Source of the DNA: Elusimicrobia bacterium RIFOXYA2_FULL_39_19
Lineage (GTDB): Bacteria > Elusimicrobiota > Endomicrobiia > CG1-02-37-114 > XYA2-FULL-39-19
DNA: 64,000 nucleotides
Assembly (NCBI GenBank): GCA_001800285.1
Contig: MGVC01000014.1
Coordinates: 1,756-65,755 of the forward strand
Direction: 5' to 3'
Shown: one piece after another, positions 1-64,000 of the stretch
How positions within the stretch are numbered: the first letter of the stretch is position 1
Layout of the letters: every line of letters starts with the position of its first letter
The notes under the pieces: generated by a model
The model's database searches: none
Seen by the model: only the letters and a program-made list of their open reading frames with translations
Told to the model about the DNA's origin: nothing
Made by a program: the position numbers and the translations under genes

Positions 1-1119
1 TATGCCCAGCCTGCTTTCCACGCTTGCCTTGTAAGCGGCATCTGTTACTTCCGGGGACATATTTACGGTATCTGTGCTGTGCGCGCTTCTTGCATAGTCG
101 CATTTAAAGGTGGCGTATTTGAAGGACCCGATCATAAAATTAACACCCATTACCTTGTTCTGCAGGGGGTATACATCTGTGCCGGTATTAAGGATTGAAT
201 TTTTATCATCAGAGCTGGTAACGTAGTTAATGCTTACCGAATTATCATAAAAAATATCTATCTTTTCCTGGACTGCATAAACATACCTGGCAAAGTTGCC
301 GTTGGCTGTTATGGTACCGCTGGAATTTAGCGCCGCTTCTTTGGGGTCTACGCTTCTGGCGGCCACTATTGACGTTGTGGCAGGGCCTGTTCTTATAACC
401 GGCATTACGCCTCGCATACCGGCGTTGGACAGAGATAAAGCGCTGAAATTTGGCATTATGTCGCCGAAAGTAACATCAAACTTGCTGGAGCGGTAATCTA
501 AAATAAAGTTATATAAATCAAAGGTTTTTTCCGGAGTGTGGTAAGTATATACGTTGCAGACTACGCTTTTCTGATAAATGCTTCCCAGCACGTTTAAGCT
601 GATATTTCCCACATAATTTTTCCAGTTGTCTTTTGATTCGTTTTTATAAGCAATGGTTGCGTTGCCGCCAATCTGCACATCTTTGGGCGGTTTTACCTCC
701 GGGGCAATAACAGTAATAGGGGTTATGGTTAAGGGCTGGAAGTCGCTATAGGCAAGGCGCTGAGTGTTTTGAATATAGCTTACCTTATAATAATAGGCTC
801 CGCCGGCATTGGGAGGCACGTTGAAAGTTACAAAATCAAGAATGGTTCCGCCGGGCGCTACATCTTCTTTATTTTTTGCTTTATCTGATTTACCCAGATA
901 TACTTTATCTTTGTCATAAACTTCTACTTCCAGCTCACAGGTGCCGCTGCCCCAGGCAGTACCGCTTCTGTTGACAGTAATTACCTGAAAGGTTACTTTT
1001 TCACCGGCATTTACCGGATCCGGGGCGGGTACAATCAGCTGAAATTCAGCCAGGTCTGCCGCAAAAGCAAGAGAAACAACGGCTCCTACAATAAAGAAAG
1101 CGAACCCTAAAGTTCGCAT
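1..1119 (-). CDS. Secreted hypothetical protein, partial. The N-terminal signal peptide is in the window (MRTLGFAFFIVGAVVSLAFA); the C-terminus lies beyond the window start.
   Basis: Reverse frame is open from an ATG at 1117-1119 down to position 1; I checked every codon. The N-terminus has a hydrophobic signal-peptide-like segment. The ORF track omits it because it runs off the edge. Confidence 0.6.
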   Translation of the reverse strand, partial: MRTLGFAFFIVGAVVSLAFAADLAEFQLIVPAPDPVNAGEKVTFQVITVNRSGTAWGSGTCELEVEVYDKDKVYLGKSDKAKNKEDVAPGGTILDFVTFNVPPNAGGAYYYKVSYIQNTQRLAYSDFQPLTITPITVIAPEVKPPKDVQIGGNATIAYKNESKDNWKNYVGNISLNVLGSIYQKSVVCNVYTYHTPEKTFDLYNFILDYRSSKFDVTFGDIMPNFSALSLSNAGMRGVMPVIRTGPATTSIVAARSVDPKEAALNSSGTITANGNFARYVYAVQEKIDIFYDNSVSINYVTSSDDKNSILNTGTDVYPLQNKVMGVNFMIGSFKYATFKCDYARSAHSTDTVNMSPEVTDAAYKASVESRLGI

Positions 1120-1200
1120 TAAATTACTGCCTTTGTTCTCATAATTGTTTGTTTTCACAAGCAATATTCCCTGGCTTTCGGATTAAATAATCCTTTTATA

Positions 1201-1929
1201 TTACTTCTTGAATTTTAATTTAATTGTCTTTTCTTCGCCGGCATCTGTTTTTATTTTCATATTAAGCGTCTTTCTTTCTATTTTTATTTCTTCCTGCCAG
1301 CCTCGCTTTCCATCCATTTCATCTTTTTTCACTTCTTCGGGCTGGCCCGGGGCATTGCCACCGGTAGCTGTTGCCTGCTGGTTTTCTTTTACTTCCACTG
1401 AGCCGTATTCATTTTCAAACTGCACTATACCTTTTACTACCATTACGGTGGTATCTCCGTTTTCAGAGACATCCGTATCAAATTCCGTACCGCGCACGCT
1501 GACTACAGCCACGGGTGTTTTTACAGAAAACCTTAACCCGCCGCCTTTTTTTGCCCTTAAACTGCAGGTCCCCTGGCCTTTATTTATTCTTACCGTATCG
1601 GATTTGCCGGGCTCACTGATATCTATTGCAAATTCTGTATTCTGGTTTATTTTAACTTCTGCGCCGTTTGAAAACATGATAGCCGCTTTTGACTTTTTGG
1701 CTGTCCTTAACTTATCACCTTGATATAAAAACATGCCTGATTTTGCTCTCTCCCAAGTCGTTTTACCTTCTCGCTGAACTTCCATCTTACCCATAACCTG
1801 GGTAACCATAGCCGCCACATCTTTTTTAGCAGCATGAACGTCTGTAAGCAGGAAGTGGGAAGTAGTAAGTAGTAATAATAACAAAACAGTGATAAACGGG
1901 TTTAATTTATAATTTTTTAAAAAGTTCAT
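1201..1929 (-). CDS. FecR-domain protein. It has a signal peptide or membrane anchor and a beta-rich FecR-like core (..VAVVSVRGTEFDTDV..).
   Basis: 242-aa ORF with an N-terminal hydrophobic segment. The sequence pattern matches the FecR family (PF04773-like), which are anti-sigma / signal-transducer proteins. Confidence 0.65.
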   Translation of the reverse strand: MNFLKNYKLNPFITVLLLLLLTTSHFLLTDVHAAKKDVAAMVTQVMGKMEVQREGKTTWERAKSGMFLYQGDKLRTAKKSKAAIMFSNGAEVKINQNTEFAIDISEPGKSDTVRINKGQGTCSLRAKKGGGLRFSVKTPVAVVSVRGTEFDTDVSENGDTTVMVVKGIVQFENEYGSVEVKENQQATATGGNAPGQPEEVKKDEMDGKRGWQEEIKIERKTLNMKIKTDAGEEKTIKLKFKK

Positions 1930-2201
1930 GAATGCTCTCTCTTTGTATGATTTTTACTTGCGACTTGCGAATCACAACTTACAACTTACGTTTTTTATTT
2001 TTTTTCTTTTTTCTATTCCCTTATTTCCCTATGAACATTTCTTCTGAAAGACCTTTACAGTTAAACAACGCGAAGAAACATTTATGAAGAAAACCTCTTG
2101 GTGGCGACTTGGGCTAACTTGGAGCCACCAAAAGAGTGAGCTGCCGGCGAACGTTTTTCGGAAGAAATGTTTCTGAGCGGTGTGCGCAGAAATGTTCACC
2201 C

Positions 2202-3773
2202 CTACTCTTTTTCCTCTTCTACCGTATAACTCACAATAGTCGCTTTCTTGTCTTTGAGCATATAGAAAAGATCCTGTATATTGCCTGCAGGCTCTAATAC
2301 AATCTCTGTCAGATTAAACCCTTCAAACTGGTCAATCACTTTTTTATCTTTTATCAAATCCTTGGTAATATTTAGCATATCCTGCGGTGTAATATCTGCG
2401 CGCTTGGCTTCCTCTTTCTTTTCTTCCTGCTTTTTTTCTTCTTCTTTTGCCTTTAATTCCAGTTCAAAATCCGTATTCGGATAAGCCTTATGTTTGCTTA
2501 CTGTTACCGTAAGGGCTTCTGAATCCTTATAATCCGGGTGCGTTACTTTTATAGAATAATCGCCTAACGCCAGGTTTTCTATTTTATATTCCCCGCCGTT
2601 ATTGGTTTTAACTATTCCGCTGGCCGGCCCGCTGAACATAATGGTAGCTTCGGCTACTTTTTTGGTTTTGCTTCCTTTTTCTATTACGCTTCCCAATATT
2701 TTTGCTTTTTCCTTTATAGGAACTCTTATGACTTTGGTTAAAATATTGTTCTTTGGGTTATCATCAAAAATATTTAAAGTGGCGCTTACGGTAACTGCCT
2801 CACCGGTTAAGGACCCGCAGTTAAACACAACGGTTTTTGTATCACTGGCTTCTATGGTATTTATGCTTTGTGAAGGGACTATGTTGCCGCCTACTATCAC
2901 CAGGTCCAGGCTGGTATTGGACTCAGTTTTATTGCCGAGATTTTTAATTAAAACACCCAGCATTAAAGCATCTACGGTGGTTCTTTCATCAAGAATAATA
3001 TCTGAAACCGCCAAATCCGAAGACATAACAGTTGCATCTTTTATAGTAAAAGAAAACGGAGATCTGGTTTCTGCTACAACGCGGTCCATGGAATCCAGGC
3101 CGTCAACTTTCCAATAATAAACAGGCCCGCTTTTAAGCTTTGCCATCTGGTCAGAGGGGTCCCTGGGATATTCTATCTGGGTAGTATAGGATTCACTGGT
3201 CCACAAGGGACGGTAAAAAGAAGCATTATCACCTACATGTATTTTATACTTGGTGGCGCCGCTGCCGCTCCAGCTGAAAATTAACGGCTGGGCTAAAATG
3301 TCTCTGGCGCCGTCATAGGGATAGGTTAATGAGATATTGGAAGAAGTAATGTTAAACATGGCGGTATTTGAAACAGTAACACCTTCCGCAGTTATAGCTT
3401 CACCCTTAAACTTATAATTGCCGGGTTTTGTATAAAAAGACATAGGAATATTTCTAAGTTCCGTACCCCCCATGCCAATAGTTCCCGGCATAGAGTTGCC
3501 ATCCTGGTAAAATACCTGCGCGCCGTTGGGGTCATACACATAGAACTTGAAATTGACGGTGCTTGAAAATGTATCGTTATAGATAGCTATTTTAAAAGTG
3601 ATGGTTTCGGTGTTTGAATAGGTGGTTCTCTGCATAAACGCGGAATCCAGCGTTTGTACGGCAGTAATGGATACGGCTCCTGCTGATGCCGCAAACATAA
3701 AACAAATTGCAACAGTTAATAATATGCTTAGTTTATTTTTTATTCCCATACTCTCTCTCTTATCTTTTTTCAA
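2202..3773 (-). CDS. Secreted protein with a carboxypeptidase-regulatory-like (CarboxypepD_reg) beta-sandwich domain and a Lys/Glu-rich C-terminal region.
   Basis: 523-aa ORF with a signal peptide (alternative start at M9, MGIKNKLSILLTVAICFMFAASAGA). It carries the motif GGEYKIENLALGDYSIKVTHPDYKDSEALTVTV typical of CarboxypepD_reg domains, then a KEEEKKQEEKKEEAKR low-complexity segment. Confidence 0.6.
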   Translation of the reverse strand: MKKDKRESMGIKNKLSILLTVAICFMFAASAGAVSITAVQTLDSAFMQRTTYSNTETITFKIAIYNDTFSSTVNFKFYVYDPNGAQVFYQDGNSMPGTIGMGGTELRNIPMSFYTKPGNYKFKGEAITAEGVTVSNTAMFNITSSNISLTYPYDGARDILAQPLIFSWSGSGATKYKIHVGDNASFYRPLWTSESYTTQIEYPRDPSDQMAKLKSGPVYYWKVDGLDSMDRVVAETRSPFSFTIKDATVMSSDLAVSDIILDERTTVDALMLGVLIKNLGNKTESNTSLDLVIVGGNIVPSQSINTIEASDTKTVVFNCGSLTGEAVTVSATLNIFDDNPKNNILTKVIRVPIKEKAKILGSVIEKGSKTKKVAEATIMFSGPASGIVKTNNGGEYKIENLALGDYSIKVTHPDYKDSEALTVTVSKHKAYPNTDFELELKAKEEEKKQEEKKEEAKRADITPQDMLNITKDLIKDKKVIDQFEGFNLTEIVLEPAGNIQDLFYMLKDKKATIVSYTVEEEKE

Positions 3774-3909
3774 TAACGGGCATAAGACCCGTCTTGCTTA
3801 ATTGCTATATTAAGTTTATAAGATTATAAGTTGATAGGTTGATATGGTAATATTTGTTTTCTGTCCGTTCTTATCAACTTATCAACATATCAACCATTTA
3901 TCATCTATA

Positions 3910-6900
3910 CTATTTGATTATAGCAAATTTGCCTATAAACCTGGCTTTCTCGCCGTTGGCATTATCTTTCACTTCAAGAATAAACAGGTAAACTCCGCTG
4001 GCCGCCAGGTCTCCTGCGTCATTTCTGCAATTCCATACATATTTACGGTTGGCATTGGTTTCTATGATAACATCTATTTCAGCATCGTTTATAGTTTTTA
4101 CAAGTTCGCCGGCAATGGTGTATACCTTTATTTGTGATTCCGGCACATTATAACCGGTGTAATACTTTAAGGTTAGGCTTCCTATAGTGCTGGGGTTAGG
4201 ATAAGAAATAGTTTTGCCGTCTAATATTCCCTGGAATGAAAGTGTTATAGAAACACGCTGGCCCTCTTTTACATCCAGGACTTTCATAGTGCTGTAAACA
4301 ACTCCGTTATAACCCTTCACCACATATTTACCGGGCAGAAGATTCGGAATTTCATATTTGCCGCTGTTATCTATGGGAATACGCAGTGTTGTGCCGGGGC
4401 CGTCTTTTAAGTGGTAAATTTCCACATAACCTATGCCGTTACCCGGTACCAGCGCTTTTGCGCGGAATTTATAATCGCTGAATTTTGCTGCGCTCATGGC
4501 AGATAGTTTGCCGGTTGCTTTATAACCCGCCATCTGGCCGGATATGGTAGCAAGTTCATAATCTATTTCCAGGGTAAAGTTAACGCTCTTGGTGCCTGTT
4601 TTAACTTCTCTGTACACCAGGGATACTTTTTCTCCCTCATACAGAGACACCCTGATGATGTAAGTTGTATTTTCTGTTAAACCCGTGAAGTTATAAGTAC
4701 CGTCCGTATAAGTATAAACTTTTTTTACTACGGTATCATTTAACAGGGCTTCACACGGAATAGTGGAAAGAGGCGTGCCGTCTTTCTGCGTAACTTTTCC
4801 TAATATTGTATCCGGTGCTATGATTTCATAAGGAAGCGCTTTTTCCGGGCCGATATGGCCTGATTCATAATCCGCTGTATCTACTGCTGTTACCTTATAA
4901 TAGTAGGTTACGCCGTTTTCCAGGTTATCGGTATCGGTAATGCCTGCTACAGTAACAGTTCTTATTTTTTCATAGGCATTCTGCGTGCCGTCCGCTGAAA
5001 CACTGGAACGGTAAACAAAATATTTACTGAAAGATACCGTGTTGCTCATGGTCCAGGTAAGCACAGCCTGTTTGTCGCTGGCTGTTACCGCAAGGGAAGC
5101 AGGATTGAACATTATATGCACATCATCAAACTGGGCATAAGTGGCATTGGCATACAAGCCCACATACCCGCCGGTATAATCATTGCTTACGGTTTCTTCG
5201 CAGACAAGCGTGTAGGTTACGCCGTCAGCAGACATATAAACTCTCTTGGTTGTGCCTGAAGTGTATACTTTTACATAATACCAGGTGCCGTTTGAAATAT
5301 TATAAGTTCCCTGGGAAAGCTGTGTGCCGCTTAAAGTTTTTAAAGTAAAGGTAAAGGTTGAGCCTTCATTGCTGAATTTATAACCCTGGGTGCCGTCTGC
5401 ACGGAAGACTACGCCGGCATCCAGCCCTTCTACCATTTTCATTTTTGTATAATAGGTAAAATCAGTATAAGTGCGCGTGGTAAGCAGGCTTACTTTATTT
5501 CCCGCCCTGGTATCCTGCTGGCTATAAACAGTGTTGCCGGCAGAACCTTCTTCAAGCGCCCAGACACCCGAATTCTGCTGCCAGATGCCGCCGGTAGTAT
5601 TTACGCCGCTGACCATTCTTAAATCATCAACAATAACAGAAGCTGTTTTTCCCGGCATGGATACCGCATCAATGTGGACAGCTACTACATTATTCCAGAA
5701 GAAGGTGCCTGCCTTTGCGCCGTCTGCGCGGGTAATATTTACTTTATTCCAGCCGGTAGTGAGATTATTTATGGTATATTCAATTCTGTTTGCAAAATCC
5801 GCAGTATAGCCGAATACAAGTTTTATATAAGACAGGTTGTTCTGGTCATCTACGTTTATCCATAATGACAAGCCGTCACTGTCGTTAAGTTTTGAGTAAG
5901 TCATACCGGTCACAAAGTTAAAGGTGCTGGCAACTACAGCTGAGTTCATGGAAGTCAGCAACAGTGCAGAAGAGCCTTCCTTATAACCCGTTGATACGCT
6001 TACCGCGCCTACCCAGGTTTCTGAAGCTTCAAATCTGGTAATGGTGCTGTAATACTGGTTATATTCTGAGAAGGTTATATGCACGCTTCCTGCGGTAAAT
6101 AGCATTACCGGGCAGCCGTTAACTTCGCTGGAAGCGGAACTTTCATAATTGGTGTTATCAATGGCGGTTAACTGATAATAATAGGTAGTATTGTTTGCCA
6201 CTGATTTATCCTGATAACTTACGCTTGGATTTAAAATGGTGGCAATGTAACTCTTTGATGCCAGGTTTCCGCTGGCAATGCTTCTGTATAATTTGTACGC
6301 CTTTATATCCGGCTCAGAGCTTGTCAGCCAGGAAAGGTTTAACTGCCCGCCTTCCGGCTGAACGGTAAGCTGTAAACTTGCCGGTGCTGCAGGCGCCAGA
6401 TTTCTGGCATAAGTGGTTGCGGCATTTGAAATATCGCTGTAGTTGCCGTAATCATCAACAGCCCATATTCTAAAGTAATAGGTAGCATCCGGATATAAGC
6501 CCGCTAATTTATAGGCCATTGTTGTGCCGGATGAAATACCGGCAGTGGAAATTGTTATCTGGGCATTGGTATAAGCCCAACCCACGGAGGCAGAGGTGGC
6601 GTACGCTATACGGAAAGCTCCGTTAAAAATTCCTGAAACATCATCATCACCCGTTGAATTCCAGGAAAGCAGTATTTCGCCTTCACTGTCTCCCGTGTTA
6701 GCAGAAAGCGTGGTAATAGCCGCAGGGCTGACTTTATCTGCAGTATCAATAACGAATTTTATTTCCTGAGAACTGAATGTGGTTAAACCAGAATTATCTA
6801 CTGCCGCAACTTTCCAGTAATAGGTGTTATCAGAAAGGAAAGCAAAATTATAAATTGAAGGGACAAGCCCTGTGACCGTCATAGTATTTGCAAAAGTTAT

Positions 6901-9900
6901 ATAGGTTGAATAATAAATTGAATAAGTTAAGCTGGCACCGAGGTCCGCATCAGAAGAATCCTGCCAGTCAAGTGTAATAGTGGTGGTACCATTTATTACA
7001 CCGTCAGCCGGTGACAATAGATTAAATGCCGCCGGCGCATTTGGCACTGTATCTACCGTGAAAGCGCCCATGAAAGTGCTCGTGCTGGACAAAGTTGAAC
7101 CGCCCGTAGCATAGGACCTTATTCTCCAGTAATAGGAAGCGTTATCCATAAGCGGTGTCGCTAATGTATAACCTGTTGTACCAGTAATTCCTGAAACAAA
7201 ACTGTACCCGCCAAATCCTGAGTCTGTGGTATATTGCACTTCATAACTTACCGGGTCTGCTTCCGGGTCTGTGGCAGCAGTCCAGTTAAAATAAGGATTT
7301 AACGTGGTTACTACCGTAGAAGCTACCGGATAAATCAAGTTAACCGCTGTCGGCGGGCCATTGGGCACTCTGTCTGTTATTATTGAAATAGTGCTGTTGA
7401 AATTCGTAAATATGCTGTCAGTATTCTGCGCTCTTACCTTAATATAATAAGTTGTGCCCTGAGTAAGAGTGGTTATAGTTGAAGTGGTGCCGGCAGTCAG
7501 TGTGCCAAGTGTTGTTGTGGCAAAGGAGGTATCTGTGGCTCTGGCTACCTGATAGTTTGTGCCTGCCGGGTTTGTATCTCCCCAGGTTATTGTGGTACTT
7601 GATAGGCCCACCATAACCATAGCTGCAGAACCCGGAACTTCGGCCATGGAGTATTTAGTTAATGCTGTAGAATTTGCAGTACCTGACGGATTATAAGCCT
7701 GCACATAAACGTTTGAAGATGAATTTACAGAAAGCCCTGTCATTATCCAATAAGTTACACTGGCAGCTAAGTCACCGCTTAAATTTGCATTATCCGCATC
7801 GCTTCTTACACGGTGGCCGAAAGCAAACGTGCCAGGTACCCAGCTCCACTGAATTGAATTAGTAGATAAAGGTGTACCGGATAATGTTGGAGCAAGCGGC
7901 GCAGGCAAAATAGTCAGCGTTGAAATAACGCTGTCAAAGTTTGTCGGCTGGCTGTTTTCAGAGTAAGCACAGACCTTGTAGTAATAAGTTGTGTAAATTG
8001 TCAGTCCGGTATCTGTGTAATTTGTGCCGGTTAGGCCGTTAGAGAAATCTCTTACGGTAACGGTGGTGGCCCACACGCTGTCTGATGAACGGAGGATGCC
8101 GTATTTGGTGTAGGATGGGTTTTGGTTATTGCTCCAATTTACTGTGATGCTGTATGATGTTACATTGTTTACATACGAACCTGACGGGAAATTAGCCAGG
8201 GTCATATTATAGGCAGGCAAACCGCTTGAAACACTGGCAGCAGTACGGCTGATAACAGTAACTCTTCCGTAGTATGTAGTGTTAGGCGTAAGGTTTATTA
8301 TTTGCTTTTGTGCTGTATCTGACTTCACGCTTTCAGAACTTCCTTGAATTGAAGAAAAAGCCGCCTGGCTTGACACTTCAAAAACATATCTTGTATCGGC
8401 CGGATTTGAGGTAGCATCAGATGACCAGTCAGCAATAAGCGAAGATTGAGTGACTGTACCCCAGTTTAAACCATTGGGAGATTCCGGAAGAGTAGCATTC
8501 CATGGCTGAGCTGCATAACCTACGGTTTGCAGGCCAACACGGTTTCCTGCAAGAATTCTTATATAGTATGTCGTGTTTGGGTTCAAGCTTCCAAGAGTAC
8601 CTGAAGCATCAGATCTCAATCTGGACTGCTGGCTGGTTATAGTTGAAAAATCGCTGGAAGTTGCTGCCTGCACTACATAAGGCGTATCTGCCGGGTTATC
8701 AGGCACTGAGGCAACCCAGATAATTTCTATTGAATTACTCAATACTGTTCCATAACCGGTTGAATTCGGAGTGTTGCAAAGGGTAACTTTGGTTGTCAAA
8801 TCAATATATTGACTGTCAATGCTATTGCCATTTCTTGCCATAACCTGGAAGTAATAAGTTGTATTTGGGTCAAGATTCCAGAATTCTGCATAAATATTCT
8901 TCGTGTCGGATGAAACAAATACCGGCCCGGCTGTGCTGACGGATGAACATTCCACAACATAATCTGTGCCATTTGCATTGCCATTCTGGGTCCAATCTGC
9001 CTGTATATAGTTATTCCCCACGCTGGAGAAAACAGCAAACCCGGGCACTGTTGCCAGTGCGTACTTTAACTGCGGGCCGGACGGTGCTGAACCTTCAGCA
9101 TTAAAGGATTCTACATAAACATTTGTTGATATGTTTGCGCTTAAGCCCTGCTGGTTCCACCAGGTGGTAGAGGCACTTAAATCACCGCTTAAGTTTGCAT
9201 CACCTGTAAAACTTCTGATTCTGTAACCATCTGCAAAGGATACCGTGTTCCAGTTCCACATAATTATATTTGTTGAAAGAGCTGTTCCGGTTAAACCTGC
9301 CGGAGCGTCTAAGGACCCCATCTTTGTTCTTGTGGAAACCACAACATCCGGCACGGTAACTGCACCTGTTTCATTATAAGCACTCACTCTGTAATAATAG
9401 CTGGAGTCGCTTAACAGCAATGAATCTGCATAAGAATAAGTAACCCAGTTGCTGGCAAAATTAAGAAGCGTTACTGAAGTAGCAAAATTGTCAGTAGATC
9501 TTTCCAGGGCAAATTTGGTATACCCCGGATTTGTATTATCTGACCAGTTAACAGTGATAGTAGTTGATGTAACTGCATTTAAGTACGAAGAAACCGGCGG
9601 CTGTGCAAAAGTAAGTTTTGCTATTGAGCTTGTATATTGTGTTTCGTTGCTTAAAGAATCCTTTACTTTTACTCTCAGCCAGTAAGTAGTGTTTGGAGTA
9701 AGAGTTGTAAATGTAGCGCTTGAGGTCCAGCCTTCGTTGAAATTACCCCAGGTAATATTATCCGTTGAAAGCTGTAAATAATAAGGCGTGCCTGCAAGGC
9801 CCAACAGTTCATCATTTGCGCTTAAGTTTGCCTGCAACACCGTTATGGAAGTTACATAAATATTATTTGTATCAAAGGTTAAGTTAACCGGCGGCACGGT

Positions 9901-12900
9901 ATCTACCAGCAGGCTGAAAGTGGATGAAAATGCGGAATAATTGCTTAAGGAATCTTTAGAACGTACTTTCCAGAAATATCCTTTTGAACCCATATTTAAA
10001 AGAGTTACTGCTGATATCGCCGGTACAGAGCTGTAGGAAATAGCGCCGAAGTCCGCAGAAGTAGAAACCAGCAATTCATATTCAGCTATGCCTGCTATAT
10101 CGCTTGAGTCAGACCAGTCAAAAGATACGTTGCCCAGGTTTACCGCGCTGGTGTCTGTTGGAGTTAATAATGACGGCACGGAAGTATTTGTGTTGTCATA
10201 GGTAAAGGTGAATGTTGAATAAATGTCTGACCAGTTTGTGCTTGAATCCTGAGATTTTGCAATTACCGTGTAAGAAGAATCGCTTACCCAGGCAGGAACA
10301 GGATTGTAAGTCCAGGTAGGATTTGTAAATACAGTTACGCCGTTCCAGGCAGGGCCCGCGGTAAATGTTGAACCATTCCACTCATTGTTATCTGAAAGTC
10401 TGATTATTCTTACCTGCACGGTTGAAACTTCTATGTTATCATCTGCGGTGCCTGTTATGCTGGCAAGCGCGCTGTAAAATGCCAGCGACGGTTTTGTAAC
10501 ACCAACCGTAGGCGCAACATAATCCGGCGCGTTACTGGTATAAGATGAAGCGGTAGTATCAAAGATAGTAGGTGTGCCTGTTTCATTATAAGCACAGACT
10601 TTATAATAATAAGTATTGCCGGATGAAAGGCCCGTATCTATGTAGTTGTTTACCTGCAGGCTGTCAGTAAAGGTTTTAATTGTGGTGGTGCTGGTAAAGT
10701 TATCCACGGACCTTAAAATACCGTAACGGGTATAGTCAGGGTTGGAATTTTTTAACCAGTTTATTCTTAAGGTTGATGAAGTGATATTGTCTATATAAGT
10801 GCTTAACGGCTGGTTTGCATAAGTTATGTTTGCCACCGGCGCCGGTGAAGCGACGCCTGTTGAATTTTCCCAGTTAACAGCCCAGATTCTACCGTAATAA
10901 GTTGTGTTTGGTGTCAGGTTTGCTACCACTGCATTACCGGCACCTTTTACTGTAGAGCTTGTGAAATATGGGGCCGACATACTGCTTGAAGTTGAAACCA
11001 CAGCGGTATAAACAGTATTGGCAGGATTTGTTGCAGTGTCACCCGACCAATCAAGCTGTAATGATGTTGGCGTAATACCAGTCCAATTTATATTGTTTGC
11101 AAGTTCAGCATTTGTTACTTTTACACCAAGATTATAAATTTCATCTTTTCCGGCATGGTTTCTGGCTATCAATCTGCCATAGTAAGTTGTGTTAGGAATA
11201 AGAGGGCTAATGTTTGCTGTGCCATTTTGAATATTCGTAAATGAAGAACCATCTATTGAAGAAAAATCATTTGCCAGAGAAATCTGCGCAATGTAAACTG
11301 TATTCTCAGGATTATTGGTTGTATCTGACCAATTTATATCAAGGTATGTGTCTCCGGGCCCATAGGTAACGCCGGCCGGAACAGCACAGTAAGTTACACT
11401 GGTAACAGGTAAAGTATAAACCGCATCTTCAAGTTCGCGGTTTCTGGCAATAAGCCTGCCGTAATATGTTGTATTGGCTGTTAGAGAATCCAGAGTAACC
11501 GCGCCTGTTTCTTTGGTTGTCTGGGATGAAATGACAATGGTTGTGAAATCTGTTGCTGTTGAAATCTGCGGTATATAAGTTGTATCAGCCGGATTACCGG
11601 AAGAATCTGACCACCAGTCAATATCTAATGAATCCAGAGACTGGTAAGACCAAATTATGTTTACCGGCGTGTTGCAGTTTGTTGCTTTCCAGTCTGGTGA
11701 CGGCTGGACTGAATTTTTGATATGGAATCTATTAATTGCGGCAACAATAACATAATAAGTTGTATTAGGTGACAAACCGGTAATTTCTGCATTACCTGCA
11801 GATCTTACTGTTTCACTGGTATAAACTGTTATAAAATCAGGAGTGCTTGATACTTTCAATTGATATGTAGTATCTGAAGGATTATCAGGTGTTGAGGCAC
11901 CCCAGCTTACCTGCATAGTTGTTGAAGTAACTGTACCATAAGTTACGCTTGCCGGCTGACTGCAATAGGTAACCGTTGAAACTTCTGAATTAAAAGTACT
12001 GTATCCGCCCCTTACATTCTTTGCGCGTACCTGATAATAATATGTTGTATTAGGATCAAGGGTATTATGTGTTACAGGGCCCGCGCCAATTCCGGATGAA
12101 ATCAAACCATAAGATAAATTATCACCGGTTGAAGCAAAAACTTCATACTCTGTCCATACCTGGTTTGACTGTCCCCACGAAACACCGGCACTGCTAATTC
12201 CAATAGAAACTACATTTAAAGTTCCCGGAACATTAACTGCGGTTGCAGTATCAATATTTGCAGCATAATTTGAATAAACATTATCACCGTTTCTTGCCCT
12301 GATACGGTAATAATATGATGTATCGGGATTTAGTGTATTATGCACCACATTGGCAGTCCAGACATTTTCATAAATTATTCCCCAGGAATAGTCAACCATT
12401 GTTGAAACTTCTACGCAATAAAATGTTCCTGCAGAATTGTTGTCTGAACCAAAATCTACCTGAATATTGTCCGTTCCAATACTCCCGAAAGAAATCGGGT
12501 TAGGCATATCAGCCAATGTATACTTTGAGTAACTACCGGAAGCTGAAGAGCCCATAACATTGAAAGATTCGATGTATATGCTGGTTGAAATATTCGCAGT
12601 AAAACCTGTTTGGTCCCAGTAAGTTACGTTTTGCGCCAGGTCACCGCTTAAATTAACATCATCACCTGAACTTTTTACTCTGTGCCCGTCAGCATTAGTA
12701 CCTTTTGTCCAATTCCACTGAATTGAATTGACAGTTGCAATAGCAGAAATGCCTGCAGGTGCATCCGGAGCCAGCGGAATTGTAAGAGTTGAAACAGTAA
12801 TATCATAAGCAGTTATAATACCACTTTCATTGTAAGCACAAATCTTATAGAAGTAGGAAGTATCTATTTGAAGAGAGGAATCCGTATAAGAGTTTGTATT

Positions 12901-15900
12901 CCAGTTTGCTGATTCGTTTATTACTGTTATGTTGCTTGTTGTAAAATTATCTGTTGAACGGATAATACCGTAACGGGTATAATCCGGGTTTCCGTTTTTA
13001 TACCAGTTAACAACTATGCTGAATGTAGTTACGTTATTTAAGTAAGAACCAGTTGCAGGGTTTGCCAATGTTGGTTTTGGGGTTGATATATCTGAAGGTG
13101 ATGATTGCTGGCCCTCCCTATTAACCGCTGTTACTCTTCCATAATAAGTAGTATTTACTGTAAGCCCTGTTATAGTAGTTGTACTTAAATAATTTACAGT
13201 AATGGAAGAATAATTTGTTGAAAAATCTGATGAAGTGGACACTTCTGTAATAAATACTGTATCTGGTGGATTAGCTACATCAGACCATACTATTTCAAGA
13301 GTATCAATTGAACTATTGCTTCCCCAGCCTGCTCCGCCGGGCATAGAACATAAAGTCGGTTTTGGAATTCCTGAATAAACATCAATTGATTTTTCGCTTC
13401 CTGCATGATTGCGTGCATAAAGTTTTCCATAATAAGATGTATTAGCCGTTAAACCGTTAAAACTTACAAAATTATCAGATTTAATTCCTGTTTTTTCCTG
13501 ATAAGACGACATATCAGAAGAAGTTGAAATTCTTCCAATGTAAACTGTATCATCCTGATTGTTTGTAGTATCACCGGTCCAATTAATTTGTATTGAAATT
13601 GCTGATACCCCGCTCCAGTTAGCAACATCCGGCGTTTCACAAGCTGATACTGCACTATTGCCTGATGCAACATTTGTTGTATTGCTTGGTATGCCTTCAC
13701 GGTTGATGGCACGAACCTGCATGAAATAAGTTGTATCAGGAACAAGGTTTGTTACTACTATGGTTCCGGAAGCTTTTGTACCCGTACTGGCTGTAACTGT
13801 TGAAAAATCTGCAGCTGTTGAAGCTTCAATGGAGTATAAGGTATCATCAGGATTTGATGAAGTATCAGTCTGGCTGATAGATATGTAATCTGAATTTATA
13901 ACTAAATAAGTAAAAGACCCTGCTGGCTGTTGGGTGTAAGTAGCTTTCCAGTTTTGTCCGGCAACGGAATAATACTGCTCATTGGCTTCACGGTTACGCG
14001 CAACCAGCCTGATGAAATAAGTTGTGTTTTCAGTTAAGGCTGTAACAGTTCCGGCCAAATCCAAACGCAGGCCAGAATATTGTTTTGTAATTGTGCTGAA
14101 GTTAGTGCTTGTGGCTGTCTGTACCAGATAAATTGTATTATCCGGGTTTGCCGGAACTTCAGATGTTCCCCAGTTTAAACCTATGGTTCCGGTAGATATA
14201 GTTCCATAGCTGGCAGCATCAGGTGCGGTGCAAAGGGTGGCCTTCCAGGTTTGAGGCAGCTGTGACAACACAGCAGAACCTGCCCAGTTGCGTGCTATTA
14301 ATCTGACGAAATAGGTTGTGTTTGGATTTAATGATGGTATTGTTACGTTTAAATCTGACCTCAGCCTTACAATTTCCGGTGAAGACAGGAACGAAAAACT
14401 TTCATCAGTTGAAGCCTGCAGTATGTACTGGGTATTATCCGGGTTTGCAGGAGATTCACCAGTTCCCCAGTTTACAATTATTGAATTATTGGTAACCGTG
14501 CCGTAACTGGTTATGTCCGGAGGCATGGCATCCGTTACTCTTAACGTGCCAACATCCGTTGAGTTGCCTACAGAAGCTCTGTTGTACGCTGTAACTTTTG
14601 CATAGTAAGATGTATTAGGTAAAATATTGTTTACTAACAACGTACTGCCGTTTCCGCCGCCGCTTCTGAAAGCAGAAGAACTGGTAACTACTGTTGAGAT
14701 ATCCGAAGAAGTACCGATGGTAACTATATAAACTGTATTATCAGGATTGCCTGTTGTGTCTGTCCAGTTTACTCTTAAGCTTGTAGCGCCTGACGAACCC
14801 CACGCCAAACCATTGGGCGCTTCACAAAGAGTGGCCTTACCATTACCTGAATCAAATGTGTTTTCAACCATAGTACCCATTCTGTTTGTGGCAATTAATT
14901 TTCCATAATAAGTTGTATTGATTAAAAGTCCTGTTACATTAAGAGTGCTGCTGGCTTTTGTACCTTCCTGTGTTTTTATGGTTGAGAAATCTGTTGATGA
15001 TGAAAGCACTGCGGTATAAATAGTATCTGCCGGGTTTGCTGTTGCATCCGCTGAAAAATCTACTATCATTGAATTTGACGCGGCCGTACCCCAGACAATA
15101 TTATCCGGCTGCTGGCATACGGTAGCGCTGGAATTTGGGATATTGTATATGGCTTCCACTCCGGCGCGGTTACGCGCTATCAGCCTGCCATAATATGTGG
15201 TATTAGGAGTCAAAGCTCCTACTCCCCAGCCTAATACAGATCTGGTTGTCTCGCCTTCTTTGGATATCGTGCTGAAATTTGCCGCAGTGGCTACCTGAAT
15301 AATATAAATCGTGCTTGAAGGATTTCCTGAGGCATCTCCATTCCAGTTAATATTATGCTGGACATCAGTGGTCAGGCTCCAGTTTGCGCTGGTAGGTGTT
15401 TCGCATAGAGTAACCCCGGTCCATACAAAGGTATAAGTGGTTAAAACATTATCATAATTTTTTGCGCTTATTCTAAACCAGTAAGTTGTGTTAATATTTA
15501 AACCGGTAAACATATAATAAGTGGTATTCTGCCAGGCACTGCTGTAATTATAAGGCCCGCCAATTGATTCTGATGAGGTTTCCGCAAGATATGAAGTTCC
15601 GGCTGGGTTGCTGTTTGTTGTCCAGTTAAGCATTATGGTGCCTGTAGTAATATCTGTTATGCCGTACAAACCAGGTACGTTACAAAGGGTATGGGTGCTT
15701 CCTAAGGGAGTATCAACCGTAGACATATTGTCTACGCTGACAGCTTTTACCTGGAAATAATATGTTACGTTTGGAGAGAGGGCGGCAAAATCTGCATAAT
15801 TGTTTTTTGTGATTGAAGATATTACTACCGGCCCGCCGATACTAATGCTTGAACATTCTGCCAGATAATTAGACCAGCCCGGGTTTGCCGGAGTACCCGT

Positions 15901-18900
15901 GAGCCAGTTTATTCTTAAAGCCTGGGATGTTATATTGCTTGCCGGACTTGGCGGCATACCGGGCACTGAGCAAAGAGTAGCTGTTGAAACCAGGTTAACC
16001 CAGCCCGTTTCTGTGTTTTCCAGGTTTCTTGCCTTGATGCGGAAATAATACTGGGTGTTTGGTACAAGAGTATTAGAAACTGTCCAGAATCCTGCGCCTG
16101 CTACCCAGCCGGTATTAACAGTGGCAGGTTGAAACCCGTATGAAACGGATGAACATTCCACGTAGTATTCTGTATACGGCGGGTTTGCACCGGTGGACCA
16201 ATAAACTGCCATGCTTGATACATAAACATTTGAAAATGAATAAACCGGCTGTTGCGCGTTAGTCCAGACAACTGATGAGCCCGATGAAGTTACCACACCG
16301 CCGGCATTTACCGCTGTTACATAGCACTGCCAGGAAGTATTGGGTGTAATATTTGTCTGTACCCAGCTTCCGTTAGAGCCGGTACCGCCTACTGCAGAAA
16401 TTGTATTTGTATCTGCAAGCATTATATAAGGAACAGAAGTGGCTGAATAAACCCTGAAACCAAGTTCGTTTGATGCATTATCTGTCCACTGCCAGGTGAT
16501 TGATGATGTATTAACCGCTGAAGCAATAAAGTTTACCGGTGATTGTACTTTTCCGCGCGCATTGCCGCCCATTGGGGCCGCCAGGCTTGCGCCTGTCCAA
16601 TGCGCCGCTTTAAGGTCAGAGTTGGTTACATCCAGATAAACTATATGCGCATCGCCATTACCATCTATTGAAAGCGAAGTATACTGCCCCGCATCATTTA
16701 ATGAATCAACCGTTGATATATCCCACTGTGATCCTGTAAATCTGGCAAACTTTAAATTACCTATACTGCTTTCATAATAGGCAATGACCGGGTTTTCAGA
16801 ACCGTCTAATGCAATAGATATATAACCGCCTACGTTTGAAGAATCAACAGTTGACACTGTCCAGGTACTGCCGGTGAATCTTGCATATTTGAGGTCATAA
16901 TTCACTGAATCCCAGTAAGCGATATGCGGATCACCTGAACCGCCTATTGCAAGAGCTGTGTATTGACCTACATTTCCATTGGCATCAATAGTGGAAGTGG
17001 ACCATTGCAAGCCATCATAGCTTGCATATTTCAGGTCACCGTCTGTTGAGAAGTAATGCGAAATATGGGCATTGCCCTGGGCATCAATTGCCAGGGAGCT
17101 ATTTGTACCGCAACTGTGTAAAGAATCTGCCGTGTGCGTTGACCAGTTTACACCATCGTATTTTGCAAATTTAAGATATTGGAAACCTACATAATCATGC
17201 CAGTATGAAATATTGGGGTTACCCTTTGGGTCAATGGCTATAGATGTCTGAGCACCGTTTATGTCCATAGAATCAATGGTATAAGTTGACCAGGCAACAC
17301 CATTATACTTTGCGTATTTCAAATCAAAATTGTCATCATCAACATAAGAGACATGCGGGTTATTATTAACATCAACGGCAATAGAAAAATAACTCTTTGA
17401 CATGCCCGGGTCAATTTCTACAGAGCCTCCCCAGGAAATACCGGTACGTTTATTATAAAACAGGGAGCCGGCAATATTTCTATAAACTGCGTGTATGTTA
17501 TTGCTTTTGTCAATTGCCTGAGACACGTACTGTCCCAGGGTTTGGCCGGCGCCGTCTACCGTCTCAAAAGTAAACGGTGAATTATATGCGTTTGGGGAAG
17601 AAGAAATCACAGACCAGTTGTTTGATTCATCTTTGGTCCAGACTCTGAAATAATATTCCGCATTAAGAGGAAGCGCTACGCTTACAGTAACTCTGGTGCC
17701 AGGGGTAACCGCTGAGGTTGAAAGAGAAACAGCAACAGAAGTTGACCAGGTTACGCCGGTCCAGGTGGAATATTGGATTCTGTATTCAGACCCTGAAGCC
17801 AGAGTATTAGAATACCCGTTATCCCCTGGTGTCATCCAGGAAAGTTTTATTGTATTGGCTGTACCGCTCTGGTATGCTTCCAGTGTTGTTATCTGACCGG
17901 GGGCCTGCGTATCTATATAAACGGTATATTTCACAGACGATATCTCTTCGTTGCCTATATCATCTGTGCCGAAAACATAAATTAAGTTTTCATTATCAGA
18001 CTGCCAGTCTACATTTTCAGATGATTTCCAAACGGTGTAATTGGGCTGGGCCGGATTGTCGGGTATACAGTCGCGCGTAGAAACCGTAACTATCCAGCTA
18101 ACCCCGTTCCAGTATTTATTTGTGGTATTATCAAAAATTACCATTTTCACAGAACCGGATTTTGCAAGGGAGGTTGATACGCCCACCATGTAGGCACCCG
18201 CAGTTATATCTGCCACGGTACCGCTGATAGTTGGCAGTGAATTTAAATAAGTGCCTGTAGGGAATGTCACAAAAGTTTCCGGAGCTTCGTTATCATAAAT
18301 GAAAGTATTTGAAGAAGTGCCGGCTGTAAAAACTGTCTGGTCATTTTCTGCATTATCTATTGCCATTGCAATGATGGTATATTCACTGCCGGTAGTTTTA
18401 TTTGCGTCACTAAAATTATAGGACCAGCTGGAACCCGCCAGTGAGAAATTAACTGGCTCTCCTGCAGTGGAGGTAGTAAGCCATATTTCCGCACCCCACC
18501 CGCTGCCTGTCCAGAACTGGCCGTCACTTCTTCTGATTTTTAAGTTTACAGTAGAAACCGTACCGGGTGATTTATCATTAAACGTTCCGGTGATTGATGC
18601 CAACTGTCCGCCCTTGTATGGCTGGGAATTCACAGGTATAGCAATAGTGGCCGTAGGCTTGGTAACATCGTAATAGAATGACGAAACCGGAGAAGTATCG
18701 CCATTATTGTTTGCCGCATCTATGGCACGAACAGCCAACTGTATCTGATGACCTTCGGGCCAGGTAATGCCGGAAGCATCATAAGTCCAAATTTCGTTGG
18801 TTGAGTTAAAGGTACCATCTTGCGCAGAAACATAAACCCAGGTAGAAAAATCAACCCAGGCAGAACCATTATAATAGGTAGCAGGATACACCAAGTCTTT

Positions 18901-21900
18901 TATTTCAAGCAGAACATCCTGAATTCTTACGTTATCAATAGAAGTTCCTGTTATGGAAGTAAGGGCTTTATAGGAAGCAGAATTTGCCGGATAGCTTACC
19001 AGAGCTATAGGCGTGCTGATATCAAACACAAAATTTGCAGTGGCATAAACGGTTGAATAATTGCTGGAACTATCTTTTGACCTGGCAACAGCCTGATAAC
19101 TAAAACCGCTTTCAAAAGAAATTACTGAACTATTAAAATCCCAGGCGCTATACGGCTGATTTACGTTATACCAGTTTGAACCAGAAGCGAAAGACGAACC
19201 ATTCCATTCATAACCATCTGCAACACGTACAAATTTAATTTCTGTCTGAGTTACAAGCACATTATCCTGCGCCTGGCCCTGGGTAGAGTTTAATTCTTTT
19301 GTGTAAGAATTATTTGCCGGCGTAGATATTGAAATTGTTGGCGGGGTAAGGTCTTTCTGGGTTTTTGTAGAAGTTGTTACTGAAAATACCGAATCAATGG
19401 AAACACCATTTTTAGCCCTGCCTCTAAAGTAATAATTAGTATCGCCGTCTAAACCATTAAACGTTGTAGTATTACCTGTAAAATTCAGGCCAAACGGTAT
19501 GGGCGTGGATATGTCATTAACAAAATTATCTGATGAAAAAGATATTTCATAAGGAGTTCCATCAGGATTACTATTTTTGCTCCAAGTAAAAGTAATTGAA
19601 GAAAATCCTATATAATTCCAAATCATTGCATCTAAATCCGGGGGGTTGGCAAGTGTATATTGTCCGTTTGAAGGAGCATCTTTTGTACCTAACGGATTGT
19701 ATGTCTGAACATATCTTGAATATGTAGTATTTGGCATGAGATTGGACTCAATAAAATATGTTGTGTTGGATTGAACTGTTCCAATAATACCGCCTGTAGA
19801 AGCAAATACTTTATAGAGCTGCTCATCATCTGCCATGTCAGTCCAGCCCCATTCAATTGAAGCAGCAGATTTTGCGGTTCCCATAAAACCAGCCGCTTGT
19901 GCAAGGATATCATGAATCCAAAACGTTACATTGTTAGGATCTTTTTCATAAGCTATGCCGAAATGCCCGCCGGCAGAATAGGGCATGGCTACATAACCCG
20001 GATATACAAGATTCGGCACATAAACATTTGAGCTTACTGTTGCATCAAAACTGAAATTCGGGAATGTATAGTTAGAAGTGCCGTTTTGCAGCAGAGTCAA
20101 TGCTGATTTGCCGTATTCGCAATTGGTGAATGTTACTGAACTAAAGGCCTGCAGGAAAGAACCGTCAGCTACCGTTATTCCCCTGGAATGGTCCAAGCTT
20201 AAAGCGGTTATGTTAACAGAACCGCCGTTTACGTCAAAGTTAAAATAATTTGTTGAAGCGGTGGAGGTGATAACATCAAGCAATGAATCCGTTTTTACTA
20301 AACCGCCGGGGTACACTGTCAACCCGTCGCCAAGTTCCACAATGCCGGAATTGGAATTTGTCATATCCAGCACACCGCTGTCATTTATATTTACCGGGCC
20401 TACTGCATTGAAAGTTCCTGTTTTTACGTTAAAATTACTGTTTATGTTGCTATATTGAATAACAGTGAGCTTATTGTTGAGCTCAATTTTACCGGAATTA
20501 AACTGAAAATATTTATTAGCCTTTACCGGTTGATTTATTACCAGTTCCTGGCCGGTATTTTTATTTACCTGCACTGAATCAAATACAATGGTTTTTATAC
20601 CGTTAACAGCTGAACTGCTTCCGGCAAACACAAAGGTAGAACCATAAACCGTAAAATCACCGTTTGTATCTAAAGAAACATTGCCGTTTGAAAGGGTTAC
20701 TTTTTTATTGGCAAAATCAAACCAGCCGGTGGTAACCAAAAGCTCTCCTGTAATTTCCAGGTCATTAACTGTGGATACGGCCCAGGTGGAAAGCGACTTA
20801 TTTATATACAGTGATTTTATAGAATAATTAGCGGGCAAATTAAGGCTGACATTATTTTCGTTAATAAAACAGAGGTTCTGGACGTTTAAAACACCCGGAT
20901 TTATCAAGGTAATATTTCCATCAACATTGGTGTTGTTTGAAGTCTGGCGGAAAACGCCGTTTGAAACTGTCAGACTGCCTGTAATATTAATATCCGAAAG
21001 GATAGTTACCGTGCTTTGGTTTACTTTATTTATTTCCAGATTTGAAAAAGTATTAGAGGAATTATTAATTGTCTGATTTCCATTTTTATCTAATATCCAG
21101 GTTCCATTATTTGCAAAAACACCATTCCCCCCTGAATTATTGATATCTCCCCTGAAACTTATAGTTGAGCCGTTTGTGTTTAACCAGCCATAATAAAAAT
21201 TCAGGTTTCCGTTAATTTGAATACGTTTATCCTGTAAAAAAACATTTCTCGTATTAGAAACATCATTGTCAATAAATAAACTATAAAAAGTTGTTCCGGG
21301 CAGGACATTTATGTTTTGATTGTAGAAACTCTTATTTGAAAAGCAGATAGTACTGGTATTTGCCGAAAACATTCCTGCGGTATAGGTTAAATTGCCCTTA
21401 ACTGTTATACTGCTGGCATTTATATTAAAAATTCCGGTACTGATATTTAAGTCATCAATTATGATATTTGTATTTATGTTAACATTTGATGAATAGCCGT
21501 CCTGAATAGAAAATGTGGAAAAGGCAACATTTGAAGGCAAGTCCCAGTCACAATATTTGGTTGGATTAATTGAACCAAAGATTACCGAATCCCCTGATGA
21601 AGGAACTATATCACCTACCCAGTTTAAATTATTGCTTGCAAAATTATCCGCCCCGCCCCCATCCCAGGTATGAACTGTCATATCGGCAGTATAAGTAGTA
21701 GCCGAATTTGAAAGTTCTGACCAATTACCGGCTTTATCCTGGGTCCAGGCTCTGAGATAATATGTAGTTTTTTCAAGCAGATTTGTTACTCTCCAAATCT
21801 GAGGTTCCCCAAAACTTACATTTGCAGTAGATATGGTTATCTGGGCGCTTGTTACGCTCCAGGTTAGGTTTGCGGTATAACTTGCATGCTGAATATTGAA

Positions 21901-24480
21901 CTGGCCGTGAGGGATTGTTTTATTTAACCCGTTATCGCCTTTTGAGGACCACCACAGGGTCATCTGGCCGGGTATTGAGTTGTCAATAACGCTTAAATTA
22001 TCAATCGGCGCAGGAGCTATGTTATCCAACAGGTAGATACTTGGCGTGGCGGTAGCGACAGTATAAATATCATTGCCATTTTTTGAAACTACCGTAATCC
22101 AGTAAGTAGTATCAGAGAAAAGATTTTCAACGGTTGTAAACCCGCCTGTTGCCCATACGGTGGTAGTGAGGTCTACCTGAAAGTTATCTGATGAAACTGA
22201 AATCCTGTACTGAGTATAGGTTGAATTGTTGTTTGTACCCCAACCTACAGACAAGCTCCAGGAAGTAGCATTAATGGCATATGTGCCGGTAGCCGGGTTT
22301 GCCAGAGTATATTTTACAACAGGGGTGCAGGATGATGTACCAATGGGGTTGTACGCTTCAGCGTATCTATAATAGGAAGTGTTAGGTGACAGACTGGCTT
22401 CCAGATAATCAGTTACATTGGCCCCAAGCACACCAAAAAGGCCGCCGGTTGAATTCTTAATTCTATAACCTAATTCTTCGTTTGAGTTATCTATCCAGCT
22501 CCAGTTTATGGCACAGGTTGAAAGTACCAATCCGTTAAAACTTCCTACTGCAGTAGGGGAGGACCAGAAAATTACATTATTAGGGTCGTATTCAAATGCC
22601 GGGCCTGATTTGGGGCCTGCGGCAAACTGCATGGCAATATAACCGGGATAAAACAAATTAGGAGCAGATACGTTTGTTGATATGGATGCATCAAAATAAA
22701 GATTATCAAATGTATATTGAGTTGTACCGCTTTGTAAAATCTGTAAAGCTATTGCGCTATTCTGGAAATTTTGAAAAGCAACTGTACTTAATTTTTGTAT
22801 ATAAGAACCATTTTCAATAACTAATCCCTGATCATTAAGCCCTTCAAGTGTTAAACCTGAAACATTCACGCTGCCGCCGGCTATTACAAACATAATGTAT
22901 TCACCGGTTGTTGAAGAACGGATTACATCTCCCGTTGTATTGGCTGTAACTCCTGCGCCGGTACTTATAATAATTGAACCTGCCACCCTAATAGTACTGT
23001 TATCAGCGTTTCCAAGATCCAATGATCCGCCGTCATAAAACTTCATCTGCCTCCAGATTGTTACGGTGGCAAGCTGTACATCAAATCTGCCGGAAGCATT
23101 CATGTCTTGTTCAACAGTAAGACGGGCGCCGCCGTTAGTAAAATACAGATATGAACCTTTATCCATAGTCAAAGTCTTTTTTACTCTTACCGGTATGCCC
23201 TGTATATACCCGCTTCCCCCGGGATAATTCACAATCCTGAAAGTATCAAGCGTAAGCTGCCCGGTACCGTACATCTGGGAAGCACCTGTGTTATTGGGAA
23301 TTACAACAGTTGAGCCGTCAACCAGGAAAGAACCGTAATTTGTGTTGTTCAAACCATGCATTTTCAGGAGCTTGTTCTGAATATCAAAAACAGCCGATCC
23401 GCCGCCAAAGAATGAGCAACTTCCAGTGATGCTCAAGCTTGGCTTTGCTATGTTTATGATGCCTACGGTCTTATTAGACAGGTAAAGACCCGGCAGAGTA
23501 GTTTCCTCAGGAACATCTATCACAACGTCGTTCCCTGAATCTGATAAAGAAATAGTGCCGTTAGCATAATTAAGCATTGCCCCGGGGTAAACAGTGATAT
23601 TACCGCCAATGGCCGGATTACCGGAACTTGACCACCTATACACACCGCTTTTCACAGTCAGGTCATTTTGTATGCTGAAACCCCAGTTATATGCGTTAAA
23701 TGTACTCATGTTAACCTTATTTATTTCCAAATTATACACATTGCTCGCCGGGCCTCCGCTGTCTGCAATGAATTGTTCATCTGTCCCGTCAATGATAACC
23801 TTGGAATTTGTGTTACTTTCGTCAAAAGTACCGTACCAGCTGCTAAAATCACCTCTGATGTATATAGTTGAACCAGAGATGTTGAAACGTCCATCTCCAC
23901 CCTGGCCTGATATATAACCGCTGTGTCTCATATTTGTAAGGAACAAATAATTGTTATTAAAATAAAGCTTAGCGCCTGTTTTTTTGATGTGAGATATGCA
24001 GTAGAACGTTGTTCCGGGAAGAAGGTACATATACTGGTGGTTGGTCCAGTGGGTGAAAGCGATGGTACTTGTATTTGCTGTGAACTGGCCGCCATTATAC
24101 TTCATGTCACCCAGTATCGAAACGCTGGTGGTAAGCACGTTAAAATTACCGCCGGAAATTGTAAGGTTATTATCTATTGTTATAGTTGTTGAAATATCAA
24201 CATTTGCCAAATAATCAGAATATATATTAAAACTACCAATTCTGACTGTATATGGTATATCCCAGGTACACGGTTTTGAAGGGTTAATGTTTGTGAAGGT
24301 TATATTATCTCCTGGGTTTATAGGATTGTCTGCAACCCAGTTAAACTGGTCAGAAGCAAGATTGCTGGCGCCGCCGCCATCCCATACTTTGTCTTCTGCT
24401 AAAACAGGGATAATAGAAGAAATAACCAATAGGGTGGTTGAAATGATGAATGTTATGAAGAATTTTTTTATGTTTACCAT
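3910..24480 (-). CDS. Giant (~6,857 aa) secreted cell-surface repeat protein (adhesin-like). It carries a T9SS-type C-terminal sorting domain (TIGR04183 / Por_Secre_tail-like).
   Basis: A single uninterrupted 20.6-kb ORF. I placed the start at the ATG at 24478-24480, where a signal peptide begins (MVNIKKFFITFIISTTLLVISSIIPVLA). The track's TTG at 24501 is an alternative start. It has two duplicated ~900-aa N-terminal modules that each begin WDGGG. It has dozens of ~90-100-aa FN3-like repeats (..NTTYYFRV.A.N..G..). The C-terminus (..KVYTIAGELVKTI..VWNCRNDAGDLAASGVYLFILEV..KFAIIK) matches the T9SS CTD seen on the S8 protease at 31634..33193. Confidence 0.85.
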   Translation of the reverse strand: MVNIKKFFITFIISTTLLVISSIIPVLAEDKVWDGGGASNLASDQFNWVADNPINPGDNITFTNINPSKPCTWDIPYTVRIGSFNIYSDYLANVDISTTITIDNNLTISGGNFNVLTTSVSILGDMKYNGGQFTANTSTIAFTHWTNHQYMYLLPGTTFYCISHIKKTGAKLYFNNNYLFLTNMRHSGYISGQGGDGRFNISGSTIYIRGDFSSWYGTFDESNTNSKVIIDGTDEQFIADSGGPASNVYNLEINKVNMSTFNAYNWGFSIQNDLTVKSGVYRWSSSGNPAIGGNITVYPGAMLNYANGTISLSDSGNDVVIDVPEETTLPGLYLSNKTVGIINIAKPSLSITGSCSFFGGGSAVFDIQNKLLKMHGLNNTNYGSFLVDGSTVVIPNNTGASQMYGTGQLTLDTFRIVNYPGGSGYIQGIPVRVKKTLTMDKGSYLYFTNGGARLTVEQDMNASGRFDVQLATVTIWRQMKFYDGGSLDLGNADNSTIRVAGSIIISTGAGVTANTTGDVIRSSTTGEYIMFVIAGGSVNVSGLTLEGLNDQGLVIENGSYIQKLSTVAFQNFQNSAIALQILQSGTTQYTFDNLYFDASISTNVSAPNLFYPGYIAMQFAAGPKSGPAFEYDPNNVIFWSSPTAVGSFNGLVLSTCAINWSWIDNSNEELGYRIKNSTGGLFGVLGANVTDYLEASLSPNTSYYRYAEAYNPIGTSSCTPVVKYTLANPATGTYAINATSWSLSVGWGTNNNSTYTQYRISVSSDNFQVDLTTTVWATGGFTTVENLFSDTTYWITVVSKNGNDIYTVATATPSIYLLDNIAPAPIDNLSVIDNSIPGQMTLWWSSKGDNGLNKTIPHGQFNIQHASYTANLTWSVTSAQITISTANVSFGEPQIWRVTNLLEKTTYYLRAWTQDKAGNWSELSNSATTYTADMTVHTWDGGGADNFASNNLNWVGDIVPSSGDSVIFGSINPTKYCDWDLPSNVAFSTFSIQDGYSSNVNINTNIIIDDLNISTGIFNINASSITVKGNLTYTAGMFSANTSTICFSNKSFYNQNINVLPGTTFYSLFIDNDVSNTRNVFLQDKRIQINGNLNFYYGWLNTNGSTISFRGDINNSGGNGVFANNGTWILDKNGNQTINNSSNTFSNLEINKVNQSTVTILSDINITGSLTVSNGVFRQTSNNTNVDGNITLINPGVLNVQNLCFINENNVSLNLPANYSIKSLYINKSLSTWAVSTVNDLEITGELLVTTGWFDFANKKVTLSNGNVSLDTNGDFTVYGSTFVFAGSSSAVNGIKTIVFDSVQVNKNTGQELVINQPVKANKYFQFNSGKIELNNKLTVIQYSNINSNFNVKTGTFNAVGPVNINDSGVLDMTNSNSGIVELGDGLTVYPGGLVKTDSLLDVITSTASTNYFNFDVNGGSVNITALSLDHSRGITVADGSFLQAFSSVTFTNCEYGKSALTLLQNGTSNYTFPNFSFDATVSSNVYVPNLVYPGYVAMPYSAGGHFGIAYEKDPNNVTFWIHDILAQAAGFMGTAKSAASIEWGWTDMADDEQLYKVFASTGGIIGTVQSNTTYFIESNLMPNTTYSRYVQTYNPLGTKDAPSNGQYTLANPPDLDAMIWNYIGFSSITFTWSKNSNPDGTPYEISFSSDNFVNDISTPIPFGLNFTGNTTTFNGLDGDTNYYFRGRAKNGVSIDSVFSVTTSTKTQKDLTPPTISISTPANNSYTKELNSTQGQAQDNVLVTQTEIKFVRVADGYEWNGSSFASGSNWYNVNQPYSAWDFNSSVISFESGFSYQAVARSKDSSSNYSTVYATANFVFDISTPIALVSYPANSASYKALTSITGTSIDNVRIQDVLLEIKDLVYPATYYNGSAWVDFSTWVYVSAQDGTFNSTNEIWTYDASGITWPEGHQIQLAVRAIDAANNNGDTSPVSSFYYDVTKPTATIAIPVNSQPYKGGQLASITGTFNDKSPGTVSTVNLKIRRSDGQFWTGSGWGAEIWLTTSTAGEPVNFSLAGSSWSYNFSDANKTTGSEYTIIAMAIDNAENDQTVFTAGTSSNTFIYDNEAPETFVTFPTGTYLNSLPTISGTVADITAGAYMVGVSTSLAKSGSVKMVIFDNTTNKYWNGVSWIVTVSTRDCIPDNPAQPNYTVWKSSENVDWQSDNENLIYVFGTDDIGNEEISSVKYTVYIDTQAPGQITTLEAYQSGTANTIKLSWMTPGDNGYSNTLASGSEYRIQYSTWTGVTWSTSVAVSLSTSAVTPGTRVTVSVALPLNAEYYFRVWTKDESNNWSVISSSPNAYNSPFTFETVDGAGQTLGQYVSQAIDKSNNIHAVYRNIAGSLFYNKRTGISWGGSVEIDPGMSKSYFSIAVDVNNNPHVSYVDDDNFDLKYAKYNGVAWSTYTIDSMDINGAQTSIAIDPKGNPNISYWHDYVGFQYLKFAKYDGVNWSTHTADSLHSCGTNSSLAIDAQGNAHISHYFSTDGDLKYASYDGLQWSTSTIDANGNVGQYTALAIGGSGDPHIAYWDSVNYDLKYARFTGSTWTVSTVDSSNVGGYISIALDGSENPVIAYYESSIGNLKFARFTGSQWDISTVDSLNDAGQYTSLSIDGNGDAHIVYLDVTNSDLKAAHWTGASLAAPMGGNARGKVQSPVNFIASAVNTSSITWQWTDNASNELGFRVYSATSVPYIMLADTNTISAVGGTGSNGSWVQTNITPNTSWQCYVTAVNAGGVVTSSGSSVVWTNAQQPVYSFSNVYVSSMAVYWSTGANPPYTEYYVECSSVSYGFQPATVNTGWVAGAGFWTVSNTLVPNTQYYFRIKARNLENTETGWVNLVSTATLCSVPGMPPSPASNITSQALRINWLTGTPANPGWSNYLAECSSISIGGPVVISSITKNNYADFAALSPNVTYYFQVKAVSVDNMSTVDTPLGSTHTLCNVPGLYGITDITTGTIMLNWTTNSNPAGTSYLAETSSESIGGPYNYSSAWQNTTYYMFTGLNINTTYWFRISAKNYDNVLTTYTFVWTGVTLCETPTSANWSLTTDVQHNINWNGDASGNPSSTIYIIQVATAANFSTISKEGETTRSVLGWGVGALTPNTTYYGRLIARNRAGVEAIYNIPNSSATVCQQPDNIVWGTAASNSMIVDFSADATANPADTIYTAVLSSSTDFSTIKTQEGTKASSTLNVTGLLINTTYYGKLIATNRMGTMVENTFDSGNGKATLCEAPNGLAWGSSGATSLRVNWTDTTGNPDNTVYIVTIGTSSDISTVVTSSSAFRSGGGNGSTLLVNNILPNTSYYAKVTAYNRASVGNSTDVGTLRVTDAMPPDITSYGTVTNNSIIVNWGTGESPANPDNTQYILQASTDESFSFLSSPEIVRLRSDLNVTIPSLNPNTTYFVRLIARNWAGSAVLSQLPQTWKATLCTAPDAASYGTISTGTIGLNWGTSEVPANPDNTIYLVQTATSTNFSTITKQYSGLRLDLAGTVTALTENTTYFIRLVARNREANEQYYSVAGQNWKATYTQQPAGSFTYLVINSDYISISQTDTSSNPDDTLYSIEASTAADFSTVTASTGTKASGTIVVTNLVPDTTYFMQVRAINREGIPSNTTNVASGNSAVSACETPDVANWSGVSAISIQINWTGDTTNNQDDTVYIGRISTSSDMSSYQEKTGIKSDNFVSFNGLTANTSYYGKLYARNHAGSEKSIDVYSGIPKPTLCSMPGGAGWGSNSSIDTLEIVWSDVANPPDTVFITEVSTSSDFSTNYSSITVNYLSTTTITGLTVNTTYYGRVTAVNREGQQSSPSDISTPKPTLANPATGSYLNNVTTFSIVVNWYKNGNPDYTRYGIIRSTDNFTTSNITVINESANWNTNSYTDSSLQIDTSYFYKICAYNESGIITAYDITVSTLTIPLAPDAPAGISAIATVNSIQWNWTKGTNADGHRVKSSGDDVNLSGDLAQNVTYWDQTGFTANISTSIYIESFNVMGSSASGSYSKYTLADMPNPISFGSIGTDNIQVDFGSDNNSAGTFYCVEVSTMVDYSWGIIYENVWTANVVHNTLNPDTSYYYRIRARNGDNVYSNYAANIDTATAVNVPGTLNVVSIGISSAGVSWGQSNQVWTEYEVFASTGDNLSYGLISSGIGAGPVTHNTLDPNTTYYYQVRAKNVRGGYSTFNSEVSTVTYCSQPASVTYGTVTSTTMQVSWGASTPDNPSDTTYQLKVSSTPDFITVYTSETVRSAGNAEITGLSPNTTYYVIVAAINRFHIKNSVQPSPDWKATNCNTPVNIIWSYQSLDSLDIDWWSDSSGNPADTTYIPQISTATDFTTIVISSQTTKETGAVTLDSLTANTTYYGRLIARNRELEDAVYTLPVTSVTYCAVPAGVTYGPGDTYLDINWSDTTNNPENTVYIAQISLANDFSSIDGSSFTNIQNGTANISPLIPNTTYYGRLIARNHAGKDEIYNLGVKVTNAELANNINWTGITPTSLQLDWSGDTATNPANTVYTAVVSTSSSMSAPYFTSSTVKGAGNAVVANLTPNTTYYGRIWAVNWENSTGVASPAPVANITYANQPLSTYIDNITSSTLRINWLKNSNPDYTRYGILRSVDNFTSTTTIKTFTDSLQVNNYIDTGLSSGNTYYYKVCAYNETGTPTIFDTTASSYTSNAPDYVAPTVGVTKPSLAFYSALASITGTADDNIEVSTVQVRIIRLSDNNEWNGSTFTAGPAWNGVTVFTNPTWTYNPVPAWVSDSSYTVIAKSQDSSTNWSDIYSTFTFTYDNTNTSVPSLLTPTDTSAVNLGNVSFDWSDSSDIAGIAEYELLVSTSADFGAISYSSVPAISAVTLLNMGSKGYFWKVRSKDSLSNYSAFSSTFSLLVDTVPPVNLTFDTNNIYVTSITVLQANLSANDELLGLAGTPYYLQLSTDNITWGNFNEGWTSSATFTTLTPNTTYWLRVKVKDSLSNETQYTSSIAKLTFAQPPVSSYLNAVTSTTITVNWSDNTNPGYTKFALERSTDNFATSVTLLNFASNWVTYSYADSLLLSDSSYYYRVSAYNETGAVTVPDVVVSTRTKMGSLDAPAGLTGTALSTNIIMWNWNTVSFADGYRIRSFTGDANLSGDLSASTTWWNQQGLSANISTNVYVESFNAEGSAPSGPQLKYALATVPGFAVFSSVGNNYIQADWTQNGNANGTDYVVECSSVSTAGPVFVSSDTKNIYAEFWNLDPNTTYYFQVMARNGNSIDSQYIDLTTKVTLCNTPNSTGYGTVLSNSIEIIWVASVPDNPADTPYVVQAATSSDFSTITSQQSRLRSDASGTLGSLNPNTTYYIRILAGNRVGLQTVGYAAQPWNATLPESPNGLNWGTVTQSSLIADWSSDATSNPADTRYVFEVSSQAAFSSIQGSSESVKSDTAQKQIINLTPNTTYYGRVTVISRTAASVSSGLPAYNMTLANFPSGSYVNNVTSYSITVNWSNNQNPSYTKYGILRSSDSVWATTVTVRDFSNGLTGTNYTDTGLTIYTTYYYKVCAYSENSQPTNFDSVISTLTILPAPLAPTLSGTPLSTNSIQWSWVPGTFAFGHRVRSDADNANLSGDLAASVTYWIMTGLSVNSSSNVYVQAYNPSGTANSTALTKYSMAEVPGSAAMVMVGLSSTTITWGDTNPAGTNYQVARATDTSFATTTLGTLTAGTTSTITTLTQGTTYYIKVRAQNTDSIFTNFNSTISIITDRVPNGPPTAVNLIYPVASTVVTTLNPYFNWTAATDPEADPVSYEVQYTTDSGFGGYSFVSGITGTTGYTLATPLMDNASYYWRIRSYATGGSTLSSTSTFMGAFTVDTVPNAPAAFNLLSPADGVINGTTTITLDWQDSSDADLGASLTYSIYYSTYITFANTMTVTGLVPSIYNFAFLSDNTYYWKVAAVDNSGLTTFSSQEIKFVIDTADKVSPAAITTLSANTGDSEGEILLSWNSTGDDDVSGIFNGAFRIAYATSASVGWAYTNAQITISTAGISSGTTMAYKLAGLYPDATYYFRIWAVDDYGNYSDISNAATTYARNLAPAAPASLQLTVQPEGGQLNLSWLTSSEPDIKAYKLYRSIASGNLASKSYIATILNPSVSYQDKSVANNTTYYYQLTAIDNTNYESSASSEVNGCPVMLFTAGSVHITFSEYNQYYSTITRFEASETWVGAVSVSTGYKEGSSALLLTSMNSAVVASTFNFVTGMTYSKLNDSDGLSLWINVDDQNNLSYIKLVFGYTADFANRIEYTINNLTTGWNKVNITRADGAKAGTFFWNNVVAVHIDAVSMPGKTASVIVDDLRMVSGVNTTGGIWQQNSGVWALEEGSAGNTVYSQQDTRAGNKVSLLTTRTYTDFTYYTKMKMVEGLDAGVVFRADGTQGYKFSNEGSTFTFTLKTLSGTQLSQGTYNISNGTWYYVKVYTSGTTKRVYMSADGVTYTLVCEETVSNDYTGGYVGLYANATYAQFDDVHIMFNPASLAVTASDKQAVLTWTMSNTVSFSKYFVYRSSVSADGTQNAYEKIRTVTVAGITDTDNLENGVTYYYKVTAVDTADYESGHIGPEKALPYEIIAPDTILGKVTQKDGTPLSTIPCEALLNDTVVKKVYTYTDGTYNFTGLTENTTYIIRVSLYEGEKVSLVYREVKTGTKSVNFTLEIDYELATISGQMAGYKATGKLSAMSAAKFSDYKFRAKALVPGNGIGYVEIYHLKDGPGTTLRIPIDNSGKYEIPNLLPGKYVVKGYNGVVYSTMKVLDVKEGQRVSITLSFQGILDGKTISYPNPSTIGSLTLKYYTGYNVPESQIKVYTIAGELVKTINDAEIDVIIETNANRKYVWNCRNDAGDLAASGVYLFILEVKDNANGEKARFIGKFAIIK

Positions 24481-24591
24481 TATTTCTGTTAAATCCTGCA
24501 AATTTAAATTATATTTTATTTATATACAACAAATTAAAGTAAGAAGTGTAATTAATAATACTATCTGCCCTGGGGTTTATCTACTGTTATA

Positions 24592-24620
24592 GTAATAGCC
24601 CATAAAGGCCTAAAAGTCAA
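24592..24620 (-). promoter_or_regulatory. Candidate sigma70-type promoter for the giant adhesin gene: -35 TTGACT, 17-nt spacer, -10 TATTAC (minus-sense).
   Basis: Plus-strand agtcaa (24615-24620) and gtaata (24592-24597) read in reverse complement as TTGACT-N17-TATTAC, about 110 nt upstream of the ATG. Direct repeats gtgacaaaaatcac / gtgacaaaaaacac lie just upstream, at 24627-24660. Confidence 0.3.
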
Positions 24621-24697
24621 TGGACAGTGACAAAAATCACCTGCTGTGACAAAAAACACGAAAAACTATGAAAAATGCTCTTTTTTGGATATGGTGT

Positions 24698-25567
24698 TTA
24701 CTGAGAAAGAAATGATTTTAATTCGTCGTCTTTGGGGTTTAGCTTAAAAGCTTCGCGCCAAACTTGTATGGCTTTTGATTTTTTATTAAGTGCATAATAA
24801 GCCGACCCTAAACGTTTCATGGCCATAGCATTGGATGGTTCAAGTTCTAAAACACTATTGCATTCTACTATAGCTCTGTCATATTTAGCATCGTAAATAT
24901 AATTTAATGAAGCTACTAATTTCTGTTCTACCAGGGTCATTCCTGGCACAACCTCCACCGCTTTCAGCTGGTTGGGGTACTCTTCTTCAATCACGTTGAC
25001 AAATTTTTCAATCCTACCATCCGAAGGGTTTAACTGGCCTGCATAAATTATGGAATGCAGAGCAGTTTTAAACTTTGCGCTGGGTTTAATGTATTCCCTC
25101 ACAGCAAACCTTATTAATTTGCCGTTTTTTGTTTGAGCTGTTTCATCGCCGAAAGCTTCCTGGATTTTTCTTATTTTACCGTAAAGTTTTTTTAATTCCG
25201 TGTTATTTGGTGAGGTTTCCAGTGCGGTTTTCATATTGCTTAAAGCATCGGTATACCTGCCGGCATTGTAACTTTCCTCAACACTTTTTAGGACTTTGCT
25301 GTATTTTTCCATCAATTTCTGTTTGGCAAATTCTATAAGTTTCGGCGGCTGTACCTGTGTAGGGTCCAGTTTTAAAATCTGTTCCCAGTAAGAAATGGCT
25401 TTGCTGAAATCATTGGCCTGAAAGGACCTTATGGCAGTATCATAGTACGCTTTTATTAAACTCTGTTTTTCTTTTTCTGATAATACTTTTTCCTGCGCAA
25501 AAACATTTGCACCGGTAATTATCGGAATAAGCATAATTGCTAAAAATATTTTAGTTTTTCTTTTCAT
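24698..25567 (-). CDS. Periplasmic TPR-repeat protein with a signal peptide. It overlaps the upstream motB-like gene by 17 nt, which suggests translational coupling.
   Basis: 289 aa with an N-terminal signal peptide (MKRKTKIFLAIMLIPIITGANVFA). It has repeated TPR-like A..Y...G.Y..A helix pairs. Confidence 0.7.
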   Translation of the reverse strand: MKRKTKIFLAIMLIPIITGANVFAQEKVLSEKEKQSLIKAYYDTAIRSFQANDFSKAISYWEQILKLDPTQVQPPKLIEFAKQKLMEKYSKVLKSVEESYNAGRYTDALSNMKTALETSPNNTELKKLYGKIRKIQEAFGDETAQTKNGKLIRFAVREYIKPSAKFKTALHSIIYAGQLNPSDGRIEKFVNVIEEEYPNQLKAVEVVPGMTLVEQKLVASLNYIYDAKYDRAIVECNSVLELEPSNAMAMKRLGSAYYALNKKSKAIQVWREAFKLNPKDDELKSFLSQ

Positions 25568-26243
25568 CTTTTTTATCGCTTTTCCCCTGGCTTCTTAAAA
25601 TACTTATTTCAATTCTTCTATTTTTTGCGCGGCCTTCTTCCGTATCATTGGATTCCAAAGGATGAAACTCGCCGTAACCATAAACAGTAAAACGTTTTGA
25701 ATCTATTTTTTCTTCGTCCATAAGATATTTTATTACGCTAAAAGCCCGGGCTGCGGATAATTCCCAGTTTGAATCATACTTTCCCACTCCGGCTCTTACC
25801 GGAATGTTGTCCGTATAACCTTCTACTACAATATTATTCGGCATGTCCTTTATAATTTTCGCTATGCCTGACAAACTTTTTGCCGCTTCCGGTTTTAAAG
25901 CCGCTTCACCTGAATTATAAAGCACGGGTGCCGGCAGGGATATTTTTATTCTTTGAGAATTAATTTCTATTCTTGCAGTATCCTGCAGTTCGGATGACAA
26001 TTTATTTGCTGCGTCCGATTCTTTTGATTTCTGGCTGGCATCTTCATCTACCTTGCCACCCATGGCTGACTGTACGTTTGAAAGCAGTTTTTCTGACTCC
26101 AGACCCCCCATTGCTGATACGGAGTATAACAATAGGAAGAAGATCATTAAAGTAGTTATCAGGTCAGCATAAGGGACAACCCAACTGGATGGGTCATAAA
26201 GTGCCCTTTTATCTACCTTACCGCCAATATCTCCACCAGACAT
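25551..26243 (-). CDS. motB: MotB/OmpA-family stator protein, paralog 1. It has a single TM with the conserved Asp and a C-terminal peptidoglycan-binding OmpA-like domain.
   Basis: N-terminus ..VVPYADLITTLMIFFLLLY matches the MotB TM/plug region with the essential Asp. The C-terminus ..VVEGYTDNIPV..SNWELSAARA..NRRIEISIL matches the OmpA/MotB peptidoglycan-binding domain. A GAGG Shine-Dalgarno sits 11 nt upstream of the ATG. Confidence 0.8.
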   Translation of the reverse strand: MSGGDIGGKVDKRALYDPSSWVVPYADLITTLMIFFLLLYSVSAMGGLESEKLLSNVQSAMGGKVDEDASQKSKESDAANKLSSELQDTARIEINSQRIKISLPAPVLYNSGEAALKPEAAKSLSGIAKIIKDMPNNIVVEGYTDNIPVRAGVGKYDSNWELSAARAFSVIKYLMDEEKIDSKRFTVYGYGEFHPLESNDTEEGRAKNRRIEISILRSQGKSDKKDEKKN

Positions 26244-26247
26244 AAAT

Positions 26248-26552
26248 AAAACCTCAAGTTTTATTTACCCAGACGCTTTGGTTTTTTAAGCCGCATGGTG
26301 CGGATGAAAAACCAGTCAGGGTATAAAACCTCAATTTCCTTTACCCAGACGTTTTGGTTTTTTAAGCCGCATGGTGCGGATGAAAAACCAGTCAGGGCAT
26401 AAAACCTCAATTTCCTTTACCCAGACGTTTTGGTTTTTTAAGCCGCATGGTGCGGATGAAAAACCAGTCAGGGTATAAAACCTCAATTTCCTTTACCCAA
26501 ACGTTTTGGTTTTTTAAGCCGCATGGTGCGGATGAAAAACCAGTCAGGGTCA
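26248..26552. repeat. Tandem array of four ~76-77-bp direct repeats (>90% identical). Each unit contains an imperfect hairpin: ggtttttt-aag-CCGCA-tgg-TGCGG-atg-aaaaacc.
   Basis: Units begin at 26248, 26325, 26401 and 26477. They are contiguous with no unique spacers. They lie in the 400-bp gap between the two motB paralogs. Unit 1 supplies the Shine-Dalgarno/leader of motB paralog 1. Confidence 0.85.
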
Positions 26553-26573
26553 TAATTTCAAAAAGTGATTAAG

Positions 26574-26640
26574 TGATTAGGTTGTTAAGTGGTTAGTAAA
26601 TTATTTTAACTAAACACTAACCACTTAATCACTATTCACT
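26574..26640. repeat. Imperfect palindrome. The core is a 13-bp perfect inverted repeat, ttaagtggttagt (26586-26598) and actaaccacttaa (26616-26628), with flanking gtgatta direct repeats.
   Basis: Seen directly in the sequence. It lies immediately 3' of the motB paralog 2 stop and 5' of the tandem repeat array. Confidence 0.6.
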
Positions 26641-26645
26641 ATTTT

Positions 26646-27305
26646 TTATCTAATTACATTTATTTCAATTCTTCTGTTTTGTGCCCTGTTTTCGGGTGTA
26701 TCGTTCGGGTAAAGGGGCCTGAACTCGCCATACCCTGCCACTATAAACTTTTCTGACGACATTCCCTTTACTTTGGTAAAATAGTCAATTACACTTACAG
26801 CCCGGGCAATAGACAATTCCCAGTTGGTTGTATATCTCCCCGCTTTTAACGGTATATTATCAGTATGCCCTTCAACAACAACTTTATTGGGCAGTGCTTT
26901 CAGAGACTTGGCTATTTCATCTAATCCCAACGCTGTTTCTTTAGTAATTTCTACTTTACCTGTTTCAAAAAGCACAGGAGAAGTAAGCAGGATACGTATC
27001 ATTTTATCATTAACTTCAAGTTTTGCCAGTTTATCCAGTTTTTCTTTTTCTGAATCCAGCTTGCTTACCGCTTCCTGTTCCTGAATCTGCTTTAAAATTC
27101 TTTGGGCGCGGTCCGTCATGGCGGCATCCTTGCTTACCATGCTGGTTAGGGCAGACTGAATATTAGTTCTTTTGCTTTCATCCATACGGGTAAAAGCATA
27201 GGACATTAGAAAGAACAAAGTCAGGTTTGTAATAATATCCGCATATATTGTCAGCCAGATGGAACTTTGCTGCATTATTCTTACCGGCCGTTTACGTTTT
27301 TTCAT
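26646..27305 (-). CDS. motB: MotB/OmpA-family stator protein, paralog 2.
   Basis: N-terminus ..SSIWLTIYADIITNLTLFFL is a MotB-type TM with the conserved Asp. The C-terminus ..VVEGHTDNIPLKAG..TNWELSIARA..NRRIEINVIR is the OmpA-like domain. Confidence 0.8.
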   Translation of the reverse strand: MKKRKRPVRIMQQSSIWLTIYADIITNLTLFFLMSYAFTRMDESKRTNIQSALTSMVSKDAAMTDRAQRILKQIQEQEAVSKLDSEKEKLDKLAKLEVNDKMIRILLTSPVLFETGKVEITKETALGLDEIAKSLKALPNKVVVEGHTDNIPLKAGRYTTNWELSIARAVSVIDYFTKVKGMSSEKFIVAGYGEFRPLYPNDTPENRAQNRRIEINVIR

Positions 27306-27369
27306 GATTAACGAACAATGTTAGGGGATTAATTTATTGTTTATGGGCAAATAAGTTTGCCCTTATATT

Positions 27370-28149
27370 TTATAACTTGCTGTTAGCCAGCGACTGTTCT
27401 CTTAAGATTGCAGATAAATAACCCTCAAGTTTTTTTGCCGTTATTACAGGCACATCACCTTTATGAATTGAAACAATGCCTTCAGTAATGAGTTCCATGT
27501 TAAGAATTTCATCTTCACTGTATTCAGACAGTTTTACAGCAACGGGTAAAAAAGCAAAATTAGCGGCAAATATGCCGAAAAATGTAGCAGCCACAGCTGT
27601 TGCCATAGCGGCACCCATGGAAGTAGGGTCGGTAATATTTCTTAATACCTGCACAACACCCAGCAGGGTTCCCAGCAATCCGAAAATAGGCGCTACAGTA
27701 GCCATCATTCTAAATACGCTGGCAACTTTCTGATGCCTTTCTCTTACGTACAAAATTTCTTTTTCCAGATTGTCTTCGATAATGTCTATATCGTAACCGT
27801 CTATGAGCATTTGCAGGGCATTTCTAAAGAACTTGTCTTTTAATCCGGCTACTTCAGGCTGGAGGCCGGAAAACCCTGAACGTTTGGATTTTTCTGAAAG
27901 GCCTACAACAAGTTCTATCATTCTCAAAGATGATTCTCTTTTATTTGGGAAGAAAGCCAGACTGAAAGCCTTAGGTATGGCTTTGATAGTTGTCCAGGGA
28001 TAAGCAATGAGAGTAGAGGAAAGAGTACCTATTACAACCAGCAGAAACGCATCAAGATTAAACAACATATGCACAATTTCACCGCGCGCCATGACTATGT
28101 AAATTGCAACTACTCCGATAATTGCTCCGCCAACCGTTAACAAATCCAT
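27370..28149 (-). CDS. motA: MotA/PomA-family proton-channel stator protein. It has four TM segments with a large cytoplasmic loop between TM2 and TM3.
   Basis: 259 aa. The TM1-TM2 pair sits at the N-terminus. A ~100-aa charged loop (..RESSLRMIELV..) follows. Conserved prolines are present in TM3 (TVAPIFGLLGT) and TM4 (AFLPVAV), as in MotA. A GGGGGA Shine-Dalgarno lies upstream. Confidence 0.85.
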   Translation of the reverse strand: MDLLTVGGAIIGVVAIYIVMARGEIVHMLFNLDAFLLVVIGTLSSTLIAYPWTTIKAIPKAFSLAFFPNKRESSLRMIELVVGLSEKSKRSGFSGLQPEVAGLKDKFFRNALQMLIDGYDIDIIEDNLEKEILYVRERHQKVASVFRMMATVAPIFGLLGTLLGVVQVLRNITDPTSMGAAMATAVAATFFGIFAANFAFLPVAVKLSEYSEDEILNMELITEGIVSIHKGDVPVITAKKLEGYLSAILREQSLANSKL

Positions 28150-28171
28150 TTATTTTCCCCCAAAAATATTT

Positions 28172-29608
28172 TTAAATAAGTTCAATTATGCCTTCGGCAT
28201 TTAATTTTCTTATGCTTTCAATAACCCGGCGTTTTTCTTCGATGATTCTTTGTGCTGATAAAGGTTTACCCAACTCCATTTCCTGTTGAAGCCTTTTTCT
28301 GCCGGCTTCAGTAAGCGCTTCCATGATTTTTGCTGTATATTGTTCCGGCATGGTTTTAAGAATCTGCGCAAAAGCTGAAAGATTTATCCTGCGCATAACG
28401 GTTTGCAGAGTTTCACCGCTGAAATTGACTATATCCTCAAAACTGAAGACGGATTTCATTAATTTGGCTGCAAGGGGCGGATTCTTGGCCTTAAAATTAG
28501 CAATGATTTTGTCCTGAGTTGCTTTATCGCTGTAATCAAGCAGTTTAACAAGTATTTCATCACCGCCAAGAGAATAATTAAGGGTGTCTCTAACTTTCTG
28601 TTCAAGGGATTTTACAGCGTCAGGGTCCATCTGTTTCACGTTTGAAAATAATTCGGATACTTTCATTTTCTGATCCGCATTTAAATCAGCAAACAACTTG
28701 GAAGCCATATCTCTGTCAATGTAATTTAGAATTACCGCTATGTTTTCAGAACTTTCTGTTTTAATTGATTCTCTTAACTGATTTATTTCCTGAGGGACAA
28801 TAAACCAGAATGGTTTTCTGTTTTCACTATCGTGAGATAAAGATGCAGTCTGAGCTGACGCAGTTTCTACGGAAGTTGACTGCTGGTTTTGCGCGCCAAA
28901 ATCCTGACTTGAAGTGTTTGCTTCTTTTTGGGCCGCTACCAGTCCGGCAATAACTTCTACCAGGCTTTTTGAAAATATTTTAAATGGATTGAACAAAAAC
29001 AATACTGAGCCGAAAACAAAAAATGTTGCAAGGGCAATTATAATAACCCAGTATAGATTAGGCGGATAAAGCAGAGAATACCAGTAAAAAGGATTTTGTT
29101 TAAAATTCATTCTTTCAATTATCAGCTGGTCCCCGCGGGTTTCATCGATACCCAGTAACCCGAAAGCCACTTTTTTCATAATTTCTATCACGCTTGCGGA
29201 GACAGCTTTATCAACTATAATGGTTGCACTGATTTTCTTTATGGCGGTTTTTGTTTTTCCTATATCCAGCGGCGCTAATAAATCCTCTATTTTTCTTTCT
29301 CCGATATTTTCTTTAACAGGCACTCCTGGCAGTACCATTTTAGGCCGTTCATCAACAGTTTTAATCTGAAGTTCCTTTTTTTCTTTTTCACTGTACATCT
29401 CTGTATTGATGATAATGATAATTTTTTCCGTACCGGCAATTTCAGTAAGAACCTTTCTTAACCTGTCTTCCAGGCTTGTTTCTATCTGGATTTTTGTTTC
29501 AATACTGGTTTCGGCAATATCCGCCGCAAAGATTTGTTTGGGAGCCTGAAAAACCAACAATGAAGCAAAAATAAATAGCGCCACGAACTGATAAAACCTT
29601 TTTTTCAT
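28172..29608 (-). CDS. Membrane-anchored protein with FliG middle + C-terminal-like (FliG_MC / MgtE_N-like) domains. It has a signal peptide, a ~170-aa N-terminal domain and a central TM segment; the FliG-like region is C-terminal and presumably cytoplasmic.
   Basis: The C-terminal ~230 aa align to the FliG M and C domains. The segment NIAVILNYIDRDMASKLFADLNADQKMKVSELF matches the EHPQ-region ARM repeat. The segment ..KLMKSVFSFEDIVNFSGETLQTVMRRIN..LAFAQILKTMPEQYTAKIMEALTEAGRKRLQQEMELGKPLSAQRIIEEKRRVIESIRKLNAEGII resembles the FliG_C MFvFEDI..D..iq.vlrev...LalALkg...elrek....mskRaaemlkedle.lgpvrl.dve.aq..I. Signal peptide is MKKRFYQFVALFIFASLLVFQA. TM is VIIIALATFFVFGSVLFLF. An AGGAGA Shine-Dalgarno is present. 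Confidence 0.7.
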   Translation of the reverse strand: MKKRFYQFVALFIFASLLVFQAPKQIFAADIAETSIETKIQIETSLEDRLRKVLTEIAGTEKIIIIINTEMYSEKEKKELQIKTVDERPKMVLPGVPVKENIGERKIEDLLAPLDIGKTKTAIKKISATIIVDKAVSASVIEIMKKVAFGLLGIDETRGDQLIIERMNFKQNPFYWYSLLYPPNLYWVIIIALATFFVFGSVLFLFNPFKIFSKSLVEVIAGLVAAQKEANTSSQDFGAQNQQSTSVETASAQTASLSHDSENRKPFWFIVPQEINQLRESIKTESSENIAVILNYIDRDMASKLFADLNADQKMKVSELFSNVKQMDPDAVKSLEQKVRDTLNYSLGGDEILVKLLDYSDKATQDKIIANFKAKNPPLAAKLMKSVFSFEDIVNFSGETLQTVMRRINLSAFAQILKTMPEQYTAKIMEALTEAGRKRLQQEMELGKPLSAQRIIEEKRRVIESIRKLNAEGIIELI

Positions 29609-29686
29609 AATTTTCTCCTAATGTCTTTATATATTATTTATTGTGTAACTTTTCAAATATTTTGCGCTTTCTTCCAGTAGAGCAGC

Positions 29687-29715
29687 ATTTATATACATAC
29701 CAGACCCAATTTCAA
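29687..29715 (-). promoter_or_regulatory. Candidate promoter for the fliG-like/motA/motB operon: TTGAAA-N17-ATAAAT (minus-sense).
   Basis: Plus-strand tttcaa (29710-29715) and atttat (29687-29692). It sits in the 125-bp gap upstream of the fliG-like start at 29608. Confidence 0.3.
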
Positions 29716-29733
29716 GACTGGCCATATTTCTGA

Positions 29734-30009
29734 CTATTCCATAATTTTGAAATTGCTGGTGTCTTCCGGAATTAAAGCAGGGAATTTGTTTGGTACTACC
29801 CTTACTTTCCAGCCAAAGGAATCTTTGACAGCGTATTTATCTATTGATGGTATATTTTCATTGCCCATGCAAAAAGGGCATTCTGACAGGTATGAAGGTA
29901 AGTCTTTTTTTACTATTTTTTTATCTGAAAAATCTTTCGGTCTTTTTGCTCTTTCGGTAGCGATAATAACCCATTCTCTTACTGCTATATTCTGTCTGAG
30001 TTGAGGCAT
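29734..30009 (-). pseudogene. N-terminal fragment (91 aa) of a galactose-1-phosphate uridylyltransferase (GalT/HIT-like) family gene. It is truncated after the zinc-binding CPFC region.
   Basis: The fragment ..REWVIIATERAKRP...CPFCMGNE...VVPNKFPAL matches the GalT N-terminus. Full-length members are ~320 aa and carry a downstream HxH active site. Here the ORF stops after 91 aa, and no continuation exists in any frame before the next gene. Confidence 0.45.
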
Positions 30010-30153
30010 AAAACCCCTTAATAGTTATGAGTTTTAGAGCACTTGAAGGTATATTCTATATATCATTTTATTTATCAAAAAACAACGTTTTTTTAATAAT
30101 TATAATGATTTAAACCGTGCAGGCTCATTTCAAATGGGTGTTTTTCCTTAAAC

Positions 30154-30182
30154 TTGACAAAATATATATGAAATGATAGAAT
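30154..30182 (+). promoter_or_regulatory. Candidate sigma70 promoter P2 upstream of tRNA-Glu: TTGACA-N17-TAGAAT.
   Basis: Exact -35 hexamer at 30154-30159. The -10 is at 30177-30182. It lies ~110 nt upstream of the tRNA. Confidence 0.4.
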
Positions 30183-30258
30183 ACGGAATTACAAAATTCT
30201 GAGAACATTTAGTAATTTTTTTGAATTTTCGCTCTTTTGGATGTATGTTATCTGAAAC

Positions 30259-30286
30259 TTGAGATTTGAAATTTGAAATCTATAAT
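30259..30286 (+). promoter_or_regulatory. Candidate sigma70 promoter P1 immediately upstream of tRNA-Glu: TTGAGA-N16-TATAAT.
   Basis: A consensus -10 TATAAT at 30281-30286 sits 4 nt before the tRNA 5' end. The -35-like hexamer is at 30259-30264. Confidence 0.5.
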
Positions 30287-30290
30287 TCAC

Positions 30291-30362
30291 GCCCCCATCG
30301 ACTAGCGGTTAGGTCATCGCCCTTTCAAGGCGGTAACACCAGTCCGAATCTGGTTGGGGGCG
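30291..30362 (+). tRNA. tRNA-Glu (anticodon UUC), 72 nt, no encoded CCA.
   Basis: Cloverleaf folded by hand. Acceptor GCCCCCA/TGGGGGC. Anticodon stem TCGCC/GGCGG with loop CTTTCAA. T-arm ACCAG-TCCGAAT-CTGGT. The overall sequence is close to bacterial tRNA-Glu(UUC). A T-run follows. Confidence 0.85.
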
Positions 30363-30485
30363 TTTTTTTATTTTTATAGGCTACCGCCGCAGAAAGGCGA
30401 TACGCCCTTTCAAGGGTTGCAATGCGACGAATAAGGAGCATTGGCTGCAACGGGTTCGAGACGGTGAGAACCCTGGGCCGAAGGC

Positions 30486-30523
30486 TAACACCAGTCCGAA
30501 TCTGGTTGGGGGCGTTTTTTTAT
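30486..30523 (+). repeat. 38-nt direct repeat of the tRNA-Glu 3' portion (variable loop, T-arm, 3' acceptor strand, discriminator and T-run). It is identical to 30334-30371.
   Basis: The exact string taacaccagtccgaatctggttgggggcgtttttttat occurs twice, 152 nt apart. The intervening 114 nt also contain a second copy of cgccctttcaagg. Confidence 0.8.
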
Positions 30524-30670
30524 GCCCCAAAACCGTACTTTTGTGCTGACTGATAAAACACCTACCCCGTGCAGTTTTCAATCCTGATTTATCCTTTTAT
30601 AATTGGATATCTGGATATTGCTCATAAACAAAACAATTTGAAAACTATCGCAGGGATAAATGTCACACAT

Positions 30671-30703
30671 GCATTCATCTCCACTTTAGGTGGATATGAA
30701 TGC
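30671..30703. terminator. Near-perfect 14-bp inverted repeat hairpin 7 nt downstream of the PorV-like gene stop. It is a possible bidirectional terminator.
   Basis: Arms gcattcatctccac (30671-30684) and gtggatatgaatgc (30690-30703) with one mismatch and a 5-nt loop. A T-rich tract follows on the plus side; only a weak T-run follows on the minus side. Confidence 0.3.
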
Positions 30704-30709
30704 TGCCAT

Positions 30710-31630
30710 TTAATTTTTCGGAAGAAAATCTATCTGGAAAGTTACTCTGTGGGATAACCCTAAATCTGAATGCGGAATGTAGGCATAATCCAGCTTTACC
30801 GGACTGAAATTAAGCCCGAAACCTGCCGACAGACTGCTTGTCTGCTGGTAAACCCCGCCAAATCTGAAGGCAATATATTTGTTTGCAGAAACTTCAAAAC
30901 CAAGCCCTAATTTCATCTTTGAATCATTTTCCTGAACAATATCAAAAGAAGAATTGTAGCCTTTTGACATAAAACCCGTACCCGCTCTGATAGTAAAAGG
31001 AAGCAAAGAACCCCTGATTTTTGAACCGATATTCTGTACCACAATGCCTGAGGTGTTGCCGGATCTTGAATTTCTATAGTACAAACCTGCGTCAAAAGCA
31101 GCTACAGATGCGCTGTTTTTGTTTAACTCTTCATTTATATATTTTACAGATACACCTATCTTGATTGACCTGCTGTCTTCGCGATAAGGCATATTATGGG
31201 AATATCCCAGCACTACCAGTGTATCTCTAAGGCTTATTGCCGTACCTTCTGTAATAACATCATTTACTACAGACCGTTGAAAATCACTGATGCCTAAATT
31301 TGTTATACCAAAACCCAGGGCATTTTCTCCTGAACTAAAAACAGCTAATACCGTATTGGCGGATATGTCGCCATAGATGAGCGCCTGCGAAAAAGAATAT
31401 TGAGAACCCTGCACGTTTGATAAACCGGCAGGATTATATTCAAGCGCGGATACATCATCTGAAATTGCTGTAAAATTACCCGCCATTCCCTGTGCTCTTG
31501 CTGTGTAACCAATTTTTAGAAACGGAACAGCGGAAATACCGGCCGTTCTTACAAGCTCTTCTGCAAACAAACCGGCATTAAAAAACAAAACAGAATAAAT
31601 GATATAAAATAGTCTGAAATATATTTTCAT
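30710..31630 (-). CDS. Outer-membrane beta-barrel of the PorV/PorQ (FadL-like, T9SS-associated) family.
   Basis: 306 aa with a signal peptide. The N-terminal motif ..TARAQGMAGNFTAISDDVSALEYNPAGLSNV matches the G.GGAFTAvADDASAiyYNPAGL signature of PorV/PorQ-type proteins. The rest has beta-barrel-like alternating hydrophobicity and a C-terminal aromatic residue. It is adjacent to a T9SS-CTD cargo gene. Confidence 0.55.
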   Translation of the reverse strand: MKIYFRLFYIIYSVLFFNAGLFAEELVRTAGISAVPFLKIGYTARAQGMAGNFTAISDDVSALEYNPAGLSNVQGSQYSFSQALIYGDISANTVLAVFSSGENALGFGITNLGISDFQRSVVNDVITEGTAISLRDTLVVLGYSHNMPYREDSRSIKIGVSVKYINEELNKNSASVAAFDAGLYYRNSRSGNTSGIVVQNIGSKIRGSLLPFTIRAGTGFMSKGYNSSFDIVQENDSKMKLGLGFEVSANKYIAFRFGGVYQQTSSLSAGFGLNFSPVKLDYAYIPHSDLGLSHRVTFQIDFLPKN

Positions 31631-31633
31631 AAA

Positions 31634-33193
31634 TTATCTTGCAATCATTAATTTGCCTTTTACTTTGCCTTTATCGGTTTCTGCTACATACAAATACACA
31701 CCATCAGAAACCAGTTCACCGGTGTCATTTTTGCCGTCCCATTCTGCGCTGGTAGGATAATCAGGTTCAATGGTCCTTACCTGTTGGCCGGCCAGATTAT
31801 AAATACGAACCGTCAGGGACACGCCTTTCAAATTATCTGAAAGATAAATTCTTGTTGTCTGGCCGTTTGCTGGATTAAAAGGATTTGGTGAGTTTACTGC
31901 TACGCTTTCTTTAACAACTGCAGGGACTGTATAACCTACGGCAGAAGCCGCATTTATTAAACCATAACCTGTATATAAATCCTTGCCGGGAGTATCTAAA
32001 TCAATGGCGGTACTGGTAATTTTTTCATAAACGCTGGCAAAAGTTGCATTTGGTTCATAAGAAAAAATAAGTGCTACCACACCGGCCACGAAAGGCGATG
32101 CCATGGAAGTTCCATCCGAATATTCATAACCGTCTGAATGCCATATATCCATAGAATCATTCCCAAGGCCGCCTGGATTAGTAGGAGGAACTGTACTATA
32201 AATTTCAACACCGGGAGCCATTATATCAAGCTCAGAACCGTAATTCGAAAAACCGGCCCGCTGGTTTTCTGAATCAGAAGCACCTACCGCAATAGCATGT
32301 GGTAAAGCCGCTGGGAACATTACAAAATCATTTGTCGGATCCCCGTCATCGGCAAAATTTCCCGCCGCCGCAATACAAATAACTCCATTATTATAGGCAT
32401 AATCTATGGCTATCCGTTCAAGGTTCGACAGCATTTCACCGCCAAGGCTCATATTAATTACCTTTGCTCCCGCATCAACTGCATAGGGTACACAGCTTGA
32501 AATTGCTATTGATGCACCGGAGCCTTCATTATCGAGCGCCTTGATAGGTATAAGCCTTGCGCCCCAGCTTACACCAGCTACGCCTCTGTTATTATTTGTC
32601 ATGGCGGATATTATTCCCGCTACGTGAGTTCCGTGGCCATTATCATCCATAGCATCTGAATCATCATTTACAAAATCATAGCCTAAAGAAGTGTCAACGC
32701 TGCCGGCTAAATCCGGGTGCAGATAATTTATTCCCGTATCTATTATGGCTACTTTAACACTCCAACTAGCCTTGGTTATTTCCCAGGCTGATGGGCAATC
32801 AATTTTTTTTACTCCCCATTGGCTATTATATGAGGTATCATTTGGTATAACAAACATTTTCCTTATGTAATTCGGCTCGGCAAATTCCACTTCCGGCTGA
32901 TGGCTGTAATATTCAAGAGCTGTTTCCACGCTCATGTTATCAGACAGAGTAACAACCTCAGCGTTAAACTTTTCTAAACCACCTTTGTTTTGATGGTTCA
33001 TTTTGCTTAACATGCCCTTTTTCTGTGCTTTAGTTGTGCCTTGCTTGTAGACAACAACTATTTCATCTTTTACAACTTCTACGCTTTTATTTAATTTTTG
33101 TGAATAGAAACGGCTTTTCTGCATAGCAGGTAAACTGCAGGTTAAAAACAGGATGGAAAAAAACAGGATAGGTCCAGCAAGGTTCTTTTTCAA
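31634..33193 (-). CDS. Subtilisin-like S8 serine protease with a T9SS type-A C-terminal sorting domain.
   Basis: A signal peptide is present. The catalytic triad motifs are AIIDTGI (Asp), HGTHVAG (His) and GTSMASPFVAG (Ser). The C-terminal ~80 aa are ..SPNPFNPANGQTTRIYL..LTVRIYNLAGQQVRTI..WDGKNDTGELVSDGVYLYVAETDKGKVKGKLMIAR, a canonical Por_Secre_tail. Confidence 0.85.
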   Translation of the reverse strand: MKKNLAGPILFFSILFLTCSLPAMQKSRFYSQKLNKSVEVVKDEIVVVYKQGTTKAQKKGMLSKMNHQNKGGLEKFNAEVVTLSDNMSVETALEYYSHQPEVEFAEPNYIRKMFVIPNDTSYNSQWGVKKIDCPSAWEITKASWSVKVAIIDTGINYLHPDLAGSVDTSLGYDFVNDDSDAMDDNGHGTHVAGIISAMTNNNRGVAGVSWGARLIPIKALDNEGSGASIAISSCVPYAVDAGAKVINMSLGGEMLSNLERIAIDYAYNNGVICIAAAGNFADDGDPTNDFVMFPAALPHAIAVGASDSENQRAGFSNYGSELDIMAPGVEIYSTVPPTNPGGLGNDSMDIWHSDGYEYSDGTSMASPFVAGVVALIFSYEPNATFASVYEKITSTAIDLDTPGKDLYTGYGLINAASAVGYTVPAVVKESVAVNSPNPFNPANGQTTRIYLSDNLKGVSLTVRIYNLAGQQVRTIEPDYPTSAEWDGKNDTGELVSDGVYLYVAETDKGKVKGKLMIAR

Positions 33194-33200
33194 TTTAATT

Positions 33201-34001
33201 TTATAGGTCTTCTTCTTTCCTTAGGGGCAACGATATACTCCAGGCTTCAAAGAAACCGGCTAAAAATGCGCCTACATAATAGCCCCACCACTGGTTTGGC
33301 ACGCGGACAAATATCCATATAAAACCTACGCAAAGCATGGACAAACTGAAACAATACGTTCCAATGCTTGAAAGTATAAGTTTTTTCGGCATATTGCTGT
33401 AAAGCTGTTTACGGTCAAGAGGATAAGTAACCGCCCTGACAAGAGCAATGGTAGCCCCTATAACTAAAAGAATAACCGGGCTTATTAGCCTGCAGATAAA
33501 AAGTATTTTCATTAAAAAAGACCTTTCTGCGGAAACATCCTTAAACCACATACCGTCATAAGCTGGATAGCTGCCGATATAAAATATGGGTTCACTGCCG
33601 CCGATAGCTTTAACATTAACAATAACAAACACTGTTGCACAAATAAACCCTATACCATAAAAAACAATTTTGTATATTTTCTTTACGCTTTCACCGCCGA
33701 ATGCCAGTCCGTAAATGGCCAGCAATACCGAGGGACCAAAAATGCCTATCATAAAAAATTCACGGATATTATTTATTATCAGCGGCATTGGATGCGGGCC
33801 GAGCAAAATTTGCAAAGGTCTGGTAGCCAAATAAATGCCAAATGCAATAAATCCAAAATACGCTGCATCATATGTAGCTTTGCCTGCAGAAAAATGTCTG
33901 ATAGGGGCAATGTGCCTGACGTATCTGGCTAAAGCAAGAAATATGAGCCCGGCGCATATTGGTACAAAAATGTTCACAATGATGTTTGGAAGGTATTGCA
34001 T
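33201..34001 (-). CDS. Polytopic integral membrane protein (~7 TM), function unknown.
   Basis: 266 aa with multiple hydrophobic helices throughout. I recognise no family motif. Confidence 0.45.
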   Translation of the reverse strand: MQYLPNIIVNIFVPICAGLIFLALARYVRHIAPIRHFSAGKATYDAAYFGFIAFGIYLATRPLQILLGPHPMPLIINNIREFFMIGIFGPSVLLAIYGLAFGGESVKKIYKIVFYGIGFICATVFVIVNVKAIGGSEPIFYIGSYPAYDGMWFKDVSAERSFLMKILFICRLISPVILLVIGATIALVRAVTYPLDRKQLYSNMPKKLILSSIGTYCFSLSMLCVGFIWIFVRVPNQWWGYYVGAFLAGFFEAWSISLPLRKEEDL

Positions 34002-34062
34002 TTTTCAGTGGTCTCCTGTCAATAATTTTAATTTGTTCTTGTAGTTTTATTATTGAAACAAT

Positions 34063-34971
34063 TTAGATGTTTGTAAATTTTTTTACTTCCTGAAATCTTT
34101 TCTGTATATCGGCACGGCTGATTTTGCTTAACTTGCTTAAACTGAAACCCTGACAGCAGAAAGAACCCATTACTGTTCCATACGTGACTGCCTGCCTGAT
34201 ATTTTTATCTGATAATGAACCGCTTTTTGCAATATATCCCACAAAACCCCCGGCAAAACTGTCACCGGCACCCGTGGGGTCACAGACACTTTCCAGAGGA
34301 TAGGCAGAGGCTGAAAACATGGTTGATTTGCTGTAATAAAGCGCGCCGTATTCTCCTTTTTTTATTACTACGCCTTTCGGGCCCAGAGCTAATATTTTTT
34401 TTGCGGCTTTTACCAGGTTAAGTTCTCCGGCAAATTCTTTTGCTTCTGATTCGTTTATCAAAAGCACATCTACTTTTTTAAGTACTTTTATAAGTTCGTT
34501 TTTTTTGTTCTGTATCCAGAGGTTCATAGTATCCAGAGCAACAAACTTTGGCCGGCCTTTTTTGCTGACCTGCATTAGCACTTCATATTGCAGGCTGGGG
34601 TCAATATTTGCAAGAAAAACATTTTGTATGCCCAGATATTCTTTTGGAATTTTGGGTGAAAATGTTTCAAAAACGTTCAGGTCAGTGCTCAGGGTACGCC
34701 TGTTATTCATATCCACTTCATAAACACCGGACCATCTGAAAGTTTTTCCTTCCTGTTTTTCAAGGCCGGCAGTATCTATATTATGTTTTTTAAGCAGTTT
34801 TACGTGTTCCTGCGGAAAATCCGTGCCTACTACACCTACAAGTTTTACATCCGTAAAGTGGCTGGCGGCTACAGAAAAATAAGTAGCAGAGCCGCCTAAA
34901 GCATCAGCTGCTTTGCCGAAAGGCGTTTCCACTGTATCAAGCGCTATTGAACCGACTACTAAAATTGACAT
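34063..34971 (-). CDS. PfkB-family carbohydrate/nucleoside kinase (ribokinase/adenosine-kinase-like).
   Basis: The N-terminal MSILVVGSIALDTVETPFG and the C-terminal anion-hole motif DPTGAGDSFAGGFVG are characteristic of the ribokinase/pfkB family. Confidence 0.8.
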   Translation of the reverse strand: MSILVVGSIALDTVETPFGKAADALGGSATYFSVAASHFTDVKLVGVVGTDFPQEHVKLLKKHNIDTAGLEKQEGKTFRWSGVYEVDMNNRRTLSTDLNVFETFSPKIPKEYLGIQNVFLANIDPSLQYEVLMQVSKKGRPKFVALDTMNLWIQNKKNELIKVLKKVDVLLINESEAKEFAGELNLVKAAKKILALGPKGVVIKKGEYGALYYSKSTMFSASAYPLESVCDPTGAGDSFAGGFVGYIAKSGSLSDKNIRQAVTYGTVMGSFCCQGFSLSKLSKISRADIQKRFQEVKKFTNI

Positions 34972-34986
34972 AACTCCTCCGGATAA

Positions 34987-35871
34987 TTATTTTATATACT
35001 TTCCTAAAAGCAAATCGAGATTTTTTAATGTTTTCTTATTAGCTTTGTCTTTGCTGGTAAATACGGCATATTTAAGAGTAGTTGAGCACTTACACTTTCT
35101 TTCTGTTTCAGGAATCCTGGGAATCAATTTTCTCAACATATTTTTAACATTATTTACATTGGCATTTAAATTGCCTATTACCATTTCACTGGTTACTTCT
35201 TCGCCTTCTTTCCATACATCATAATCCGTAATAGCGGCTACTGTGGTATAACACATTTCAGCTTCTCTTGCCAATTTGGCTTCGGGCAGAGCCGTCATGC
35301 CTACAATACTAAAATCCAGTTTTCTATTTACCTGAGATTCGGCTTTTGTAGAAAATTGCGGGCCTTCAATACATACATAGGTTCCGTCATAGTGCACAGT
35401 TGCGCCTACTTCTTTCAGACAGTCTGCTGTAAGTTTTCTTAAGTTATCACAATAGGGATGGGCAAATTCAATATGGGCCACTAAACCGTTTCCAAAAAAT
35501 GTTGATCTTCTCTGGCGGGTTCTGTCAAAAAGCTGGTCCGGAATTACAAATTCTCTTGGTTTTAATTCCTCTTTAAGTGACCCGCAGGCAGAGATACTGA
35601 TTAAGTGTTCCACTCCCAAAGATTTCATAGCATATATATTTGCACGGTAATTAACTTCTGTAGGCATAATCCTGTGGCCTCTGCCGTGCCTGGGCAAAAA
35701 AGCTACTTTTTTTCCTTCGAAAGTTCCTATTACTATAATATCAGACGGGTCACCGAACGGTGTTTTTATTTTTACTTCCTTTATATCCTTTATGCCTTCA
35801 ATATTATAAACACCGCTGCCGCCAATGATACCAATTTTTACGTTTTCTGTTTTATTTTGCTTTTTTGCCAT
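34987..35871 (-). CDS. Purine nucleoside / 5'-methylthioadenosine phosphorylase (PNP/MTAP family).
   Basis: ..IGIIGGSGVY..PFGDPSD..GRHGRGHRIMPTEVNYRANIYAMKSLGVEHLISISACGSL matches the MTAP/PNP trimeric family. Confidence 0.8.
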   Translation of the reverse strand: MAKKQNKTENVKIGIIGGSGVYNIEGIKDIKEVKIKTPFGDPSDIIVIGTFEGKKVAFLPRHGRGHRIMPTEVNYRANIYAMKSLGVEHLISISACGSLKEELKPREFVIPDQLFDRTRQRRSTFFGNGLVAHIEFAHPYCDNLRKLTADCLKEVGATVHYDGTYVCIEGPQFSTKAESQVNRKLDFSIVGMTALPEAKLAREAEMCYTTVAAITDYDVWKEGEEVTSEMVIGNLNANVNNVKNMLRKLIPRIPETERKCKCSTTLKYAVFTSKDKANKKTLKNLDLLLGKYIK

Positions 35872-35988
35872 TTCTTTCTCCCTTTTTTTGTTGATATATT
35901 TATAAGTTTATACGATGATACGCAAAAGTCTAATTTTAAACCAGCTGTTACTTATCATCTTATCCACTTATAAACTTATCAGTTGTTT

Positions 35989-38142
35989 TTATAGAACAGG
36001 CTTCATGTCAAGTATCTGTAATTGTACGTTTTCTTTATTCTGCCAGCGGTTTATTTCAACCTGTACAACCACATCAATAAATTTTGAAAGGTTCAATACC
36101 GTTGATGACATTTCACCCAGGTTCCAGCCGATGGCGTAAATATTATTCCCATTTTCCTGCATTTTTAAACGCAGGTGGTTATACCCTGCCCCTACTTGCG
36201 AATGTTCCTCTACCTTTACATTATTAATAAGAAAAACAGGATAAGGATTTTCTATACCAAACGGTTCTAATTCGTTAAGTTCATTTACAAGTTCAATTTT
36301 TATTTTAGAAAGGTTAAGTTCAGAGTCTATCTCTATTTTTTGTTCCATCATTTCTTTGTTTATTTCATTTTCCGCCATTTCAAGCATGCGTTTTTTAAAC
36401 TCAGGTATTTTATCTGTCATTACCGTAAAACCAACTGCCTGGGAATGACCGCCGAATTTTACCAGCAGGTCAGCGCATTTTTCTATAGCAGAATAAATAT
36501 TAAAACCTTCTATAGACCTGCCTGTGCCTACCGCCTCGGTTCCTTCCGAAATCAGAAGCATGGTAGGCCGGTGATACTGGCGCACTATCTGAGAAGCGAC
36601 TATTCCTGTTACTCCATGTTCCATGCCGGAACCTGTTACAAAAAACAGTTTATCTTTCTCAATACTGCATTGTTTCCTTAAAAGGTCTATGAATATATCA
36701 ATATTTTCAGACTGCAGTTCTTTACGTTCTTCGTTAAGTTTGATTATCTGATCTAAGATTTTTTCCGCTTTCTGGACATCTTCCGCTATTAGAAGTTCTA
36801 CCGCCAGCTCAGCCCTGCCAAGCCTTCCGCAGGCGTTTAAAAGCGGTATAATGTTAAATGAAATTGTTTTTGTATTTAAATCTTCGCTTTTTGAATACTG
36901 TTCTATCAAAAGTTTTAACCCAATACGTTTTGTTTTCTTTAAAGAACCTATACCTTCTTTTACAATTATCCTGTTTTCTGATATCAGGGGCATCATATCA
37001 CTTATGGTGGCTATACAGGCAACATCCATATTGTCCTGCAGGAAATATTTCAATCTGTTGTTTCTTATTCGTTCAAGCCTCTCAAAAACCTTGCAGGTAA
37101 GCAGGGCGTCTTCCAGAGCTTTTTTTGAATGAATCTGTTCCAAACCCAGGTTTCCCGTTACAGAACCCAGGCCGTAGGATTCAAAAGGAAAGTAATCTCT
37201 TGAAAGAACCAGTGTATCAATAACTTCATTTTCAAAATCTTTTCCTAAATACTTTTTTGTAAACTGCCTGATAAAACCGATATTAAACTCTGCGTTATGC
37301 GTAACAACGGTACTTTTTTCTATGAATTCAAGCAGTTTTTTTACGGCATTTTCTGAACTACCTTTTTCTACCTGCAGCTGGAAACTTTCCTGAACAACGA
37401 AGTTTTTAATTTTAAGTGCGCCTATTTCAGTAATGTCGTCAAAAACCGGATGGAGGCCGCTGGTTTCAATATCAAACACCACAATTTCTTTGTCATAATA
37501 TTTGTCATAGGACATCATAAGTCCTTCACAGAATTTCAATGCTACGGAACAACCGGAGAGTTCACAGAAAGGATATTTTGAATCTTTTCTCTTTGGATCC
37601 ACTACGGCTACAGCATCCTGAGGAAGAATTTTAGGAGGTTCGTGATGGTCTGTTACTATAACTTCTGCTCCCAGGGATTTTGCATACGTAATCTCATTTG
37701 AATTTGTTATACCGCAGTCAACAGTAATTATCAGTTTTACGCCCTGCTGGATATATTTATCAATTACGTTTTTGTGCATCCCGTAACCTTCATTAGAAGG
37801 AATATACCACAAAGGCTCATCACCAAGCATTTTCAGCGTGGAATAGACAACTGTCACGGAAGAAACGCCGTCTAAATCTCTGTCACCGTAAATAAGAATC
37901 TTTTCTTTTTTTTCAACAGCCTGGCGTACTCTGGCTACAGCTTTGCTCATGTCTGTCATGAGAAACGGGTTTGCCAGGTCATAAAACGAAACATTCATAA
38001 ACATATTTGCTTCTTTTATGCTTTTTATGCCTCTGTTTACCAGAACTGTTGCTAATGTTACGGAAACATTAAGGCCTTGGGAAATATCATCCACAATCCG
38101 GGAATTATGCTGTTTTAAAATCCATTTTTTAGGAATATTCAT
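35989..38142 (-). CDS. recJ: RecJ-like DHH/DHHA1 single-strand exonuclease with a DnaQ-like DEDDh 3'-5' exonuclease domain inserted into the DHH domain.
   Basis: DHH motifs are present (..ILIYGDRDLDGVSS.., VTDHHEP). RecJ motif IV (ACIATISDMMPLISENRIIVKEG) and the DHHA1 GGH motif (FGGHSQAVGF) are present. Between them lie ExoI (VVFDIETSGL), ExoII (THNAEFNIGF) and ExoIII (H..ALEDALLTCKVF) motifs of the epsilon/DnaQ family. Confidence 0.75.
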   Translation of the reverse strand: MNIPKKWILKQHNSRIVDDISQGLNVSVTLATVLVNRGIKSIKEANMFMNVSFYDLANPFLMTDMSKAVARVRQAVEKKEKILIYGDRDLDGVSSVTVVYSTLKMLGDEPLWYIPSNEGYGMHKNVIDKYIQQGVKLIITVDCGITNSNEITYAKSLGAEVIVTDHHEPPKILPQDAVAVVDPKRKDSKYPFCELSGCSVALKFCEGLMMSYDKYYDKEIVVFDIETSGLHPVFDDITEIGALKIKNFVVQESFQLQVEKGSSENAVKKLLEFIEKSTVVTHNAEFNIGFIRQFTKKYLGKDFENEVIDTLVLSRDYFPFESYGLGSVTGNLGLEQIHSKKALEDALLTCKVFERLERIRNNRLKYFLQDNMDVACIATISDMMPLISENRIIVKEGIGSLKKTKRIGLKLLIEQYSKSEDLNTKTISFNIIPLLNACGRLGRAELAVELLIAEDVQKAEKILDQIIKLNEERKELQSENIDIFIDLLRKQCSIEKDKLFFVTGSGMEHGVTGIVASQIVRQYHRPTMLLISEGTEAVGTGRSIEGFNIYSAIEKCADLLVKFGGHSQAVGFTVMTDKIPEFKKRMLEMAENEINKEMMEQKIEIDSELNLSKIKIELVNELNELEPFGIENPYPVFLINNVKVEEHSQVGAGYNHLRLKMQENGNNIYAIGWNLGEMSSTVLNLSKFIDVVVQVEINRWQNKENVQLQILDMKPVL

Positions 38143-38180
38143 TTTTATAAGTTAAAAGATGTTTTTTGAATTACTTCCGG

Positions 38181-39875
38181 TTACATTATCAAATCTTTAT
38201 GTTTTGTAAGGGTAATATCTAAGGCCAGGTTTAAATATCTGTAATCTTTATTGAGCTCATCCCAGGACAAATATTGAAGCGATATTTTTGCGTTTTCCAT
38301 TATTGCAGTGATATTTGACATAAAATCTTCCGAATGAACATTTGCTTCCGGCGGAGGTCCGATTACCACCGTAATGCTTACTTTATTTGTTTTGCATAGT
38401 TCAGAAAACATATTGTAATTCATTTTTGAATTACCAATATAACTTCTGTCAAATACGCTTTCCAGCCTGAATTTAAGATTATGTTTTTTAATAACGTCCC
38501 TGAATTTTTCTTTAGCTTTAATAAGTTCCTGTTCTTTGCCTTCCGGAAAGAAAAAAACAATATCAATGGCCCTTAGGTTTTTGTCTACTCCGTCTATTTC
38601 AACCGGTTTTTGAACCGCTGTAATAGGAACTTGCGCGGCTTGCGGGGGCTTTACAGGTGCCAGCGTTGGGGCAGGTTGTGGTTTTACAATTGGCTGAACC
38701 GGTACTGAATAAACCTGGGCAGGCGGTTGAGGTGTAATTTGCTGCACTTCCGGCGACGGAGCTTCATCTTCCGGATCGTTCGGCAATAAATCTTTCATCA
38801 ATGATTTTACCATTTCCATATCAACAGTCTGATTTGTTATAGAAGCATAAGCATTGATTCTTTTTAAAAATCCTTCTAATTCCCTTATGTTTGATTTTAA
38901 TTTTGAAGCAACATATAAAAGCATATTATCATCAAGATTTACCTGTTCCGTCTCACCTTTTCTTTTCAAAATAGCTACACGGGTTTCAAGTGACGGTGAC
39001 TTTATGTCCGCTATTAAACCCCATTCAAACCTTGATTTTAGCCTGTCCTCAAGGGTAGTCAGCTGCTTAGGTGGCCTATCACTTGTGAGCACAATTTGCT
39101 TCCCGCTCTGGTGTAAAATATTAAATGTATGAAAAAACTCTTCCTGTGTTGATTCCGATTCGGCAAGAAACTGGATATCATCTACTAAAAGCAGGTCCAT
39201 CTGGCGGTACCTGTCTCTGAATTGTGCAAGAGTACCGCGCCCGATTGAATCTATAACTTCGCTTATGAATTTTTCCGATGTTACATAGAATACTTTCAGG
39301 TCCGGGTATTTTTTGCAAGCAAAATGTCCTATAGCCTGCATAAGGTGTGTTTTGCCCAGGCCTACTCCGCCGTAAATAAAAAGCGGATTGTAAACTTTCC
39401 CAGGATTTTCTGCTACAGCCATGCCGGCGGCATGGGTAAAACGGTTGCTTGAACCGACTACAAATTCTTCAAATGTGTATTTTGCGTTCATTGACAATTT
39501 AAAGAAATCATCATTTCCTGAAACAGCTTTTTGGCGGGCAGGAGTTGTTGTTTCCGGCTGAGGAACCTGAGCCGGCGGTTCCGGAATCGGATTGGGTGCA
39601 GCAGGAAGGGGCACATCCGGGATAACTGCTTTTTGAGGCTGGGTTGATTTGTCTGTTAAAATATTTCTTAAATCATCAAGCTTCTGGTCATTTAAATCAT
39701 AAATATAAATACCGAAATTATATTCATCACTGAAAGAAGCAAAGGGACGGCCGCTGTCGACTTTTAATGCCTGAAGCAGATCATTTAGTTCTTCTTCAAC
39801 AATTCTGATTTTCAGGCGGTACCTATTTTTATCTTTATCGCTGGGTGAATGTGCAAGTTCAAATTTTTCAAGCAT
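38181..39875 (-). CDS. DnaA-like AAA+ ATPase lacking the C-terminal DNA-binding domain IV. It carries instead a Pro-rich linker plus a ~120-aa C-terminal domain of unknown function.
   Basis: Core ..NAKYTFEEFVVGSSNRFTHAAGMAVAENPGKVYNPLFIYGGVGLGKTHL..LLVDDIQFL..SNIRELEGFL shows the DnaA domain III Walker A/B and sensor 2. No HTH/DnaA box-binding region follows sensor 2. The Pro/Gln-rich segment ..PQPPAQVYSVPVQPIVKPQPAPTLAPVKPPQAAQVP.. follows, then a domain homologous to the C-terminus of the 39881..40858 product. Confidence 0.7.
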   Translation of the reverse strand: MLEKFELAHSPSDKDKNRYRLKIRIVEEELNDLLQALKVDSGRPFASFSDEYNFGIYIYDLNDQKLDDLRNILTDKSTQPQKAVIPDVPLPAAPNPIPEPPAQVPQPETTTPARQKAVSGNDDFFKLSMNAKYTFEEFVVGSSNRFTHAAGMAVAENPGKVYNPLFIYGGVGLGKTHLMQAIGHFACKKYPDLKVFYVTSEKFISEVIDSIGRGTLAQFRDRYRQMDLLLVDDIQFLAESESTQEEFFHTFNILHQSGKQIVLTSDRPPKQLTTLEDRLKSRFEWGLIADIKSPSLETRVAILKRKGETEQVNLDDNMLLYVASKLKSNIRELEGFLKRINAYASITNQTVDMEMVKSLMKDLLPNDPEDEAPSPEVQQITPQPPAQVYSVPVQPIVKPQPAPTLAPVKPPQAAQVPITAVQKPVEIDGVDKNLRAIDIVFFFPEGKEQELIKAKEKFRDVIKKHNLKFRLESVFDRSYIGNSKMNYNMFSELCKTNKVSITVVIGPPPEANVHSEDFMSNITAIMENAKISLQYLSWDELNKDYRYLNLALDITLTKHKDLIM

Positions 39876-39880
39876 TTATG

Positions 39881-40858
39881 TTAGCCTTTATGAAGCATCA
39901 GTTCTATTACCAAATCCACATACGTTAATTTTCTATTTATCTGGGTGACGGGTATTGCATAGAAAAATATACCGGTCCCCTGGATTCTGTTTTTAATTTC
40001 CGAAGGGTCATAACCGTCAGGATGAATAACAAAAATATCTTTTACCTGTTTCTCCCGGCACAAGTCTATCATCTGTTTCCAGTCTATAGTTAAAATATCA
40101 ATACCGCATTCAAGAGCACATTCCGGAACTCCGGGCTTCTTGCTGGTTTTCTTAAATACATCTACAAGATTTTTTGCAAAGGTGTCTTTTAAATCGTTTT
40201 GGCCTGCCGGATAAAAACATGCAAAACTTAATGCTTCTTCTTTTGTTTTAGTTTCGACCGGCGGTTGGACCTGAGGAACTGCCGGTACTACGGGCACAGT
40301 GACGGGCGCCGCAGGTTTAGCAACAACGGGTACTTCAGGAACCTGCGTAACATTTACAGAAGGTGTTTGTTCAATGAATAATGGTTTAAACGGTGATGGT
40401 GGGCCTGCCAGTGGTACGGCAGGATGCTGTTTTATTGATTGCTGAAAAGGAGATGGCGCAGGTTGTTGTACGGGTTTTGGCGGGACTGCCTGCTGAGGCG
40501 GCACCGGAGTAACTGGATACTGAGGTACCTGTGGTTTTACCGGTACCTGAGCTGCCGGAGGCTGAAATCTCGGCATTTCGGGCTGAACTTTGACAGCCGG
40601 AGGCTGTTGAGGGACTGATGGTTTAAGTTGGGGTTCAGCAGCAGGTTTAGCCGGCACGTACTGCTGTTGTGCCGCTTTTGGATAAAATTTATCTACGGCT
40701 TCTTTTGCCTGCGAGGAAAATATATCGCTTCCCACCTCGCCAAGTTTTTTTTCTATCTTATTTACTACCTGCTGTTTTTCTTCCTTGGTCAGGTCTGTTA
40801 AAACTTTTTTCAGTTCACCTAGAATGTCCTGAAGGTCCTGCTTGTCTTCACCCGGCAT
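39881..40858 (-). CDS. Coiled-coil / proline-rich protein. Its C-terminal domain is shared with the DnaA-like protein.
   Basis: The N-terminal ~70 aa are predicted coiled coil. The central ~130 aa are P/Q/V-rich. The C-terminus ..FACFYPAGQNDLKDTFAKNLVDVFKK...KDIFVIHPDGYDPSEIKNRIQGTGIFFYAIPVTQINRKLTYVDLVIELML aligns with ..VFFFPEGKEQELIKAKEKFRDVIKK...VSITVVIGPPPEANVHSEDFMSNITAIMENAKISLQYLSWDELNKDYRYLNLALDITL of the DnaA-like protein. Confidence 0.55.
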   Translation of the reverse strand: MPGEDKQDLQDILGELKKVLTDLTKEEKQQVVNKIEKKLGEVGSDIFSSQAKEAVDKFYPKAAQQQYVPAKPAAEPQLKPSVPQQPPAVKVQPEMPRFQPPAAQVPVKPQVPQYPVTPVPPQQAVPPKPVQQPAPSPFQQSIKQHPAVPLAGPPSPFKPLFIEQTPSVNVTQVPEVPVVAKPAAPVTVPVVPAVPQVQPPVETKTKEEALSFACFYPAGQNDLKDTFAKNLVDVFKKTSKKPGVPECALECGIDILTIDWKQMIDLCREKQVKDIFVIHPDGYDPSEIKNRIQGTGIFFYAIPVTQINRKLTYVDLVIELMLHKG

Positions 40859-40876
40859 AATATTTCCCCAAAATAC

Positions 40877-41953
40877 TTACATCATTTCCTGGAACATACC
40901 CTTAAGCTTAAGCTGCAAATCTTCCGGATTTGTAGCTTTATCCAGAGCTTCTTCCAGTCTAATTTTCTTTTCTGTATATAGCTTATTTAAATACTGATCA
41001 AAGGTGTGCATTCCATAATACTCGCCCTGCTCCATTGCTTTATATAATTCCTGTGTTTTATTTTCCAAAATAAGTTTCCTTACTAATGATGTACCTACCA
41101 GTACTTCTGTAGCAGGTATTCTTCCTTTGCCGTCAATAGTTGTACATAACCTCTGGGCAACTACACCTCTGAGTACATTTGAAAGTTGAATTCTTGCCTG
41201 GCGCTGTTGATGCTCCGGATAAGTATCTAAAATCCTGTCTATGGTCTGTACAGCATCAATGGTATGAATAGTCGAAAGCACAAGATGGCCGGTTTCTGCA
41301 GCTGTAATACCTGCAGAGATTGCTTCGTATTCTCTCATTTCGCCCATTACTACTATGTCCGGGTCCTGCCTTAATACATATTTCAAGGCGTTTTTAAATG
41401 ATTTTGTGTCTATTCCTATTTCTCTCTGGGAAATGGATGATTTTTTGTCTTTGTGATAAAACTCAATGGGGTCTTCAACGGTAATTATATTATAGCTGAA
41501 ATTTGCATTTATATGATCCAGTATTGAATTCATTGTCGTGGTTTTTCCCGCACCTGTTACACCGGTAACAAGTATCAAGCCCCTGGGCTGGGCTGCTAAT
41601 TTTTTCAGTGTTTCTCCCGGCAGGTTTAATTCATCAAATGTTTTTATTTTAACCGGCACCACCCTTAATGTAAGTGCCATGGTGTTTCTCTGCCTGTAGA
41701 TATTTATTCTGAAACGGGATACGTTTTCAACAGCGTAAGACACGTCAAGTTCATTTTCCATATTGAACTTTTCTTTTTGCTCTTTCGTCAGCATGGTATC
41801 CGCAAGCTCTTCAATCTGTTTTGAAGTAAAATTTTCAAAATCCGATGACATAAGCTTGCCGTATATTCTTATAAGCGGGGGTGCATCTGCTTTAAAATGG
41901 ATGTCGGAAATACCTGCTTTCACCATTAGCTTTAATAATTCATTAATGTTCAT
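40877..41953 (-). CDS. pilT: Type IV pilus retraction (twitching motility) ATPase PilT.
   Basis: MNINELLKLMVKAGISDIHFKADAPPLIRIYG is a PilT N-terminus. Walker A is GVTGAGKTTT, Walker B is DPDIVVMGEMRE, and His/Asp boxes are present. Start taken at the internal ATG at 41953 (M7 of the track ORF). Confidence 0.85.
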   Translation of the reverse strand: MNINELLKLMVKAGISDIHFKADAPPLIRIYGKLMSSDFENFTSKQIEELADTMLTKEQKEKFNMENELDVSYAVENVSRFRINIYRQRNTMALTLRVVPVKIKTFDELNLPGETLKKLAAQPRGLILVTGVTGAGKTTTMNSILDHINANFSYNIITVEDPIEFYHKDKKSSISQREIGIDTKSFKNALKYVLRQDPDIVVMGEMREYEAISAGITAAETGHLVLSTIHTIDAVQTIDRILDTYPEHQQRQARIQLSNVLRGVVAQRLCTTIDGKGRIPATEVLVGTSLVRKLILENKTQELYKAMEQGEYYGMHTFDQYLNKLYTEKKIRLEEALDKATNPEDLQLKLKGMFQEMM

Positions 41954-41971
41954 TGCCATAATTGCCCCCAA

Positions 41972-43384
41972 TTACCACCAATATTTTACTGTATACGTTA
42001 TATTTGATTCACCATTTTTCGGAATGATTGTTTTAAATTCTATTGTTTTCGAATCCGCCTTTTCAAAATCTGCAGATTTCTGTGTTATTTTCCAGTTTGA
42101 CCATCTGTATAAATGCTCTACAACATTTACGGCAACCTGTTCATCTTTATGATTTCTAATTGTTATTTTAAATGTTTCTTCACACCAGTCATTTCCGGTT
42201 TTAAAATCTGTCTGTGTTTTTTCTGCAGTTATATCAAAAGCATTACCTAAAAATATTCTTATTTTTTCATCTTTTGGGGTATGGTCTATCTCATCTTCTC
42301 CAACAAATTCCAAGCCGCCATCTGTATCCTGTTTATAAACTTTTATTTTACCTTTTGGCAAAGCCATGCCTATGTTATTATCCTTTGAATTCTTAAATTC
42401 CAGCATAACAGATACTTTTTTACTGCTTTCTCCATAAATATCCCTATTGGTCCTGTACCATTGCTGATAGCCATAAAACGGAATTCGCGAACCGTCGTAG
42501 GTAAAAATCTTGTTAACTGCTACTTCATTGCCTTTAACAAATTCAATCTGTTTTGTTTCTTTATCTTTAATAGTTGTTCTGCGCGAAAGCGTGTACATAT
42601 GGTATTCAAAAAAAGATTTTTCCTGAAATTGTGCAGCAGGAGCCTTCATAGCAAACCTTTTTGACTCCATAAGCCCGTCAGCTGCACCGTAATTTGAGGG
42701 AGAGATTCTGTTTACATCCCCAGCAATAAGTTTTAACTTTGCATCGTTATATACCGCTCCGGACCTATTGTTTATAGTAACCCAGCCGGTTAAATCTATT
42801 TTTTTATCTTCTTTATCAGTAACTACCACATAATCTGCATTCCAGTTTATGCCGTTTGTTAAATAATCTATTTCAATGTTATGTTTCCCGGGTTTTTCAT
42901 TTTCCAGAAGCCAGGAAAGAGTGGGCTTTATAATAAGGCCTTCCGGTAACTTTGAAAGTATTGCTTCTCCTTCAGGATTAAGCAGGATTTTATCATCAAC
43001 CTTTAGTATAAGTCCGCCTGAAATGCTTAGCAAAGTGCCTTTTATGATTTCTCTTTTATCATTTATGTGTTTTTCAAATTCTATTTCTCTGCCTAAATAT
43101 TTTTCAAGCAATTTTTCCCTGCTGATAAGGTCGTATTCAAAATTCTGTTCAAGCACCCTGCAACCATCCGGGGCCGTTAAAGATTTGAAACGCACACTTT
43201 CCGGCTCTATCAGGACAGGCACATCAGAAAAATCAAGTTTTTTTATTCCTTTTTCAATTTCAAGTGAACGTTTTTCTTTTACGAGTGCAAAGTTTTGGTT
43301 ATATACCGTAAGCTCTATTTCCTGTGAGAACAAATAACCTGTAACTGAAAAAAATACCAAAATTATGGATATTATTCTTATCAT
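41972..43384 (-). CDS. DUF4139/DUF4140-like secreted protein (mucoidy-inhibitor-like family).
   Basis: Signal peptide is present. The N-terminus ..ELTVYNQNFALVKEKRSLEIEKGIKKLDFSDVPVLIEPESVRF matches the conserved opening of DUF4140/DUF4139 proteins. Length is ~470 aa. Confidence 0.5.
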   Translation of the reverse strand: MIRIISIILVFFSVTGYLFSQEIELTVYNQNFALVKEKRSLEIEKGIKKLDFSDVPVLIEPESVRFKSLTAPDGCRVLEQNFEYDLISREKLLEKYLGREIEFEKHINDKREIIKGTLLSISGGLILKVDDKILLNPEGEAILSKLPEGLIIKPTLSWLLENEKPGKHNIEIDYLTNGINWNADYVVVTDKEDKKIDLTGWVTINNRSGAVYNDAKLKLIAGDVNRISPSNYGAADGLMESKRFAMKAPAAQFQEKSFFEYHMYTLSRRTTIKDKETKQIEFVKGNEVAVNKIFTYDGSRIPFYGYQQWYRTNRDIYGESSKKVSVMLEFKNSKDNNIGMALPKGKIKVYKQDTDGGLEFVGEDEIDHTPKDEKIRIFLGNAFDITAEKTQTDFKTGNDWCEETFKITIRNHKDEQVAVNVVEHLYRWSNWKITQKSADFEKADSKTIEFKTIIPKNGESNITYTVKYWW

Positions 43385-43947
43385 CTTAATCCTGTAAATG
43401 ATTTTACCATATAATAAACATTGCTTTCTATGGCTGTTTGTATATCAAAACCTTCGTATGTGTATGAATTTGTCCAGACAACTTCTCTTGTTTTAGGGTC
43501 AACAATCCTTACATTTAACCCCACCATGGCATTTGTGACAACTATTTCCGCATTTTCACCCATACCATATGCCTTGCCTACAGAATAACCATTGACACCG
43601 GTTACTTCCGTAGGAGATACTACTATAGTTTTATCTGCTGATTTTGGTTTGTAAAATAAATACTTTTTCTCCGGAATATACTGATTTACAGAACCCTCAA
43701 CAACAACATCTCCTTCGGTATCAGACCATTTCACGTTATAACCTGCGCTCAACAACTGGCGTGCAAACTCATTCCTTACAGTTTCGCCTGATGCATTGCT
43801 TGAATCCGAAGGTGAAAACTTTCCTATGCCTATGGTAGATATTTTGCCAAAATCATATCCCGGCTTAACAACAGCACGCTTCGTGCTCACGCAGGAAGTT
43901 AATAATAATAATACAACAAGAAATAGCGCGATTTGCCTGTTTTTCAT
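43381..43947 (-). CDS. Lipoprotein of unknown function.
   Basis: Lipobox-like LLLTSCVS follows a signal peptide. The start overlaps the downstream gene by 4 nt (ATGA). Confidence 0.5.
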   Translation of the reverse strand: MKNRQIALFLVVLLLLTSCVSTKRAVVKPGYDFGKISTIGIGKFSPSDSSNASGETVRNEFARQLLSAGYNVKWSDTEGDVVVEGSVNQYIPEKKYLFYKPKSADKTIVVSPTEVTGVNGYSVGKAYGMGENAEIVVTNAMVGLNVRIVDPKTREVVWTNSYTYEGFDIQTAIESNVYYMVKSFTGLR

Positions 43948-43951
43948 ATTT

Positions 43952-44362
43952 TTATTTTTTAAGCTGGCGAATATGTTTCTGAGCCAGAGTTTTTAATTTA
44001 TTATTGTTCGACAGGGAGATTACTTTTTCCCACTGATCAATTGCATCTTCCGGACGTTTCTGTTTTTCATAAAGCATAGCCAGGCTATATCTGACCATAA
44101 GGGAATCGGCATTTTCTTTAAGCGCTTCATTTAACACAGTCTCTGCTTCGGCATACTTTGAAGTTTGCAGGTAAATAACCGCCTGCAGTATTTTTTTATC
44201 CGTTGTATCGGGCAGTGCATTAAGAAGGGACATTGCCTCTTCGTATTTTTCTTCGTTTATTAGAATACTTACCTTTTCATATTGTTCCTGTGCACAGATT
44301 TGCAAGACAGGAAAAAAAATTGTTGTCATAGCGAAAATAGAAAAAATTAATATCTTTTTCAT
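43952..44362 (-). CDS. Small secreted TPR-repeat protein.
   Basis: Signal peptide plus ~3 TPR-like helix pairs. A 4-nt overlap with rpiB upstream. Confidence 0.5.
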   Translation of the reverse strand: MKKILIFSIFAMTTIFFPVLQICAQEQYEKVSILINEEKYEEAMSLLNALPDTTDKKILQAVIYLQTSKYAEAETVLNEALKENADSLMVRYSLAMLYEKQKRPEDAIDQWEKVISLSNNNKLKTLAQKHIRQLKK

Positions 44363-44817
44363 TTACACCTCATTTTATTCTTTTCATCAAGATTGTTCAT
44401 CTTATCAACTCTTTTGGTATGCCTGCCGCCCTCAAAAGGAGTGGACAGCCAGATTTTTATCCAGTTGTTGATTTGGTTGGTAGAAAAGAATCTTGTACCT
44501 ACGCATAAAACATTTGCGTTATTATGTTTTGAAGCCAGGGATGCTGTTTCATCGTTATAACACAATGCCGCTCTGATTCCCTGGATTTTGTTTGCAGTAA
44601 TACTCATACCTATTCCTGAACCGCAGGCCAATATACCCTTATCACAATTACCCTGAGCTACCTGTTTAGCCACCTCTTCTGCATAATCCGGATAATCACA
44701 GCTTTCAGTGCTGAAACATCCGCAATCTATAACTTTATGGCCTTCTGATTTCAGGAATTCAAGTATTTTCTCTTTTTCAGAAAAAGCTGCGTGGTCACAG
44801 CCAAACGCTACTATCAT
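44359..44817 (-). CDS. rpiB: Ribose-5-phosphate isomerase B (RpiB/LacAB family).
   Basis: MIVAFGCDHAAFSEKEKILEFLKSEGHKVIDCG..ACGSGIGMSITANK.. is the RpiB signature. Confidence 0.8.
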   Translation of the reverse strand: MIVAFGCDHAAFSEKEKILEFLKSEGHKVIDCGCFSTESCDYPDYAEEVAKQVAQGNCDKGILACGSGIGMSITANKIQGIRAALCYNDETASLASKHNNANVLCVGTRFFSTNQINNWIKIWLSTPFEGGRHTKRVDKMNNLDEKNKMRCK

Positions 44818-44835
44818 ACAAACTCCATAAATATG

Positions 44836-45861
44836 CTACTTATTAGGTTCGATAATTACTTTTATTGAATCTTTTGCTTCGGCAGTAAGCTTAAAACCAA
44901 GTCCTATTTCCGCCATGGGCAGTTTATGCGTTATCATTTTATTTAAAGGCATTTTTTTTGAACGTATATATGTGATAGCCGACTGTATGTCATTTGGTGC
45001 GCCACCATAAGAGAACAACATCTTTATCCCATTTCTCCAATGATCGTTAATTGGCAGGGCAACGGGTTCACCTTTTGAATTTGGCGCAAAAAATAAAATT
45101 GTTCCGCCTTTATCAATACACTCAAAAGCCTGAGCAAAAGCTATGGGGGCTCCTGTAGAAACTATTATATAATCCGCTTTTCTACCGTCATTTGCTTTAA
45201 GAACAGCTTCAAGCACGTTATCTTTTGAATTTATAGAAACATCCGCACCCATTTCTTTTGCGGCATTTAAACGGTATTCACTGATATCTGTTGCAATGAT
45301 TTTTCCCATACCTATAACCCTGGCCAGTGCAATATGTAGCAATCCAGCCATGCCGCTGCCAAGCACAAGCAATGTTTTCCCAGGTTTAAAACCTGCTGTT
45401 CTCTGGCCGCGGACTATGCAGGCAAGAGGCTCTATAAACACACCGTCATCAAAGCTCATGTCTTCAGGCAGCACTTCAATGCCTCTATCAACATTAATTT
45501 CCGGCACACGCAGATATTCCGCAAAACCACCTGGATAAAAATTTGTTTTCTGAAGTGTTTCACAGGCAGTATGTTCGCCGTTAAGGCAGTAAAGGCAGAT
45601 ATTGCATGGAACATGATGGGAAACAAATACCCTGTCACCAACTTTATATTTTTTTACTTCTGTGCCGGTTTTCACTATCTCGCCGGTTATTTCATGTCCC
45701 AAAACCAGAGGAGCTTTTTTTATTCTGTACCATTCAAGCACGTCGCTGCCACAGATACCGCTGGCAATTACTTTTACCAGCACTTCTTTGGGGCTGATTT
45801 CCGGCACGGGCATTTCCTGCACCCGCACATCGCTGTTGTTGTACCACATGGCAACGCGCAT
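44836..45861 (-). CDS. Zinc-dependent medium-chain alcohol dehydrogenase (threonine/sorbitol dehydrogenase-like).
   Basis: The catalytic-zinc motif GHEITGEIV, the structural-zinc Cys cluster (C..C..C......C) and the Rossmann motif GSGMAGL are present. Confidence 0.8.
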   Translation of the reverse strand: MRVAMWYNNSDVRVQEMPVPEISPKEVLVKVIASGICGSDVLEWYRIKKAPLVLGHEITGEIVKTGTEVKKYKVGDRVFVSHHVPCNICLYCLNGEHTACETLQKTNFYPGGFAEYLRVPEINVDRGIEVLPEDMSFDDGVFIEPLACIVRGQRTAGFKPGKTLLVLGSGMAGLLHIALARVIGMGKIIATDISEYRLNAAKEMGADVSINSKDNVLEAVLKANDGRKADYIIVSTGAPIAFAQAFECIDKGGTILFFAPNSKGEPVALPINDHWRNGIKMLFSYGGAPNDIQSAITYIRSKKMPLNKMITHKLPMAEIGLGFKLTAEAKDSIKVIIEPNK

Positions 45862-45882
45862 TTTTTTACCTTGTACTAAAAA

Positions 45883-46665
45883 CTATTTTTTCTTCAGAGA
45901 ATTAAAAAGGTTAAACGCTTCTTCAACCGATGCTTTTTTATGTACCACAGCCCTGACAGCCTGAATCATGGCCACAGGATAATCTGACTGGAATATATTT
46001 CTTCCCATATCTACGCCGACAGCGCCGTTTGATATGGCATTATGCGCAAGTTTAAGGGCTTCTTTTTCTTCAAGTTTTTTGCCGCCGGCAATAACTACAG
46101 GCACAGGGCAGGTTTCTACTACTTTTTCAAATTCATCGCAGTAGTAGGTTTTTACAATGTGTGCCCCAAGCTCTGCGCAGATTCTGCAGGCTAAGCTTAA
46201 ATACCTGGCGTCACGCACCATATCTTTGCCTACAGCCGTTACTGCTAAAACTGGAATACCGTATCTTTGGCCGGCATCTACAAGTTTGCCTAAATTTATA
46301 AGAGTTTCTTTTTCGTTTGGAGAACCTACAAATACCTGCAGGGCTACACCGCAGACATTCAGCCGAATGGCATCTTCCATGGCTACTGTAAGGCTTTCGT
46401 TGGAAAGTTCGCTTAAAATACTTGTGCCTCCGGAAACTCTTAAAACTATGGGTACAGGGGTTTCAGGATTTACGCTTGAACGCAACACGCCTCTTGTAAG
46501 CATAAGTGTATCTGCGTACGGCAATAAAGGTTCTATGGTTTTCCCCGGTACTTCAAGGCCGGACGTAGGCCCCAGAAAATAGCCGTGGTCAACGGCAAGC
46601 ATAACTGTTTTACCTGTATCCGGTTTTATTATTCTAGCTAATCTGTTTTTTAATCCCCAATCCAT
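45883..46665 (-). CDS. Class I aldolase of the DhnA/FbaB (DeoC/LacD-like) family.
   Basis: ..[21 protein letters not shown].. and a TIM-barrel-like pattern typical of DhnA-type fructose-bisphosphate aldolase. Confidence 0.65.
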
Positions 46666-46712
46666 ACTGAAAATCCTCCGGTTGTAATCGATAGAAATTA
46701 TTTATAATTCCG

Positions 46713-46740
46713 TTGCAAACCCGAAGGTTTGCAATTTTTA
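46713..46740. other. Perfect 9-bp stem-loop (ttgcaaacc-cgaa-ggtttgcaa) with a T-run on the plus side, between pduL and the aldolase gene. It may be a terminator/attenuator-like element.
   Basis: Seen directly. The loop reads UUCG in minus-sense. The T-tract is on the plus side only, so it is not a classical terminator for the minus-strand genes. Confidence 0.3.
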
Positions 46741-46753
46741 TAATATTTTTTAT

Positions 46754-47341
46754 TTACAGTATTACTATTTTATCGCCGTTTTTGAGCAAACAGGCATTTG
46801 CTTCATCTGTATCCAGGTGGCATTCTGCTGCAAAATCGCTTTTTACCCTGCATATTACATCACCGAATATTGTTTCTCTACCGGTGCCAATACCTACTTT
46901 AATCTGTACAACTTCAGTATCTTTTATACCAAGTTCCTGCGCATCTGCCGGAGCAAGATGAACGTGTCTTTTTGCTATAACACAACCTTCTTTAAGGTCA
47001 ACTTTTCCTTTTGGACCTATTAGAGTTATCGGTGTTGAGGCTTCAAGTTTACCAGATTCCCGTACCGGCGGGTTTACGCCAAGGAAGAAACTGTCTGTTT
47101 TTGATACTTCTACCTGAGTCTGTTTTCTGGTAGGGCCGATTATCCTTACGTTTTCAATTTTATTTTTTGGGGTGACTATTGTTACTGTTTCTTTGCATGC
47201 ATACTGGCCGGGCTGAACAAGGTCTCTAATATTGGTGAGTTTTGATCCTGCTCCGAAAAGTATTTGCAAATCTTCTTCTGATACGTGGAGATGCCTGTTT
47301 GATATGTTTGCCATTATTGGTTTTTTTGATCTGTCTGTCAT
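46754..47341 (-). CDS. pduL: Phosphate propanoyltransferase / phosphotransacylase PduL family.
   Basis: Two internal repeats with ..ISNRHLHVSEEDLQILFG.. and ..IAKRHVHLAPADAQELG.. motifs characteristic of PduL. Size is ~195 aa. Confidence 0.65.
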   Translation of the reverse strand: MTDRSKKPIMANISNRHLHVSEEDLQILFGAGSKLTNIRDLVQPGQYACKETVTIVTPKNKIENVRIIGPTRKQTQVEVSKTDSFFLGVNPPVRESGKLEASTPITLIGPKGKVDLKEGCVIAKRHVHLAPADAQELGIKDTEVVQIKVGIGTGRETIFGDVICRVKSDFAAECHLDTDEANACLLKNGDKIVIL

Positions 47342-47347
47342 TTTAGT

Positions 47348-48103
47348 TTACCTCTGGAATTTTATAAGTTTAGTATATGAATCTACTTCTAACGCTGCTC
47401 CACCCACTAACCCACCATCAATATCCGGTTGTTTCATGAGTTCTGATACATTATCCGGTTTAACTGACCCGCCATAAAGAATTCTTACTTTTGCGGCAGC
47501 ATCTTTCCCGTACATTTCTGTAAATGTTTTTCTTACAAATTCATGAACTTCCTGTGCCTGTGCCGGACTGGCTGTTTTGCCTGTTCCTATGGCCCATACC
47601 GGTTCATAAGCAATAACTACTTCTGAGCTTTGATTTCCTGTAAGACCTGCAAGGCCTTCTTTCACCTGTTTGCCGACCACATCAAATGTGATGTTTTTTT
47701 CTCTTTCGGCAAGAGTTTCACCTATGCAGACTATCGGAACAAGGCCGTGTTTAAAAGCGGACAGCATTTTCTTATTCACTGTTTCGTTAGTTTCACCGAA
47801 ATACTGCCTTCTTTCAGAATGCCCAATGATAACATATTTGCATCCTGCGTCCAGAAGCATTTTAGGAGAAATCTCACCTGTAAATGCCCCCTTCTCTTCC
47901 CAGTGCATGTTTTGCGCACCTATACAGACATTGGTACCTTTTGCAGCATCTGCAACTGATTTTAATGCTGTAAAAACCGGACAAACTACAATTTCACAAT
48001 CTTTTACATCTGAAACATTACTTTTAACTTTTGAAACAAAATCTACAGATTCGGCAATGGTTTTGTGCATTTTCCAGTTGCCGGCCATAATTGGTTTTCT
48101 CAT
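47348..48103 (-). CDS. tpiA: Triosephosphate isomerase.
   Basis: ..MAGNWKMH.., ..IIGHSERR.. and ..YEPVWAIGTG.. are present. Start taken at the internal ATG at 48103, which has an AAGGAGAG Shine-Dalgarno 8 nt upstream. The track's longer ORF adds 22 hydrophobic residues. Confidence 0.85.
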   Translation of the reverse strand: MRKPIMAGNWKMHKTIAESVDFVSKVKSNVSDVKDCEIVVCPVFTALKSVADAAKGTNVCIGAQNMHWEEKGAFTGEISPKMLLDAGCKYVIIGHSERRQYFGETNETVNKKMLSAFKHGLVPIVCIGETLAEREKNITFDVVGKQVKEGLAGLTGNQSSEVVIAYEPVWAIGTGKTASPAQAQEVHEFVRKTFTEMYGKDAAAKVRILYGGSVKPDNVSELMKQPDIDGGLVGGAALEVDSYTKLIKFQR

Positions 48104-48514
48104 TTGAAAACTCTCCTTTCTTATTATTTTTAGCCTAATCATTATAATAAATATAAACATTAAATTCAAACACAGTTCTATTAAATATTTAAAATATTTA
48201 ACAAGTGGTTTTTTAAGAAAAATAGGTGGGTTGACAGTTTGTATAGCCTTTTTTTGTTAAAAAAATTGAAAAATGAAAGATTAAACGTTTGATTGTGTGT
48301 ATTTTGGATGGTTTTGGATCTACATTAAAACTAAGTGGTAGGCAAGTTTACTAGTACTATCTCATATTTAGCGACTTGTTTCTTTTGAGACATGTTTTCA
48401 ATACGGCGAATAGCCGTAATTATCAATAATTTGATTATTGAGGCGGCTTAGTTCCGTCGAATTATATTTTTGATGCAGCGGATAGCTGCGGTTATCAAAA
48501 ATATGTCAATGAGA

Positions 48515-48601
48515 CGGAGAGGGCGAGATTCGAACTCGCGCTCCGGAAAACCGAAGACTGGTTTTCGAGACCAGCGGTTTCAACCGCTCACCCACCTCTC
48601 C
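48515..48601 (-). tRNA. tRNA-Ser (anticodon CGA), class II with a long variable arm, 87 nt, no encoded CCA.
   Basis: Hand-folded. Acceptor GGAGAGG/CCTCTCC. Anticodon stem CTGGT/ACCAG with loop CTCGAAA. Variable arm CTTCGG-tttt-CCGGAG. T-arm GCGAG-TTCGAAT-CTCGC. Discriminator G. Near-identical in layout to E. coli serU. Confidence 0.85.
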
Positions 48602-48689
48602 ATTACACTTCTTTTCTTTCCGAGTTGTGTTCGGGAACCGCCCCCGATGCTTCCAAATGACTGCTGATTATCGGGGCTCCTTTCAGTCG

Positions 48690-48703
48690 TCACCCACCTC
48701 TCC
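48690..48703. repeat. 14-nt exact duplicate of the tRNA-Ser 5' end (tcacccacctctcc). It lies ~100 nt upstream of the tRNA in the tRNA's orientation.
   Basis: Exact match to 48588-48601. The intervening segment contains an 8-bp hairpin, gccccgat..atcggggc. Confidence 0.6.
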
Positions 48704-48790
48704 TTGATTTTGCTCTGCAAAATATAAGCAATCGAAAATAAATCTTAGAGATTCGATTACGGTCTATTTTCTAATTTCAAATATTTAGGG

Positions 48791-49255
48791 TTATCTTTTG
48801 TATCTTTTTACCAAACTATCCCTGCGAACTTCACGTTCTATGTCACGCTCTTTCAACATTTCTCTTTTATCAGGACCTTTTTTTCTGGTAGAAAGCGCTA
48901 TTTCTAGTTTTGCTATGCCATCATTGTTAAAATATAACTCAACCGGTATCAAGGTAAAACCCCGCTGACTGGTTTTTCCCAGTAATTTATTAATTTCCGT
49001 ACGATGCATAAGAAGTTTTCTTTTTCTTTTTGGGTCAAATTTGAAATGCCCTGAATATTCATAGGGAGCAATATGCATATTATATACAAACAATTCGCTT
49101 CTTTCTACCATACAGTAACTGTCCTGCAGATTGGCCCCGCCGTTACGGACAGACTTCACCTCGCTACCGTTAAGGACAAGCCCCGCTTCGTATTTTTCAA
49201 TCATATTATAATCATGAAAAAACTTTCTGTTTGTAACAATAGTTTTTTTATCCAT
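48791..49255 (-). CDS. smpB: SsrA-binding protein SmpB.
   Basis: 154 aa. ..IVTNRKFFHDYNMIEKYEAGLVLNGSEVKS..GFTLIPVELYF.. is the SmpB signature. Confidence 0.85.
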   Translation of the reverse strand: MDKKTIVTNRKFFHDYNMIEKYEAGLVLNGSEVKSVRNGGANLQDSYCMVERSELFVYNMHIAPYEYSGHFKFDPKRKRKLLMHRTEINKLLGKTSQRGFTLIPVELYFNNDGIAKLEIALSTRKKGPDKREMLKERDIEREVRRDSLVKRYKR

Positions 49256-49272
49256 AGATTGATGCTTTCAAT

Positions 49273-49301
49273 TGACTTTCCGTGTTAATTTTTATAAGAT
49301 T
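49273..49301 (+). promoter_or_regulatory. Candidate sigma70 promoter for tRNA-Leu: TTGACT, then TATAAG or TAAGAT.
   Basis: The -35 is at 49273-49278. A -10-like hexamer follows 15-17 nt downstream. This leaves a ~35-nt leader before the tRNA. Confidence 0.35.
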
Positions 49302-49341
49302 TGTATTCTAATTTTGTTTATCTCACCAACAACTGCTTTAT

Positions 49342-49424
49342 GGGCGCGTGGCGGAATGGCAGACGCGTTAGGTTCAGGACCTAATAATCTCACGATTGTG
49401 GAGGTTCAACTCCTCTCGCGCCCA
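49342..49424 (+). tRNA. tRNA-Leu (anticodon CAG), class II, 83 nt.
   Basis: Acceptor GGGCGCG/CGCGCCC. D-arm GTGGCGGAATGGCAGACGCG as in bacterial tRNA-Leu. Anticodon stem TTAGG/CCTAA with loop TTCAGGA. Long variable arm. T-arm GGAGG-TTCAACT-CCTCT. Discriminator A. Confidence 0.8.
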
Positions 49425-49494
49425 GTTTCTTACCTGATATTATAGCAAAAACCCAAACCGATAAGAATAATTCTCTAATTTTTCGTAGGATGTC

Positions 49495-49857
49495 TCATTT
49501 GGAAAGCTGGTACAGCAGGTTTTTCATGTAGTCAAAATTGAATGGTTTTAATAGGCAATCTGTAGCACCATACCTGAAAGCCTCTATTACTTTTTCTGCT
49601 TCTTTATAACCTGTTATCATTATTACCGGCAGATTTTTATTAATTTGCTTTATTTCCTTTAAAACATCAATACCATCTTTGTCCGGAAGCCTTATATCAA
49701 GAAATACTATATTTGGTTCAAAAACCACAACCTGTTTTAGGCCTTCTGTAGCATTAGTTATCTGAACACTTTCATATCCGAGGCTCTTAAAAAACACATT
49801 TAGCATTTCCTGAACTTCCAAATCATCGTCAATTATAAGTATTTTCATTAAAAACAC
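49495..49857 (-). CDS. Single-domain response regulator (CheY-like receiver).
   Basis: 120 aa. Acidic pocket DD, phospho-acceptor D in ..VFLDIRLPDKDG.., and a conserved K near ..LLKPF.. are present. Confidence 0.75.
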   Translation of the reverse strand: MFLMKILIIDDDLEVQEMLNVFFKSLGYESVQITNATEGLKQVVVFEPNIVFLDIRLPDKDGIDVLKEIKQINKNLPVIMITGYKEAEKVIEAFRYGATDCLLKPFNFDYMKNLLYQLSK

Positions 49858-49915
49858 TCCTTGCTTAAAGCTGTTTTCTGAATAATCTTAACATTTTAAT
49901 GGTTAAAATTCAAGG

Positions 49916-50830
49916 TTAACGGAAATTAAATATTTTCTTCCACAAAGGCTTGCTTATTTCGTTCATTACTGTTACTTTTGTATTAGGTTTTAGTTTCACA
50001 ATACCGGCAATTCCAGAAGAGATACAAAGCCTGACATATATTTCCTTATTTTTATACTCAGTTTTTTCTATTTTTACTGGTATGTATTCAGAATCCTTAT
50101 CCGTAATCAGCCTTGCGAGGTATTTTGCTATCTCCCGGTCATCCGTTATCTGGGCCATAACCACTTCATCTTCAAGCAGGTGTTTTGCTTTTTTACCGTC
50201 TTCGTTTTCCTGTAAAGTTGACTCTATGAATAAGCGCCTCGGTTCTTTTTCCGAAGATATTTTTCGAATTTCACTTTTTGATTCCACTTCCTGTTTGTCA
50301 TCCACCTGCTGATACTGGGCCAAGTTTATTTCTTCAATACTTATTTCAAGGCTGATATTTTTAATTGTTAAATCTGATGTTAAAATGTCGCATATTTTAT
50401 TTTTATCTAAATCGGTCAAGGCCTTGTAAAACTTATCTTTTTTTTCAGCAAATCCGTTAACAAGACGCAACTCTGTTTCTCTTGTTAACCCCGGCACGCT
50501 GCCTTCCATCAAGCGAAAATTAAATATATTTTTTTCAAATAAGTTCCAGTCACTGTTTAAATCTACTTCATAAATTATTGGATTGTAGGACACTACACCG
50601 GTTAATCTAATTAGTATTTCAGCACGTTTATCAAGAATAGCTACAAATAACCCATAAATATTATCATCAGGGGAAAAGAACCTTCCTTTTATGACAACTA
50701 TATTTCTTAAAATTCCTTTTATTATATGAATTGCTTTTTCAAAATCGTCATTAGCCAATTCAAGAGCCAGTTGGGCTTCACCTTGAGCACAACCTGTTTC
50801 TTCCATCAATAAAATAAGTTTTTCTTCCAT
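49916..50830 (-). CDS. Hypothetical protein with an N-terminal UBA-like helical region.
   Basis: 304-aa ORF. No family is confidently recognised. Confidence 0.45.
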   Translation of the reverse strand: MEEKLILLMEETGCAQGEAQLALELANDDFEKAIHIIKGILRNIVVIKGRFFSPDDNIYGLFVAILDKRAEILIRLTGVVSYNPIIYEVDLNSDWNLFEKNIFNFRLMEGSVPGLTRETELRLVNGFAEKKDKFYKALTDLDKNKICDILTSDLTIKNISLEISIEEINLAQYQQVDDKQEVESKSEIRKISSEKEPRRLFIESTLQENEDGKKAKHLLEDEVVMAQITDDREIAKYLARLITDKDSEYIPVKIEKTEYKNKEIYVRLCISSGIAGIVKLKPNTKVTVMNEISKPLWKKIFNFR

Positions 50831-50859
50831 AGCTTTGTATTTAGAGTAAATGGCCTTTA

Positions 50860-51756
50860 TTAAGTGCGCGGATGCGCTTTTTCATATACTTTTTTTAGTC
50901 TTTCTGTTGTTACGTGAGTATAAATTTGAGTTGTTGCCAGATTTTTGTGGCCCAGCATTTCCTGTACGCTTCTTAAGTCACAACCTGCATCAAGCATGTG
51001 CGTTGCAAAAGTATGGCGTATTACATGAGGTGAAATGTGTTTATTTAGTGATACTTTTTGAACCCATTTATCCAGTATTTTTCTTACAAATCTATCTGAA
51101 ATGCGTGTTCCTTTATAATTCAAAAATAGTGCGTTTTCTTGTTTGCCTGGAACCATTTTCTTTCTTCCATCAATATATTTATACAAAACTTTCAACGCAG
51201 TATCTCCTACCGGCACAATCCTTTCCTTATTTCCTTTGCCAATAACTCTTACTGTATTGCTAAAAAAATCTATACTATCAAAATTCAATGATACCAACTC
51301 ACTAATTCTTAATCCGCAGGAATACAACAATTCCAGCATTGACTGGTCCCTAAGACCAAATTCAGAAGAGTTTTTTTCTAAATCAAGTAATTTCCCCATT
51401 TCTTCTTTGCTAAGAAACATAGGGAGTGTTTTTTTTACTTTGGGCGAGGTGACATATTTTGAAATATTCTTTAGAGTTATTCCTTCTTGAATGAGGAATT
51501 TCGAAAATGATTTTATAGAATATATTTTTCTTGATACTGTTGTAGAATGCAGGTTTTTATCAGCTAAATAAGCAAGATAAGCTCGTATGATTAATCTGGC
51601 ATTTTTCTCCAGATTAGCATCGGTTCCGAATTTATTTGTTATAAACAACGAAAACTCAACCAGGTCGTGCTGATAGGCATGTATTGTATGAAGGGAAAAA
51701 CTTCTTTGCCTTAAAGCTAATATAAATTTTTTTATCAGGATGCTTAAATCATCCAT
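50860..51756 (-). CDS. Tyrosine site-specific recombinase XerC/XerD family.
   Basis: The C-terminal catalytic motifs ..RHTFATHMLDAGCDLRSVQEMLGHKNLATTQIYTHV (R..H-R-Y) are present. Start taken at M30 (51756) so the gene does not overlap topA. Confidence 0.8.
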   Translation of the reverse strand: MDDLSILIKKFILALRQRSFSLHTIHAYQHDLVEFSLFITNKFGTDANLEKNARLIIRAYLAYLADKNLHSTTVSRKIYSIKSFSKFLIQEGITLKNISKYVTSPKVKKTLPMFLSKEEMGKLLDLEKNSSEFGLRDQSMLELLYSCGLRISELVSLNFDSIDFFSNTVRVIGKGNKERIVPVGDTALKVLYKYIDGRKKMVPGKQENALFLNYKGTRISDRFVRKILDKWVQKVSLNKHISPHVIRHTFATHMLDAGCDLRSVQEMLGHKNLATTQIYTHVTTERLKKVYEKAHPRT

Positions 51757-53647
51757 TGTATTGCTGTTTTCCTTTACACCTTGGAAAGTTTGAACATGAA
51801 TAGAATTTACCGAATCTGCTGGTTCGCAAATACATATTCGCACTGCATAAAGGGCATTTTATCTCTGTTAATATAGGTTTTTGTTTTTCTTCGATCTTGC
51901 TTTCAGCATGATCCATCTTTGCGTTAAACGGGGTATAAAATTCACTTACTACTTTTTCCCATTCCATTTTTCCATCAGCTATTTCATCAAGTTTTTCTTC
52001 GACGCTTGCGGTAAAATTAATATCCACAATTTCACTGAAATAGGACTTCAGTAAATCATTAACAGATATACCTATCTCCGACGGATAGAATTTTCTACTT
52101 TGAATAAACACATATTTTCTATTAAGAATATTAGATATTGTTGGCGCATAAGTTGAAGGTCGGCCTATGCCGTGTTTTTCAAGAGTTTTAATCAAGCTTG
52201 CTTCATTGTATCTTGGTGGAGGTTCTGTCTGATGCTGGCTATAAAGTACTTCGAGAAGTTTTAATATTTCATTAACTTCCATCTCAGGAATTATTTTTTC
52301 CTGAGGTGTATCTTCTCCGGAATCTTCTTCCTCTATTTCGTTCATTACTTTCAAGAATCCGGGAAAAATCAGAGTTCTGCCGGCCGCGCTGAACAAGTAT
52401 TCCCCTGCCGTAATTTGCACGTTTACACCGTCATATCTGGCTTCAGACATTTGGCTGGCAACAAATCTCTGCCAAATCATTTTATATAACTTCATCTGAT
52501 CTGGGTTTAAGTATTTACTAATTGTTTCCGGGTCCCGAAACACACTGGTAGGCCTTATTGCTTCATGCGCTTCCTGAGCTCCTTTTGATTTTGTTTTGTA
52601 GATGCGTGGTTTTTCGGGAAGATATTCTTTTCCTATTTTTTCTGTTATGTATTTTGTTGCTTCCACCTGAGCCTCTTTTGCTACGTTTACCGAATCAGTT
52701 CTCATGTAAGTTATTAAACCCACAGTACCTTCCGGAAGGTCAATACCTTCATACAAAGACTGGGCTATACTCATAACCCTGAATGAAGATAAACTTAGTT
52801 TTCTGACAGCATCTTGCTGAAGTGTAGATGTGGTATAAGGTGCCGATGGGTTTCTGTTTATTTTCTTTTTCGTTATTTCTTTTACCTGATACTGGGCTTT
52901 CTGAAGTTCCTGAATTATTGAATCACAGTTTTCTTTTGTTTTTATTGTTGAGCTTCCTGCAGTATATTTTTCGGCAAAAAACTCATGCACGGTCTGTTCC
53001 TGGAATTTAACATTGTTTTTTGAAATAAGGTCTGCAGAAAACTCAATGTTATCTTTAGAAAGCATAGCACTTATTTTATAGTATTCGCTGGATTTGAAGT
53101 TTTTTATTTCAAACTCTCTTTCTACAATAAGCCGTACCGCAACCGACTGAACTCTTCCTGCAGAAAGACCTGATGCAACTTTTCTCCATAATAGAGGGGA
53201 AAGTTTGTAACCCACAAGACGGTCCAGTATTCTGCGGGCCTGCTGAGAATCTACAAGCGTTAAATCAAGTTTTCTCGGCTTTTTTACTGCTTCCCTGATT
53301 GCTTCCTTTGTAATTTCATGAAAGGTTATTCTTTTCGCTTTCTTTTCATCTATTTTCAGTATTTGCGATAAATGCCATGCAATAGCTTCACCTTCCCGGT
53401 CAAAGTCAGTTGCAAGATATACATTATCCGCTTTTGAAACAAGCTGGGTTAATCCGGCGACAATTTTTTTTGCTCTGGATATTACCAGATAGGTAGGTTT
53501 AAAACCCTTTTCAACATCAACACCAAGAGATGTTTTCGGCAAATCCCTAACGTGTCCATAAGAACTTTTTACAATAAATTCTTTTTTGTCTAAAAATTTT
53601 GAAATGGTCTTTTCTTTTGTTGGTGACTCAACGATAACTAAGTTCAT
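51749..53647 (-). CDS. topA: DNA topoisomerase I.
   Basis: The TOPRIM N-terminus is MNLVIVESPTKEKTISKFL. The active-site region and a C-terminal C4 zinc ribbon (..CPLCSANM..CSNFPRC..) are present. Confidence 0.85.
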   Translation of the reverse strand: MNLVIVESPTKEKTISKFLDKKEFIVKSSYGHVRDLPKTSLGVDVEKGFKPTYLVISRAKKIVAGLTQLVSKADNVYLATDFDREGEAIAWHLSQILKIDEKKAKRITFHEITKEAIREAVKKPRKLDLTLVDSQQARRILDRLVGYKLSPLLWRKVASGLSAGRVQSVAVRLIVEREFEIKNFKSSEYYKISAMLSKDNIEFSADLISKNNVKFQEQTVHEFFAEKYTAGSSTIKTKENCDSIIQELQKAQYQVKEITKKKINRNPSAPYTTSTLQQDAVRKLSLSSFRVMSIAQSLYEGIDLPEGTVGLITYMRTDSVNVAKEAQVEATKYITEKIGKEYLPEKPRIYKTKSKGAQEAHEAIRPTSVFRDPETISKYLNPDQMKLYKMIWQRFVASQMSEARYDGVNVQITAGEYLFSAAGRTLIFPGFLKVMNEIEEEDSGEDTPQEKIIPEMEVNEILKLLEVLYSQHQTEPPPRYNEASLIKTLEKHGIGRPSTYAPTISNILNRKYVFIQSRKFYPSEIGISVNDLLKSYFSEIVDINFTASVEEKLDEIADGKMEWEKVVSEFYTPFNAKMDHAESKIEEKQKPILTEIKCPLCSANMYLRTSRFGKFYSCSNFPRCKGKQQYNG

Positions 53648-54765
53648 AATTTCATGTATACCTTTCCGGGTAAAGATTTTAGCTTCTGTTTTATTTCAAG
53701 AGCTATTAAAGCTTCCGAGAGTTCCCCAAAACTACATTCGGAAGATTTGCGCAATTTATCAATATTCACACCTTCCGGTGAATCATCTAATATGGAAAGA
53801 ATTTTAATTTCCAAAGGGTTTAAAATTGTAAACTCGTTATGTTGGCTTTCAATTACCGCTGATTTTGAACGCTCTTTCAGCCAGTCTGCCAGTAAAGAGA
53901 TTTCATCAACTACATCATTAGCGTTTTCAATTAATTTTGCTCCCTGCTTTATCAGAAAATGCGGGCCTGTGCTGACTTTTGAAAATATGCTTCCTGGAAC
54001 TGCAAATACATCTTTTCCCTGTTCAAGTGCGCACTTGGCAGTTATAAGCGTACCGCTTTTTTCATCACCTTCTATAACAATAGTTCCCAGGGAAAGCCCT
54101 GCAATTAATCTGTTTCTTCTCGGAAAATTAAATTTTTCCGGGCCATAATCAAAAGGAAACTCGCTTATCAAAGCGCCCTGAGCGCATATCTTATCTTCAA
54201 GTTTTCTGTTTTCCGGAGGATAATGCTTTCCTAAACCGTTTCCAAGTACTGCTATAGTACGCGCATTGTTGTTTAAAGCCGTCTTGTGCGCTATTGTGTC
54301 AATTCCCCTGGCTAATCCGCTGACAATGGTTACCTGAAGTTTTGCAAAATCTTTTGTAATTATTTCTGTTACAGCATTTCCGTACTGTGTTGGTTTTCTT
54401 GTACCAACAACTGCTACAGAATATACATCATCATTTTTCAGGCTGCCCTTAACATAAAGCACCTGCGGATAATCCTGTAAAGTCAGCAATTGCTGAGGAT
54501 AATTCCTGTTTGAAGGAATTAATATTTCTATCCCGTTTTCTTTTGTCTTCAATATTTCTTTGTCAACATCAATGTTATTTCTGCTTTTCAACACTTTTGA
54601 AGCAATTTCGGCAGTAAACTCTCCTGCGGCACATATTTCTTCAACCGTACTATCAAATATCTTTGATGCATTTCCAAAATAGTTCACCAGTTTCCCGGCG
54701 CGTATACAACCTATTTCAGGAACCATGTTAAGCAATACGCTGGCATGTAATTCTGTTAATTGCAT
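53644..54765 (-). CDS. dprA: DNA processing protein DprA (Smf).
   Basis: A Rossmann-like DprA core (..VVGTRKPTQYG.., ..GLARGIDTIAH..) and a C-terminal winged-helix are present. It sits in the common dprA-topA arrangement. Confidence 0.85.
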   Translation of the reverse strand: MQLTELHASVLLNMVPEIGCIRAGKLVNYFGNASKIFDSTVEEICAAGEFTAEIASKVLKSRNNIDVDKEILKTKENGIEILIPSNRNYPQQLLTLQDYPQVLYVKGSLKNDDVYSVAVVGTRKPTQYGNAVTEIITKDFAKLQVTIVSGLARGIDTIAHKTALNNNARTIAVLGNGLGKHYPPENRKLEDKICAQGALISEFPFDYGPEKFNFPRRNRLIAGLSLGTIVIEGDEKSGTLITAKCALEQGKDVFAVPGSIFSKVSTGPHFLIKQGAKLIENANDVVDEISLLADWLKERSKSAVIESQHNEFTILNPLEIKILSILDDSPEGVNIDKLRKSSECSFGELSEALIALEIKQKLKSLPGKVYMKL

Positions 54766-54799
54766 AGAAAATTTGTTTATTACCTGTGGCGGGAAGATA

Positions 54800-55186
54800 T
54801 CAGTAGCCTTTTAGAACCCCGATTCTTTTTTCGGAAAAATTGCAATCCGTAGATTCCGGATAAAGATCAATCAGTTTTTTGTATTCTTCTATGGCTTTTT
54901 TTCTATCTTCTTTTTCATCATATAAATGAGCAAGACCGAATTGTGCTTTGGGTGCCCATTGTGTATCAGGATAATTTTTAAGAATTTTTTTGTAATTGCT
55001 TATACCGTTATCCCAGTTAGAAAATATCGTATTGAATTGGCCCAGATTATAATAGACAACAGGAATATATTTCCAGTCTTTGTGGGCATCTAAATATTCT
55101 TCAATTTTGCCCGTTTCCGACAAATACTTTATTCCGTGATAAGAGCCATAAACCAGTAAAATGATTATTACTATTTTACGTATCAT
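54800..55186 (-). CDS. Small TPR-like protein with a signal peptide or membrane anchor.
   Basis: 128 aa with an N-terminal hydrophobic segment and TPR-like helices. Confidence 0.45.
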   Translation of the reverse strand: MIRKIVIIILLVYGSYHGIKYLSETGKIEEYLDAHKDWKYIPVVYYNLGQFNTIFSNWDNGISNYKKILKNYPDTQWAPKAQFGLAHLYDEKEDRKKAIEEYKKLIDLYPESTDCNFSEKRIGVLKGY

Positions 55187-55192
55187 CAGCGC

Positions 55193-56107
55193 TTATTCCT
55201 CGCTTATTTTTACGTAATCGCCTTTAACCAGGGGTTCGTAAGATTTCAAAACTATTGCAGTAGAACTGGTCCTGTTAACTTCTCTTGTTATTTCCAGTAT
55301 GCCTACTCTTAAAACCTGATAGCCTATTAGATTACCATCGTTGTCACGAACCTTATCCTTCTTTCGGTAAACATCAAGCCTGATTCCTTCTTTAATTCCT
55401 GAATTTGAACCAATGTCAATAAAAACAGTATCGCTTTGAGAAATTAGCGTTCTGCCGTCTTTTGAACCTACAATTTTTCCATCAAGATTATAGTTCATGG
55501 GCACTACAAAACTGTTGGGTGCACCGTATTTTGTTTTTCCTTTTGTTTTTTTTGGTTTTATTGCTTTTTTGGGAGGCTCTACTACCGGTTTTTCTTCTTC
55601 AACTTCTTCTACTATTTCCGGCTCACTTTCTTCTGCTACAGGTTCTTCAATAGTTTGTTCGGGAACCGGTTCTTCTACGGGAGCCTGTTGTACTGTTTCA
55701 GCTGTTTCTTCAACAGGAGCAGGCGGTTCCGGTGAAACTTCAGGCTCTTCTGTTTTTGCTTCCGGCGAAGGGGGTTCTGCCAGGGCTACCTCCTGCACAG
55801 GTTCTGCTTCCTGTACTGCTTCAGGTTCTTCAGCAATTGCCGGAGGTTCTGCCAAAACATCAACAGAATTTAAACCAGGGATAATGATTTCCTGATTTGG
55901 ATAAATTAAATCAGGATTTTTTACAGTTTCTGAATTGGCTTCAAATATTTTTTTCCATAACCAGGGGTTTTGATAATGTTTTCCGGCTAAATCCCAAAGA
56001 GTGTCTTTTTCTACAACCTTGTAATTTAAATCTTCAGAAAAAATACCTAGGCTGCATACCAAAATAATTATAAACGTATTAACAAAAAATAATCCTTTTT
56101 TTAACAT
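55193..56107 (-). CDS. LysM-domain protein with a Pro/Glu-rich linker and a C-terminal beta-rich domain.
   Basis: LysM motif is YKVVEKDTLWDLAGKHY..IYPNQEIIIP. A long EPxxEE low-complexity region follows. Confidence 0.6.
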   Translation of the reverse strand: MLKKGLFFVNTFIIILVCSLGIFSEDLNYKVVEKDTLWDLAGKHYQNPWLWKKIFEANSETVKNPDLIYPNQEIIIPGLNSVDVLAEPPAIAEEPEAVQEAEPVQEVALAEPPSPEAKTEEPEVSPEPPAPVEETAETVQQAPVEEPVPEQTIEEPVAEESEPEIVEEVEEEKPVVEPPKKAIKPKKTKGKTKYGAPNSFVVPMNYNLDGKIVGSKDGRTLISQSDTVFIDIGSNSGIKEGIRLDVYRKKDKVRDNDGNLIGYQVLRVGILEITREVNRTSSTAIVLKSYEPLVKGDYVKISEE

Positions 56108-56193
56108 TTATTACCTCTCTTTATGGGTTTTTTACCCTGCTCTATAATTAATTATTTTAATTATTATAAAATAAAAATTAAAAGTCAACTGTT

Positions 56194-56829
56194 CTAGGTA
56201 TTTCCGGTATTCTTTTCAAACTTAAAAAACCAGAAGTACGATTCGGTTAAAATAATTCCTATTATGGCCCCAGCTATAACATCACTAAGATAATGAACCC
56301 CAACATAAATCCTGCTTATCCCCACTACCATTGCAACCGCAAAAAATATCCATGCACGTTTTTTTATTGTTTTACTTAAAAAAACAGCTGAGGTAAATAT
56401 TGCCTGGGTGTGCCCTGAAGGGAACCCGTGTTCTCTCATCTCCGGAGACAGCAGTTTTATATCATGAATCCTCTGAAGAGGCCTGGGTCTGTTGAAAATA
56501 TACTTTAAAATCTGTATTACAAGCCCACCAATTATTAAAATAGTCATGAAATATGTAAAATTGTATTTGAAATTCTTTTTATCATGAAAATAAAGAATTA
56601 ATCCTACCATAGGTATTATTACTCTGCCATCACCAAGCATGGTCATAAAAATCATAAACCCATCACAAATATCAGAATTTGTAGAATGATTTATGTAAAT
56701 AACCGCTCTGTCATCAAAATTATTAAACTCAGATTTGAACTTCTCCCATCTGGATTGGCCAAAAGCAGCGGACGTGAGAAAAAAACCAAAAAATATTAAA
56801 AAAACAATTATTCTTCTGATGATTTTCAT
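56194..56829 (-). CDS. PAP2-family phosphatase (undecaprenyl-diphosphatase-like).
   Basis: PAP2 motifs KxxxxxxRP (..FNRPRP), PSGH (FPSGHT) and SRxxxxxHxxxD (SRIYVGVHYLSDV) are present. Start taken at M12 of the track ORF. Confidence 0.7.
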   Translation of the reverse strand: MKIIRRIIVFLIFFGFFLTSAAFGQSRWEKFKSEFNNFDDRAVIYINHSTNSDICDGFMIFMTMLGDGRVIIPMVGLILYFHDKKNFKYNFTYFMTILIIGGLVIQILKYIFNRPRPLQRIHDIKLLSPEMREHGFPSGHTQAIFTSAVFLSKTIKKRAWIFFAVAMVVGISRIYVGVHYLSDVIAGAIIGIILTESYFWFFKFEKNTGNT

Positions 56830-56836
56830 ATATACC

Positions 56837-58450
56837 TCAATTTTCCAGTAGAATATAACCACCGGATTCCTTTCTTATGTTTACATCATATGATAATAAA
56901 TTATCTACCAGCCTTTTTTGAGTTAAAACAAATGTTTTCACGCCAATCGTCTGATTATTTAACAAAATGCATTCAAATCTGTACTTTTCTTCTTCTGATA
57001 AAAACACAGTCTTGTGCCTTGAATAAAACACAACACTTGGCTGCTGCAGCGCATAAACTATAAGGGTATCATTATCTTTCATGTTTGACTTGGCTTCAAG
57101 CGTTAAATCCGTTATGGGTCCCTGCATAATTTTCCAACCGGCAGGCATTACATATCCAGAGAAAATAAAGTTAAAAATAAACATTCCCGAAACTATAACA
57201 ATAAAAGCTTCTACTTTTCTTTTTATCTTGAAACAAAAATAAATGGAACCCGTATAAATAACTAAAAAAACAGACAGAAGAATTGCTGGAATACCTAACG
57301 AAACATGTTCCGATAAAAAAGGATTACTAAAGTTTGTCCGGGCAATATTTATCAGCTGTTCATTTAATCCAAATAAAATACCAAAAGAAAAAGCAACAAC
57401 GGACAGCAAAAGTAGTGCTAATGAAATTTCTTTTTTGTAGTATCTTTCTGTTTTAAAATAGCTGTTCCACCAGTTAGCAACCATGATACTTATAGGAACA
57501 AATACCGGAAAAATGTAATTCGGCAATTTTGTTTGAGCTATGGTGAAAAAGATAAAAGGAATAACAGCCCATAAAAAAATCAACAATGTTTTTTTATCTC
57601 TCTGTATCATTCTGAATATACCTGCCGGCAAAAACCCGGACCAGGGGAAAAAACCGAAAAGAATTACAAAAAAGTAGTAAAACACATTTCCGGAATGGCC
57701 TTCAAAAGAAGATGAAAAACGGGTTATATTATGGTAAAGAAAAAAATCTTTAATAAAATATCCATTGGTTGCTACTGAAACTATAATGTACCAGGGAAGA
57801 CTGATAAGCAAAAATATACCTAGCCCTTTAAGTAATTGCATTTCTTTCACTTTTCGTAAGTCCTTGCATATTGTCAGAAATGTTACAACAATCATGAATG
57901 GAATTACTATTCCAAAAGGCCCTTTCGTTAATGTAGCCAAAGCAGAAAACACGTAAAACCATAAATAGTATTTTTTTTTGTTGTTAAAGTATGCGGTCAT
58001 AAAACTGAATATTGCACAGGTCATTGTCAAAACCATTAATGTATCCATAGTGGCAGCCTTGCCTACAACTATAGCCTCAACATTTGTAGCCAAAATAACA
58101 GCCGCCATTATTCCTATGGACTTATCAAATAATTTCCTTGAAAAATAGTAAGTTATGCCAAAAAGCAAAAACATAAATACCACACTTGGCATTCTGGAAG
58201 CAAACTCTGTTACACCTAAAATTTTATAACTTATTCCTGCAAACCAGTAATAAAGTACAGGCTTATGTAAAAACGGCAGATAATTAAATTGCGGCACAAA
58301 AATATTTCCTGTTTCAACCATTTCCCGGGCAACTTCTGAATAATATGCTTCGTCTTCGTCAAATAATCCGCACTTGTCTATTCCATAAAACAAGTAAAAC
58401 ACCAGCAATAAACCTAAAACTGAATATTTGATTATTTCCTTTGTTTTCAT
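56837..58450 (-). CDS. GT39/GT83 ArnT/PMT-like membrane glycosyltransferase.
   Basis: Polytopic. The conserved N-terminal DE..Y motif region is ..FDEDEAYYSEVAREMVETGN... Confidence 0.7.
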   Translation of the reverse strand: MKTKEIIKYSVLGLLLVFYLFYGIDKCGLFDEDEAYYSEVAREMVETGNIFVPQFNYLPFLHKPVLYYWFAGISYKILGVTEFASRMPSVVFMFLLFGITYYFSRKLFDKSIGIMAAVILATNVEAIVVGKAATMDTLMVLTMTCAIFSFMTAYFNNKKKYYLWFYVFSALATLTKGPFGIVIPFMIVVTFLTICKDLRKVKEMQLLKGLGIFLLISLPWYIIVSVATNGYFIKDFFLYHNITRFSSSFEGHSGNVFYYFFVILFGFFPWSGFLPAGIFRMIQRDKKTLLIFLWAVIPFIFFTIAQTKLPNYIFPVFVPISIMVANWWNSYFKTERYYKKEISLALLLLSVVAFSFGILFGLNEQLINIARTNFSNPFLSEHVSLGIPAILLSVFLVIYTGSIYFCFKIKRKVEAFIVIVSGMFIFNFIFSGYVMPAGWKIMQGPITDLTLEAKSNMKDNDTLIVYALQQPSVVFYSRHKTVFLSEEEKYRFECILLNNQTIGVKTFVLTQKRLVDNLLSYDVNIRKESGGYILLEN

Positions 58451-59997
58451 ACCAACCTTCTATCAACGGACCTGTATTGAATTGCTTCCGACACATCCAT
58501 AGCTTCAATACTGTCTCTTTGGCTTAAATCAGCGATGGTCCTTGCCACCTTTAAAACGCTGTCATAAGCTCTTGCTGATAATCCCAACCGCTCAATGGAC
58601 TGTTTTAATACTTTTTTTGACGGCTCATCTAATTTACAGTGTTTTTTTATAAGTTTGGAGGTCATTCTTGTATTTGAATATATTTTTTCATTCTTAAGTC
58701 TTTCAATCTGCATTTCCCTGGCCTTGAGAACTCTTTTTCTTATTTCTGAAGATGACTCCGAAGGTGATTTGTCTTCAATCATTTCAGAAGATTTTAATGA
58801 AGGAACATCAAGATGTATATCAATTCTATCCATCAAGGGGCCTGAAATTCTGTTTATATATTTCTGTATTTGAAAAAGATTACAAACACATTCTTTTTCC
58901 GGGTGTCCGTAGTAGCCGCACGGACAGGGGTTCATTGCGGCAACCAGCATAAAACTTGCCGGAAAAGTAAGACTTGTCTGGGCTCTGGATATTGTTACTA
59001 CGCCATCCTGAAGCGGCTGTCTCAGTACTTCAAGCACATCCCTGTGAAATTCCGGCAGTTCATCTAAAAATAATATACCGTTATGAGCCAGGCTTACTTC
59101 CCCCGGTTTCGGATAGGTCCCTCCGCCTATAAGCGCAACATTTGAAATTGTATGATGCGGGGAACGAAACGGCCTGAATGAAAGCAGTCCTTTGTTTCCT
59201 GAAATATAGCCTGCAACAGAATGTATTTTTGTTGTTTCCAGGGATTCATCAAAATTCAGCATAGGAAGTATGGTGGGCATTCTTTTTGCAAGCATTGTTT
59301 TTCCTGCCCCGGGCTGACCGATCATAAGTACATTATGTCCGCCTGCCGCAGCTATTTCCAAAGCTCTTTTAGCAAATTCCTGCCCTTTTACTTCTGAAAA
59401 ATCCAAATCTTCAGGATGTTTTATATTTTTTATATCAAGACCCTCAACAACTACCGGATCTAAAGAAATTTCATTATTAAGAAAATCTACAACTTCCTTC
59501 AAGTTATTCACCGCTATGATATTTTTACAATTAAGCATTGCCGCTTCATGGGCATTGCCTTTAGGCAAAATTATACCTTCTATTTCCGGGTTTTTAGTTT
59601 CGGATATCTCTCTTACTGCAAGGGTAATGGGCAGAATACCCTTAACTTCCCTCAAACTTCCGTCCAATGCCAGCTCTCCGATTAAAACATACTTTTTCAG
59701 CTTATCTGTTTTAACTGTTTCGGATGCCGCCAGTATTCCAATGGCTATGGGAAGGTCAAATCCGACTCCTTCTTTCTTTAAATCAGCTGGAGCAAGATTA
59801 ACCGTAATTTTTCGCATCTGGTGATCATAACCGGAATTTTTTATTGCAGCTATTACCCGGTCTTTTGATTCCGTTATGGCCCTGTCAGGAAGGCCTATAG
59901 TAGCAAAGGTAGGCAACCCGGAAGATATATCTACCTCCACTTGTACTATATATCCGTTAATTCCATGAATTGTTGCTGACAATACCTGAGATAACAT
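58447..59997 (-). CDS. comM: Mg-chelatase-like AAA+ protein YifB/ComM.
   Basis: An N-terminal Lon-like domain is present. Walker A is GQPGAGKT. The ..GVLFLDELPEF.. box and the C-terminal Mg-chelatase ChlI region are present. Confidence 0.85.
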   Translation of the reverse strand: MLSQVLSATIHGINGYIVQVEVDISSGLPTFATIGLPDRAITESKDRVIAAIKNSGYDHQMRKITVNLAPADLKKEGVGFDLPIAIGILAASETVKTDKLKKYVLIGELALDGSLREVKGILPITLAVREISETKNPEIEGIILPKGNAHEAAMLNCKNIIAVNNLKEVVDFLNNEISLDPVVVEGLDIKNIKHPEDLDFSEVKGQEFAKRALEIAAAGGHNVLMIGQPGAGKTMLAKRMPTILPMLNFDESLETTKIHSVAGYISGNKGLLSFRPFRSPHHTISNVALIGGGTYPKPGEVSLAHNGILFLDELPEFHRDVLEVLRQPLQDGVVTISRAQTSLTFPASFMLVAAMNPCPCGYYGHPEKECVCNLFQIQKYINRISGPLMDRIDIHLDVPSLKSSEMIEDKSPSESSSEIRKRVLKAREMQIERLKNEKIYSNTRMTSKLIKKHCKLDEPSKKVLKQSIERLGLSARAYDSVLKVARTIADLSQRDSIEAMDVSEAIQYRSVDRRLV

Positions 59998-59998
59998 T

Positions 59999-60364
59999 TT
60001 AGTAAAATATTTTCCCTTCTATCTGAAATGCATTCTTTATTAATTCAATTTTTTCGTTTGTGATTGCAACCACATCAAAACGCATATTCTTATTAATCAG
60101 ATTTTTTGATTTCAGGTACATTAACGCGGTCTTAGCAATTTTCAGCTGTTTCCTTCTGTCTATTGCTTCCTGCGGCAAACCATAATTCATACTGCTGCGA
60201 TTTTTTACTTCTATAAAAACCACATCTTTTTTATCTTCTGCTATTATATCAACTTCACCGTAACGGGTTTTAAAATTGTTTTCTAAAATTTTATAACCGT
60301 TTTTCAAAAGGTATTCGGCTGCTTTCTGTTCTCCAATATTTCCAAACTCTTTTCTTTTTTCCAT
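59999..60364 (-). CDS. yraN: YraN-family (UPF0102) endonuclease-like protein.
   Basis: ..GEVDIIAEDKKDVVFIEVKNRS.. matches the PD-(D/E)xK YraN family. Confidence 0.8.
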   Translation of the reverse strand: MEKRKEFGNIGEQKAAEYLLKNGYKILENNFKTRYGEVDIIAEDKKDVVFIEVKNRSSMNYGLPQEAIDRRKQLKIAKTALMYLKSKNLINKNMRFDVVAITNEKIELIKNAFQIEGKIFY

Positions 60365-60374
60365 TAATCGTTTT

Positions 60375-60968
60375 CTACTTAAAATTAAATGTTAGTCTGT
60401 GTATTTTTGTAAGCCCGTATTTTTTTATGGCTTCTTTATGCGCTTTTGTTGGATATCCTTTATGTACATTGAACCCGTATTGAGGATAACTGGTGTGCAT
60501 TTTGTACATAATATTATCCCTTGTAACTTTTGCTATGATGGACGCAGCAGCTACACAGGCACTTTTTGTATCACCTTTTATGATGGGTTTTTGTTTGTTT
60601 TTCAGTTTAGGAATTGTAAACGGGCCGTCAATGAGTACTAAATCGGGGTTTATTTTTAATTTTTTTACTGCTTTTTTCATGGCCAAGTAGGTTGCATTAA
60701 AAATATTGATGCGGTCTATTGTTTTGTGACTGCAAATACCGATACCTATGGAAACTGACTTCTGCTGTATTAACTTAAAAATTTCTTTTCTTTTAGCTTC
60801 AGTAAGGGTCTTGCTGTCATTTATTCCCTTGATATGTATATTTTTTGGCAGGATAACCGCAGAAGCTACCACCGGACCGGCCAGAGGCCCTCTTCCGGCT
60901 TCATCAACTCCTGCAATATATTTGAAGTTTTTGTAATACTTTTTGTCAAATCCAAAAAGCGAAGACAT
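60375..60968 (-). CDS. rnhB: Ribonuclease HII.
   Basis: ..IAGVDEAGRGPLAGPVVASAV.. and ..DSKTL.. motifs are present. Confidence 0.85.
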   Translation of the reverse strand: MSSLFGFDKKYYKNFKYIAGVDEAGRGPLAGPVVASAVILPKNIHIKGINDSKTLTEAKRKEIFKLIQQKSVSIGIGICSHKTIDRINIFNATYLAMKKAVKKLKINPDLVLIDGPFTIPKLKNKQKPIIKGDTKSACVAAASIIAKVTRDNIMYKMHTSYPQYGFNVHKGYPTKAHKEAIKKYGLTKIHRLTFNFK

Positions 60969-61345
60969 TAAGCCTTTGCGGCTGTATTTTCAGCTGCTGG
61001 TGCTTCTTCTTTTAATTCATCTTCAACTTTTGAAGCTTTTCCGGTAAGAGCTCTTAAATAATAGAGTTTTGCTCTTCTTACCTTGCCTTTTTTGACCACT
61101 TCAATTTTATCAATGGAAGGTGAATGCATGGGAAATATTCTTTCTATACCCACACCAAAAGAAACCTTTCTTACTGTAAATGTTTCATTAAGCCCACCGC
61201 TGTGCTTTCTAATTACAATACCCTCAAAAGCCTGCAGCCTTTGCGCTTCGCCTTCTTTGATTTTTACAACCACTCTTACAGTATCTCCGTGGTTGAATTT
61301 TGTGATGTTGGTTTTTTTCTGCGATGCTAGAATTTCATCAATCAT
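60968..61345 (-). CDS. rplS: 50S ribosomal protein L19.
   Basis: ..[23 protein letters not shown].. is the L19 signature. Confidence 0.9.
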
Positions 61346-62081
61346 TTTTCTGCTCCTTTTTTAGTTCTTTCACTAATTTTATTTCTTCTTCCGTCAAATT
61401 TTTGTTTTTAAAGAGTTCCGGCCTTTTTAAAAGCGTGTTTTTAAAAGATTGTTTTTTTCTCCACTTTTCTATTTCTTTATGATTACCTGATAATAAGACG
61501 TCCGGAACTTTTGCTTTTTTAAAAATCCTGGGCCGGGTATAATGCGGATAATCAAGCAGGCCGTTAAAAAAAGAATCTTTTTCTACCGATTCATTCTCTT
61601 TTATTACTCCCGGCATGAACCTGGCTATAGCATCAACAACAACCATGGCAGGCAGTTCCCCGCCAGTTAAAACATAGTCGCCTATTGATATTTCTGAATC
61701 TATCAGTTTCATTACTCTTTCATCTACGCCTTCATAATGCGCACAAATGAAAATCAGATGTTTTTCTTTTGAAAGATCTATTGCAACTTTATTATTCAGT
61801 GCTTTCCCTTGGGGAGAAAGAAAAATTATCTTTGATTTCAGTTTTTTTGTAACTTTTTTTATATACCCTACTGCTTTATAAACGGGTTCGGCTTTCAGTA
61901 CCATGCCGCTGCCGCCGCCGAAGGGCCTGTCATCTACTATTCTGTGTTTATTTTCAGAAAAATCCCGGAGATTATGAATCTTAATATCCAATATTCCGTT
62001 TTTTCTGGCTCTTCCTATCATACTCTCTTCAAAGATCTGGTCAAACATTCTAGGAAAAATCGTAATAATATCAATTTTCAT
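61338..62081 (-). CDS. trmD: tRNA (guanine37-N1)-methyltransferase TrmD.
   Basis: [14 protein letters not shown].., the SPOUT knot motifs and ..[14 protein letters not shown].. are present. Confidence 0.9.
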
Positions 62082-62089
62082 ATAAAGAA

Positions 62090-62611
62090 TTAAACTTCTT
62101 TATCATCAAGCAATCCGCTGAGAGGCTTAATAACTACTTTCTTGTTTTCTGTATCAATACTTTTTATGATTTCTTTTGTTACCGGTATAAGGCGTTCTGT
62201 ATTATCTTTTCTTTTTACTATAAGAACATCATTTGAACCGGTTTTAAACAACTCGGTTACTTTTCCGATATTTTCATTAGCATCCGAAAACACTTCACAA
62301 CCTATCAAATCATCAACCCAAAATACATTTTCCGGAAGTTTTTCAAGGTTGATACCGATACTATAACCCTGAACCTTTTTTGCTATATCTATATTGTCTA
62401 TTTTTATTATTTTAAGCAGCCAAAGGTTATTAAACTGTCGGATGGATTCTATTTCAAAAGGGCCTTGCAAATCATCTTTTTTTTCAAGAAATATGTGCTG
62501 ACCCGGGGTTAGGCAGTGTTTACTGTTAATCTCAGCGGAAAGTTCGCCCTTAATACCATGAGTTTTAACTATAAAACCAACCTTTAACAGTCGCTTTTCA
62601 AATGTTCCCAT
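62090..62611 (-). CDS. rimM: 16S rRNA processing protein RimM.
   Basis: The RimM N-terminal barrel is ..KVGFIVKTHGIKGEL.. and the PRC barrel is C-terminal. Confidence 0.85.
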   Translation of the reverse strand: MGTFEKRLLKVGFIVKTHGIKGELSAEINSKHCLTPGQHIFLEKKDDLQGPFEIESIRQFNNLWLLKIIKIDNIDIAKKVQGYSIGINLEKLPENVFWVDDLIGCEVFSDANENIGKVTELFKTGSNDVLIVKRKDNTERLIPVTKEIIKSIDTENKKVVIKPLSGLLDDKEV

Positions 62612-62646
62612 TACCTACCTTAACTTTTTCTAAATTTTCCGGCAGG

Positions 62647-62901
62647 TTATTCAATAATCTCAACCGTTGCTCTTTTATCAAGTTTTGCTGCTGCAGAGCT
62701 TACTATGGTGCGGATTGATTTGATAATCCGGCCCTCTTTTCCGATTATTTTACCACGGTCTGTATCAGATACTTTAAGCTCTAGTATTGTAGATTTGTCT
62801 CCCTGAATCTCTTTTACTTCTACGCTTTCCGGGTTATCAACAAGTGCTTTTGCAATCTGCACTACCAACTCTTTCATTTTCATCCTCCGACTAAGTAACA
62901 A
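62647..62901 (-). CDS. KH-domain RNA-binding protein (YlqC-like).
   Basis: ..GKIIGKEGRIIKSIRTIV.. is a KH GxxG motif. It sits between rpsP and rimM, as is typical. The true start is probably an internal Met (MKMKEL / MKEL). Confidence 0.75.
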   Translation of the reverse strand: MLLSRRMKMKELVVQIAKALVDNPESVEVKEIQGDKSTILELKVSDTDRGKIIGKEGRIIKSIRTIVSSAAAKLDKRATVEIIE

Positions 62902-62915
62902 TCACTTTCAACTGG

Positions 62916-63164
62916 CTACGCAACTACTTCTTTTGCAGATTTCTTAACCAGCACGGAAACAATATCAGAAGGCTGGGCTCCGCATTTTATCCAATAATCG
63001 TATCTTTCGTTGTCTAAAGTAATCTTACTTTTTTGCTTTTTGGGATCATAATGGCCTAAAGTTTCGATAACTTTACCGTCTCTTTTCTTACGGGAATCGC
63101 ACACAATTATTCTGTAAACAGGTTCTTTTGGACGTCCGCATCTTTTTAATCTAATTTTTACCAC
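62916..63164 (-). CDS. rpsP: 30S ribosomal protein S16.
   Basis: MVKIRLKRCGRPKEPVYRIIVCDSRKKRDGKVIETLGHYDP is a canonical S16. Confidence 0.9.
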   Translation of the reverse strand: MVKIRLKRCGRPKEPVYRIIVCDSRKKRDGKVIETLGHYDPKKQKSKITLDNERYDYWIKCGAQPSDIVSVLVKKSAKEVVA

Positions 63165-63248
63165 GACTTATGTAATCACCTCCTGACAAATACTACAAAG
63201 ATAGGTCATTTTACTTTTAAATAATGATTTTGTCAATGGTTCCGGCTG

Positions 63249-63932
63249 TTAAAACTGGACGGATACTGACTCAATTACTTTTTGCAGTTTTTGGTAGGTT
63301 TGTTTTGGTGTTTTTGCGCCAAAAACAGAATTTCCACAAACAAGCAACTGGGCTCCTGAGCTTACAACCAATGGTATATTTGACTCATCAATGCCGCCAT
63401 CAACTTCAATTATACAGTTCAAATTTTTTGATTTTATGTATTTATTTAAGATTTCTATCTTGTTTTCCGAACCCGGAATGTACTTTTGGCCGCCAAATCC
63501 AGGCTCCACGCTCATTACAAGCACCAGGTCTAGCAAATGAATGTAAGGCATTACACTTTCAACAGAAGTGCCCGGTTTTATGGAAATGCCGGCTTTTTTA
63601 CCGTAGCTTTTGATTTTTTTGATTATTTCTTCCGGTTTCTGGCTGCCTGCTTCAAGATGAATTGTAATTAAATCAGCTCCTGCATTGGCAAACATCTCAA
63701 TGTATTTCATTGGGTCAGAAATCATAAGGTGCACATCAAAAACTGCTTTTGTACACTTCCTGATTGATTTTATTACACACTGACCGAAAGTAATATTAGG
63801 CACAAAGTGTCCGTCCATCACATCAATGTGCAGATACTCAACGTTTAATTCATCCAGCCAGCTTAACTGTTCGCTTAAACATGCAAAATCAGCAGATAAA
63901 AGCGAAGGAGCTATTTTAGCTTTCATTTCCAT
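63249..63932 (-). CDS. rpe: Ribulose-phosphate 3-epimerase.
   Basis: ..IAPSLLSADF.., ..LHIDVMDGHFVPNITFG.. and ..DVHLM.. motifs are present. Confidence 0.85.
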   Translation of the reverse strand: MEMKAKIAPSLLSADFACLSEQLSWLDELNVEYLHIDVMDGHFVPNITFGQCVIKSIRKCTKAVFDVHLMISDPMKYIEMFANAGADLITIHLEAGSQKPEEIIKKIKSYGKKAGISIKPGTSVESVMPYIHLLDLVLVMSVEPGFGGQKYIPGSENKIEILNKYIKSKNLNCIIEVDGGIDESNIPLVVSSGAQLLVCGNSVFGAKTPKQTYQKLQKVIESVSVQF

Positions 63933-64000
63933 TATAATTCCTTCTCTTCAACAAGTATATTGTTTATAAACACCCTTAATTTTGATTTGCCTTTTTTCAT

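Follow-up and report, generated by a model that had tools for sequence, protein, structure and literature searches.

What might a FliG-like protein do when it is anchored in a membrane and encoded away from any recognizable flagellum? Canonical FliG is soluble and cytoplasmic, and its gene lies among fliF, fliH, fliM and fliN, whereas the protein considered here (hereafter FG) carries a predicted signal peptide and TM helix and has only MotA and MotB as flagellar neighbours. It is encoded in a 64-kb stretch of DNA (the window) from Elusimicrobia bacterium RIFOXYA2_FULL_39_19, in an ORF that appears in the ORF list exactly as given in a preliminary description made from the sequence alone (Table 1), and gene calling on independent metagenome contigs gave the identical 478-aa protein. 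Judged from its sequence and fold, FG is a flagellar rotor core in one polypeptide, and its operon appears to be a flagellar motor core pared to essentials and put to another use in the cell envelope.

The extent of the family became apparent only upon an exhaustive profile search. A word-indexed homologue search returned merely 15 relatives, and the notion of a tiny family was overturned by a profile search of 1.84 billion representatives, which yielded at least 150 matches, nearly all of them full-length. All but one of the named members among the matches listed belong to Elusimicrobiota. In what follows, residue and domain counts refer to 79 family representatives and locus counts to 13 loci of the subfamily found in the window.

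Table 1. Coordinates of FG, its domains and the surrounding genes in the window.
Feature	Position	Strand	Evidence or remark
OMP640, N-terminal part	1..1119	(-)	Cut by window edge; profile of 7 orthologues, hmmsearch E 2.5e-97
Secreted FecR/DUF7354-domain protein, 242 aa	1201..1929	(-)	Accessory; Pfam
Secreted CarboxypepD_reg-domain protein, 523 aa	2202..3773	(-)	Accessory; Pfam
Giant secreted surface protein, 6863 aa	3910..24501	(-)	ORF and signal peptide; association looser, only some lineages
Secreted TPR protein, 289 aa	24698..25567	(-)	TPR Pfam; signal peptide in sequence; overlaps motB2 stop by 17 nt
MotB2, second MotB paralogue	25551..26243	(-)	MotB_plug 43.3 bits, OmpA 76.2 bits
MotB1	26646..27305	(-)	MotB_plug 30.8 bits, OmpA 76.8 bits; plug, TM Asp and OmpA-like peptidoglycan-binding domain
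MotA, flagellar-stator type, 259 aa	27370..28149	(-)	MotA_ExbB E 3.1e-26; starts 22 nt downstream of FG
FG gene	28172..29608	(-)	ATG start, 478 aa; ORF list and Pfam FliG_C, FliG_M, YscJ_FliF_C
FG, FliG C-terminal domain, residues 372-477	28178..28495	(-)	Pfam FliG_C; torque helix residues ~434-446 (nt 28271..28309)
FG, FliG middle (ARM_M) domain, residues 277-343	28580..28780	(-)	Pfam FliG_M; degenerate EHPQR site (ESSE)
FG, disordered low-complexity linker (predicted cytoplasmic), residues ~233-263	28820..28912	(-)	pLDDT <50; poor conservation, variable length
FG, single TM helix, residues ~184-207	28988..29059	(-)	Kyte-Doolittle; within helix 184-233 of AlphaFold model
FG, RBM3-like ring-building domain (predicted periplasmic), residues ~31-170	29099..29518	(-)	alpha-beta-beta-alpha-beta; homologous to FliF RBM3
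FG, predicted Sec-type signal peptide, residues 1-28	29525..29608	(-)	Hydropathy, AxA-like motif; helix 2-28 in model
PorV/PorQ-family outer-membrane barrel	30710..31630	(-)	NF033709 120 bits vs cut-off 90

Domain architecture of FG

Along its chain, FG has a predicted signal peptide, then a domain assigned to the periplasm, a single TM helix, a linker predicted to be disordered and finally the FliG middle and C-terminal domains. That it contains the last two had been noticed at the outset, and this is borne out by Pfam, by alignment to a PDB sequence and by fold. FliG_C (PF01706) matches residues 372-477 with an E-value of 1.6e-18 (67.4 bits against a cut-off of 23.3) and FliG_M (PF14841) matches residues 277-343 with an E-value of 9.9e-11 (42.2 bits against 25), the former being found in all 79 representatives and the latter in 78. 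The crystal structure of Thermotoga maritima FliG_MC (1lkv) could be aligned to residues 265-475 (E 5.4e-19), and ranks 1-13 of a Foldseek search of FG against the PDB are all FliG. In the alignment, the motif SVFSFEDIV pairs with MFVFEDIL of T. maritima FliG and the charged helix AGRKRLQQEMELGKP with its torque helix KRAAALLKDELEYMGP, as had been surmised. The Gly-Gly hinge is conserved as well (75 and 76 of 79 representatives). The site first described as 'EHPQ-like' fared less well, since only its Glu is kept in the family (51/79), while the His, Gln and Arg positions of this FliM-binding EHPQR motif are unconserved and the window protein reads ESSE.

The FliF-binding N domain is missing from FG, in agreement with the preliminary description. 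The match to TIGR00207 (FliG) is confined to positions 95-325 of the model and scores 82.9 bits, the cut-off being 226.7; the Pfam match to FliG_N (residues 287-357) is a cross-match sitting on FliG_M, and the stretch between the TM helix and FliG_M has only ~60 residues, most of them disordered. The place of FliG_N, and that of the FliF C-terminal peptide, is occupied by the linker.

The N-terminal domain, first put at ~170 aa, had been left without a name and the N-terminus taken for a mere tether standing in for the FliF-binding domain, and here the analysis leads elsewhere: profile, motif and fold comparisons identify this ~150-aa domain as homologous to RBM3, the third ring-building motif of FliF, which belongs to the S-ring/collar region. 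Pfam YscJ_FliF_C (PF08345) matches 54 of the 79 representatives; in distant members the match is full-length and above cut-off (e.g. 36.1 bits), while in the window FG it is marginal (23.6 bits, just below the cut-off of 23.8). A profile of the domain has as its top PDB match a FliF chain (E 0.017, positions 11-137), and both end in the RGD...F motif that closes the RBM3-like domain of FG. An insert at the FliF beta-collar position (residues 72-120), modelled with low confidence, carries an invariant LPGVP motif, and several positions of the domain are nearly or fully conserved (P94 in 79/79 representatives, G95 in 77, E43 in 76 and D160 in 74). The PDB chains matched by this domain derive from 33-35-mer rings, while the FG models are of a monomer. 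No match to RBM1-RBM2 (SctJ-like, YscJ_FliF PF01514) was found in FG at E <= 1, nor any RBM1 or RBM2 remnant upstream of it in the ORF list or with Pfam, and the ~150 residues of the mature periplasmic region are wholly filled by one RBM and the insert. By sequence and by fold alike, the significant PDB matches of FG are to FliG and FliF only.

Two hydrophobic segments are present, of which the first resembles a cleavable signal peptide, with an n-region MKKR, a hydrophobic h-region and QIFA-AD, an AxA-like motif being found in most homologues. Residues 1-28 are thus predicted to be either a Sec signal peptide or an N-terminal anchor equivalent to FliF TM1. The second segment has a peak of 2.8 in a Kyte-Doolittle window of 19 residues and is found in 16/16 aligned homologues, in support of a membrane anchor with the FliG part in the cytoplasm. 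The topology that hydropathy and the known topology of FliF together suggest is one in which the N-terminal domain would be periplasmic and FliG_M and FliG_C cytoplasmic.

FG is thus best described, from its sequence, as a natural mini FliF–FliG fusion devoid of RBM1, RBM2 and FliG_N, the FliF-binding domain being presumably missing because FliF itself is fused on. Since the fused part derives from FliF, FG probably makes its own MS-ring-like rotor, and a loose torque-helix adaptor for some unrelated partner, as first envisaged, is less likely. An artefact of gene calling, in which the 3' end of fliF would have been joined to fliG, was considered and rejected, because the same 456-500-aa architecture recurs in more than 100 independent clusters and on independent contigs. 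Searches of the accessible literature found no description of a natural RBM3-FliG_MC fusion, the nearest being chlamydial and engineered fusions.

The operon, its stator genes and its surroundings

The stator encoded beside FG is of the flagellar type by sequence, with a MotA channel domain, a large cytoplasmic loop and plug-bearing MotBs. The top NCBIfam matches of MotA are all flagellar MotA, PomA or MotP, with equivalog scores all below cut-offs (196 against 340), so that it falls into no named orthologue group, and full-length PDB alignments to flagellar MotA and PomA range from 9e-46 (9lu9) to 1e-36. In both MotB1 and MotB2, MotB_plug and OmpA score above cut-off. The TM Asp is kept in 10/10 orthologues of MotB1; in MotB2 it is present in the window and replaced by Asn in 4/9 orthologues in which the TM region was read.

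The position of motA directly downstream of FG, already remarked upon, extends to every homologue examined in the subfamily: the order FG–MotA–MotB1–MotB2 is seen in 13/13 loci with downstream DNA, down to 24-25% identity. A fifth member of the operon, the TPR gene, is conserved as well, being found downstream in 11 of the 12 loci with enough DNA. In a second subfamily, motA is linked to FG in 2/3 loci examined and FlbD adjoins MotA. A scan for promoters and terminators (24300..30400) returned nothing above shuffled expectation, and an Rfam scan of the whole window returned three tRNAs and nothing else.

Torque-helix charges are given here in what we take to be E. coli numbering, anchored on the T. 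maritima alignment and on published rotor–stator pairings. These pairings are MotA R90 with FliG D289 and MotA E98 with FliG R281 (PMC12505986). A comparison of these residues, suggested in the preliminary description, has a mixed outcome. The equivalents of K264 (Lys or Arg in 61/79 representatives) and D289 (Glu in 13/13 loci and 68/79 representatives) are kept, that of D288 is Glu in 41/79 and Gln in 38/79, and those of R281 (Gly, Ala or Val in 13/13 loci; Gly or Ala in 75/79 representatives and basic in none) and R297 (mostly Ser, Thr or Pro, 63/79, neither Lys nor Arg appearing in the residues listed) are lost. All in all, three of the five classical charges are unconserved. On the stator side, the equivalent of MotA R90 is kept in 13/13 loci, while that of E98 is Gln, Thr, Ser or Ala in 13/13. 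As read from these alignments, the changes at the rotor–stator interface match, the D289–R90 pair being kept and the R281–E98 pair lost on both sides. Beyond this family-wide pattern, a search for charge compensation between MotA and FG in individual loci (e.g. L012) gave nothing convincing.

Around the operon lie genes for secreted and surface proteins, and these accessory genes vary by locus. OMP640 is a ~640-aa secreted protein with a signal peptide and a C-terminal ...SYSF that has no match in Pfam, NCBIfam or the PDB, and which we infer to be a putative outer-membrane beta-barrel from its signal peptide and C-terminal aromatic residue; its orthologues adjoin the operon in eight loci (L007-L011, L013, L016 and L020). 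Those of both the CarboxypepD_reg and the FecR/DUF7354 proteins do so in five (L007, L008, L013, L016 and L020). The giant protein displays weak similarity to T9SS C-terminal domains (Por_Secre_tail, 17.7 bits against a 23-bit cut-off) and has relatives adjoining the operon in L006, L007, L008, L009 and L010, and another giant protein, of 8833 aa, adjoins FG in L023. None of the accessory genes is within reach in L001, L004 and L005. The PorV/PorQ barrel gene, which shares the strand of FG and lies 1.1 kb upstream of it, is possibly linked to the operon, since the arrangement recurs in the close relative L006, the only other locus of the subfamily to have it. Loci of the second subfamily (L022-L024) have, directly upstream of FG and overlapping its start, a gene for a PorV/PorQ barrel fused with a TPR protein, and the operon TPR protein is homologous to the C-terminal half of these fusions. 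Some family members also have a TPR fused at their C-terminus.

A possible rotary motor and its rivals

How could such a set of proteins work? On balance, we favour a rotor that would assemble itself into a ring, be turned by a stator anchored to peptidoglycan and be coupled to components of the outer membrane or the cell surface. The signal peptide would export the N-terminal domain (an RBM3 homologue with its collar-position insert), the TM helix would cross the membrane and FliG_M and FliG_C would lie in the cytoplasm. Fusing FliF to FliG imposes a 1:1 stoichiometry, so that neither FliG_N nor the FliF C-terminal peptide would be needed. RBM3 of FliF makes 33-35-mer rings and, by analogy, the periplasmic domains of FG are expected to assemble into a ring lying against the outer side of the inner membrane, so that the FliG_MC domains would be arranged in a ring in the cytoplasm. 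In flagella, FliG_N, FliM and FliN stabilize the FliG ring; since they are absent here, ring geometry may differ. The flagellar-type MotA and two plug-bearing, OmpA-anchored MotB paralogues would form ion-driven stator units fixed to peptidoglycan, and the cytoplasmic loops of MotA would push on the FliG_C torque helix, turning the ring, as homology, operon conservation and one retained charge pair suggest.

The output would probably leave via the periplasmic face of the ring, since genes for an export gate, a rod, a hook, FliM and FliN are all missing near FG. The co-encoded secreted TPR protein might receive it and pass it to OMP640, PorV/PorQ-like barrels and surface proteins, in a machine that would span the envelope and move or handle surface proteins, its output being gliding-like or T9SS-like, a speculative scheme that stems from guilt by association. 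The variability of the accessory genes and the restriction of the PorV linkage to the window and L006 leave this output side weakly supported. In its most specific form, that of a non-flagellar rotary motor in which a FliF(RBM3)-FliG(MC) ring spun by MotA/MotB is coupled by the TPR protein to PorV/PorQ-like and OMP640 barrels and to giant sorting-domain adhesins, the proposal is tentative and rather doubtful.

Of the other readings, the one that survives best, although we consider it unlikely, is that FG is a non-rotary force transducer or scaffold, which would oligomerize by its RBM without spinning while ion flow through MotA/MotB drives conformational work on FG and, via FG, on periplasmic partners, according to a logic nearer to that of ExbBD-TonB or TolQR-TolA (e.g. 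in envelope maintenance or secretion gating). The missing torque-helix charges would fit, as would the absence of an axle, a bearing, FliM and FliN, the loss of the proton-binding Asp of MotB2 in several lineages, and partners (TPR proteins and outer-membrane barrels) that are typical of Tol-Pal or Ton-like systems. However, MotA is of the flagellar clade with its large torque-generating loop, the MotBs have the flagellar plug, and the stator's partner is none other than FliG_C, the D289-R90 pair being kept. Moreover, RBM3 of FliF is a former of high-order rings, and a MotA pentamer turning on a FliG_C ring amounts to rotation unless the ring is held.

Is FG instead an unconventional part of a real flagellum, whose other genes would lie elsewhere and in which FliF and FliG would be replaced or supplemented? 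All recognizable domains of FG are indeed flagellar, and the gene order FlbD-MotA-MotB, seen beside the second subfamily, occurs in flagellated spirochetes and Firmicutes. Yet FG has no RBM1 and RBM2, which house the export gate and rod in FliF, its FliM-binding site is degenerate, and its conserved neighbours are secreted envelope proteins. Besides FG, MotA and MotB, no other flagellar genes were found among the window ORFs scanned, and in ~300 kb of flanking DNA from 17 distinct loci none were found except FlbD, MotA and MotB, a non-flagellar gene context. Complete flagellar gene sets do occur in a few Elusimicrobiota, but most free-living ones are reported to lack flagellar structural genes while possessing motAB, flbD and fliG (bioRxiv 10.1101/2022.07.08.499144), and flagellar genes have also been reported as absent in Elusimicrobia (PMC7031533). 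Participation in a flagellum is hence, in our view, highly improbable.

More improbable still is that the operon is a functionless, decaying relic of a lost flagellum. It would suit a mostly non-flagellated phylum and the loss of some canonical functional residues, but is at odds with the intact FG ORFs of at least 150 clusters (50% identity), a five-gene order held down to 24% identity, strong conservation of N-terminal-domain positions (P94, G95, D160 and E43), changes in MotA and FG that match each other, and the gain of new fusions (the C-terminal TPR and the PorV/PorQ-TPR protein). Finally, the idea of a magnesium-sensing protein of the MgtE_N type with no relation to a motor can be set aside as having next to no likelihood, since the MgtE_N matches (E <= 1e-3 in 46/79 members, 20.0 bits in the window FG against a cut-off of 25.9) are sub-threshold cross-matches always much weaker than those of FliG_C and FliG_M on the same residues, Pfam finds no CBS or MgtE membrane domain in FG, and both the MotA linkage in every locus of the window's subfamily and the significant PDB matches point to the motor.

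Significance and comparison with known systems

To our knowledge, torque generation by FliG and MotA has so far been described only inside flagella. The literature searches likewise returned no description of a FliG-dependent non-flagellar motor, the fliG and motAB of Elusimicrobiota being mentioned in passing only. Should the rotary reading be correct, FG would represent the first FliG-MotA torque generation outside the flagellum, and the surface machine that it powers in Elusimicrobiota would be gliding-like or T9SS-like. A conserved and widespread module in which only a FliF ring piece, a FliG torque piece and a stator are retained would demonstrate that this core is able to act independently. 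The module also explains the reported occurrence of fliG, motAB and flbD in non-flagellated Elusimicrobiota (bioRxiv 10.1101/2022.07.08.499144). With one rotor gene and three stator genes, it would offer a naturally minimal set-up in which to study how a rotor assembles and how torque is transferred, and such a natural minimal rotor would be relevant to the evolution or reduction of the flagellar motor core, bearing on whether this core predates, or can outlive, the export apparatus and axial structures. If PorV/PorQ barrels and giant adhesins are truly linked to it, the module would moreover provide a new means of powering the movement or secretion of surface proteins.

Among the closest parallels is the flagellar MS-ring/C-ring core of FliF and FliG itself. 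FG shares with it an RBM3-type ring domain, a TM helix, FliG_M and FliG_C, the Gly-Gly hinge and the torque helix and, as in a core with MotA5B2, is encoded beside a flagellar-type MotA and plug-bearing, OmpA-anchored MotB, with the R90/D289 pair kept. Unlike flagellar FliF, it has no RBM1, RBM2 or FliF C-terminal peptide, and a signal peptide instead of a clear TM1; unlike flagellar FliG, it has a short disordered linker instead of FliG_N, a degenerate FliM-binding site and no equivalents of R281 and R297. Its loci also differ from those of the flagellar motor in the absence of export apparatus, rod, hook, filament, FliM and FliN nearby, in the presence of two MotB paralogues per MotA, in partners that would be a secreted TPR protein and outer-membrane barrels, and in the largely non-flagellated phylum in which they occur.

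Fusions of FliF to FliG have precedents. Full-length ones, engineered or spontaneous, are known in Salmonella and Vibrio (e.g. PDB 8z4d; PMC11481574), and FG has the same 1:1 stoichiometry. In non-flagellated bacteria, the Chlamydiaceae fusion (CT719-type, ~330 aa) similarly joins, by nature, a shortened FliF to a FliG-like domain. It consists of an RBM2-like domain and one further RBM, with no SpoIIIAG-like RBM3 and only a FliG_M-like segment (Bergeron 2016, PMC4768692), whereas FG has RBM3, FliG_M and FliG_C including the torque helix, and is encoded with MotAB. The NCBIfam model of the chlamydial fusion (NF004606) accordingly scores only 19.9 bits over 44 residues of FG, against a cut-off of 297. 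The ring-building-motif proteins SpoIIIAG and SctJ/PrgK/EscJ are also among the closest known systems.

On the output side, the comparison is with the ion-driven inner-membrane motors of the MotAB family, i.e. GldLM/PorLM (T9SS and gliding), AglRQS-Glt of Myxococcus, ExbBD-TonB and TolQR-TolA. Like these 5:2 motors, the stator of the FG system appears to have periplasmic TPR proteins, barrels of the outer membrane and very large adhesins of the cell surface as partners and, as in the T9SS, barrels of the PorV/PorQ family and proteins with T9SS-type C-terminal domains are encoded nearby. We know of no non-flagellar 5:2 motor that uses FliG or an MS-ring-like rotor. In contrast to the FG system, these motors use A and B subunits outside the flagellar clade and deliver force through the periplasmic B-like subunit or TonB/TolA, whereas FG would pair a flagellar-type stator with a cytoplasmic FliG_C partner.

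FG joins a FliF ring-building domain to the FliG middle and C-terminal domains

The open reading frame of the preliminary description is confirmed and encodes, from an ATG start, the 478-residue protein FG; a protein identical to it has also been called on independent groundwater metagenome contigs. Its C-terminal half had been read as homologous to the middle and C-terminal domains of FliG, and this holds since Pfam assigns residues 277–343 to FliG_M (E 9.9e-11) and 372–477 to FliG_C (E 1.6e-18), residues 265–475 match the Thermotoga maritima FliG_MC crystal structure (1lkv, E 5.4e-19) and FliG occupies ranks 1–13 throughout when the AlphaFold model is searched with Foldseek. Residues 250–474 align to positions 95–325 of the TIGR00207 (fliG) model and, because this match begins at model position 95, FliG_N is not covered. 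In the alignment to T. maritima FliG, the motif SVFSFEDIV and the charged helix AGRKRLQQEMELGKP, both singled out from the sequence, fall opposite MFVFEDIL and the torque helix, respectively. The FliG Gly-Gly hinge is conserved in 75 and 76 of the 79 aligned family representatives. The site of the reported 'EHPQ-like' repeat can be located, but the FliM-binding EHPQR motif is degenerate, in keeping with the lack of FliM and FliN. An MgtE_N identity was rejected as a sub-threshold cross-match (20.0 versus 25.9 bits).

The membrane features recognized earlier also stand. FG begins with what looks like a typical signal peptide (MKKR followed by a hydrophobic core and QIFA/AD, with an AxA-like site in most homologues) and a single strong transmembrane (TM) segment at about residues 184–207, while residues 233–263 form a low-complexity linker of low model confidence. 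The ~170-residue N-terminal domain does exist, but its nature had been left open, and it is homologous to the third ring-building motif (RBM3) of FliF. The Pfam model YscJ_FliF_C is marginal in FG itself (residues 119–169, 23.6 versus 23.8 bits), full-length and above cut-off in more distant relatives (36.1 bits over model positions 1–147 of 147 in P0053, 32 bits in P0158), and matches 54 of the 79 representatives (lowest E 6.6e-12). The top PDB match of a profile of this domain was FliF chain 9yh6 from a 34-subunit ring (E 0.017, positions 11–137), with which it shares a terminal RGD...F motif, and SpoIIIAG was also matched. The AlphaFold models show the order alpha(35–58)-beta(63–71)-[insert 72–120]-beta(123–133)-alpha(138–152)-beta(161–167), which is a predicted ring-building-motif fold with the insert at the position of the FliF beta-collar. 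When the full-length model was used for a fold search, FliG and FliF-RBM3 were the only two families with good scores. FG is a natural fusion of a signal peptide, FliF-RBM3, a TM helix, a short linker, FliG_M and FliG_C, devoid of RBM1, RBM2, the FliF C-terminal peptide and FliG_N. Its most conserved positions among the 79 representatives fall in the putatively periplasmic domain (P94 in 79, G95 in 77, E43 in 76, D160 in 74, P97 and R158 in 70 each), and an invariant LPGVP loop lies in the collar-position insert.

A conserved operon in a non-flagellar gene context

A word-indexed search returned 15 relatives of 456–491 aa, of which those with a named source are Elusimicrobia. When 1.84 billion cluster representatives were searched exhaustively with a profile, 9180 matched at E <= 1e-3, of which 448 reached E <= 1e-30; nearly all of the best 150 of the 9180 cover the profile end to end, and much of the low-scoring tail is presumably canonical FliG. 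Named entries of the family read 'FliG C-terminal domain-containing protein [Elusimicrobiota bacterium]', and all 12 FG loci found by scanning species-representative genomes belong to Elusimicrobiota. One family member, P0168 (RLE71917.1), comes from a contig of 4.9 kb that was assigned to a 'Thermoprotei archaeon' bin, probably a binning error rather than an archaeal occurrence because its envelope domains are bacterial. In the alignment, 22 of the 79 representatives have TPR repeats attached behind FliG_C, where they would be cytoplasmic, and some members reach 700–800 aa through extensions without a Pfam match (P0139, 796 aa; P0099, 713 aa).

The linkage to motA, noted from the window, is borne out: motA starts 22 nt downstream of FG, and the order FG-MotA-MotB1-MotB2 is found in 13/13 first-subfamily loci with downstream DNA, the window counted. 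First-subfamily loci besides the window are L001, L004–L013, L016 and L020, in which identity to the window FG falls to 24–25%. Of the 12 loci that reach far enough, 11 have a secreted TPR gene next. The recurrent neighbours, which all have signal peptides, are OMP640 (a protein of ~640 aa taken as an outer-membrane beta-barrel from its C-terminal aromatic residue), a CarboxypepD_reg protein, a FecR/DUF7354 protein and giant proteins. OMP640 is also near the operon in L007–L011, L013, L016 and L020, the CarboxypepD_reg and FecR/DUF7354 pair recurs in L007, L008, L013, L016 and L020, and relatives of the window's giant protein flank the operon in L006–L010; L023 has a giant protein of 8833 aa. 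In L007, eight genes (CarboxypepD_reg, FecR, FG, MotA, MotB1, MotB2, TPR and OMP640) are packed together in one orientation, and several of them overlap or are minimally spaced. The PorV/PorQ and S8 peptidase genes form a pair close upstream of the window's FG; this pair recurs in L006, and similar genes are present in L022. Elusimicrobiota are not usually counted among the lineages bearing a type 9 secretion system (T9SS). The scanned window ORFs and the annotated flanks yielded no further flagellar gene, apart from FlbD in the second subfamily.

Coordinates of FG, its neighbours and other features (in the window unless a locus is given)
Feature	Position	Strand	Remarks
OMP640	1..1119	-	window edge; ~640 aa; ends ...SYSF; E 2.5e-97
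FecR/DUF7354 protein	1201..1929		Pfam
CarboxypepD_reg protein	2202..3773		Pfam
Giant surface protein	3910..24501	-	6863 aa; secreted; directly downstream of the operon's TPR gene
TPR gene	24698..25567	-	
motB2	25551..26243	-	
76-nt tandem repeat	26246..26555		4.1 copies; 96% match
motB1	26646..27305	-	
motA	27370..28149	-	259 aa
FG	28172..29608	-	478 aa
GalT fragment	29734..30009	-	91 aa
tRNA gene	30291..30362	+	adjoins GalT fragment
PorV/PorQ-family outer-membrane protein	30710..31630	-	NF033709, 120 bits versus cut-off 90
S8 peptidase	31634..33193	-	T9SS type A sorting domain, 27.8 versus 23 bits
DnaA-ATPase protein	38181..39875	-	564 aa; E 2e-72
tRNA gene	48515..48601		
tRNA gene	49342..49424		
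Phage-integrase-family gene	50860..51843		327 aa
PorV/PorQ-TPR fusion	L022 8407..9972		
PorV/PorQ-TPR fusion	L023 8451..10004		
PorV/PorQ-TPR fusion	L024 8353..9987		
Lytic transglycosylase (SLT)	L020 8865..9894		just upstream of FG
Lytic transglycosylase (SLT)	L004 8111..8602		just upstream of FG

The second subfamily (L022–L024) is characterized by C-terminal TPR repeats behind FliG_C. In 3/3 loci examined, the gene immediately 5' of FG encodes a PorV/PorQ barrel (residues ~32–309; NF033709, 122–137 bits versus a cut-off of 90) fused to a homologue of the window's TPR protein, and in L023 this gene overlaps the start of FG by 4 nt. FlbD-MotA-MotB, with a single MotB, is near FG in two of the three loci (L023 and L024). 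A coiled-coil or unknown protein of 830–1190 aa is encoded downstream of FG in this subfamily.

Several other features of these loci deserve mention. SBBP beta-propeller repeats are present in the L009 and L010 relatives of the 6863-residue protein, the C-terminus of which bears a weak likeness to a T9SS sorting domain (Por_Secre_tail, 17.7 bits versus a 23-bit cut-off). The similarity of the window's GalT fragment to galactose-1-phosphate uridylyltransferase is confined to the N-terminal part of that enzyme, so that the fragment is apparently what is left of a truncated gene; L004 has a full 333-aa GalT at the same position upstream of FG. The SLT gene occurs in two distant loci, and a stand-alone, divergent gene for a CheY-like receiver domain adjoins FG in L020 and L021; the former could be a peptidoglycan-remodelling helper and the latter a regulator of the FG module. 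Elsewhere in the window, the DnaA-ATPase protein, for which no further DnaA domain was reported at E <= 1e-5, is adjoined by a RecJ-like nuclease with an extra RNase_T domain. The integrase-family gene lies within ~2.5 kb of two tRNA genes, ahead of genes for topoisomerase I and DprA; it could be the mark of an integrated element or encode a XerC/D-type recombinase.

A flagellar-type stator and its predicted interface with FG

MotA can be aligned over its whole length with structures of flagellar MotA and PomA (E 9e-46 to 1e-36) and its top NCBIfam matches are flagellar stator models only, every score being under the equivalog cut-off; MotB1 and MotB2 both have the flagellar plug and the OmpA-like domain above cut-off. 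Interface residues were mapped via T. maritima FliG and Bacillus subtilis MotA (R90 and E98 numbered as in E. coli), with E. coli FliG numbers that we take to correspond to the FG positions. In the canonical interface, MotA R90 pairs with FliG D288/D289 and E98 with R281 (quoted in PMC12505986). The preliminary description had proposed that the torque helix be compared at these FliG residues. The equivalent of D289 is indeed acidic (E443; Glu in 13/13 loci and 68/79 representatives), but the charge of R281 is lost (A435; Gly, Ala or Val in 13/13 loci, basic in 0/79 representatives) and D288 is replaced by Gln or Glu (Q442; Gln in 12/13 loci, Glu in 41/79 and Gln in 38/79 representatives). The counterpart of K264 (K418) is Lys or Arg in 13/13 loci and 61/79 representatives, and that of R297 (S451) is Ser, Thr, Asn or Pro in 13/13 loci, never basic. 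On the MotA side, R90 is Lys or Arg in 13/13 loci, usually within a dibasic K/R-R, and E98 is Gln, Thr, Ser or Ala in 13/13, never acidic, with Asp or Glu two residues on in 12/13. One canonical charge pair is thus kept on both partners and the other lost on both, and, at the level of sequence, this concordance is the strongest hint that the operon MotA acts on the FliG_C of FG.

In every first-subfamily locus reaching far enough, one MotA gene is followed by two MotB paralogues. When their orthologues were compared (window, L001, L004–L009, L011, L013, L016 and L020), the TM residue corresponding to E. coli D32 was always Asp in MotB1, and in MotB2 it was Asn in 4/9 orthologues with the TM region read (L001, L007, L008 and L011). 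This pattern suggests either that MotB1 and MotB2 pair into a heterodimer with only one proton site or that the role of MotB2 is structural. The motB1-motB2 spacer of the window is unusually long, 402 nt versus 7–100 nt in relatives, and is filled by the 76-nt repeat array. Each unit is predicted to form a stable hairpin (-27.4 kcal/mol, z -4.25) and carries a copy of the Shine-Dalgarno-like GGAAATTGAGG found 5' of motB2; the unit does not occur anywhere else in the window.

A putative rotary module and its relation to known systems

It is, in our view, virtually certain that Elusimicrobiota encode a natural FliF-RBM3-FliG_MC fusion, within a conserved operon that also specifies a flagellar-type stator. 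By analogy with FliF and FliG, the RBM domain would be periplasmic and FliG_MC cytoplasmic. FliF RBM3 forms 33–35-mers, and the PDB chains matched by the RBM3 region of FG derive from 33–35-mer rings; FG may likewise build a ring through this domain, with a 1:1 ring of FliG_MC beneath it, that would be turned by peptidoglycan-anchored, ion-driven units of the MotA5B2 type. As a mechanism, rotation of such a ring is the most economical, and we give it slightly better than even chances. An envelope or surface output is a lead that we regard as less likely than not. Speculatively, the periplasmic face of FG, including the LPGVP loop, might engage the secreted TPR protein, which might in turn be joined to barrels in the outer membrane and to surface proteins; for a link between the TPR protein and an outer-membrane barrel, the second subfamily provides a Rosetta-stone-type argument in the PorV/PorQ-TPR fusion encoded beside FG. 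The output could then be a gliding-like movement of adhesins, or the handling of surface proteins with C-terminal sorting domains.

Flagellar genes have been reported as absent in Elusimicrobia (PMC7031533), and most free-living members of the phylum were reported, in a preprint on magnetotactic Elusimicrobiota, to be without flagellar structural genes and yet to possess motAB, flbD and fliG, whose role was unclear (10.1101/2022.07.08.499144). Our literature search found no description of the FG architecture or module in the searchable literature, and the sole natural FliF-FliG fusion it found was that of Chlamydiaceae, which keeps an RBM2-like domain, has no SpoIIIAG-like RBM3 and includes only a FliG_M-like piece, in organisms not thought to be flagellated (PMC4768692). 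The architecture of FG is different, and the NCBIfam model of the chlamydial fusion matches just 44 of its residues. Compared with FliG, FG has no FliG_N, scores under the equivalog cut-off, has a degenerate EHPQR motif and is membrane-bound, and it is therefore not a full member of that family; nor is it a full FliF, as it has neither RBM1 nor RBM2. Clearly, FG employs the same parts as both. The non-flagellar 5:2 motors GldLM, AglRQS, ExbBD and TolQR, none of which is known to us to use FliG or an MS-ring-like rotor, share with the putative module the principle of energizing the outer membrane from the inner one.

Follow-up and report, generated by a model that had tools for sequence, protein, structure and literature searches.

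An Elusimicrobia tRNA-Glu gene is followed by a copy-number-variable 152-nt unit, probably a small insertion element with a conserved two-hairpin core

Introduction

When a tRNA gene is followed a short way downstream by an exact copy of its own 3' end, what put the copy there, and what lies between? This question is raised by the tRNA-Glu gene in a 64,000-nt stretch of a genome assembled as Elusimicrobia bacterium RIFOXYA2_FULL_39_19. This whole stretch is called the window below, and all positions refer to it. The earlier note on this DNA took the doubled tRNA end for the attL/attR scar of a lost island, and alternatively suggested a structured RNA co-transcribed with the tRNA. We therefore examined the anatomy of the locus, its state in related genomes and the distribution of the sequence between the two copies.

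Results

The tRNA-Glu(UUC) gene (30291-30362, plus strand) is intact and has no encoded CCA. It was called by ARAGORN and matched Rfam RF00005 at 56.8 bits, its fold z-score is -3.98 and its T-loop reads TCCGAAT, with C at position 55. A consensus scan identified a sigma-70-type promoter for the tRNA-Glu unit, TTGACA-17-TAGAAT (30154-30182, plus strand, 11 of 12 consensus matches). Its ortholog precedes tRNA-Glu in the nearest relative, L008, where 25 of 30 positions are identical, a level equalled by none of 500 shuffles.

The tRNA is followed, as first described, by an exact 38-nt repeat of its own 3' end, TAACACCAGTCCGAATCTGGTTGGGGGCGTTTTTTTAT, found at 30334-30371 and again at 30486-30523 on the plus strand, a spacing of 152 nt. 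The first copy comprises the last 29 nt of tRNA-Glu (tRNA positions 44-73) and a 9-nt trailer with a T-run. The second copy has the T-arm, the acceptor 3' strand, the discriminator and the T-run, and with a 2-nt gap its similarity to the tRNA extends back to tRNA position 37. A search with a 24-nt part of the repeat, allowing up to three mismatches, gave only these two matches in 64 kb, where shuffles lead one to expect none. The trailer, TTTTTTTAT (30363-30371, plus strand), was picked up by a terminator-like scan; taken with the acceptor stem of the tRNA, it looks like an intrinsic terminator, and such a function seems plausible from its sequence. The scan flags the T-arm hairpin and T-run at both repeat copies, with 8 nt between hairpin and T-run. 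At the first copy the complete acceptor stem abuts the U-run, and a chance Phe_leader alignment in the Rfam search likewise pairs the acceptor stem before the U-run.

The second copy is not a second tRNA. No 5' acceptor strand precedes it, Rfam RF00005 has no match at E<=10 besides 30291-30362, and ARAGORN, run with introns at default or mildly relaxed thresholds, calls nothing there. Lowering the ARAGORN threshold to 80% yields a poor pseudo-tRNA model with a 58-nt intron and a mismatched acceptor stem. As Rfam was negative and this was the only model obtained, we rejected the idea of a second or intron-containing tRNA.

One array unit (30372-30523, plus strand) consists of a 114-nt insert body and the 38-nt repeat. 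Within the body lies an anticodon-arm-like hairpin, TACCGCC-GCAGAAA-GGCGAT (30382-30401, plus strand), an inverted repeat with the stem strands of the tRNA-Glu anticodon arm and a different loop. Aligned to the tRNA it gave p values of about 0.01 inverted and 0.08 direct, and its fold z-score is -2.4. After it stands CGCCCTTTCAAGG, 13 nt that repeat exactly the 5' strand and loop of the tRNA-Glu anticodon stem. It occurs at 30318-30330 in the tRNA and 30403-30415 (plus strand) in the insert, and is the anticodon stem-loop copy that the earlier note had seen in the spacer. The 13-mer abuts hairpin P1 (30416-30451, plus strand), with a stem of 6+4 bp, a bulge on the 3' side and a cap formed by the conserved GACGAAUAAGGA region, which includes the invariant GAAUAA. 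Next comes hairpin P2 (30452-30473, plus strand), with a 6-bp stem and the conserved loop GAG-NN-GGUGA. A possible small third hairpin, GGCC-GAA-GGCU (30476-30486, plus strand), has GGAA-CCAC-UUCC at its place in L027, a contig of a third Elusimicrobia lineage; inspection of the sequences alone suggested both. The rest of the spacer has marginal similarity to the tRNA or none. Terminal inverted repeats are lacking in the window unit, which is framed by the 38-nt direct repeat. A conserved small ORF in the core is excluded, because a 2-nt indel separates the core of the window from that of L027. An 11-mer after the array, TTTTATGCCCC, matches the leader/tRNA junction of L008, a match that is not significant (p about 0.1).

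The structure is not an assembly artefact, as it recurs in seven independent assemblies of this Elusimicrobia population that span the locus. Six of them carry one unit and the seventh (GCA_036722975.1) carries two identical 152-nt units, and the unit is therefore a copy-number-variable tandem array. TRF described the L002 array as 2.2 copies of period 152 with 100% identity; the window has 1.25 copies. The junction of unit, repeat and unit cannot derive from a one-unit genome. As all contigs of the window species are identical in sequence, the window locus itself yields no covariation.

In L008 the promoter, tRNA-Glu and galT are all present and there is no insert. The flanks are collinear with L008 from about 28.9 to 36.8 kb and contain no integrase or island genes. 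The promoter-tRNA module is inverted in L008 relative to the window, which precludes a base-by-base comparison of the flanks, and when 30010-30153, 30183-30290 and 30515-30709 were compared with the compact promoter-tRNA-galT region of L008 the promoter was the only homology. The tRNAs themselves differ at six positions, all in the last 24 nt. For the tRNA-Glu locus, no species was found to have the site both filled and empty. Comparison with a relative, proposed in the earlier note as a way to reveal an island, gave a tRNA without the insert and collinear flanks without an island. Between and beside the repeats, which are only 114 nt apart, we met neither an integrase gene nor island cargo.

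The neighbours of the locus are a galT remnant, a fliF/G-like gene, a PorV-like gene and an S8 protease. The truncated galT fragment reported near the tRNA is real: tblastn with the full-length 336-aa GalT of L008, together with Pfam GalP_UDP_transf, located a minus-strand pseudogene (29645-30009) whose middle is deleted, leaving an N-terminal remnant (delimited as 91 aa at 29734-30009 or 90 aa at 29746-30009) and a C-terminal piece (29645-29767). The gene was shortened by an internal deletion of its own, which lies beyond the promoter as seen from the insert. No endoribonuclease toxin gene, as in type III (ToxI-like) toxin-antitoxin systems, adjoins the unit; the downstream gene is convergent and encodes the PorV-like outer-membrane protein.

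The two spacer hairpins (30416-30473) are a member of a widespread structured motif, defined as P1 (about 10 bp, a 3' bulge and a GAAUAA-containing loop) followed directly by P2 (6 bp and a GAG-N1-2-GGUGAG loop). Their single-sequence energies are modestly below those of shuffles (z -2.6 and -0.7; -1.6 to -2.3 for the whole unit), and it is the comparative data that mark both hairpins, which the first reading had already named, as real and selected. The L027 copy, which lies beside tRNA-Ser, shares 16 pairs with the window, six of them with compensatory changes and none broken, and the substitutions between the two fall at 12 of 32 stem nt versus 2 of 22 loop nt. A loop-based pattern found more than 120 matches in metagenomes (environmental contigs). 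Across 94 copies, 98.3% of pair cells are paired and 15 of the 16 pairs show double-sided changes; none of 500 shuffles did as well, and slid registers left only 22-59% paired. G·U pairs outnumber A·C pairs 54 to 4 (p=3e-12), showing that the folded strand is the tRNA sense strand.

Model R2, built from metagenome copies only with the window left out, scores 30416-30473 at 65.7 bits (E=6e-12) and finds this one copy in the 64 kb, while model R1 scores it at 82.4 bits. The motif occurs in at least two phyla, Elusimicrobiota and Nitrospirota, and its loops are conserved across both. Rfam 15 has no family for it, and an Rfam search over the spacer region, set beforehand as a possible refutation, matched no known element. 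We found no description of the motif, of a small element targeting tRNA ends or of an Elusimicrobia tRNA repeat in the searchable literature. Loop variants swap GGAG for its Watson-Crick partners, and GAAUAA alone is invariant. Both observations weaken the idea that the loops (UAAGGAG and GGUGA) mimic a Shine-Dalgarno/anti-Shine-Dalgarno pair.

A tRNA lies within 400 nt of the motif at 12 of 79 loci (15%), against our estimate of about 1% for a random site, and 13 of the 15 copies near a tRNA are on its strand and downstream of it. At five tRNA-Pro loci (L038, L039, L060, L062 and L096) exact repeats of 29-44 nt run from the T-arm through CCA and 1-4 trailer nt. These loci also have an anticodon-arm-like hairpin with an altered loop, the motif replacing variable-loop nt 47, and the units in L060 and L096 carry the equivalent of the window hairpin at 30382-30401. 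L096 has two tandem units, 159 nt apart. A tRNA-Ser locus, L051, has a 32-nt repeat around an insert of about 170 nt. Unrelated bacteria thus share one topology, an intact tRNA, an insert and an exact copy of the tRNA end with a few trailer bases, always with the same motif. In L027 the arrangement is mirrored, an 18-nt copy of the 5' end of tRNA-Ser lying upstream, and in L101 the bracketing repeat is a ribosome-binding region. The bracketing repeats vary in length from 18 to 44 nt. Within the window, an insert upstream of tRNA-Ser was considered as a decayed copy of the L027 element; the similarity was not significant (p about 0.10) and neither R1 nor R2 detected it. A scan of a genome collection for an anticodon-loop copy followed 60-90 nt later by a T-arm matched L007 only, by chance, in a phage-like array of tRNAs that includes two neighbouring tRNA-Glu genes.

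Presence of the element varies between relatives. In L022 and L024 smpB is followed by tRNA-Ser without an insert, and in L027 the insert is present; the plsX region has no copy in N. moscoviensis and has one in L065. Two loci of one metagenome, L101 and L097, have inserts that are 91% identical. In Nitrospira the motif is central in a dispersed element of about 215 nt, with sharp ends and inverted repeats of about 25 bp, beside unrelated housekeeping genes. About 85% of all copies are not beside tRNAs and have no direct repeats, the Nitrospira type having inverted repeats instead. The motif has no consistent direction relative to neighbouring genes.

No recombinase, transposase or reverse transcriptase was found near any copy examined, and no recurrent protein partner appeared among 20 neighbouring genes. 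A plasmid BLAST search with a Nitrospira-type copy gave no match. Viral contigs had no match to the tRNA 3' end, to hairpin 2 or to the loop pattern, so there is no sign of a phage attP. A metagenome scan with the T-arm and acceptor 24-mer of the window gave no match, so the collection scanned does not include the window species.

Discussion

The 152-nt unit is probably a small non-coding insertion element that entered directly 3' of tRNA-Glu, left the tRNA intact and was later amplified in tandem; we put the probability of this reading at about 0.6. The repeated tRNA end has the appearance expected after an insertion at a tRNA, as the earlier note had it; the same topology recurs with tRNA-Pro and tRNA-Ser around the same motif. 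We infer mobility from the distribution of the copies only, as those examined have no recombinase, transposase or reverse transcriptase near them.

The core of such an element would be the two-hairpin motif, folding on the tRNA sense strand. Its 5' flank, the anticodon-arm-like hairpin and the 13-mer, and its 3' flank, the T-arm, acceptor 3' strand and 9-nt trailer, would both have been copied from the host tRNA. The arrangement is like that of an integrative element, and the outer junctions, promoter to tRNA 5' end and tRNA 3' end copy to downstream flank, would be the original ones. The insert would bring a replacement copy of the tRNA end that it displaced, and for this reason the gene would remain intact and its end be doubled. 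Once two 38-nt repeats exist, unequal recombination between them, or repeated insertion into the regenerated site, could change the number of units, which would account for the one-unit and two-unit alleles. The unit lies downstream of the tRNA promoter, and a tRNA-like T-arm, acceptor strand and U-run close it at its 3' end. Transcripts reading through would therefore include the motif, and tRNA 3' processing or termination could trim them, as for E. coli rtT. With some 85% of copies away from tRNAs and inverted repeats in Nitrospira, the element may spread in more ways than one, or the flanks may belong to the target rather than to the element.

The att-scar reading is highly improbable. It would have the interior of a tRNA-integrating island or prophage deleted to leave 114 nt between two att cores, and a direct repeat of a tRNA 3' end is indeed the classical signature of integration. 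The six differences from the L008 tRNA also all lie in its last 24 nt, as if the 3' end had been replaced, and the locus has been rearranged, with an inverted tRNA module and a decayed galT. However, the flanks are collinear with L008 and no integrase or island gene lies on either side, the tRNA end occurs only twice in the 64 kb, and viral contigs lack both the tRNA end and the spacer sequence. The 114 nt are not the random remnants of island ends but an intact, high-scoring member of a conserved family, the unit is tandem in one assembly, and precise excision would leave a single att site. The two copies might instead reflect a decayed tandem duplicate of tRNA-Glu whose anticodon arm took up 60-70 nt of inserted or intron-like sequence and whose 5' part was lost, now without function or mobility. 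The tRNA pieces (the anticodon-arm-like hairpin, the 13-mer and the 3' 36 nt) are in the correct order, AAGG lies on both sides of the core, and the 80% ARAGORN model can be read as such a pseudo-tRNA. That model, though, has acceptor-stem mismatches and no real D arm, and the Rfam tRNA model finds nothing. The 3' part is 100% identical and the 5' part absent, an asymmetry that recurs at tRNA-Pro and tRNA-Ser loci in other phyla and that random decay does not predict. The supposed insertion is, moreover, a conserved and covarying element, and we consider a decayed duplicate very unlikely.

More probable than either of these, though we still think it unlikely, is a non-mobile, conserved family of small-RNA genes. 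The motif would then have a function as RNA, binding a protein or acting in regulation, and would sit in tRNA trailers or leaders or in terminator-like rods; the tRNA-end copies would be kept by local duplication and gene conversion, having been recruited or maintained because they supply tRNA-type 3' processing and termination, and tandem units would be sibling small-RNA genes, much as with rtT RNA in the tyrT operon of E. coli. The folding of the tRNA sense strand agrees with this, as do loops conserved in two phyla and the position of the unit downstream of a strong tRNA promoter, each unit ending in a U-run. The same anatomy is seen in E. coli tyrV-rttR, where the array reaches 19 nt into the tRNA 3' end. 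Against it are the presence or absence of the element between close relatives at three orthologous sites, near-identical inserts at unrelated loci of one community, Nitrospira copies with sharp ends beside unrelated genes, and the lack of a consistent orientation relative to neighbouring genes. The two readings are compatible, as a mobile element can also yield a functional RNA, and the co-transcribed structured RNA suggested at the outset fits the strand bias seen in the excess of G·U over A·C.

Taking the insertion element as our working view, a more tentative step, doubtful as it stands, is that it represents a new class of non-autonomous mobile element with an RNA-like structure. It might insert at structured sites prone to be single-stranded, such as tRNA loops or ends, terminator hairpins and ribosome-binding regions, and regenerate the host function there, with an enzyme that recognises the folded core of one strand. 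Candidate mobilisers would be a single-strand DNA recombinase or an RNA route of reverse splicing followed by reverse transcription. An RNA-level route would also account for tRNA copies truncated at the 5' end and for repeats that extend into the pre-tRNA trailer.

What at first resembled an ordinary att scar led to a conserved structured motif absent from Rfam 15. The bias to the 3' side of tRNAs, the exact locus-specific repeats and the recurrent tandem amplification suggest harmless colonisation of essential genes by an element whose size leaves no room for an enzyme gene of its own, the repeats keeping the tRNA or ribosome-binding site intact. If confirmed, the motif would join the known bacterial structured RNAs or mobile elements as a new family. 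The long-unexplained tRNA-distal repeats of the tyrT/rtT type would gain a wider evolutionary context, and a class of contig breaks and copy-number ambiguities beside tRNA genes in metagenome assemblies would be explained.

Among known systems, eukaryotic SINEs with a conserved central domain (CORE-SINE type; the modular concept is taken from PMC4758252) offer an analogy only, sharing the plan of a tRNA-related part, a conserved centre and lineage-specific parts. There is no evidence of reverse transcription here, and the tRNA parts are not a carried head, as in SINEs, but are copied from the adjacent host tRNA.

Bacterial MITEs and REPIN-like repeats are similarly short, non-coding, multi-copy and intergenic, lie beside unrelated housekeeping genes and form a long hairpin. 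The Nitrospira type is MITE-like in its terminal inverted repeats of about 25 bp, its sharp ends and its nested insertions. The core differs in its loops, conserved across phyla, and its covarying stems, a combination unusual for MITEs or REPs. Classical transposons make fixed short target duplications. The tRNA-linked copies have locus-specific direct repeats of 18-44 nt rather than inverted repeats and short fixed target duplications.

Integrative elements that target tRNAs, and their integrase-less derivatives, likewise bring a replacement tRNA end, leave the gene intact with its end doubled, can form tandem arrays and vary in presence. The inserts here, in contrast, are 97-170 nt, non-coding and without an integrase nearby, and their conserved part is a strand-specific structure, like that of RNA or single-stranded DNA, rather than duplex recombinase-binding sites. 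Their repeats can also be of a tRNA 5' end (L027) or a ribosome-binding region (L101).

A close likeness in anatomy is to the tyrT distal repeats of E. coli (rtT; rttR, RF00391), tandem units after a tRNA that each end with a tRNA 3' segment. In the passage of PMC3318445 that cites Bosl and Kersten 1991, rtT RNA is reported as encoded by one repeat unit. From its sequence, the tyrV-rttR array has a 178-nt period and 3.1 copies at 95% identity and overlaps 19 nt of tyrV, whereas the period of the window array is 152 nt and its overlap takes in 29 nt of the tRNA and the 9-nt trailer. RF00391 had no match at E<=10 over 30100-30700. The rtT units encode the small Tpr peptide and, to our knowledge, are confined to enterobacteria; the core described here, in contrast, has no conserved reading frame and occurs in at least two phyla and in many contexts away from tRNAs.

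Repeat structure at tRNA-Glu

The tRNA-Glu(UUC) gene (30291-30362, plus strand; called by ARAGORN, with an Rfam tRNA score of 56.8 bits) lies downstream of a sigma-70-type promoter (30154-30182), does not encode CCA and is followed directly by TTTTTTTAT. The exact 38-nt repeat of its 3' end reported in the earlier note was confirmed: TAACACCAGTCCGAATCTGGTTGGGGGCGTTTTTTTAT occurs at 30334-30371 and, offset by 152 nt, at 30486-30523, and is made up of tRNA positions 44-73 plus 9 bases of trailer. A 24-nt piece of it, searched with up to 3 mismatches, gave only two matches in the 64-kb window, where 0 were expected. Given a 2-nt gap, the second copy's similarity to the tRNA extends back to position 37. 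The anticodon stem-loop copy described in that note is also present, as the 13-mer CGCCCTTTCAAGG (30318-30330 and 30403-30415), which corresponds to the 5' strand of the anticodon stem plus the loop, and a hairpin at 30382-30401 has the stem strands of the anticodon arm with a different loop. In agreement with the note, the second copy is not a tRNA: neither ARAGORN (with introns too) nor Rfam called a second tRNA at the locus, and a very relaxed ARAGORN run for an intron-containing one yielded only a poor model. The match to a known Rfam element that would have spoken against the note's proposals did not appear, the spacer giving zero families at E ≤ 10.

In the T-loop of the tRNA-Glu (30344-30350), TCCGAAT, position 55 is a C, whereas nearly all tRNAs carry U there (pseudouridine 55). 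The repeat copy (30496-30502) has the same C, and the T-loop of the nearest relative, L008, is the canonical TTCGAAT.

A tandem array elsewhere in the window (26246-26555), between an ORF end at 26243 and a motB-like gene, has 4.1 copies of a 76-nt unit at 96% identity, each containing the hairpin GCCGCATGGTGCGG. Its sequence shows no relation to the 152-nt unit that follows tRNA-Glu (30372-30523), and Rfam gave no credible match in the scanned stretch. The only two matches there, to a plant microRNA just downstream (26559-26645; 29.5 bits, gathering score 74) and to wcaG across the 3' end of the array (19.2 bits, gathering score 42), fell below threshold and were taken as chance.

A conserved two-hairpin motif

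The window's tRNA-Ser(CGA) gene (48513-48602, minus strand) presents a mirror of the tRNA-Glu case. Between smpB and this gene (48603-48703, minus strand), about 100 nt upstream of the latter, is a partial copy of its 5' end, GGAGAGGTGGGTGA-CGACTGAAA, with 21 of 24 positions matching (shuffle p=0.0005) and an exact 14-mer inside. After seeing this copy we fetched relatives via SmpB and reached L027, a third Elusimicrobia lineage, where an intact insert with the motif occupies this position: 18 nt copied from the 5' end of tRNA-Ser, then a homologue of window 30416-30473. The window's own 88-nt tRNA-Ser insert may be a decayed copy of such an insert; its similarity to that of L027 was not significant (p about 0.10), and the models did not match it. 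In two further relatives (L022/L023 and L024-L026) tRNA-Ser comes directly after smpB and there is no insert.

The homologous core comprises two hairpins (30416-30451 and 30452-30473). Both loops are kept between L027 and the window. The stems differ by 12 substitutions, which make up 6 fully compensated pairs and leave all 16 pairs intact; when stem substitutions were placed at random, every pair survived in 0 of 200,000 simulations. A two-loop search pattern (CGACGAATAAGGAGC, 8-30 nt, GGTGAG) matched more than 120 metagenome contigs among the matches listed, where we estimate about 5 by chance, and zero viral contigs. A covariance model then gave 94 motif copies in 80 fetched loci, with standard pairs in 98.3% of 1,308 pair cells and both-sided changes at 15 of the 16 pairs. 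These values were matched by 0 of 500 shuffles, and pairing fell to 22-59% when the partner was slid by 1-3 columns. G·U outnumbers A·C by 54 to 4, and the folded strand is therefore the tRNA-sense strand. A second model, built from metagenome copies only and leaving out the window copy, recovered that copy at 65.7 bits (E=6e-12) and no further one in the window.

What is truly conserved is the GAAUAA loop of the long, irregular first hairpin and the GAG-N(1-2)-GGUGAG loop of the second, the conservation of loop 1 being partly by construction, as most matches were chosen by a pattern that fixes it. Variable positions are shown by 12 copies that the model alone found. A Shine-Dalgarno-like GGAG is not conserved. 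Rfam gave no family for the motif, either in 20 loci searched at the gathering threshold or in five, spanning all context types, searched at E ≤ 1. Searches of Rfam 15 and of the searchable literature turned up no account of the motif, though an unindexed motif list might have it.

Genomic contexts of the motif

A tRNA lies within 400 nt of 15 copies, in 12 of 79 loci, where about 1% would be expected by our estimate, and 13 of the 15 are downstream of the tRNA and on its strand. At five tRNA-Pro loci (L038, L039, L060, L062 and L096) the unit runs from a spacer through an anticodon-arm-like hairpin (tRNA stem, altered loop) and AGG to the motif, then CGGAC and an exact copy of the tRNA from the T-arm through CCA with 1-4 trailer bases. 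The repeats there are 29-44 nt long, and L096 carries two tandem units spaced 159 nt. At a tRNA-Ser locus, L051, an insert of about 170 nt is framed by a 32-nt repeat of tRNA end and trailer. A separate scan of a genome collection, for a copy of the anticodon loop followed by a T-arm, gave only a chance match, a 2.2-kb contig of a Thermodesulfobacteriota bin (JAZGCJ010000325.1) with eight tRNA genes amid small ORFs; it looks like a phage-type tRNA array.

Other copies lie away from tRNAs. At L101 an insert of about 235 nt separates a fliF/G-like gene from motA, and the perfect 21-nt repeat that flanks it takes in the ribosome-binding site of motA; a 91% identical insert from the same metagenome (L097) lies directly upstream of tRNA-Ala. 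Taxonomy was established for two context types. The commonest type among the copies away from tRNAs is from Nitrospira (its PlsX is 86-88% identical to that of Nitrospira spp.); here the motif is central to an element of about 215 nt with sharp boundaries and inverted-repeat ends of about 25 bp that resemble a bidirectional terminator. This element adjoins unrelated housekeeping genes, bears nested insertions in some copies and is absent from the plsX region of cultured N. moscoviensis. Among the genes neighbouring the motif copies examined there was no recurrent protein partner.

A palindromic insert of about 47 nt (GGCGCGTCTCGGCGCGCC...) is nested in one outer-stem arm of the Nitrospira-type element at L036, L040, L046, L068 and L070, which points to a further family of small repeats in these genomes. 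The L036 contig also carries a group I intron (RF00028, 69.5 bits; 1968-2233), about 900 nt from its motif copy.

The locus in the nearest relative and in other assemblies

The nearest relative (L008-L010; PorV-like protein 43% identical, DNA about 70% identical) shares the window's gene order in a compact form: its PorV-like gene is followed within 135 nt, all on one strand, by the promoter, the tRNA-Glu gene and a galT of full length. The 152-nt unit is absent from its tRNA-Glu locus. Against this arrangement, the window's promoter-tRNA-Glu module is flipped with respect to its PorV-like and galT neighbours (30010-30709, against L008 5937-6071), and the intergenic gap is 700 nt. The promoters are orthologous (25 of 30 positions identical; 0 of 500 shuffles as good), and the promoter-to-tRNA distance has gone from 26 nt in L008 to 108 nt, a stretch that includes a short TGAAATT repeat (30253-30279). 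The window's galT (29645-30009, minus strand) is a pseudogene whose middle is deleted, leaving the N-terminal 90 aa and a C-terminal fragment corresponding to aa 286-331 of the relative's 336-aa protein. The first 48 nt of the two tRNA-Glu genes are identical; all six differences fall in the last 24 nt, and comprise the U-to-C change at position 55, the discriminator base and two T-stem pairs with compensated changes.

The PorV-like protein beside the locus matches one from Elusimicrobia bacterium RIFOXYA2_FULL_39_19, a Rifle aquifer MAG, at 100% identity. Six of seven independent assemblies spanning the locus have the tRNA and one unit, and GCA_036722975.1 has two identical units (TRF period 152, 2.2 copies, 100% identity); Logan contigs with short k break within the repeat. 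As one-unit genomes cannot yield the unit-repeat-unit junction of the two-unit assembly, the copy number of the array is variable. There was no sequence variation among the contigs of the window species.

Origin of the unit

The topology is the same in every tRNA-linked case, with original outer junctions and an insert that brings a replacement of the tRNA end that it displaces, which is why the tRNA remains intact. Because of this shared integrative topology, and because the insert is small and non-coding with a structured core, we take the 152-nt unit in the window to be one copy of a small non-autonomous element. Its insertion would have been at the tRNA-Glu 3' end, with later amplification through either further rounds of insertion or unequal recombination of the 38-nt repeats. 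The unit would be transcribed by read-through from the tRNA promoter, and the transcript may be trimmed at its tRNA-like end or at a U-run. A mobilising enzyme would lie behind the unit, and the motif RNA may have a function.

The earlier note saw in the repeats the attL/attR scar of an island integrated at the tRNA. This reading is disfavoured by flanks collinear with those of the relative, by the lack of an integrase at the locus and of a third repeat of the tRNA end in the 64-kb window, by the intact and conserved core between the repeats, and by the amplification of the unit in tandem. The same asymmetric architecture recurs in other phyla, which a decayed tandem duplicate of tRNA-Glu leaves unexplained.

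The chief competing reading is that of a non-mobile sRNA family similar to rtT of E. coli. The E. coli tyrV/rtT region is alike in anatomy, with a period of 178 nt, 3.1 copies and a 19-nt overlap with tyrV (verified from sequence; PMC3318445). An sRNA family and a mobile element are compatible readings and can coexist. As inserted elements, the tRNA-linked copies follow the logic of integrative elements, in which the end of the target is replaced, but they differ in their length of 97-170 nt, in being non-coding and in having a structured core that is strand-specific.

What the first reader, a model, noticed from the sequence alone, without database searches (positions are those of the whole stretch)
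38181..40858. DnaA-like AAA+ protein without the DNA-binding domain IV, paired with a Pro-rich coiled-coil protein that shares its novel C-terminal domain.
38181..39875 has a textbook DnaA domain III (Walker A GGVGLGKTHL, Walker B LLVDDIQFL, sensor 2 NIRELEGFL) and an N-terminal region with a Pro-rich linker. After sensor 2 the HTH domain IV is replaced by a P/Q/V-rich linker and a ~120-aa domain. That domain aligns with the C-terminal domain of the adjacent 39881..40858 product (FFFPEGKEQELIKAKEKFRDVIKK vs FACFYPAGQNDLKDTFAKNLVDVFKK; VSITVVIGPPPE..ITAIMENAKISLQYL vs KDIFVIHPDGYDPS..IQGTGIFFYAIPVTQI). Two neighbouring genes with the same orphan domain behind long Pro-rich linkers suggest a hetero-oligomeric pair. 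One partner is a nucleotide-dependent DnaA-derived switch. It may be a non-replicative DnaA paralog co-opted for some scaffolding or regulatory role.
Basis: seen in the sequence. Interest (0 to 1): 0.7.

Follow-up and report, generated by a model that had tools for sequence, protein, structure and literature searches.

The report
Domain-swapped DnaA paralog with partner
A gene pair conserved in Elusimicrobiota bacteria: a copy of the replication-initiator ATPase DnaA has lost its DNA-reading and helicase-recruiting domains and carries two uncharacterised domains shared with its neighbour gene, which suggests an undescribed ATP-driven regulator or scaffold that databases currently label "DnaA".

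Summary
Gene A (38181..39875, minus strand; OGS22459.1, Elusimicrobia bacterium RIFOXYA2_FULL_39_19) has an intact DnaA AAA+ domain III, 59% identical to B. subtilis DnaA. It lacks domain IV and also domain I. Domain I is replaced by a ferredoxin/ACT-like fold. Domain IV is replaced by a long Pro/Gln linker and a 4-stranded alpha/beta domain whose closest structural neighbours are Argonaute MID domains.

Gene B (39881..40858) ends in a true homolog of that C-terminal domain. BLASTP finds nothing, but profile-profile comparison gives 93.5% probability, rising to 99.3% (E 1e-20) with larger alignments.

The domain occurs in only 128 of 1.84 billion representative proteins, almost all from Elusimicrobiota, and always at the C-terminus. 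A B-type gene lies directly upstream of A in 29 of 44 related loci.

ATPase and arginine-finger motifs are invariant in 164 family members. The canonical ssDNA-binding B-motif lysine is never present. No DnaA-box cluster, dnaN or GC-skew switch lies nearby.

The best reading is a non-initiator DnaA paralog acting as a nucleotide-gated scaffold or regulator with B. A canonical dnaA in the same genomes could not be checked, so a sole, radically divergent initiator remains possible (about 15-20%).

The parts
38181..39875 (-). Gene A: DnaA-family AAA+ protein, 564 aa (OGS22459.1). Architecture is NTD, linker, DnaA domain III, P/Q linker, CTD.
   Evidence: ORF; Pfam and NCBIfam; 100% identical to P0001.
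39648..39875 (-). A N-terminal domain (aa 1-76). The fold is beta-beta-alpha-beta-beta-alpha, ferredoxin/ACT-like, and is not DnaA domain I.
38781..39503 (-). A DnaA domain III (aa about 125-365): Walker A K175, Walker B D232/D233, sensor I, arginine finger R282, sensor II R331.
   Evidence: PDB match to B. subtilis DnaA 8btg at E 1.8e-96. 59% identity, and the motifs are invariant in 164 family members.
39150..39158 (-). Codons S240-E241-S242. These sit where canonical DnaA has the B-motif 'GK(E/T)' (E. coli K243, B. subtilis K222). The lysine is lost.
   Evidence: Alignments to B. subtilis, T. maritima and A. aeolicus DnaA. Across 164 members the position is S 126, A 33, G 2, D 2 and K 0. 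Role of K243: PMC8235120 and PMC6868365.
38568..38780 (-). A Pro/Gln/Val-rich linker (aa about 366-436). Its length varies from 88 to 237 aa across the family, and one subfamily has a C4 zinc ribbon inserted here.
38184..38567 (-). A C-terminal domain (aa 437-564). It is a 4-stranded parallel alpha/beta domain, beta1-alpha1-beta2-alpha2-beta3-alpha3-beta4-alpha4, with an Argonaute-MID-like fold.
39881..40858 (-). Gene B: 325 aa hypothetical protein (OGS22460.1, A2252_01325). It has a conserved N-terminal helix, a Pro-rich linker and a CTD paralogous to that of A.
   Evidence: no Pfam or NCBIfam family.
39884..40243 (-). B C-terminal domain (aa about 206-325), homologous to the A CTD.
   Evidence: hhalign 93.5% and 99.3%, E 1.2e-20; reciprocal HMM hits.
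40724..40858 (-). B conserved N-terminal helix motif (..DLQDILGELKKVLTDLTKEEK..).
   Evidence: Conserved in B-type proteins from many lineages.
40877..41971 (-). PilT-family type IV pilus retraction ATPase, 18 nt upstream of B. It is a frequent but not universal neighbour.
   Evidence: TIGR01420 at 455 bits. PilT lies directly upstream of B/A in 26 of 44 loci.

Best explanation
Gene A encodes a DnaA-derived AAA+ ATPase that is not a conventional replication initiator.

A complete, catalytically competent DnaA domain III sits inside a lineage-specific scaffold. The scaffold has a ferredoxin/ACT-like N-terminal domain, long flexible Pro/Gln-rich linkers and a C-terminal alpha/beta domain with a MID-like fold. 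Gene B, immediately upstream, is the same scaffold without the ATPase. It has a conserved helix, a linker and the paralogous CTD, and in other lineages it also has the same NTD.

The most likely mechanism (inferred):
- A binds ATP and oligomerises through DnaA-type arginine-finger contacts, either with itself or by joining oligomers of the genuine DnaA. The second option would explain why its AAA+ surface has stayed 59% identical to B. subtilis DnaA.
- A cannot read DnaA boxes, because it has no domain IV.
- A cannot recruit helicase in the usual way, because it has no domain I.
- A probably cannot hold unwound ssDNA, because the B-motif lysine is replaced.
- The tethered NTD and CTD couple the ATPase state to B, either by CTD-CTD pairing or by binding a common target.

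This would make a two-gene, nucleotide-gated scaffold or regulator.

What is shown: the domain architecture, the homology of the two CTDs, conservation of the gene pair, the state of the motifs and the genomic context. What is inferred: oligomerisation, the A-B interaction, and that A is a paralog rather than the only DnaA.
For: Architecture.

CTD homology.

The CTD is confined to this system. It occurs in 128 of 1.84e9 representative proteins, always at the C-terminus. The long proteins carry DnaA domain III and the short ones are B-type.

Gene pair: a B-type gene lies directly upstream of A in 29 of 44 loci, including 10 loci without PilT. In the window the genes are 5 nt apart.

Modularity of the NTD and CTD: NTD-helix-CTD, NTD-CTD, REC-REC-helix-CTD and NTD-GGDEF proteins all exist. 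This argues for regulatory or targeting modules.

ATPase and oligomerisation motifs are invariant in 164 members, while the canonical B-motif lysine is absent in all of them. In E. coli, K243A blocks DUE unwinding (PMC6868365), and K243 is conserved and important for ssDNA binding (PMC8235120).

A is not at an origin:
- No DnaA-box enrichment: 24 hits versus 19.4 expected, and no perfect box.
- No GC-skew switch at 38-41 kb.
- No dnaN, recF or gyrB in the window or in 44 loci. The context is always tpiA/rpiB/deoC upstream and transketolase/PNP/recJ downstream.

No member was found in cultured Elusimicrobium or Endomicrobium, although MAGs labelled with their orders carry it. In E. minutum, dciA is reported in or next to the dnaA-dnaN-recF-gyrB-gyrA replication operon (PMC5109545). 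Together these imply that a canonical dnaA is ancestral in the phylum.
Against: Domain III is as conserved as a real initiator's. It scores above the trusted cut-off of the DnaA equivalog model, and the ssDNA H-motif Ile is retained.

The A-B interaction and any hetero-oligomerisation with DnaA are untested.

A subfamily carries a zinc ribbon in the linker. This could be a replacement DNA-binding element.

The absence from cultured species rests on a single-motif genome scan and two top-120 lists.
Confidence: 0.55

Rival explanations
1. A is the only DnaA of these bacteria. On this view it is a radically remodelled chromosomal initiator in which origin recognition (domain IV) and helicase recruitment (domain I) have been handed to new modules: the MID-like CTD, the linker zinc ribbon in some lineages, the NTD and/or partner B.
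For: TIGR00362 scores 373 bits, above the 343.9 cut-off. Domain III is 59% identical to B. subtilis DnaA, and all ATPase and arginine-finger motifs and the H-motif Ile are kept. The gene is vertically inherited in a fixed housekeeping context across classes. No second DnaA was seen in the window, in the contig extensions or in 44 loci. Every database annotates it as DnaA.
Against: The B-motif lysine needed for unwinding is absent in 164 of 164 members. No DnaA-box cluster, skew switch, dnaN, recF or gyrB lies nearby. The family was not found in cultured Elusimicrobium or Endomicrobium, which must have an initiator (PMC5109545). If A were the sole initiator, those genera would have to have re-acquired a canonical DnaA. 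The absence of a second dnaA has only been checked over about 85 kb of this genome.
Confidence: 0.17
2. A and B work with the type IV pilus or DNA-uptake machinery. In this view a DnaA-like ATPase and its adaptor are targeted to the PilT motor or the pilus base, for example to handle incoming ssDNA in natural transformation or to regulate pilus retraction by c-di-GMP.
For: PilT lies directly upstream of B/A in 26 of 44 loci. A GGDEF cyclase carrying the same NTD lies directly upstream of PilT in L020, L022 and L026. RecJ is 38 nt downstream, and ComM, DprA and TopA are 10-20 kb away in the window. ComM and DprA lie just downstream of a divergent A in L054.
Against: At least 18 loci have A without PilT, and 10 of these still have B. 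The ssDNA-binding lysine is lost. The comM-dprA-topA and recJ neighbourhoods look like general conserved gene order rather than an operon link. PADLOC and Pfam give no pilus-related domain in A or B.
Confidence: 0.13
3. The MID-like CTD is a true Argonaute-type nucleic-acid 5'-end binder. On this view the pair is a guide- or end-dependent nucleic-acid sensing or defence module.
Against: There is no sequence-profile signal to Ago. Foldseek E-values are equally good for lumazine synthases, so the match may only reflect a generic flavodoxin-like fold. By a manual alignment anchored on secondary structure (unverified), hAgo2 K566 and K570 correspond to Asp/Thr in A and Glu/Leu in B. There is no PIWI, APAZ or nuclease partner and no PADLOC hit. 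The chromosomal synteny is fixed rather than island-like.
Confidence: 0.05
4. The shared C-terminal domain is a chance or low-complexity resemblance, and A is simply a truncated or mis-assembled dnaA.
For: Pairwise BLASTP finds nothing.
Against: Profile-profile E is 1.2e-20 and the HMM hits are reciprocal. The AF2 fold is confident. The identical gene is seen on 9 independent contigs. More than 160 full-length homologs share the same architecture.
Confidence: 0.01

Closest known systems
Canonical bacterial DnaA (TIGR00362 / PF00308 + PF08299 + PF11638)
   Same: The AAA+ domain III, including the lid, is 59% identical to B. subtilis DnaA. Walker A/B, sensor I/II, the box VII arginine finger and the H-motif hydrophobic residue are all conserved. 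The protein scores above the DnaA equivalog cut-off.
   Different: It has no domain IV HTH and no domain I. The B-motif lysine is replaced by Ser or Ala throughout the family. It carries new N- and C-terminal globular domains on long Pro/Gln linkers. It is not next to dnaN or to a DnaA-box cluster. It is paired with a scaffold paralog, B.
Hda / HdaA (DnaA-related regulatory inactivator)
   Same: It is a DnaA-family AAA+ protein without the DNA-binding domain IV. Plausibly it acts on or with DnaA rather than on DnaA boxes.
   Different: Hda models score far below their cut-offs, 107 versus 194.8 bits. A is much closer to DnaA proper than Hda is. It has extra NTD and CTD domains. No clamp-binding N-terminal peptide is evident.
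Argonaute/PIWI MID domain
   Different: No sequence-level similarity was detected. The 5'-phosphate-binding lysines appear not to be conserved (manual alignment, unverified). There is no PIWI domain. Lumazine synthase and other flavodoxin-like folds score nearly as well.
Tethered-domain scaffold proteins with long Pro/Gln linkers (e.g. ZipA, PopZ-type organisers; from general knowledge)
   Same: Small globular interaction domains are separated by long, compositionally biased, length-variable linkers, and paralogous partners are encoded side by side.
   Different: There is no sequence or fold relationship. Here one partner carries a DnaA ATPase. No membrane anchor was detected. This is an analogy only and was not tested.

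Membership tests
DnaA chromosomal replication initiator | AAA+ domain III with Walker A/B, sensor I/II and box VII arginine finger | tested here: met
   Pfam Bac_DnaA E 2e-72. PDB 8btg E 1.8e-96. The motifs are invariant in 164 members.
DnaA chromosomal replication initiator | C-terminal domain IV helix-turn-helix that binds DnaA boxes (PF08299) | tested here: not met
   No PF08299 hit and none in more than 130 homologs. The TIGR00362 alignment stops at profile position 364 of 437. The C-terminal 128 aa fold as an alpha/beta domain.
DnaA chromosomal replication initiator | N-terminal domain I (KH-like; self-interaction and helicase recruitment) | tested here: not met
DnaA chromosomal replication initiator | ssDNA-binding H-motif (E. 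coli V211) and B-motif (E. coli K243) residues | tested here: not met
   The H-motif Ile is kept in 155 of 164 members, but the B-motif lysine is never present: S 126, A 33, G 2, D 2.
DnaA chromosomal replication initiator | Location at or near oriC: DnaA-box cluster, dnaN/recF/gyrB neighbourhood, GC-skew switch | tested here: not met
DnaA chromosomal replication initiator | Being the genome's (only) initiator | not testable with these tools
   The whole genomes could not be scanned. Only the window, about 85 kb of the contig, and 10 kb either side of the related loci were readable.
Hda/HdaA | Score above the family cut-off; short protein of domain III only with an N-terminal clamp-binding motif | tested here: not met
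   TIGR03420 scores 107 bits against a 194.8 cut-off, and the other Hda models score lower. A is 564 aa with extra domains.
Argonaute MID domain | Rossmann-like 4-stranded MID fold | tested here: met
Argonaute MID domain | Detectable sequence homology and the conserved 5'-phosphate pocket (Y/K/Q/K) | tested here: inconclusive
   There is no profile hit to any PDB Ago and no Ago among the 128 library hits. hhalign against hAgo2 MID gives probability 0.7%. The pocket residues were compared only by eye, because no coordinates were available for a superposition.
Argonaute MID domain | Fusion to or association with a PIWI domain | tested here: not met
   No PIWI domain is present in A, B or their neighbours.
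DnaC/IstB helicase-loader ATPases | Score above the family cut-off | tested here: not met
   IS21_help_AAA scores 56.6 against 200, and DnaI scores 32 against 228.

The most novel reading that the evidence does not exclude
In free-living Elusimicrobiota this protein is the actual chromosomal initiator. That would make it a DnaA whose DNA-recognition and helicase-recruitment domains were both replaced, with origin selection done by a MID-like domain, a zinc ribbon or the co-encoded partner B. It would be the first bacterial lineage that initiates replication with a DnaA lacking the DnaA-box-binding HTH.
Probability: 0.15. Interest if true: 0.95.

Novelty: new variant of a known kind. Interest (0 to 1): 0.68.

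Why it matters
DnaA is among the most conserved bacterial proteins, and its four-domain plan is treated as universal. Here a phylum-wide, vertically inherited family keeps a near-canonical DnaA ATPase but swaps both functional end domains. It is also paired with an ATPase-less paralog of its own scaffold.

If the family is a paralog, it is a new kind of DnaA-derived switch. It may be a regulator or tether of the real initiator, and it gives a natural experiment on what DnaA domain III can do without DNA-box binding. If it is the only DnaA, it overturns the assumed universality of DnaA-box recognition.

There are practical consequences as well. The family passes the trusted cut-off of TIGR00362, so every source annotates it as 'chromosomal replication initiator protein DnaA'. 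To my knowledge TIGR00362 is also one of the bac120 phylogenomic markers. If so, this family can distort origin prediction, marker-copy counts and contamination estimates for Elusimicrobiota MAGs.

Finally, the work defines two domains that are not in Pfam. One of them has a MID-like fold.

Tried and rejected
- Pairwise BLASTP of the two CTDs found no alignment. It was superseded by the profile methods.
- Sequence-profile searches of the CTD and NTD against the PDB gave only noise.
- hhalign of the CTD profile against the hAgo2 MID sequence gave probability 0.7%. MID homology is therefore not claimed, only fold similarity.
- The Foldseek afdb50 library was unavailable.
- PADLOC gave no defence-system match for A, B or their neighbours, so the defence-island idea was dropped.
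- A DnaA-box scan found no enrichment or cluster. The promoter/terminator scan was at chance level and uninformative.
This covers only a small part of any genome.
- A third protein search with an Endomicrobiia-type member, run to look for isolates (E. proavitum, E. minutum, Ca. E. trichonymphae), found only MAG proteins.
- Literature: no paper describes this architecture. The Rs-D17 genome paper (PMC2291132) and an id tried for the E. minutum genome paper were not held. The reported 'dnaA pseudogene' of Ca. E. trichonymphae (PMC5174739) therefore could not be assigned to the canonical type or to this type.
- PilT as an obligatory partner was rejected, because 18 of 44 loci lack it next to A.
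Full report
**What is at the coordinates.**
Both ORFs lie on the minus strand, as does every credible gene in the 64-kb window. A is 38181..39875 (564 aa) and B is 39881..40858 (325 aa). They are 5 nt apart. A PilT-family ATPase ends 18 nt upstream of B, and RecJ starts 38 nt downstream of A.

The proteins are identical to OGS22459.1 and OGS22460.1 (hypothetical protein A2252_01325) of the MAG 'Elusimicrobia bacterium RIFOXYA2_FULL_39_19'. The same locus was assembled independently on at least nine contigs, so it is not an assembly artefact.

**Checking the observation.**
A matches Pfam Bac_DnaA at E 2e-72 (residues 130-289) and has no Bac_DnaA_C hit. It scores 373 bits against the DnaA equivalog model TIGR00362, above the 343.9 cut-off. 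The alignment covers only profile positions 77-364 of 437, so neither domain I nor domain IV is matched.

Against solved structures, the best hit is B. subtilis DnaA (8btg, E 1.8e-96). The alignment ends where domain IV would begin.

- hhalign of 120 A tails against 5 B tails gives 93.5% probability, E 2.4e-7, over 115 columns end to end.
- HMMs of each tail, searched against all 356 ORFs of the window, pick out only the other gene (E 6.8e-5 and 3.9e-3).
- After enlarging both sets to 173 and 31 sequences, hhalign gives 99.3%, E 1.2e-20.

An AlphaFold2 model of the last 128 residues of A is confident (pLDDT 93). It is a four-stranded parallel beta/alpha domain.

No sequence-level link to Argonaute was found. 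In a manual alignment anchored on secondary structure, the lysines that bind the 5'-phosphate in hAgo2 fall on Asp/Thr in A and Glu/Leu in B. That alignment is unverified. I therefore call the domain 'MID-like in fold' and do not claim homology or nucleic-acid-end binding.

**Family and distribution.**
Two protein searches returned more than 130 full-length homologs at 42-98% identity. All lack PF08299, all are from Elusimicrobiota MAGs, and all that carry a name are annotated 'chromosomal replication initiator protein DnaA'.

A profile of the C-terminal domain was scored against 1.84 billion representative proteins. It found 128 proteins at E<=1e-3, always with the domain at the C-terminus and never in an Argonaute.

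Architectures among 262 collected proteins:

| Architecture | Count |
|---|---|
| NTD-AAA-CTD | 127 |
| NTD-AAA-CTD with a C4 zinc ribbon in the second linker | 18 |
| AAA-CTD (mostly N-terminally truncated) | 26 |
| helix-CTD (the window's B type) | 17 |
| NTD-CTD | 11 |
| NTD-helix-CTD | 2 |

One protein has two receiver domains in place of the NTD. The NTD also heads GGDEF diguanylate cyclases encoded just upstream of PilT in three loci.

By eye, several A proteins (P0014, P0018, P0023, P0066, P0109) carry a B-like helix motif right after the NTD. A then looks like a B-type scaffold (NTD-helix-linker-CTD) into which a DnaA ATPase was inserted.

Named sources are Elusimicrobiota. The exceptions are one MAG labelled Ignavibacteria and one labelled Caldisericota.

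**Genomic context.**
A motif-based scan of one genome per GTDB species gave 42 loci, all MAGs or SAGs. The annotated loci share one gene order:
- Upstream: tpiA, (pduL-like PTAC), rpiB, deoC.
- Often next: a TPR protein, DUF4136 and PilT.
- Then B and A.
- Downstream: transketolase, PNP and recJ.

A non-ATPase CTD gene sits immediately upstream of A in 29 of 44 loci. Several of the remaining loci are cut by contig ends. PilT is present in 26 loci, and 10 loci keep B-A without PilT. The core is therefore the B-A pair, and PilT is a frequent but facultative neighbour.

None of the loci contains dnaN, recF, gyrB or a DnaA domain IV. The window has no DnaA-box enrichment (24 one-mismatch hits versus 19.4 expected, and no perfect box). 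It has no GC-skew switch near 38-41 kb.

**Is it an initiator?**
Across 164 family members the catalytic and oligomerisation residues are almost invariant:
- Walker A Lys: 163 of 164.
- Walker B DD: 163-164 of 164.
- Arginine finger R282: 163 of 164.
- Sensor II R331: 162 of 164.

Domain III is 59% identical to B. subtilis DnaA, against a median of 70% within the family. One functional position is systematically different. B. subtilis, T. maritima and A. aeolicus DnaA all have 'GK' two residues after the Walker B box, which is the B-motif (E. coli K243). The family has (E/G/Q/N)-(S/A) there and never Lys. K243 is conserved and important for ssDNA binding (PMC8235120). K243A blocks DUE unwinding without affecting nucleotide binding (PMC6868365).

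A is thus predicted to bind and hydrolyse ATP and to oligomerise like DnaA. It lacks the three things that make DnaA an initiator: box recognition, the domain I interaction hub and a full ssDNA-holding site.

No member was found in cultured Elusimicrobium minutum, Endomicrobium proavitum or Ca. E. trichonymphae, although MAGs labelled Endomicrobiales and Elusimicrobiales carry it. For Elusimicrobia (E. minutum), dciA is reported within or beside the dnaA-dnaN-recF-gyrB-gyrA replication operon (PMC5109545). The simplest history is that a canonical dnaA is ancestral in the phylum and this family is an additional, dispensable paralog.

This is inference. I could not scan any A-bearing genome for a canonical dnaA. 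The reported dnaA pseudogene of Ca. E. trichonymphae (PMC5174739) could not be typed.

**Most likely mechanism (confidence about 0.55).**
A and B form a two-gene, nucleotide-gated scaffold or regulator.

Shown:
- The shared end domains.
- The conserved adjacency of the two genes.
- Intact ATPase and arginine-finger motifs.
- Long flexible linkers of variable length (88-237 aa).
- Recombination of the NTD and CTD with signalling domains (REC, GGDEF).

Inferred:
- ATP-dependent oligomerisation of A.
- Association of A with B through the paralogous CTDs, or through a common target.
- Possible co-assembly of A with the genuine DnaA.

The co-assembly idea rests on one argument. A homo-oligomer could let its interface drift, whereas an interface that must fit the slowly evolving canonical DnaA would stay canonical. 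That would explain the unusually high conservation.

**Rivals.**
- A is the sole, remodelled initiator (about 0.17).
- A pilus- or DNA-uptake-linked function with PilT (about 0.13).
- A true MID-type nucleic-acid-end sensor (about 0.05).
- A chance resemblance or truncated gene: excluded.

**Comparison with what is known, and novelty.**
The ATPase belongs to the DnaA family proper, not to Hda, DnaC or IstB, whose models score far below their cut-offs. Yet A fails four of the five testable defining features of the initiator. Neither end domain is in Pfam or NCBIfam, and I found no paper describing the architecture.

I rate it a new variant of a known kind. It is a DnaA-derived ATPase in a new, conserved two-gene module, and it is currently mis-annotated throughout public databases.

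Noticed in passing
window 3910..24501 (-): A giant ORF of 6863 aa with a TTG start. Gene callers give 6856 aa, with only weak or faint fn3/Ig-like Pfam hits. It coincides with the only stretch of positive GC skew in the window.
   Followed up: partly
window 25551..29608 (-): Directly downstream of the giant gene is a cluster encoding a FliG-like protein (FliG_M/FliG_C domains, 478 aa), a MotA/ExbB-family channel and two MotB/OmpA-like proteins. A TPR protein follows. This may be a stator-rotor-like module without other flagellar genes in view.
   Followed up: no
window 35989..38142 (-): The RecJ gene immediately downstream of A carries an RNase_T/DnaQ-like 3'-5' exonuclease domain (aa 259-353) inserted between its DHH and DHHA1 domains.
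   Followed up: no
L020:4202-5653, L022:5165-6589, L026:5350-6792: In these loci the A-type N-terminal domain is fused to a GGDEF diguanylate cyclase encoded immediately upstream of PilT-B-A. This hints at c-di-GMP signalling in the same module.
   Followed up: partly
P0102, P0077, P0209, P0219, P0169, P0188, P0208 (related proteins): A subfamily has one or two C4 zinc ribbons in the linker between the ATPase and the CTD, for example 'CLTCGQKLTYVEKYDRWYCHNCKKYAP'. They could be a DNA- or protein-binding add-on.
   Followed up: partly
L053:4036-5667 (P0212): A B-type protein whose N-terminus is two response-regulator receiver domains (REC-REC-helix-linker-CTD). It sits among histidine kinase and response regulator genes rather than next to an A gene.
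   Followed up: partly
window 50860..59997 (-) and L054:13124-15795: The window has a comM (Mg-chelatase-like), dprA, topA and xerC/D-type integrase block 10-20 kb from A. In a divergent lineage, ComM and DprA lie two genes downstream of a 1187-aa A-type protein. Whether this is functional linkage or general synteny is unclear.
   Followed up: partly
L055:1-9013: In one lineage the tpiA/PTAC/rpiB/deoC block upstream of A is expanded into a bacterial microcompartment locus with BMC and EutN shell proteins, an aldehyde dehydrogenase and an RnfC-like protein. The window's PTAC, DeoC and ADH genes (44836..47341) may be a remnant of such a locus.
   Followed up: no
L013 (JBGFRZ010000084.1) and P0226 (RLD16702.1): Two family members come from MAGs labelled Ignavibacteria and Caldisericota. 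This is either mis-binning or rare occurrence outside Elusimicrobiota.
   Followed up: no
window 38181..39875 (-): A exceeds the trusted cut-off of TIGR00362 despite lacking domains I and IV. Automated pipelines therefore name it DnaA. This is relevant to origin prediction and to marker-gene copy counts in Elusimicrobiota MAGs.
   Followed up: partly
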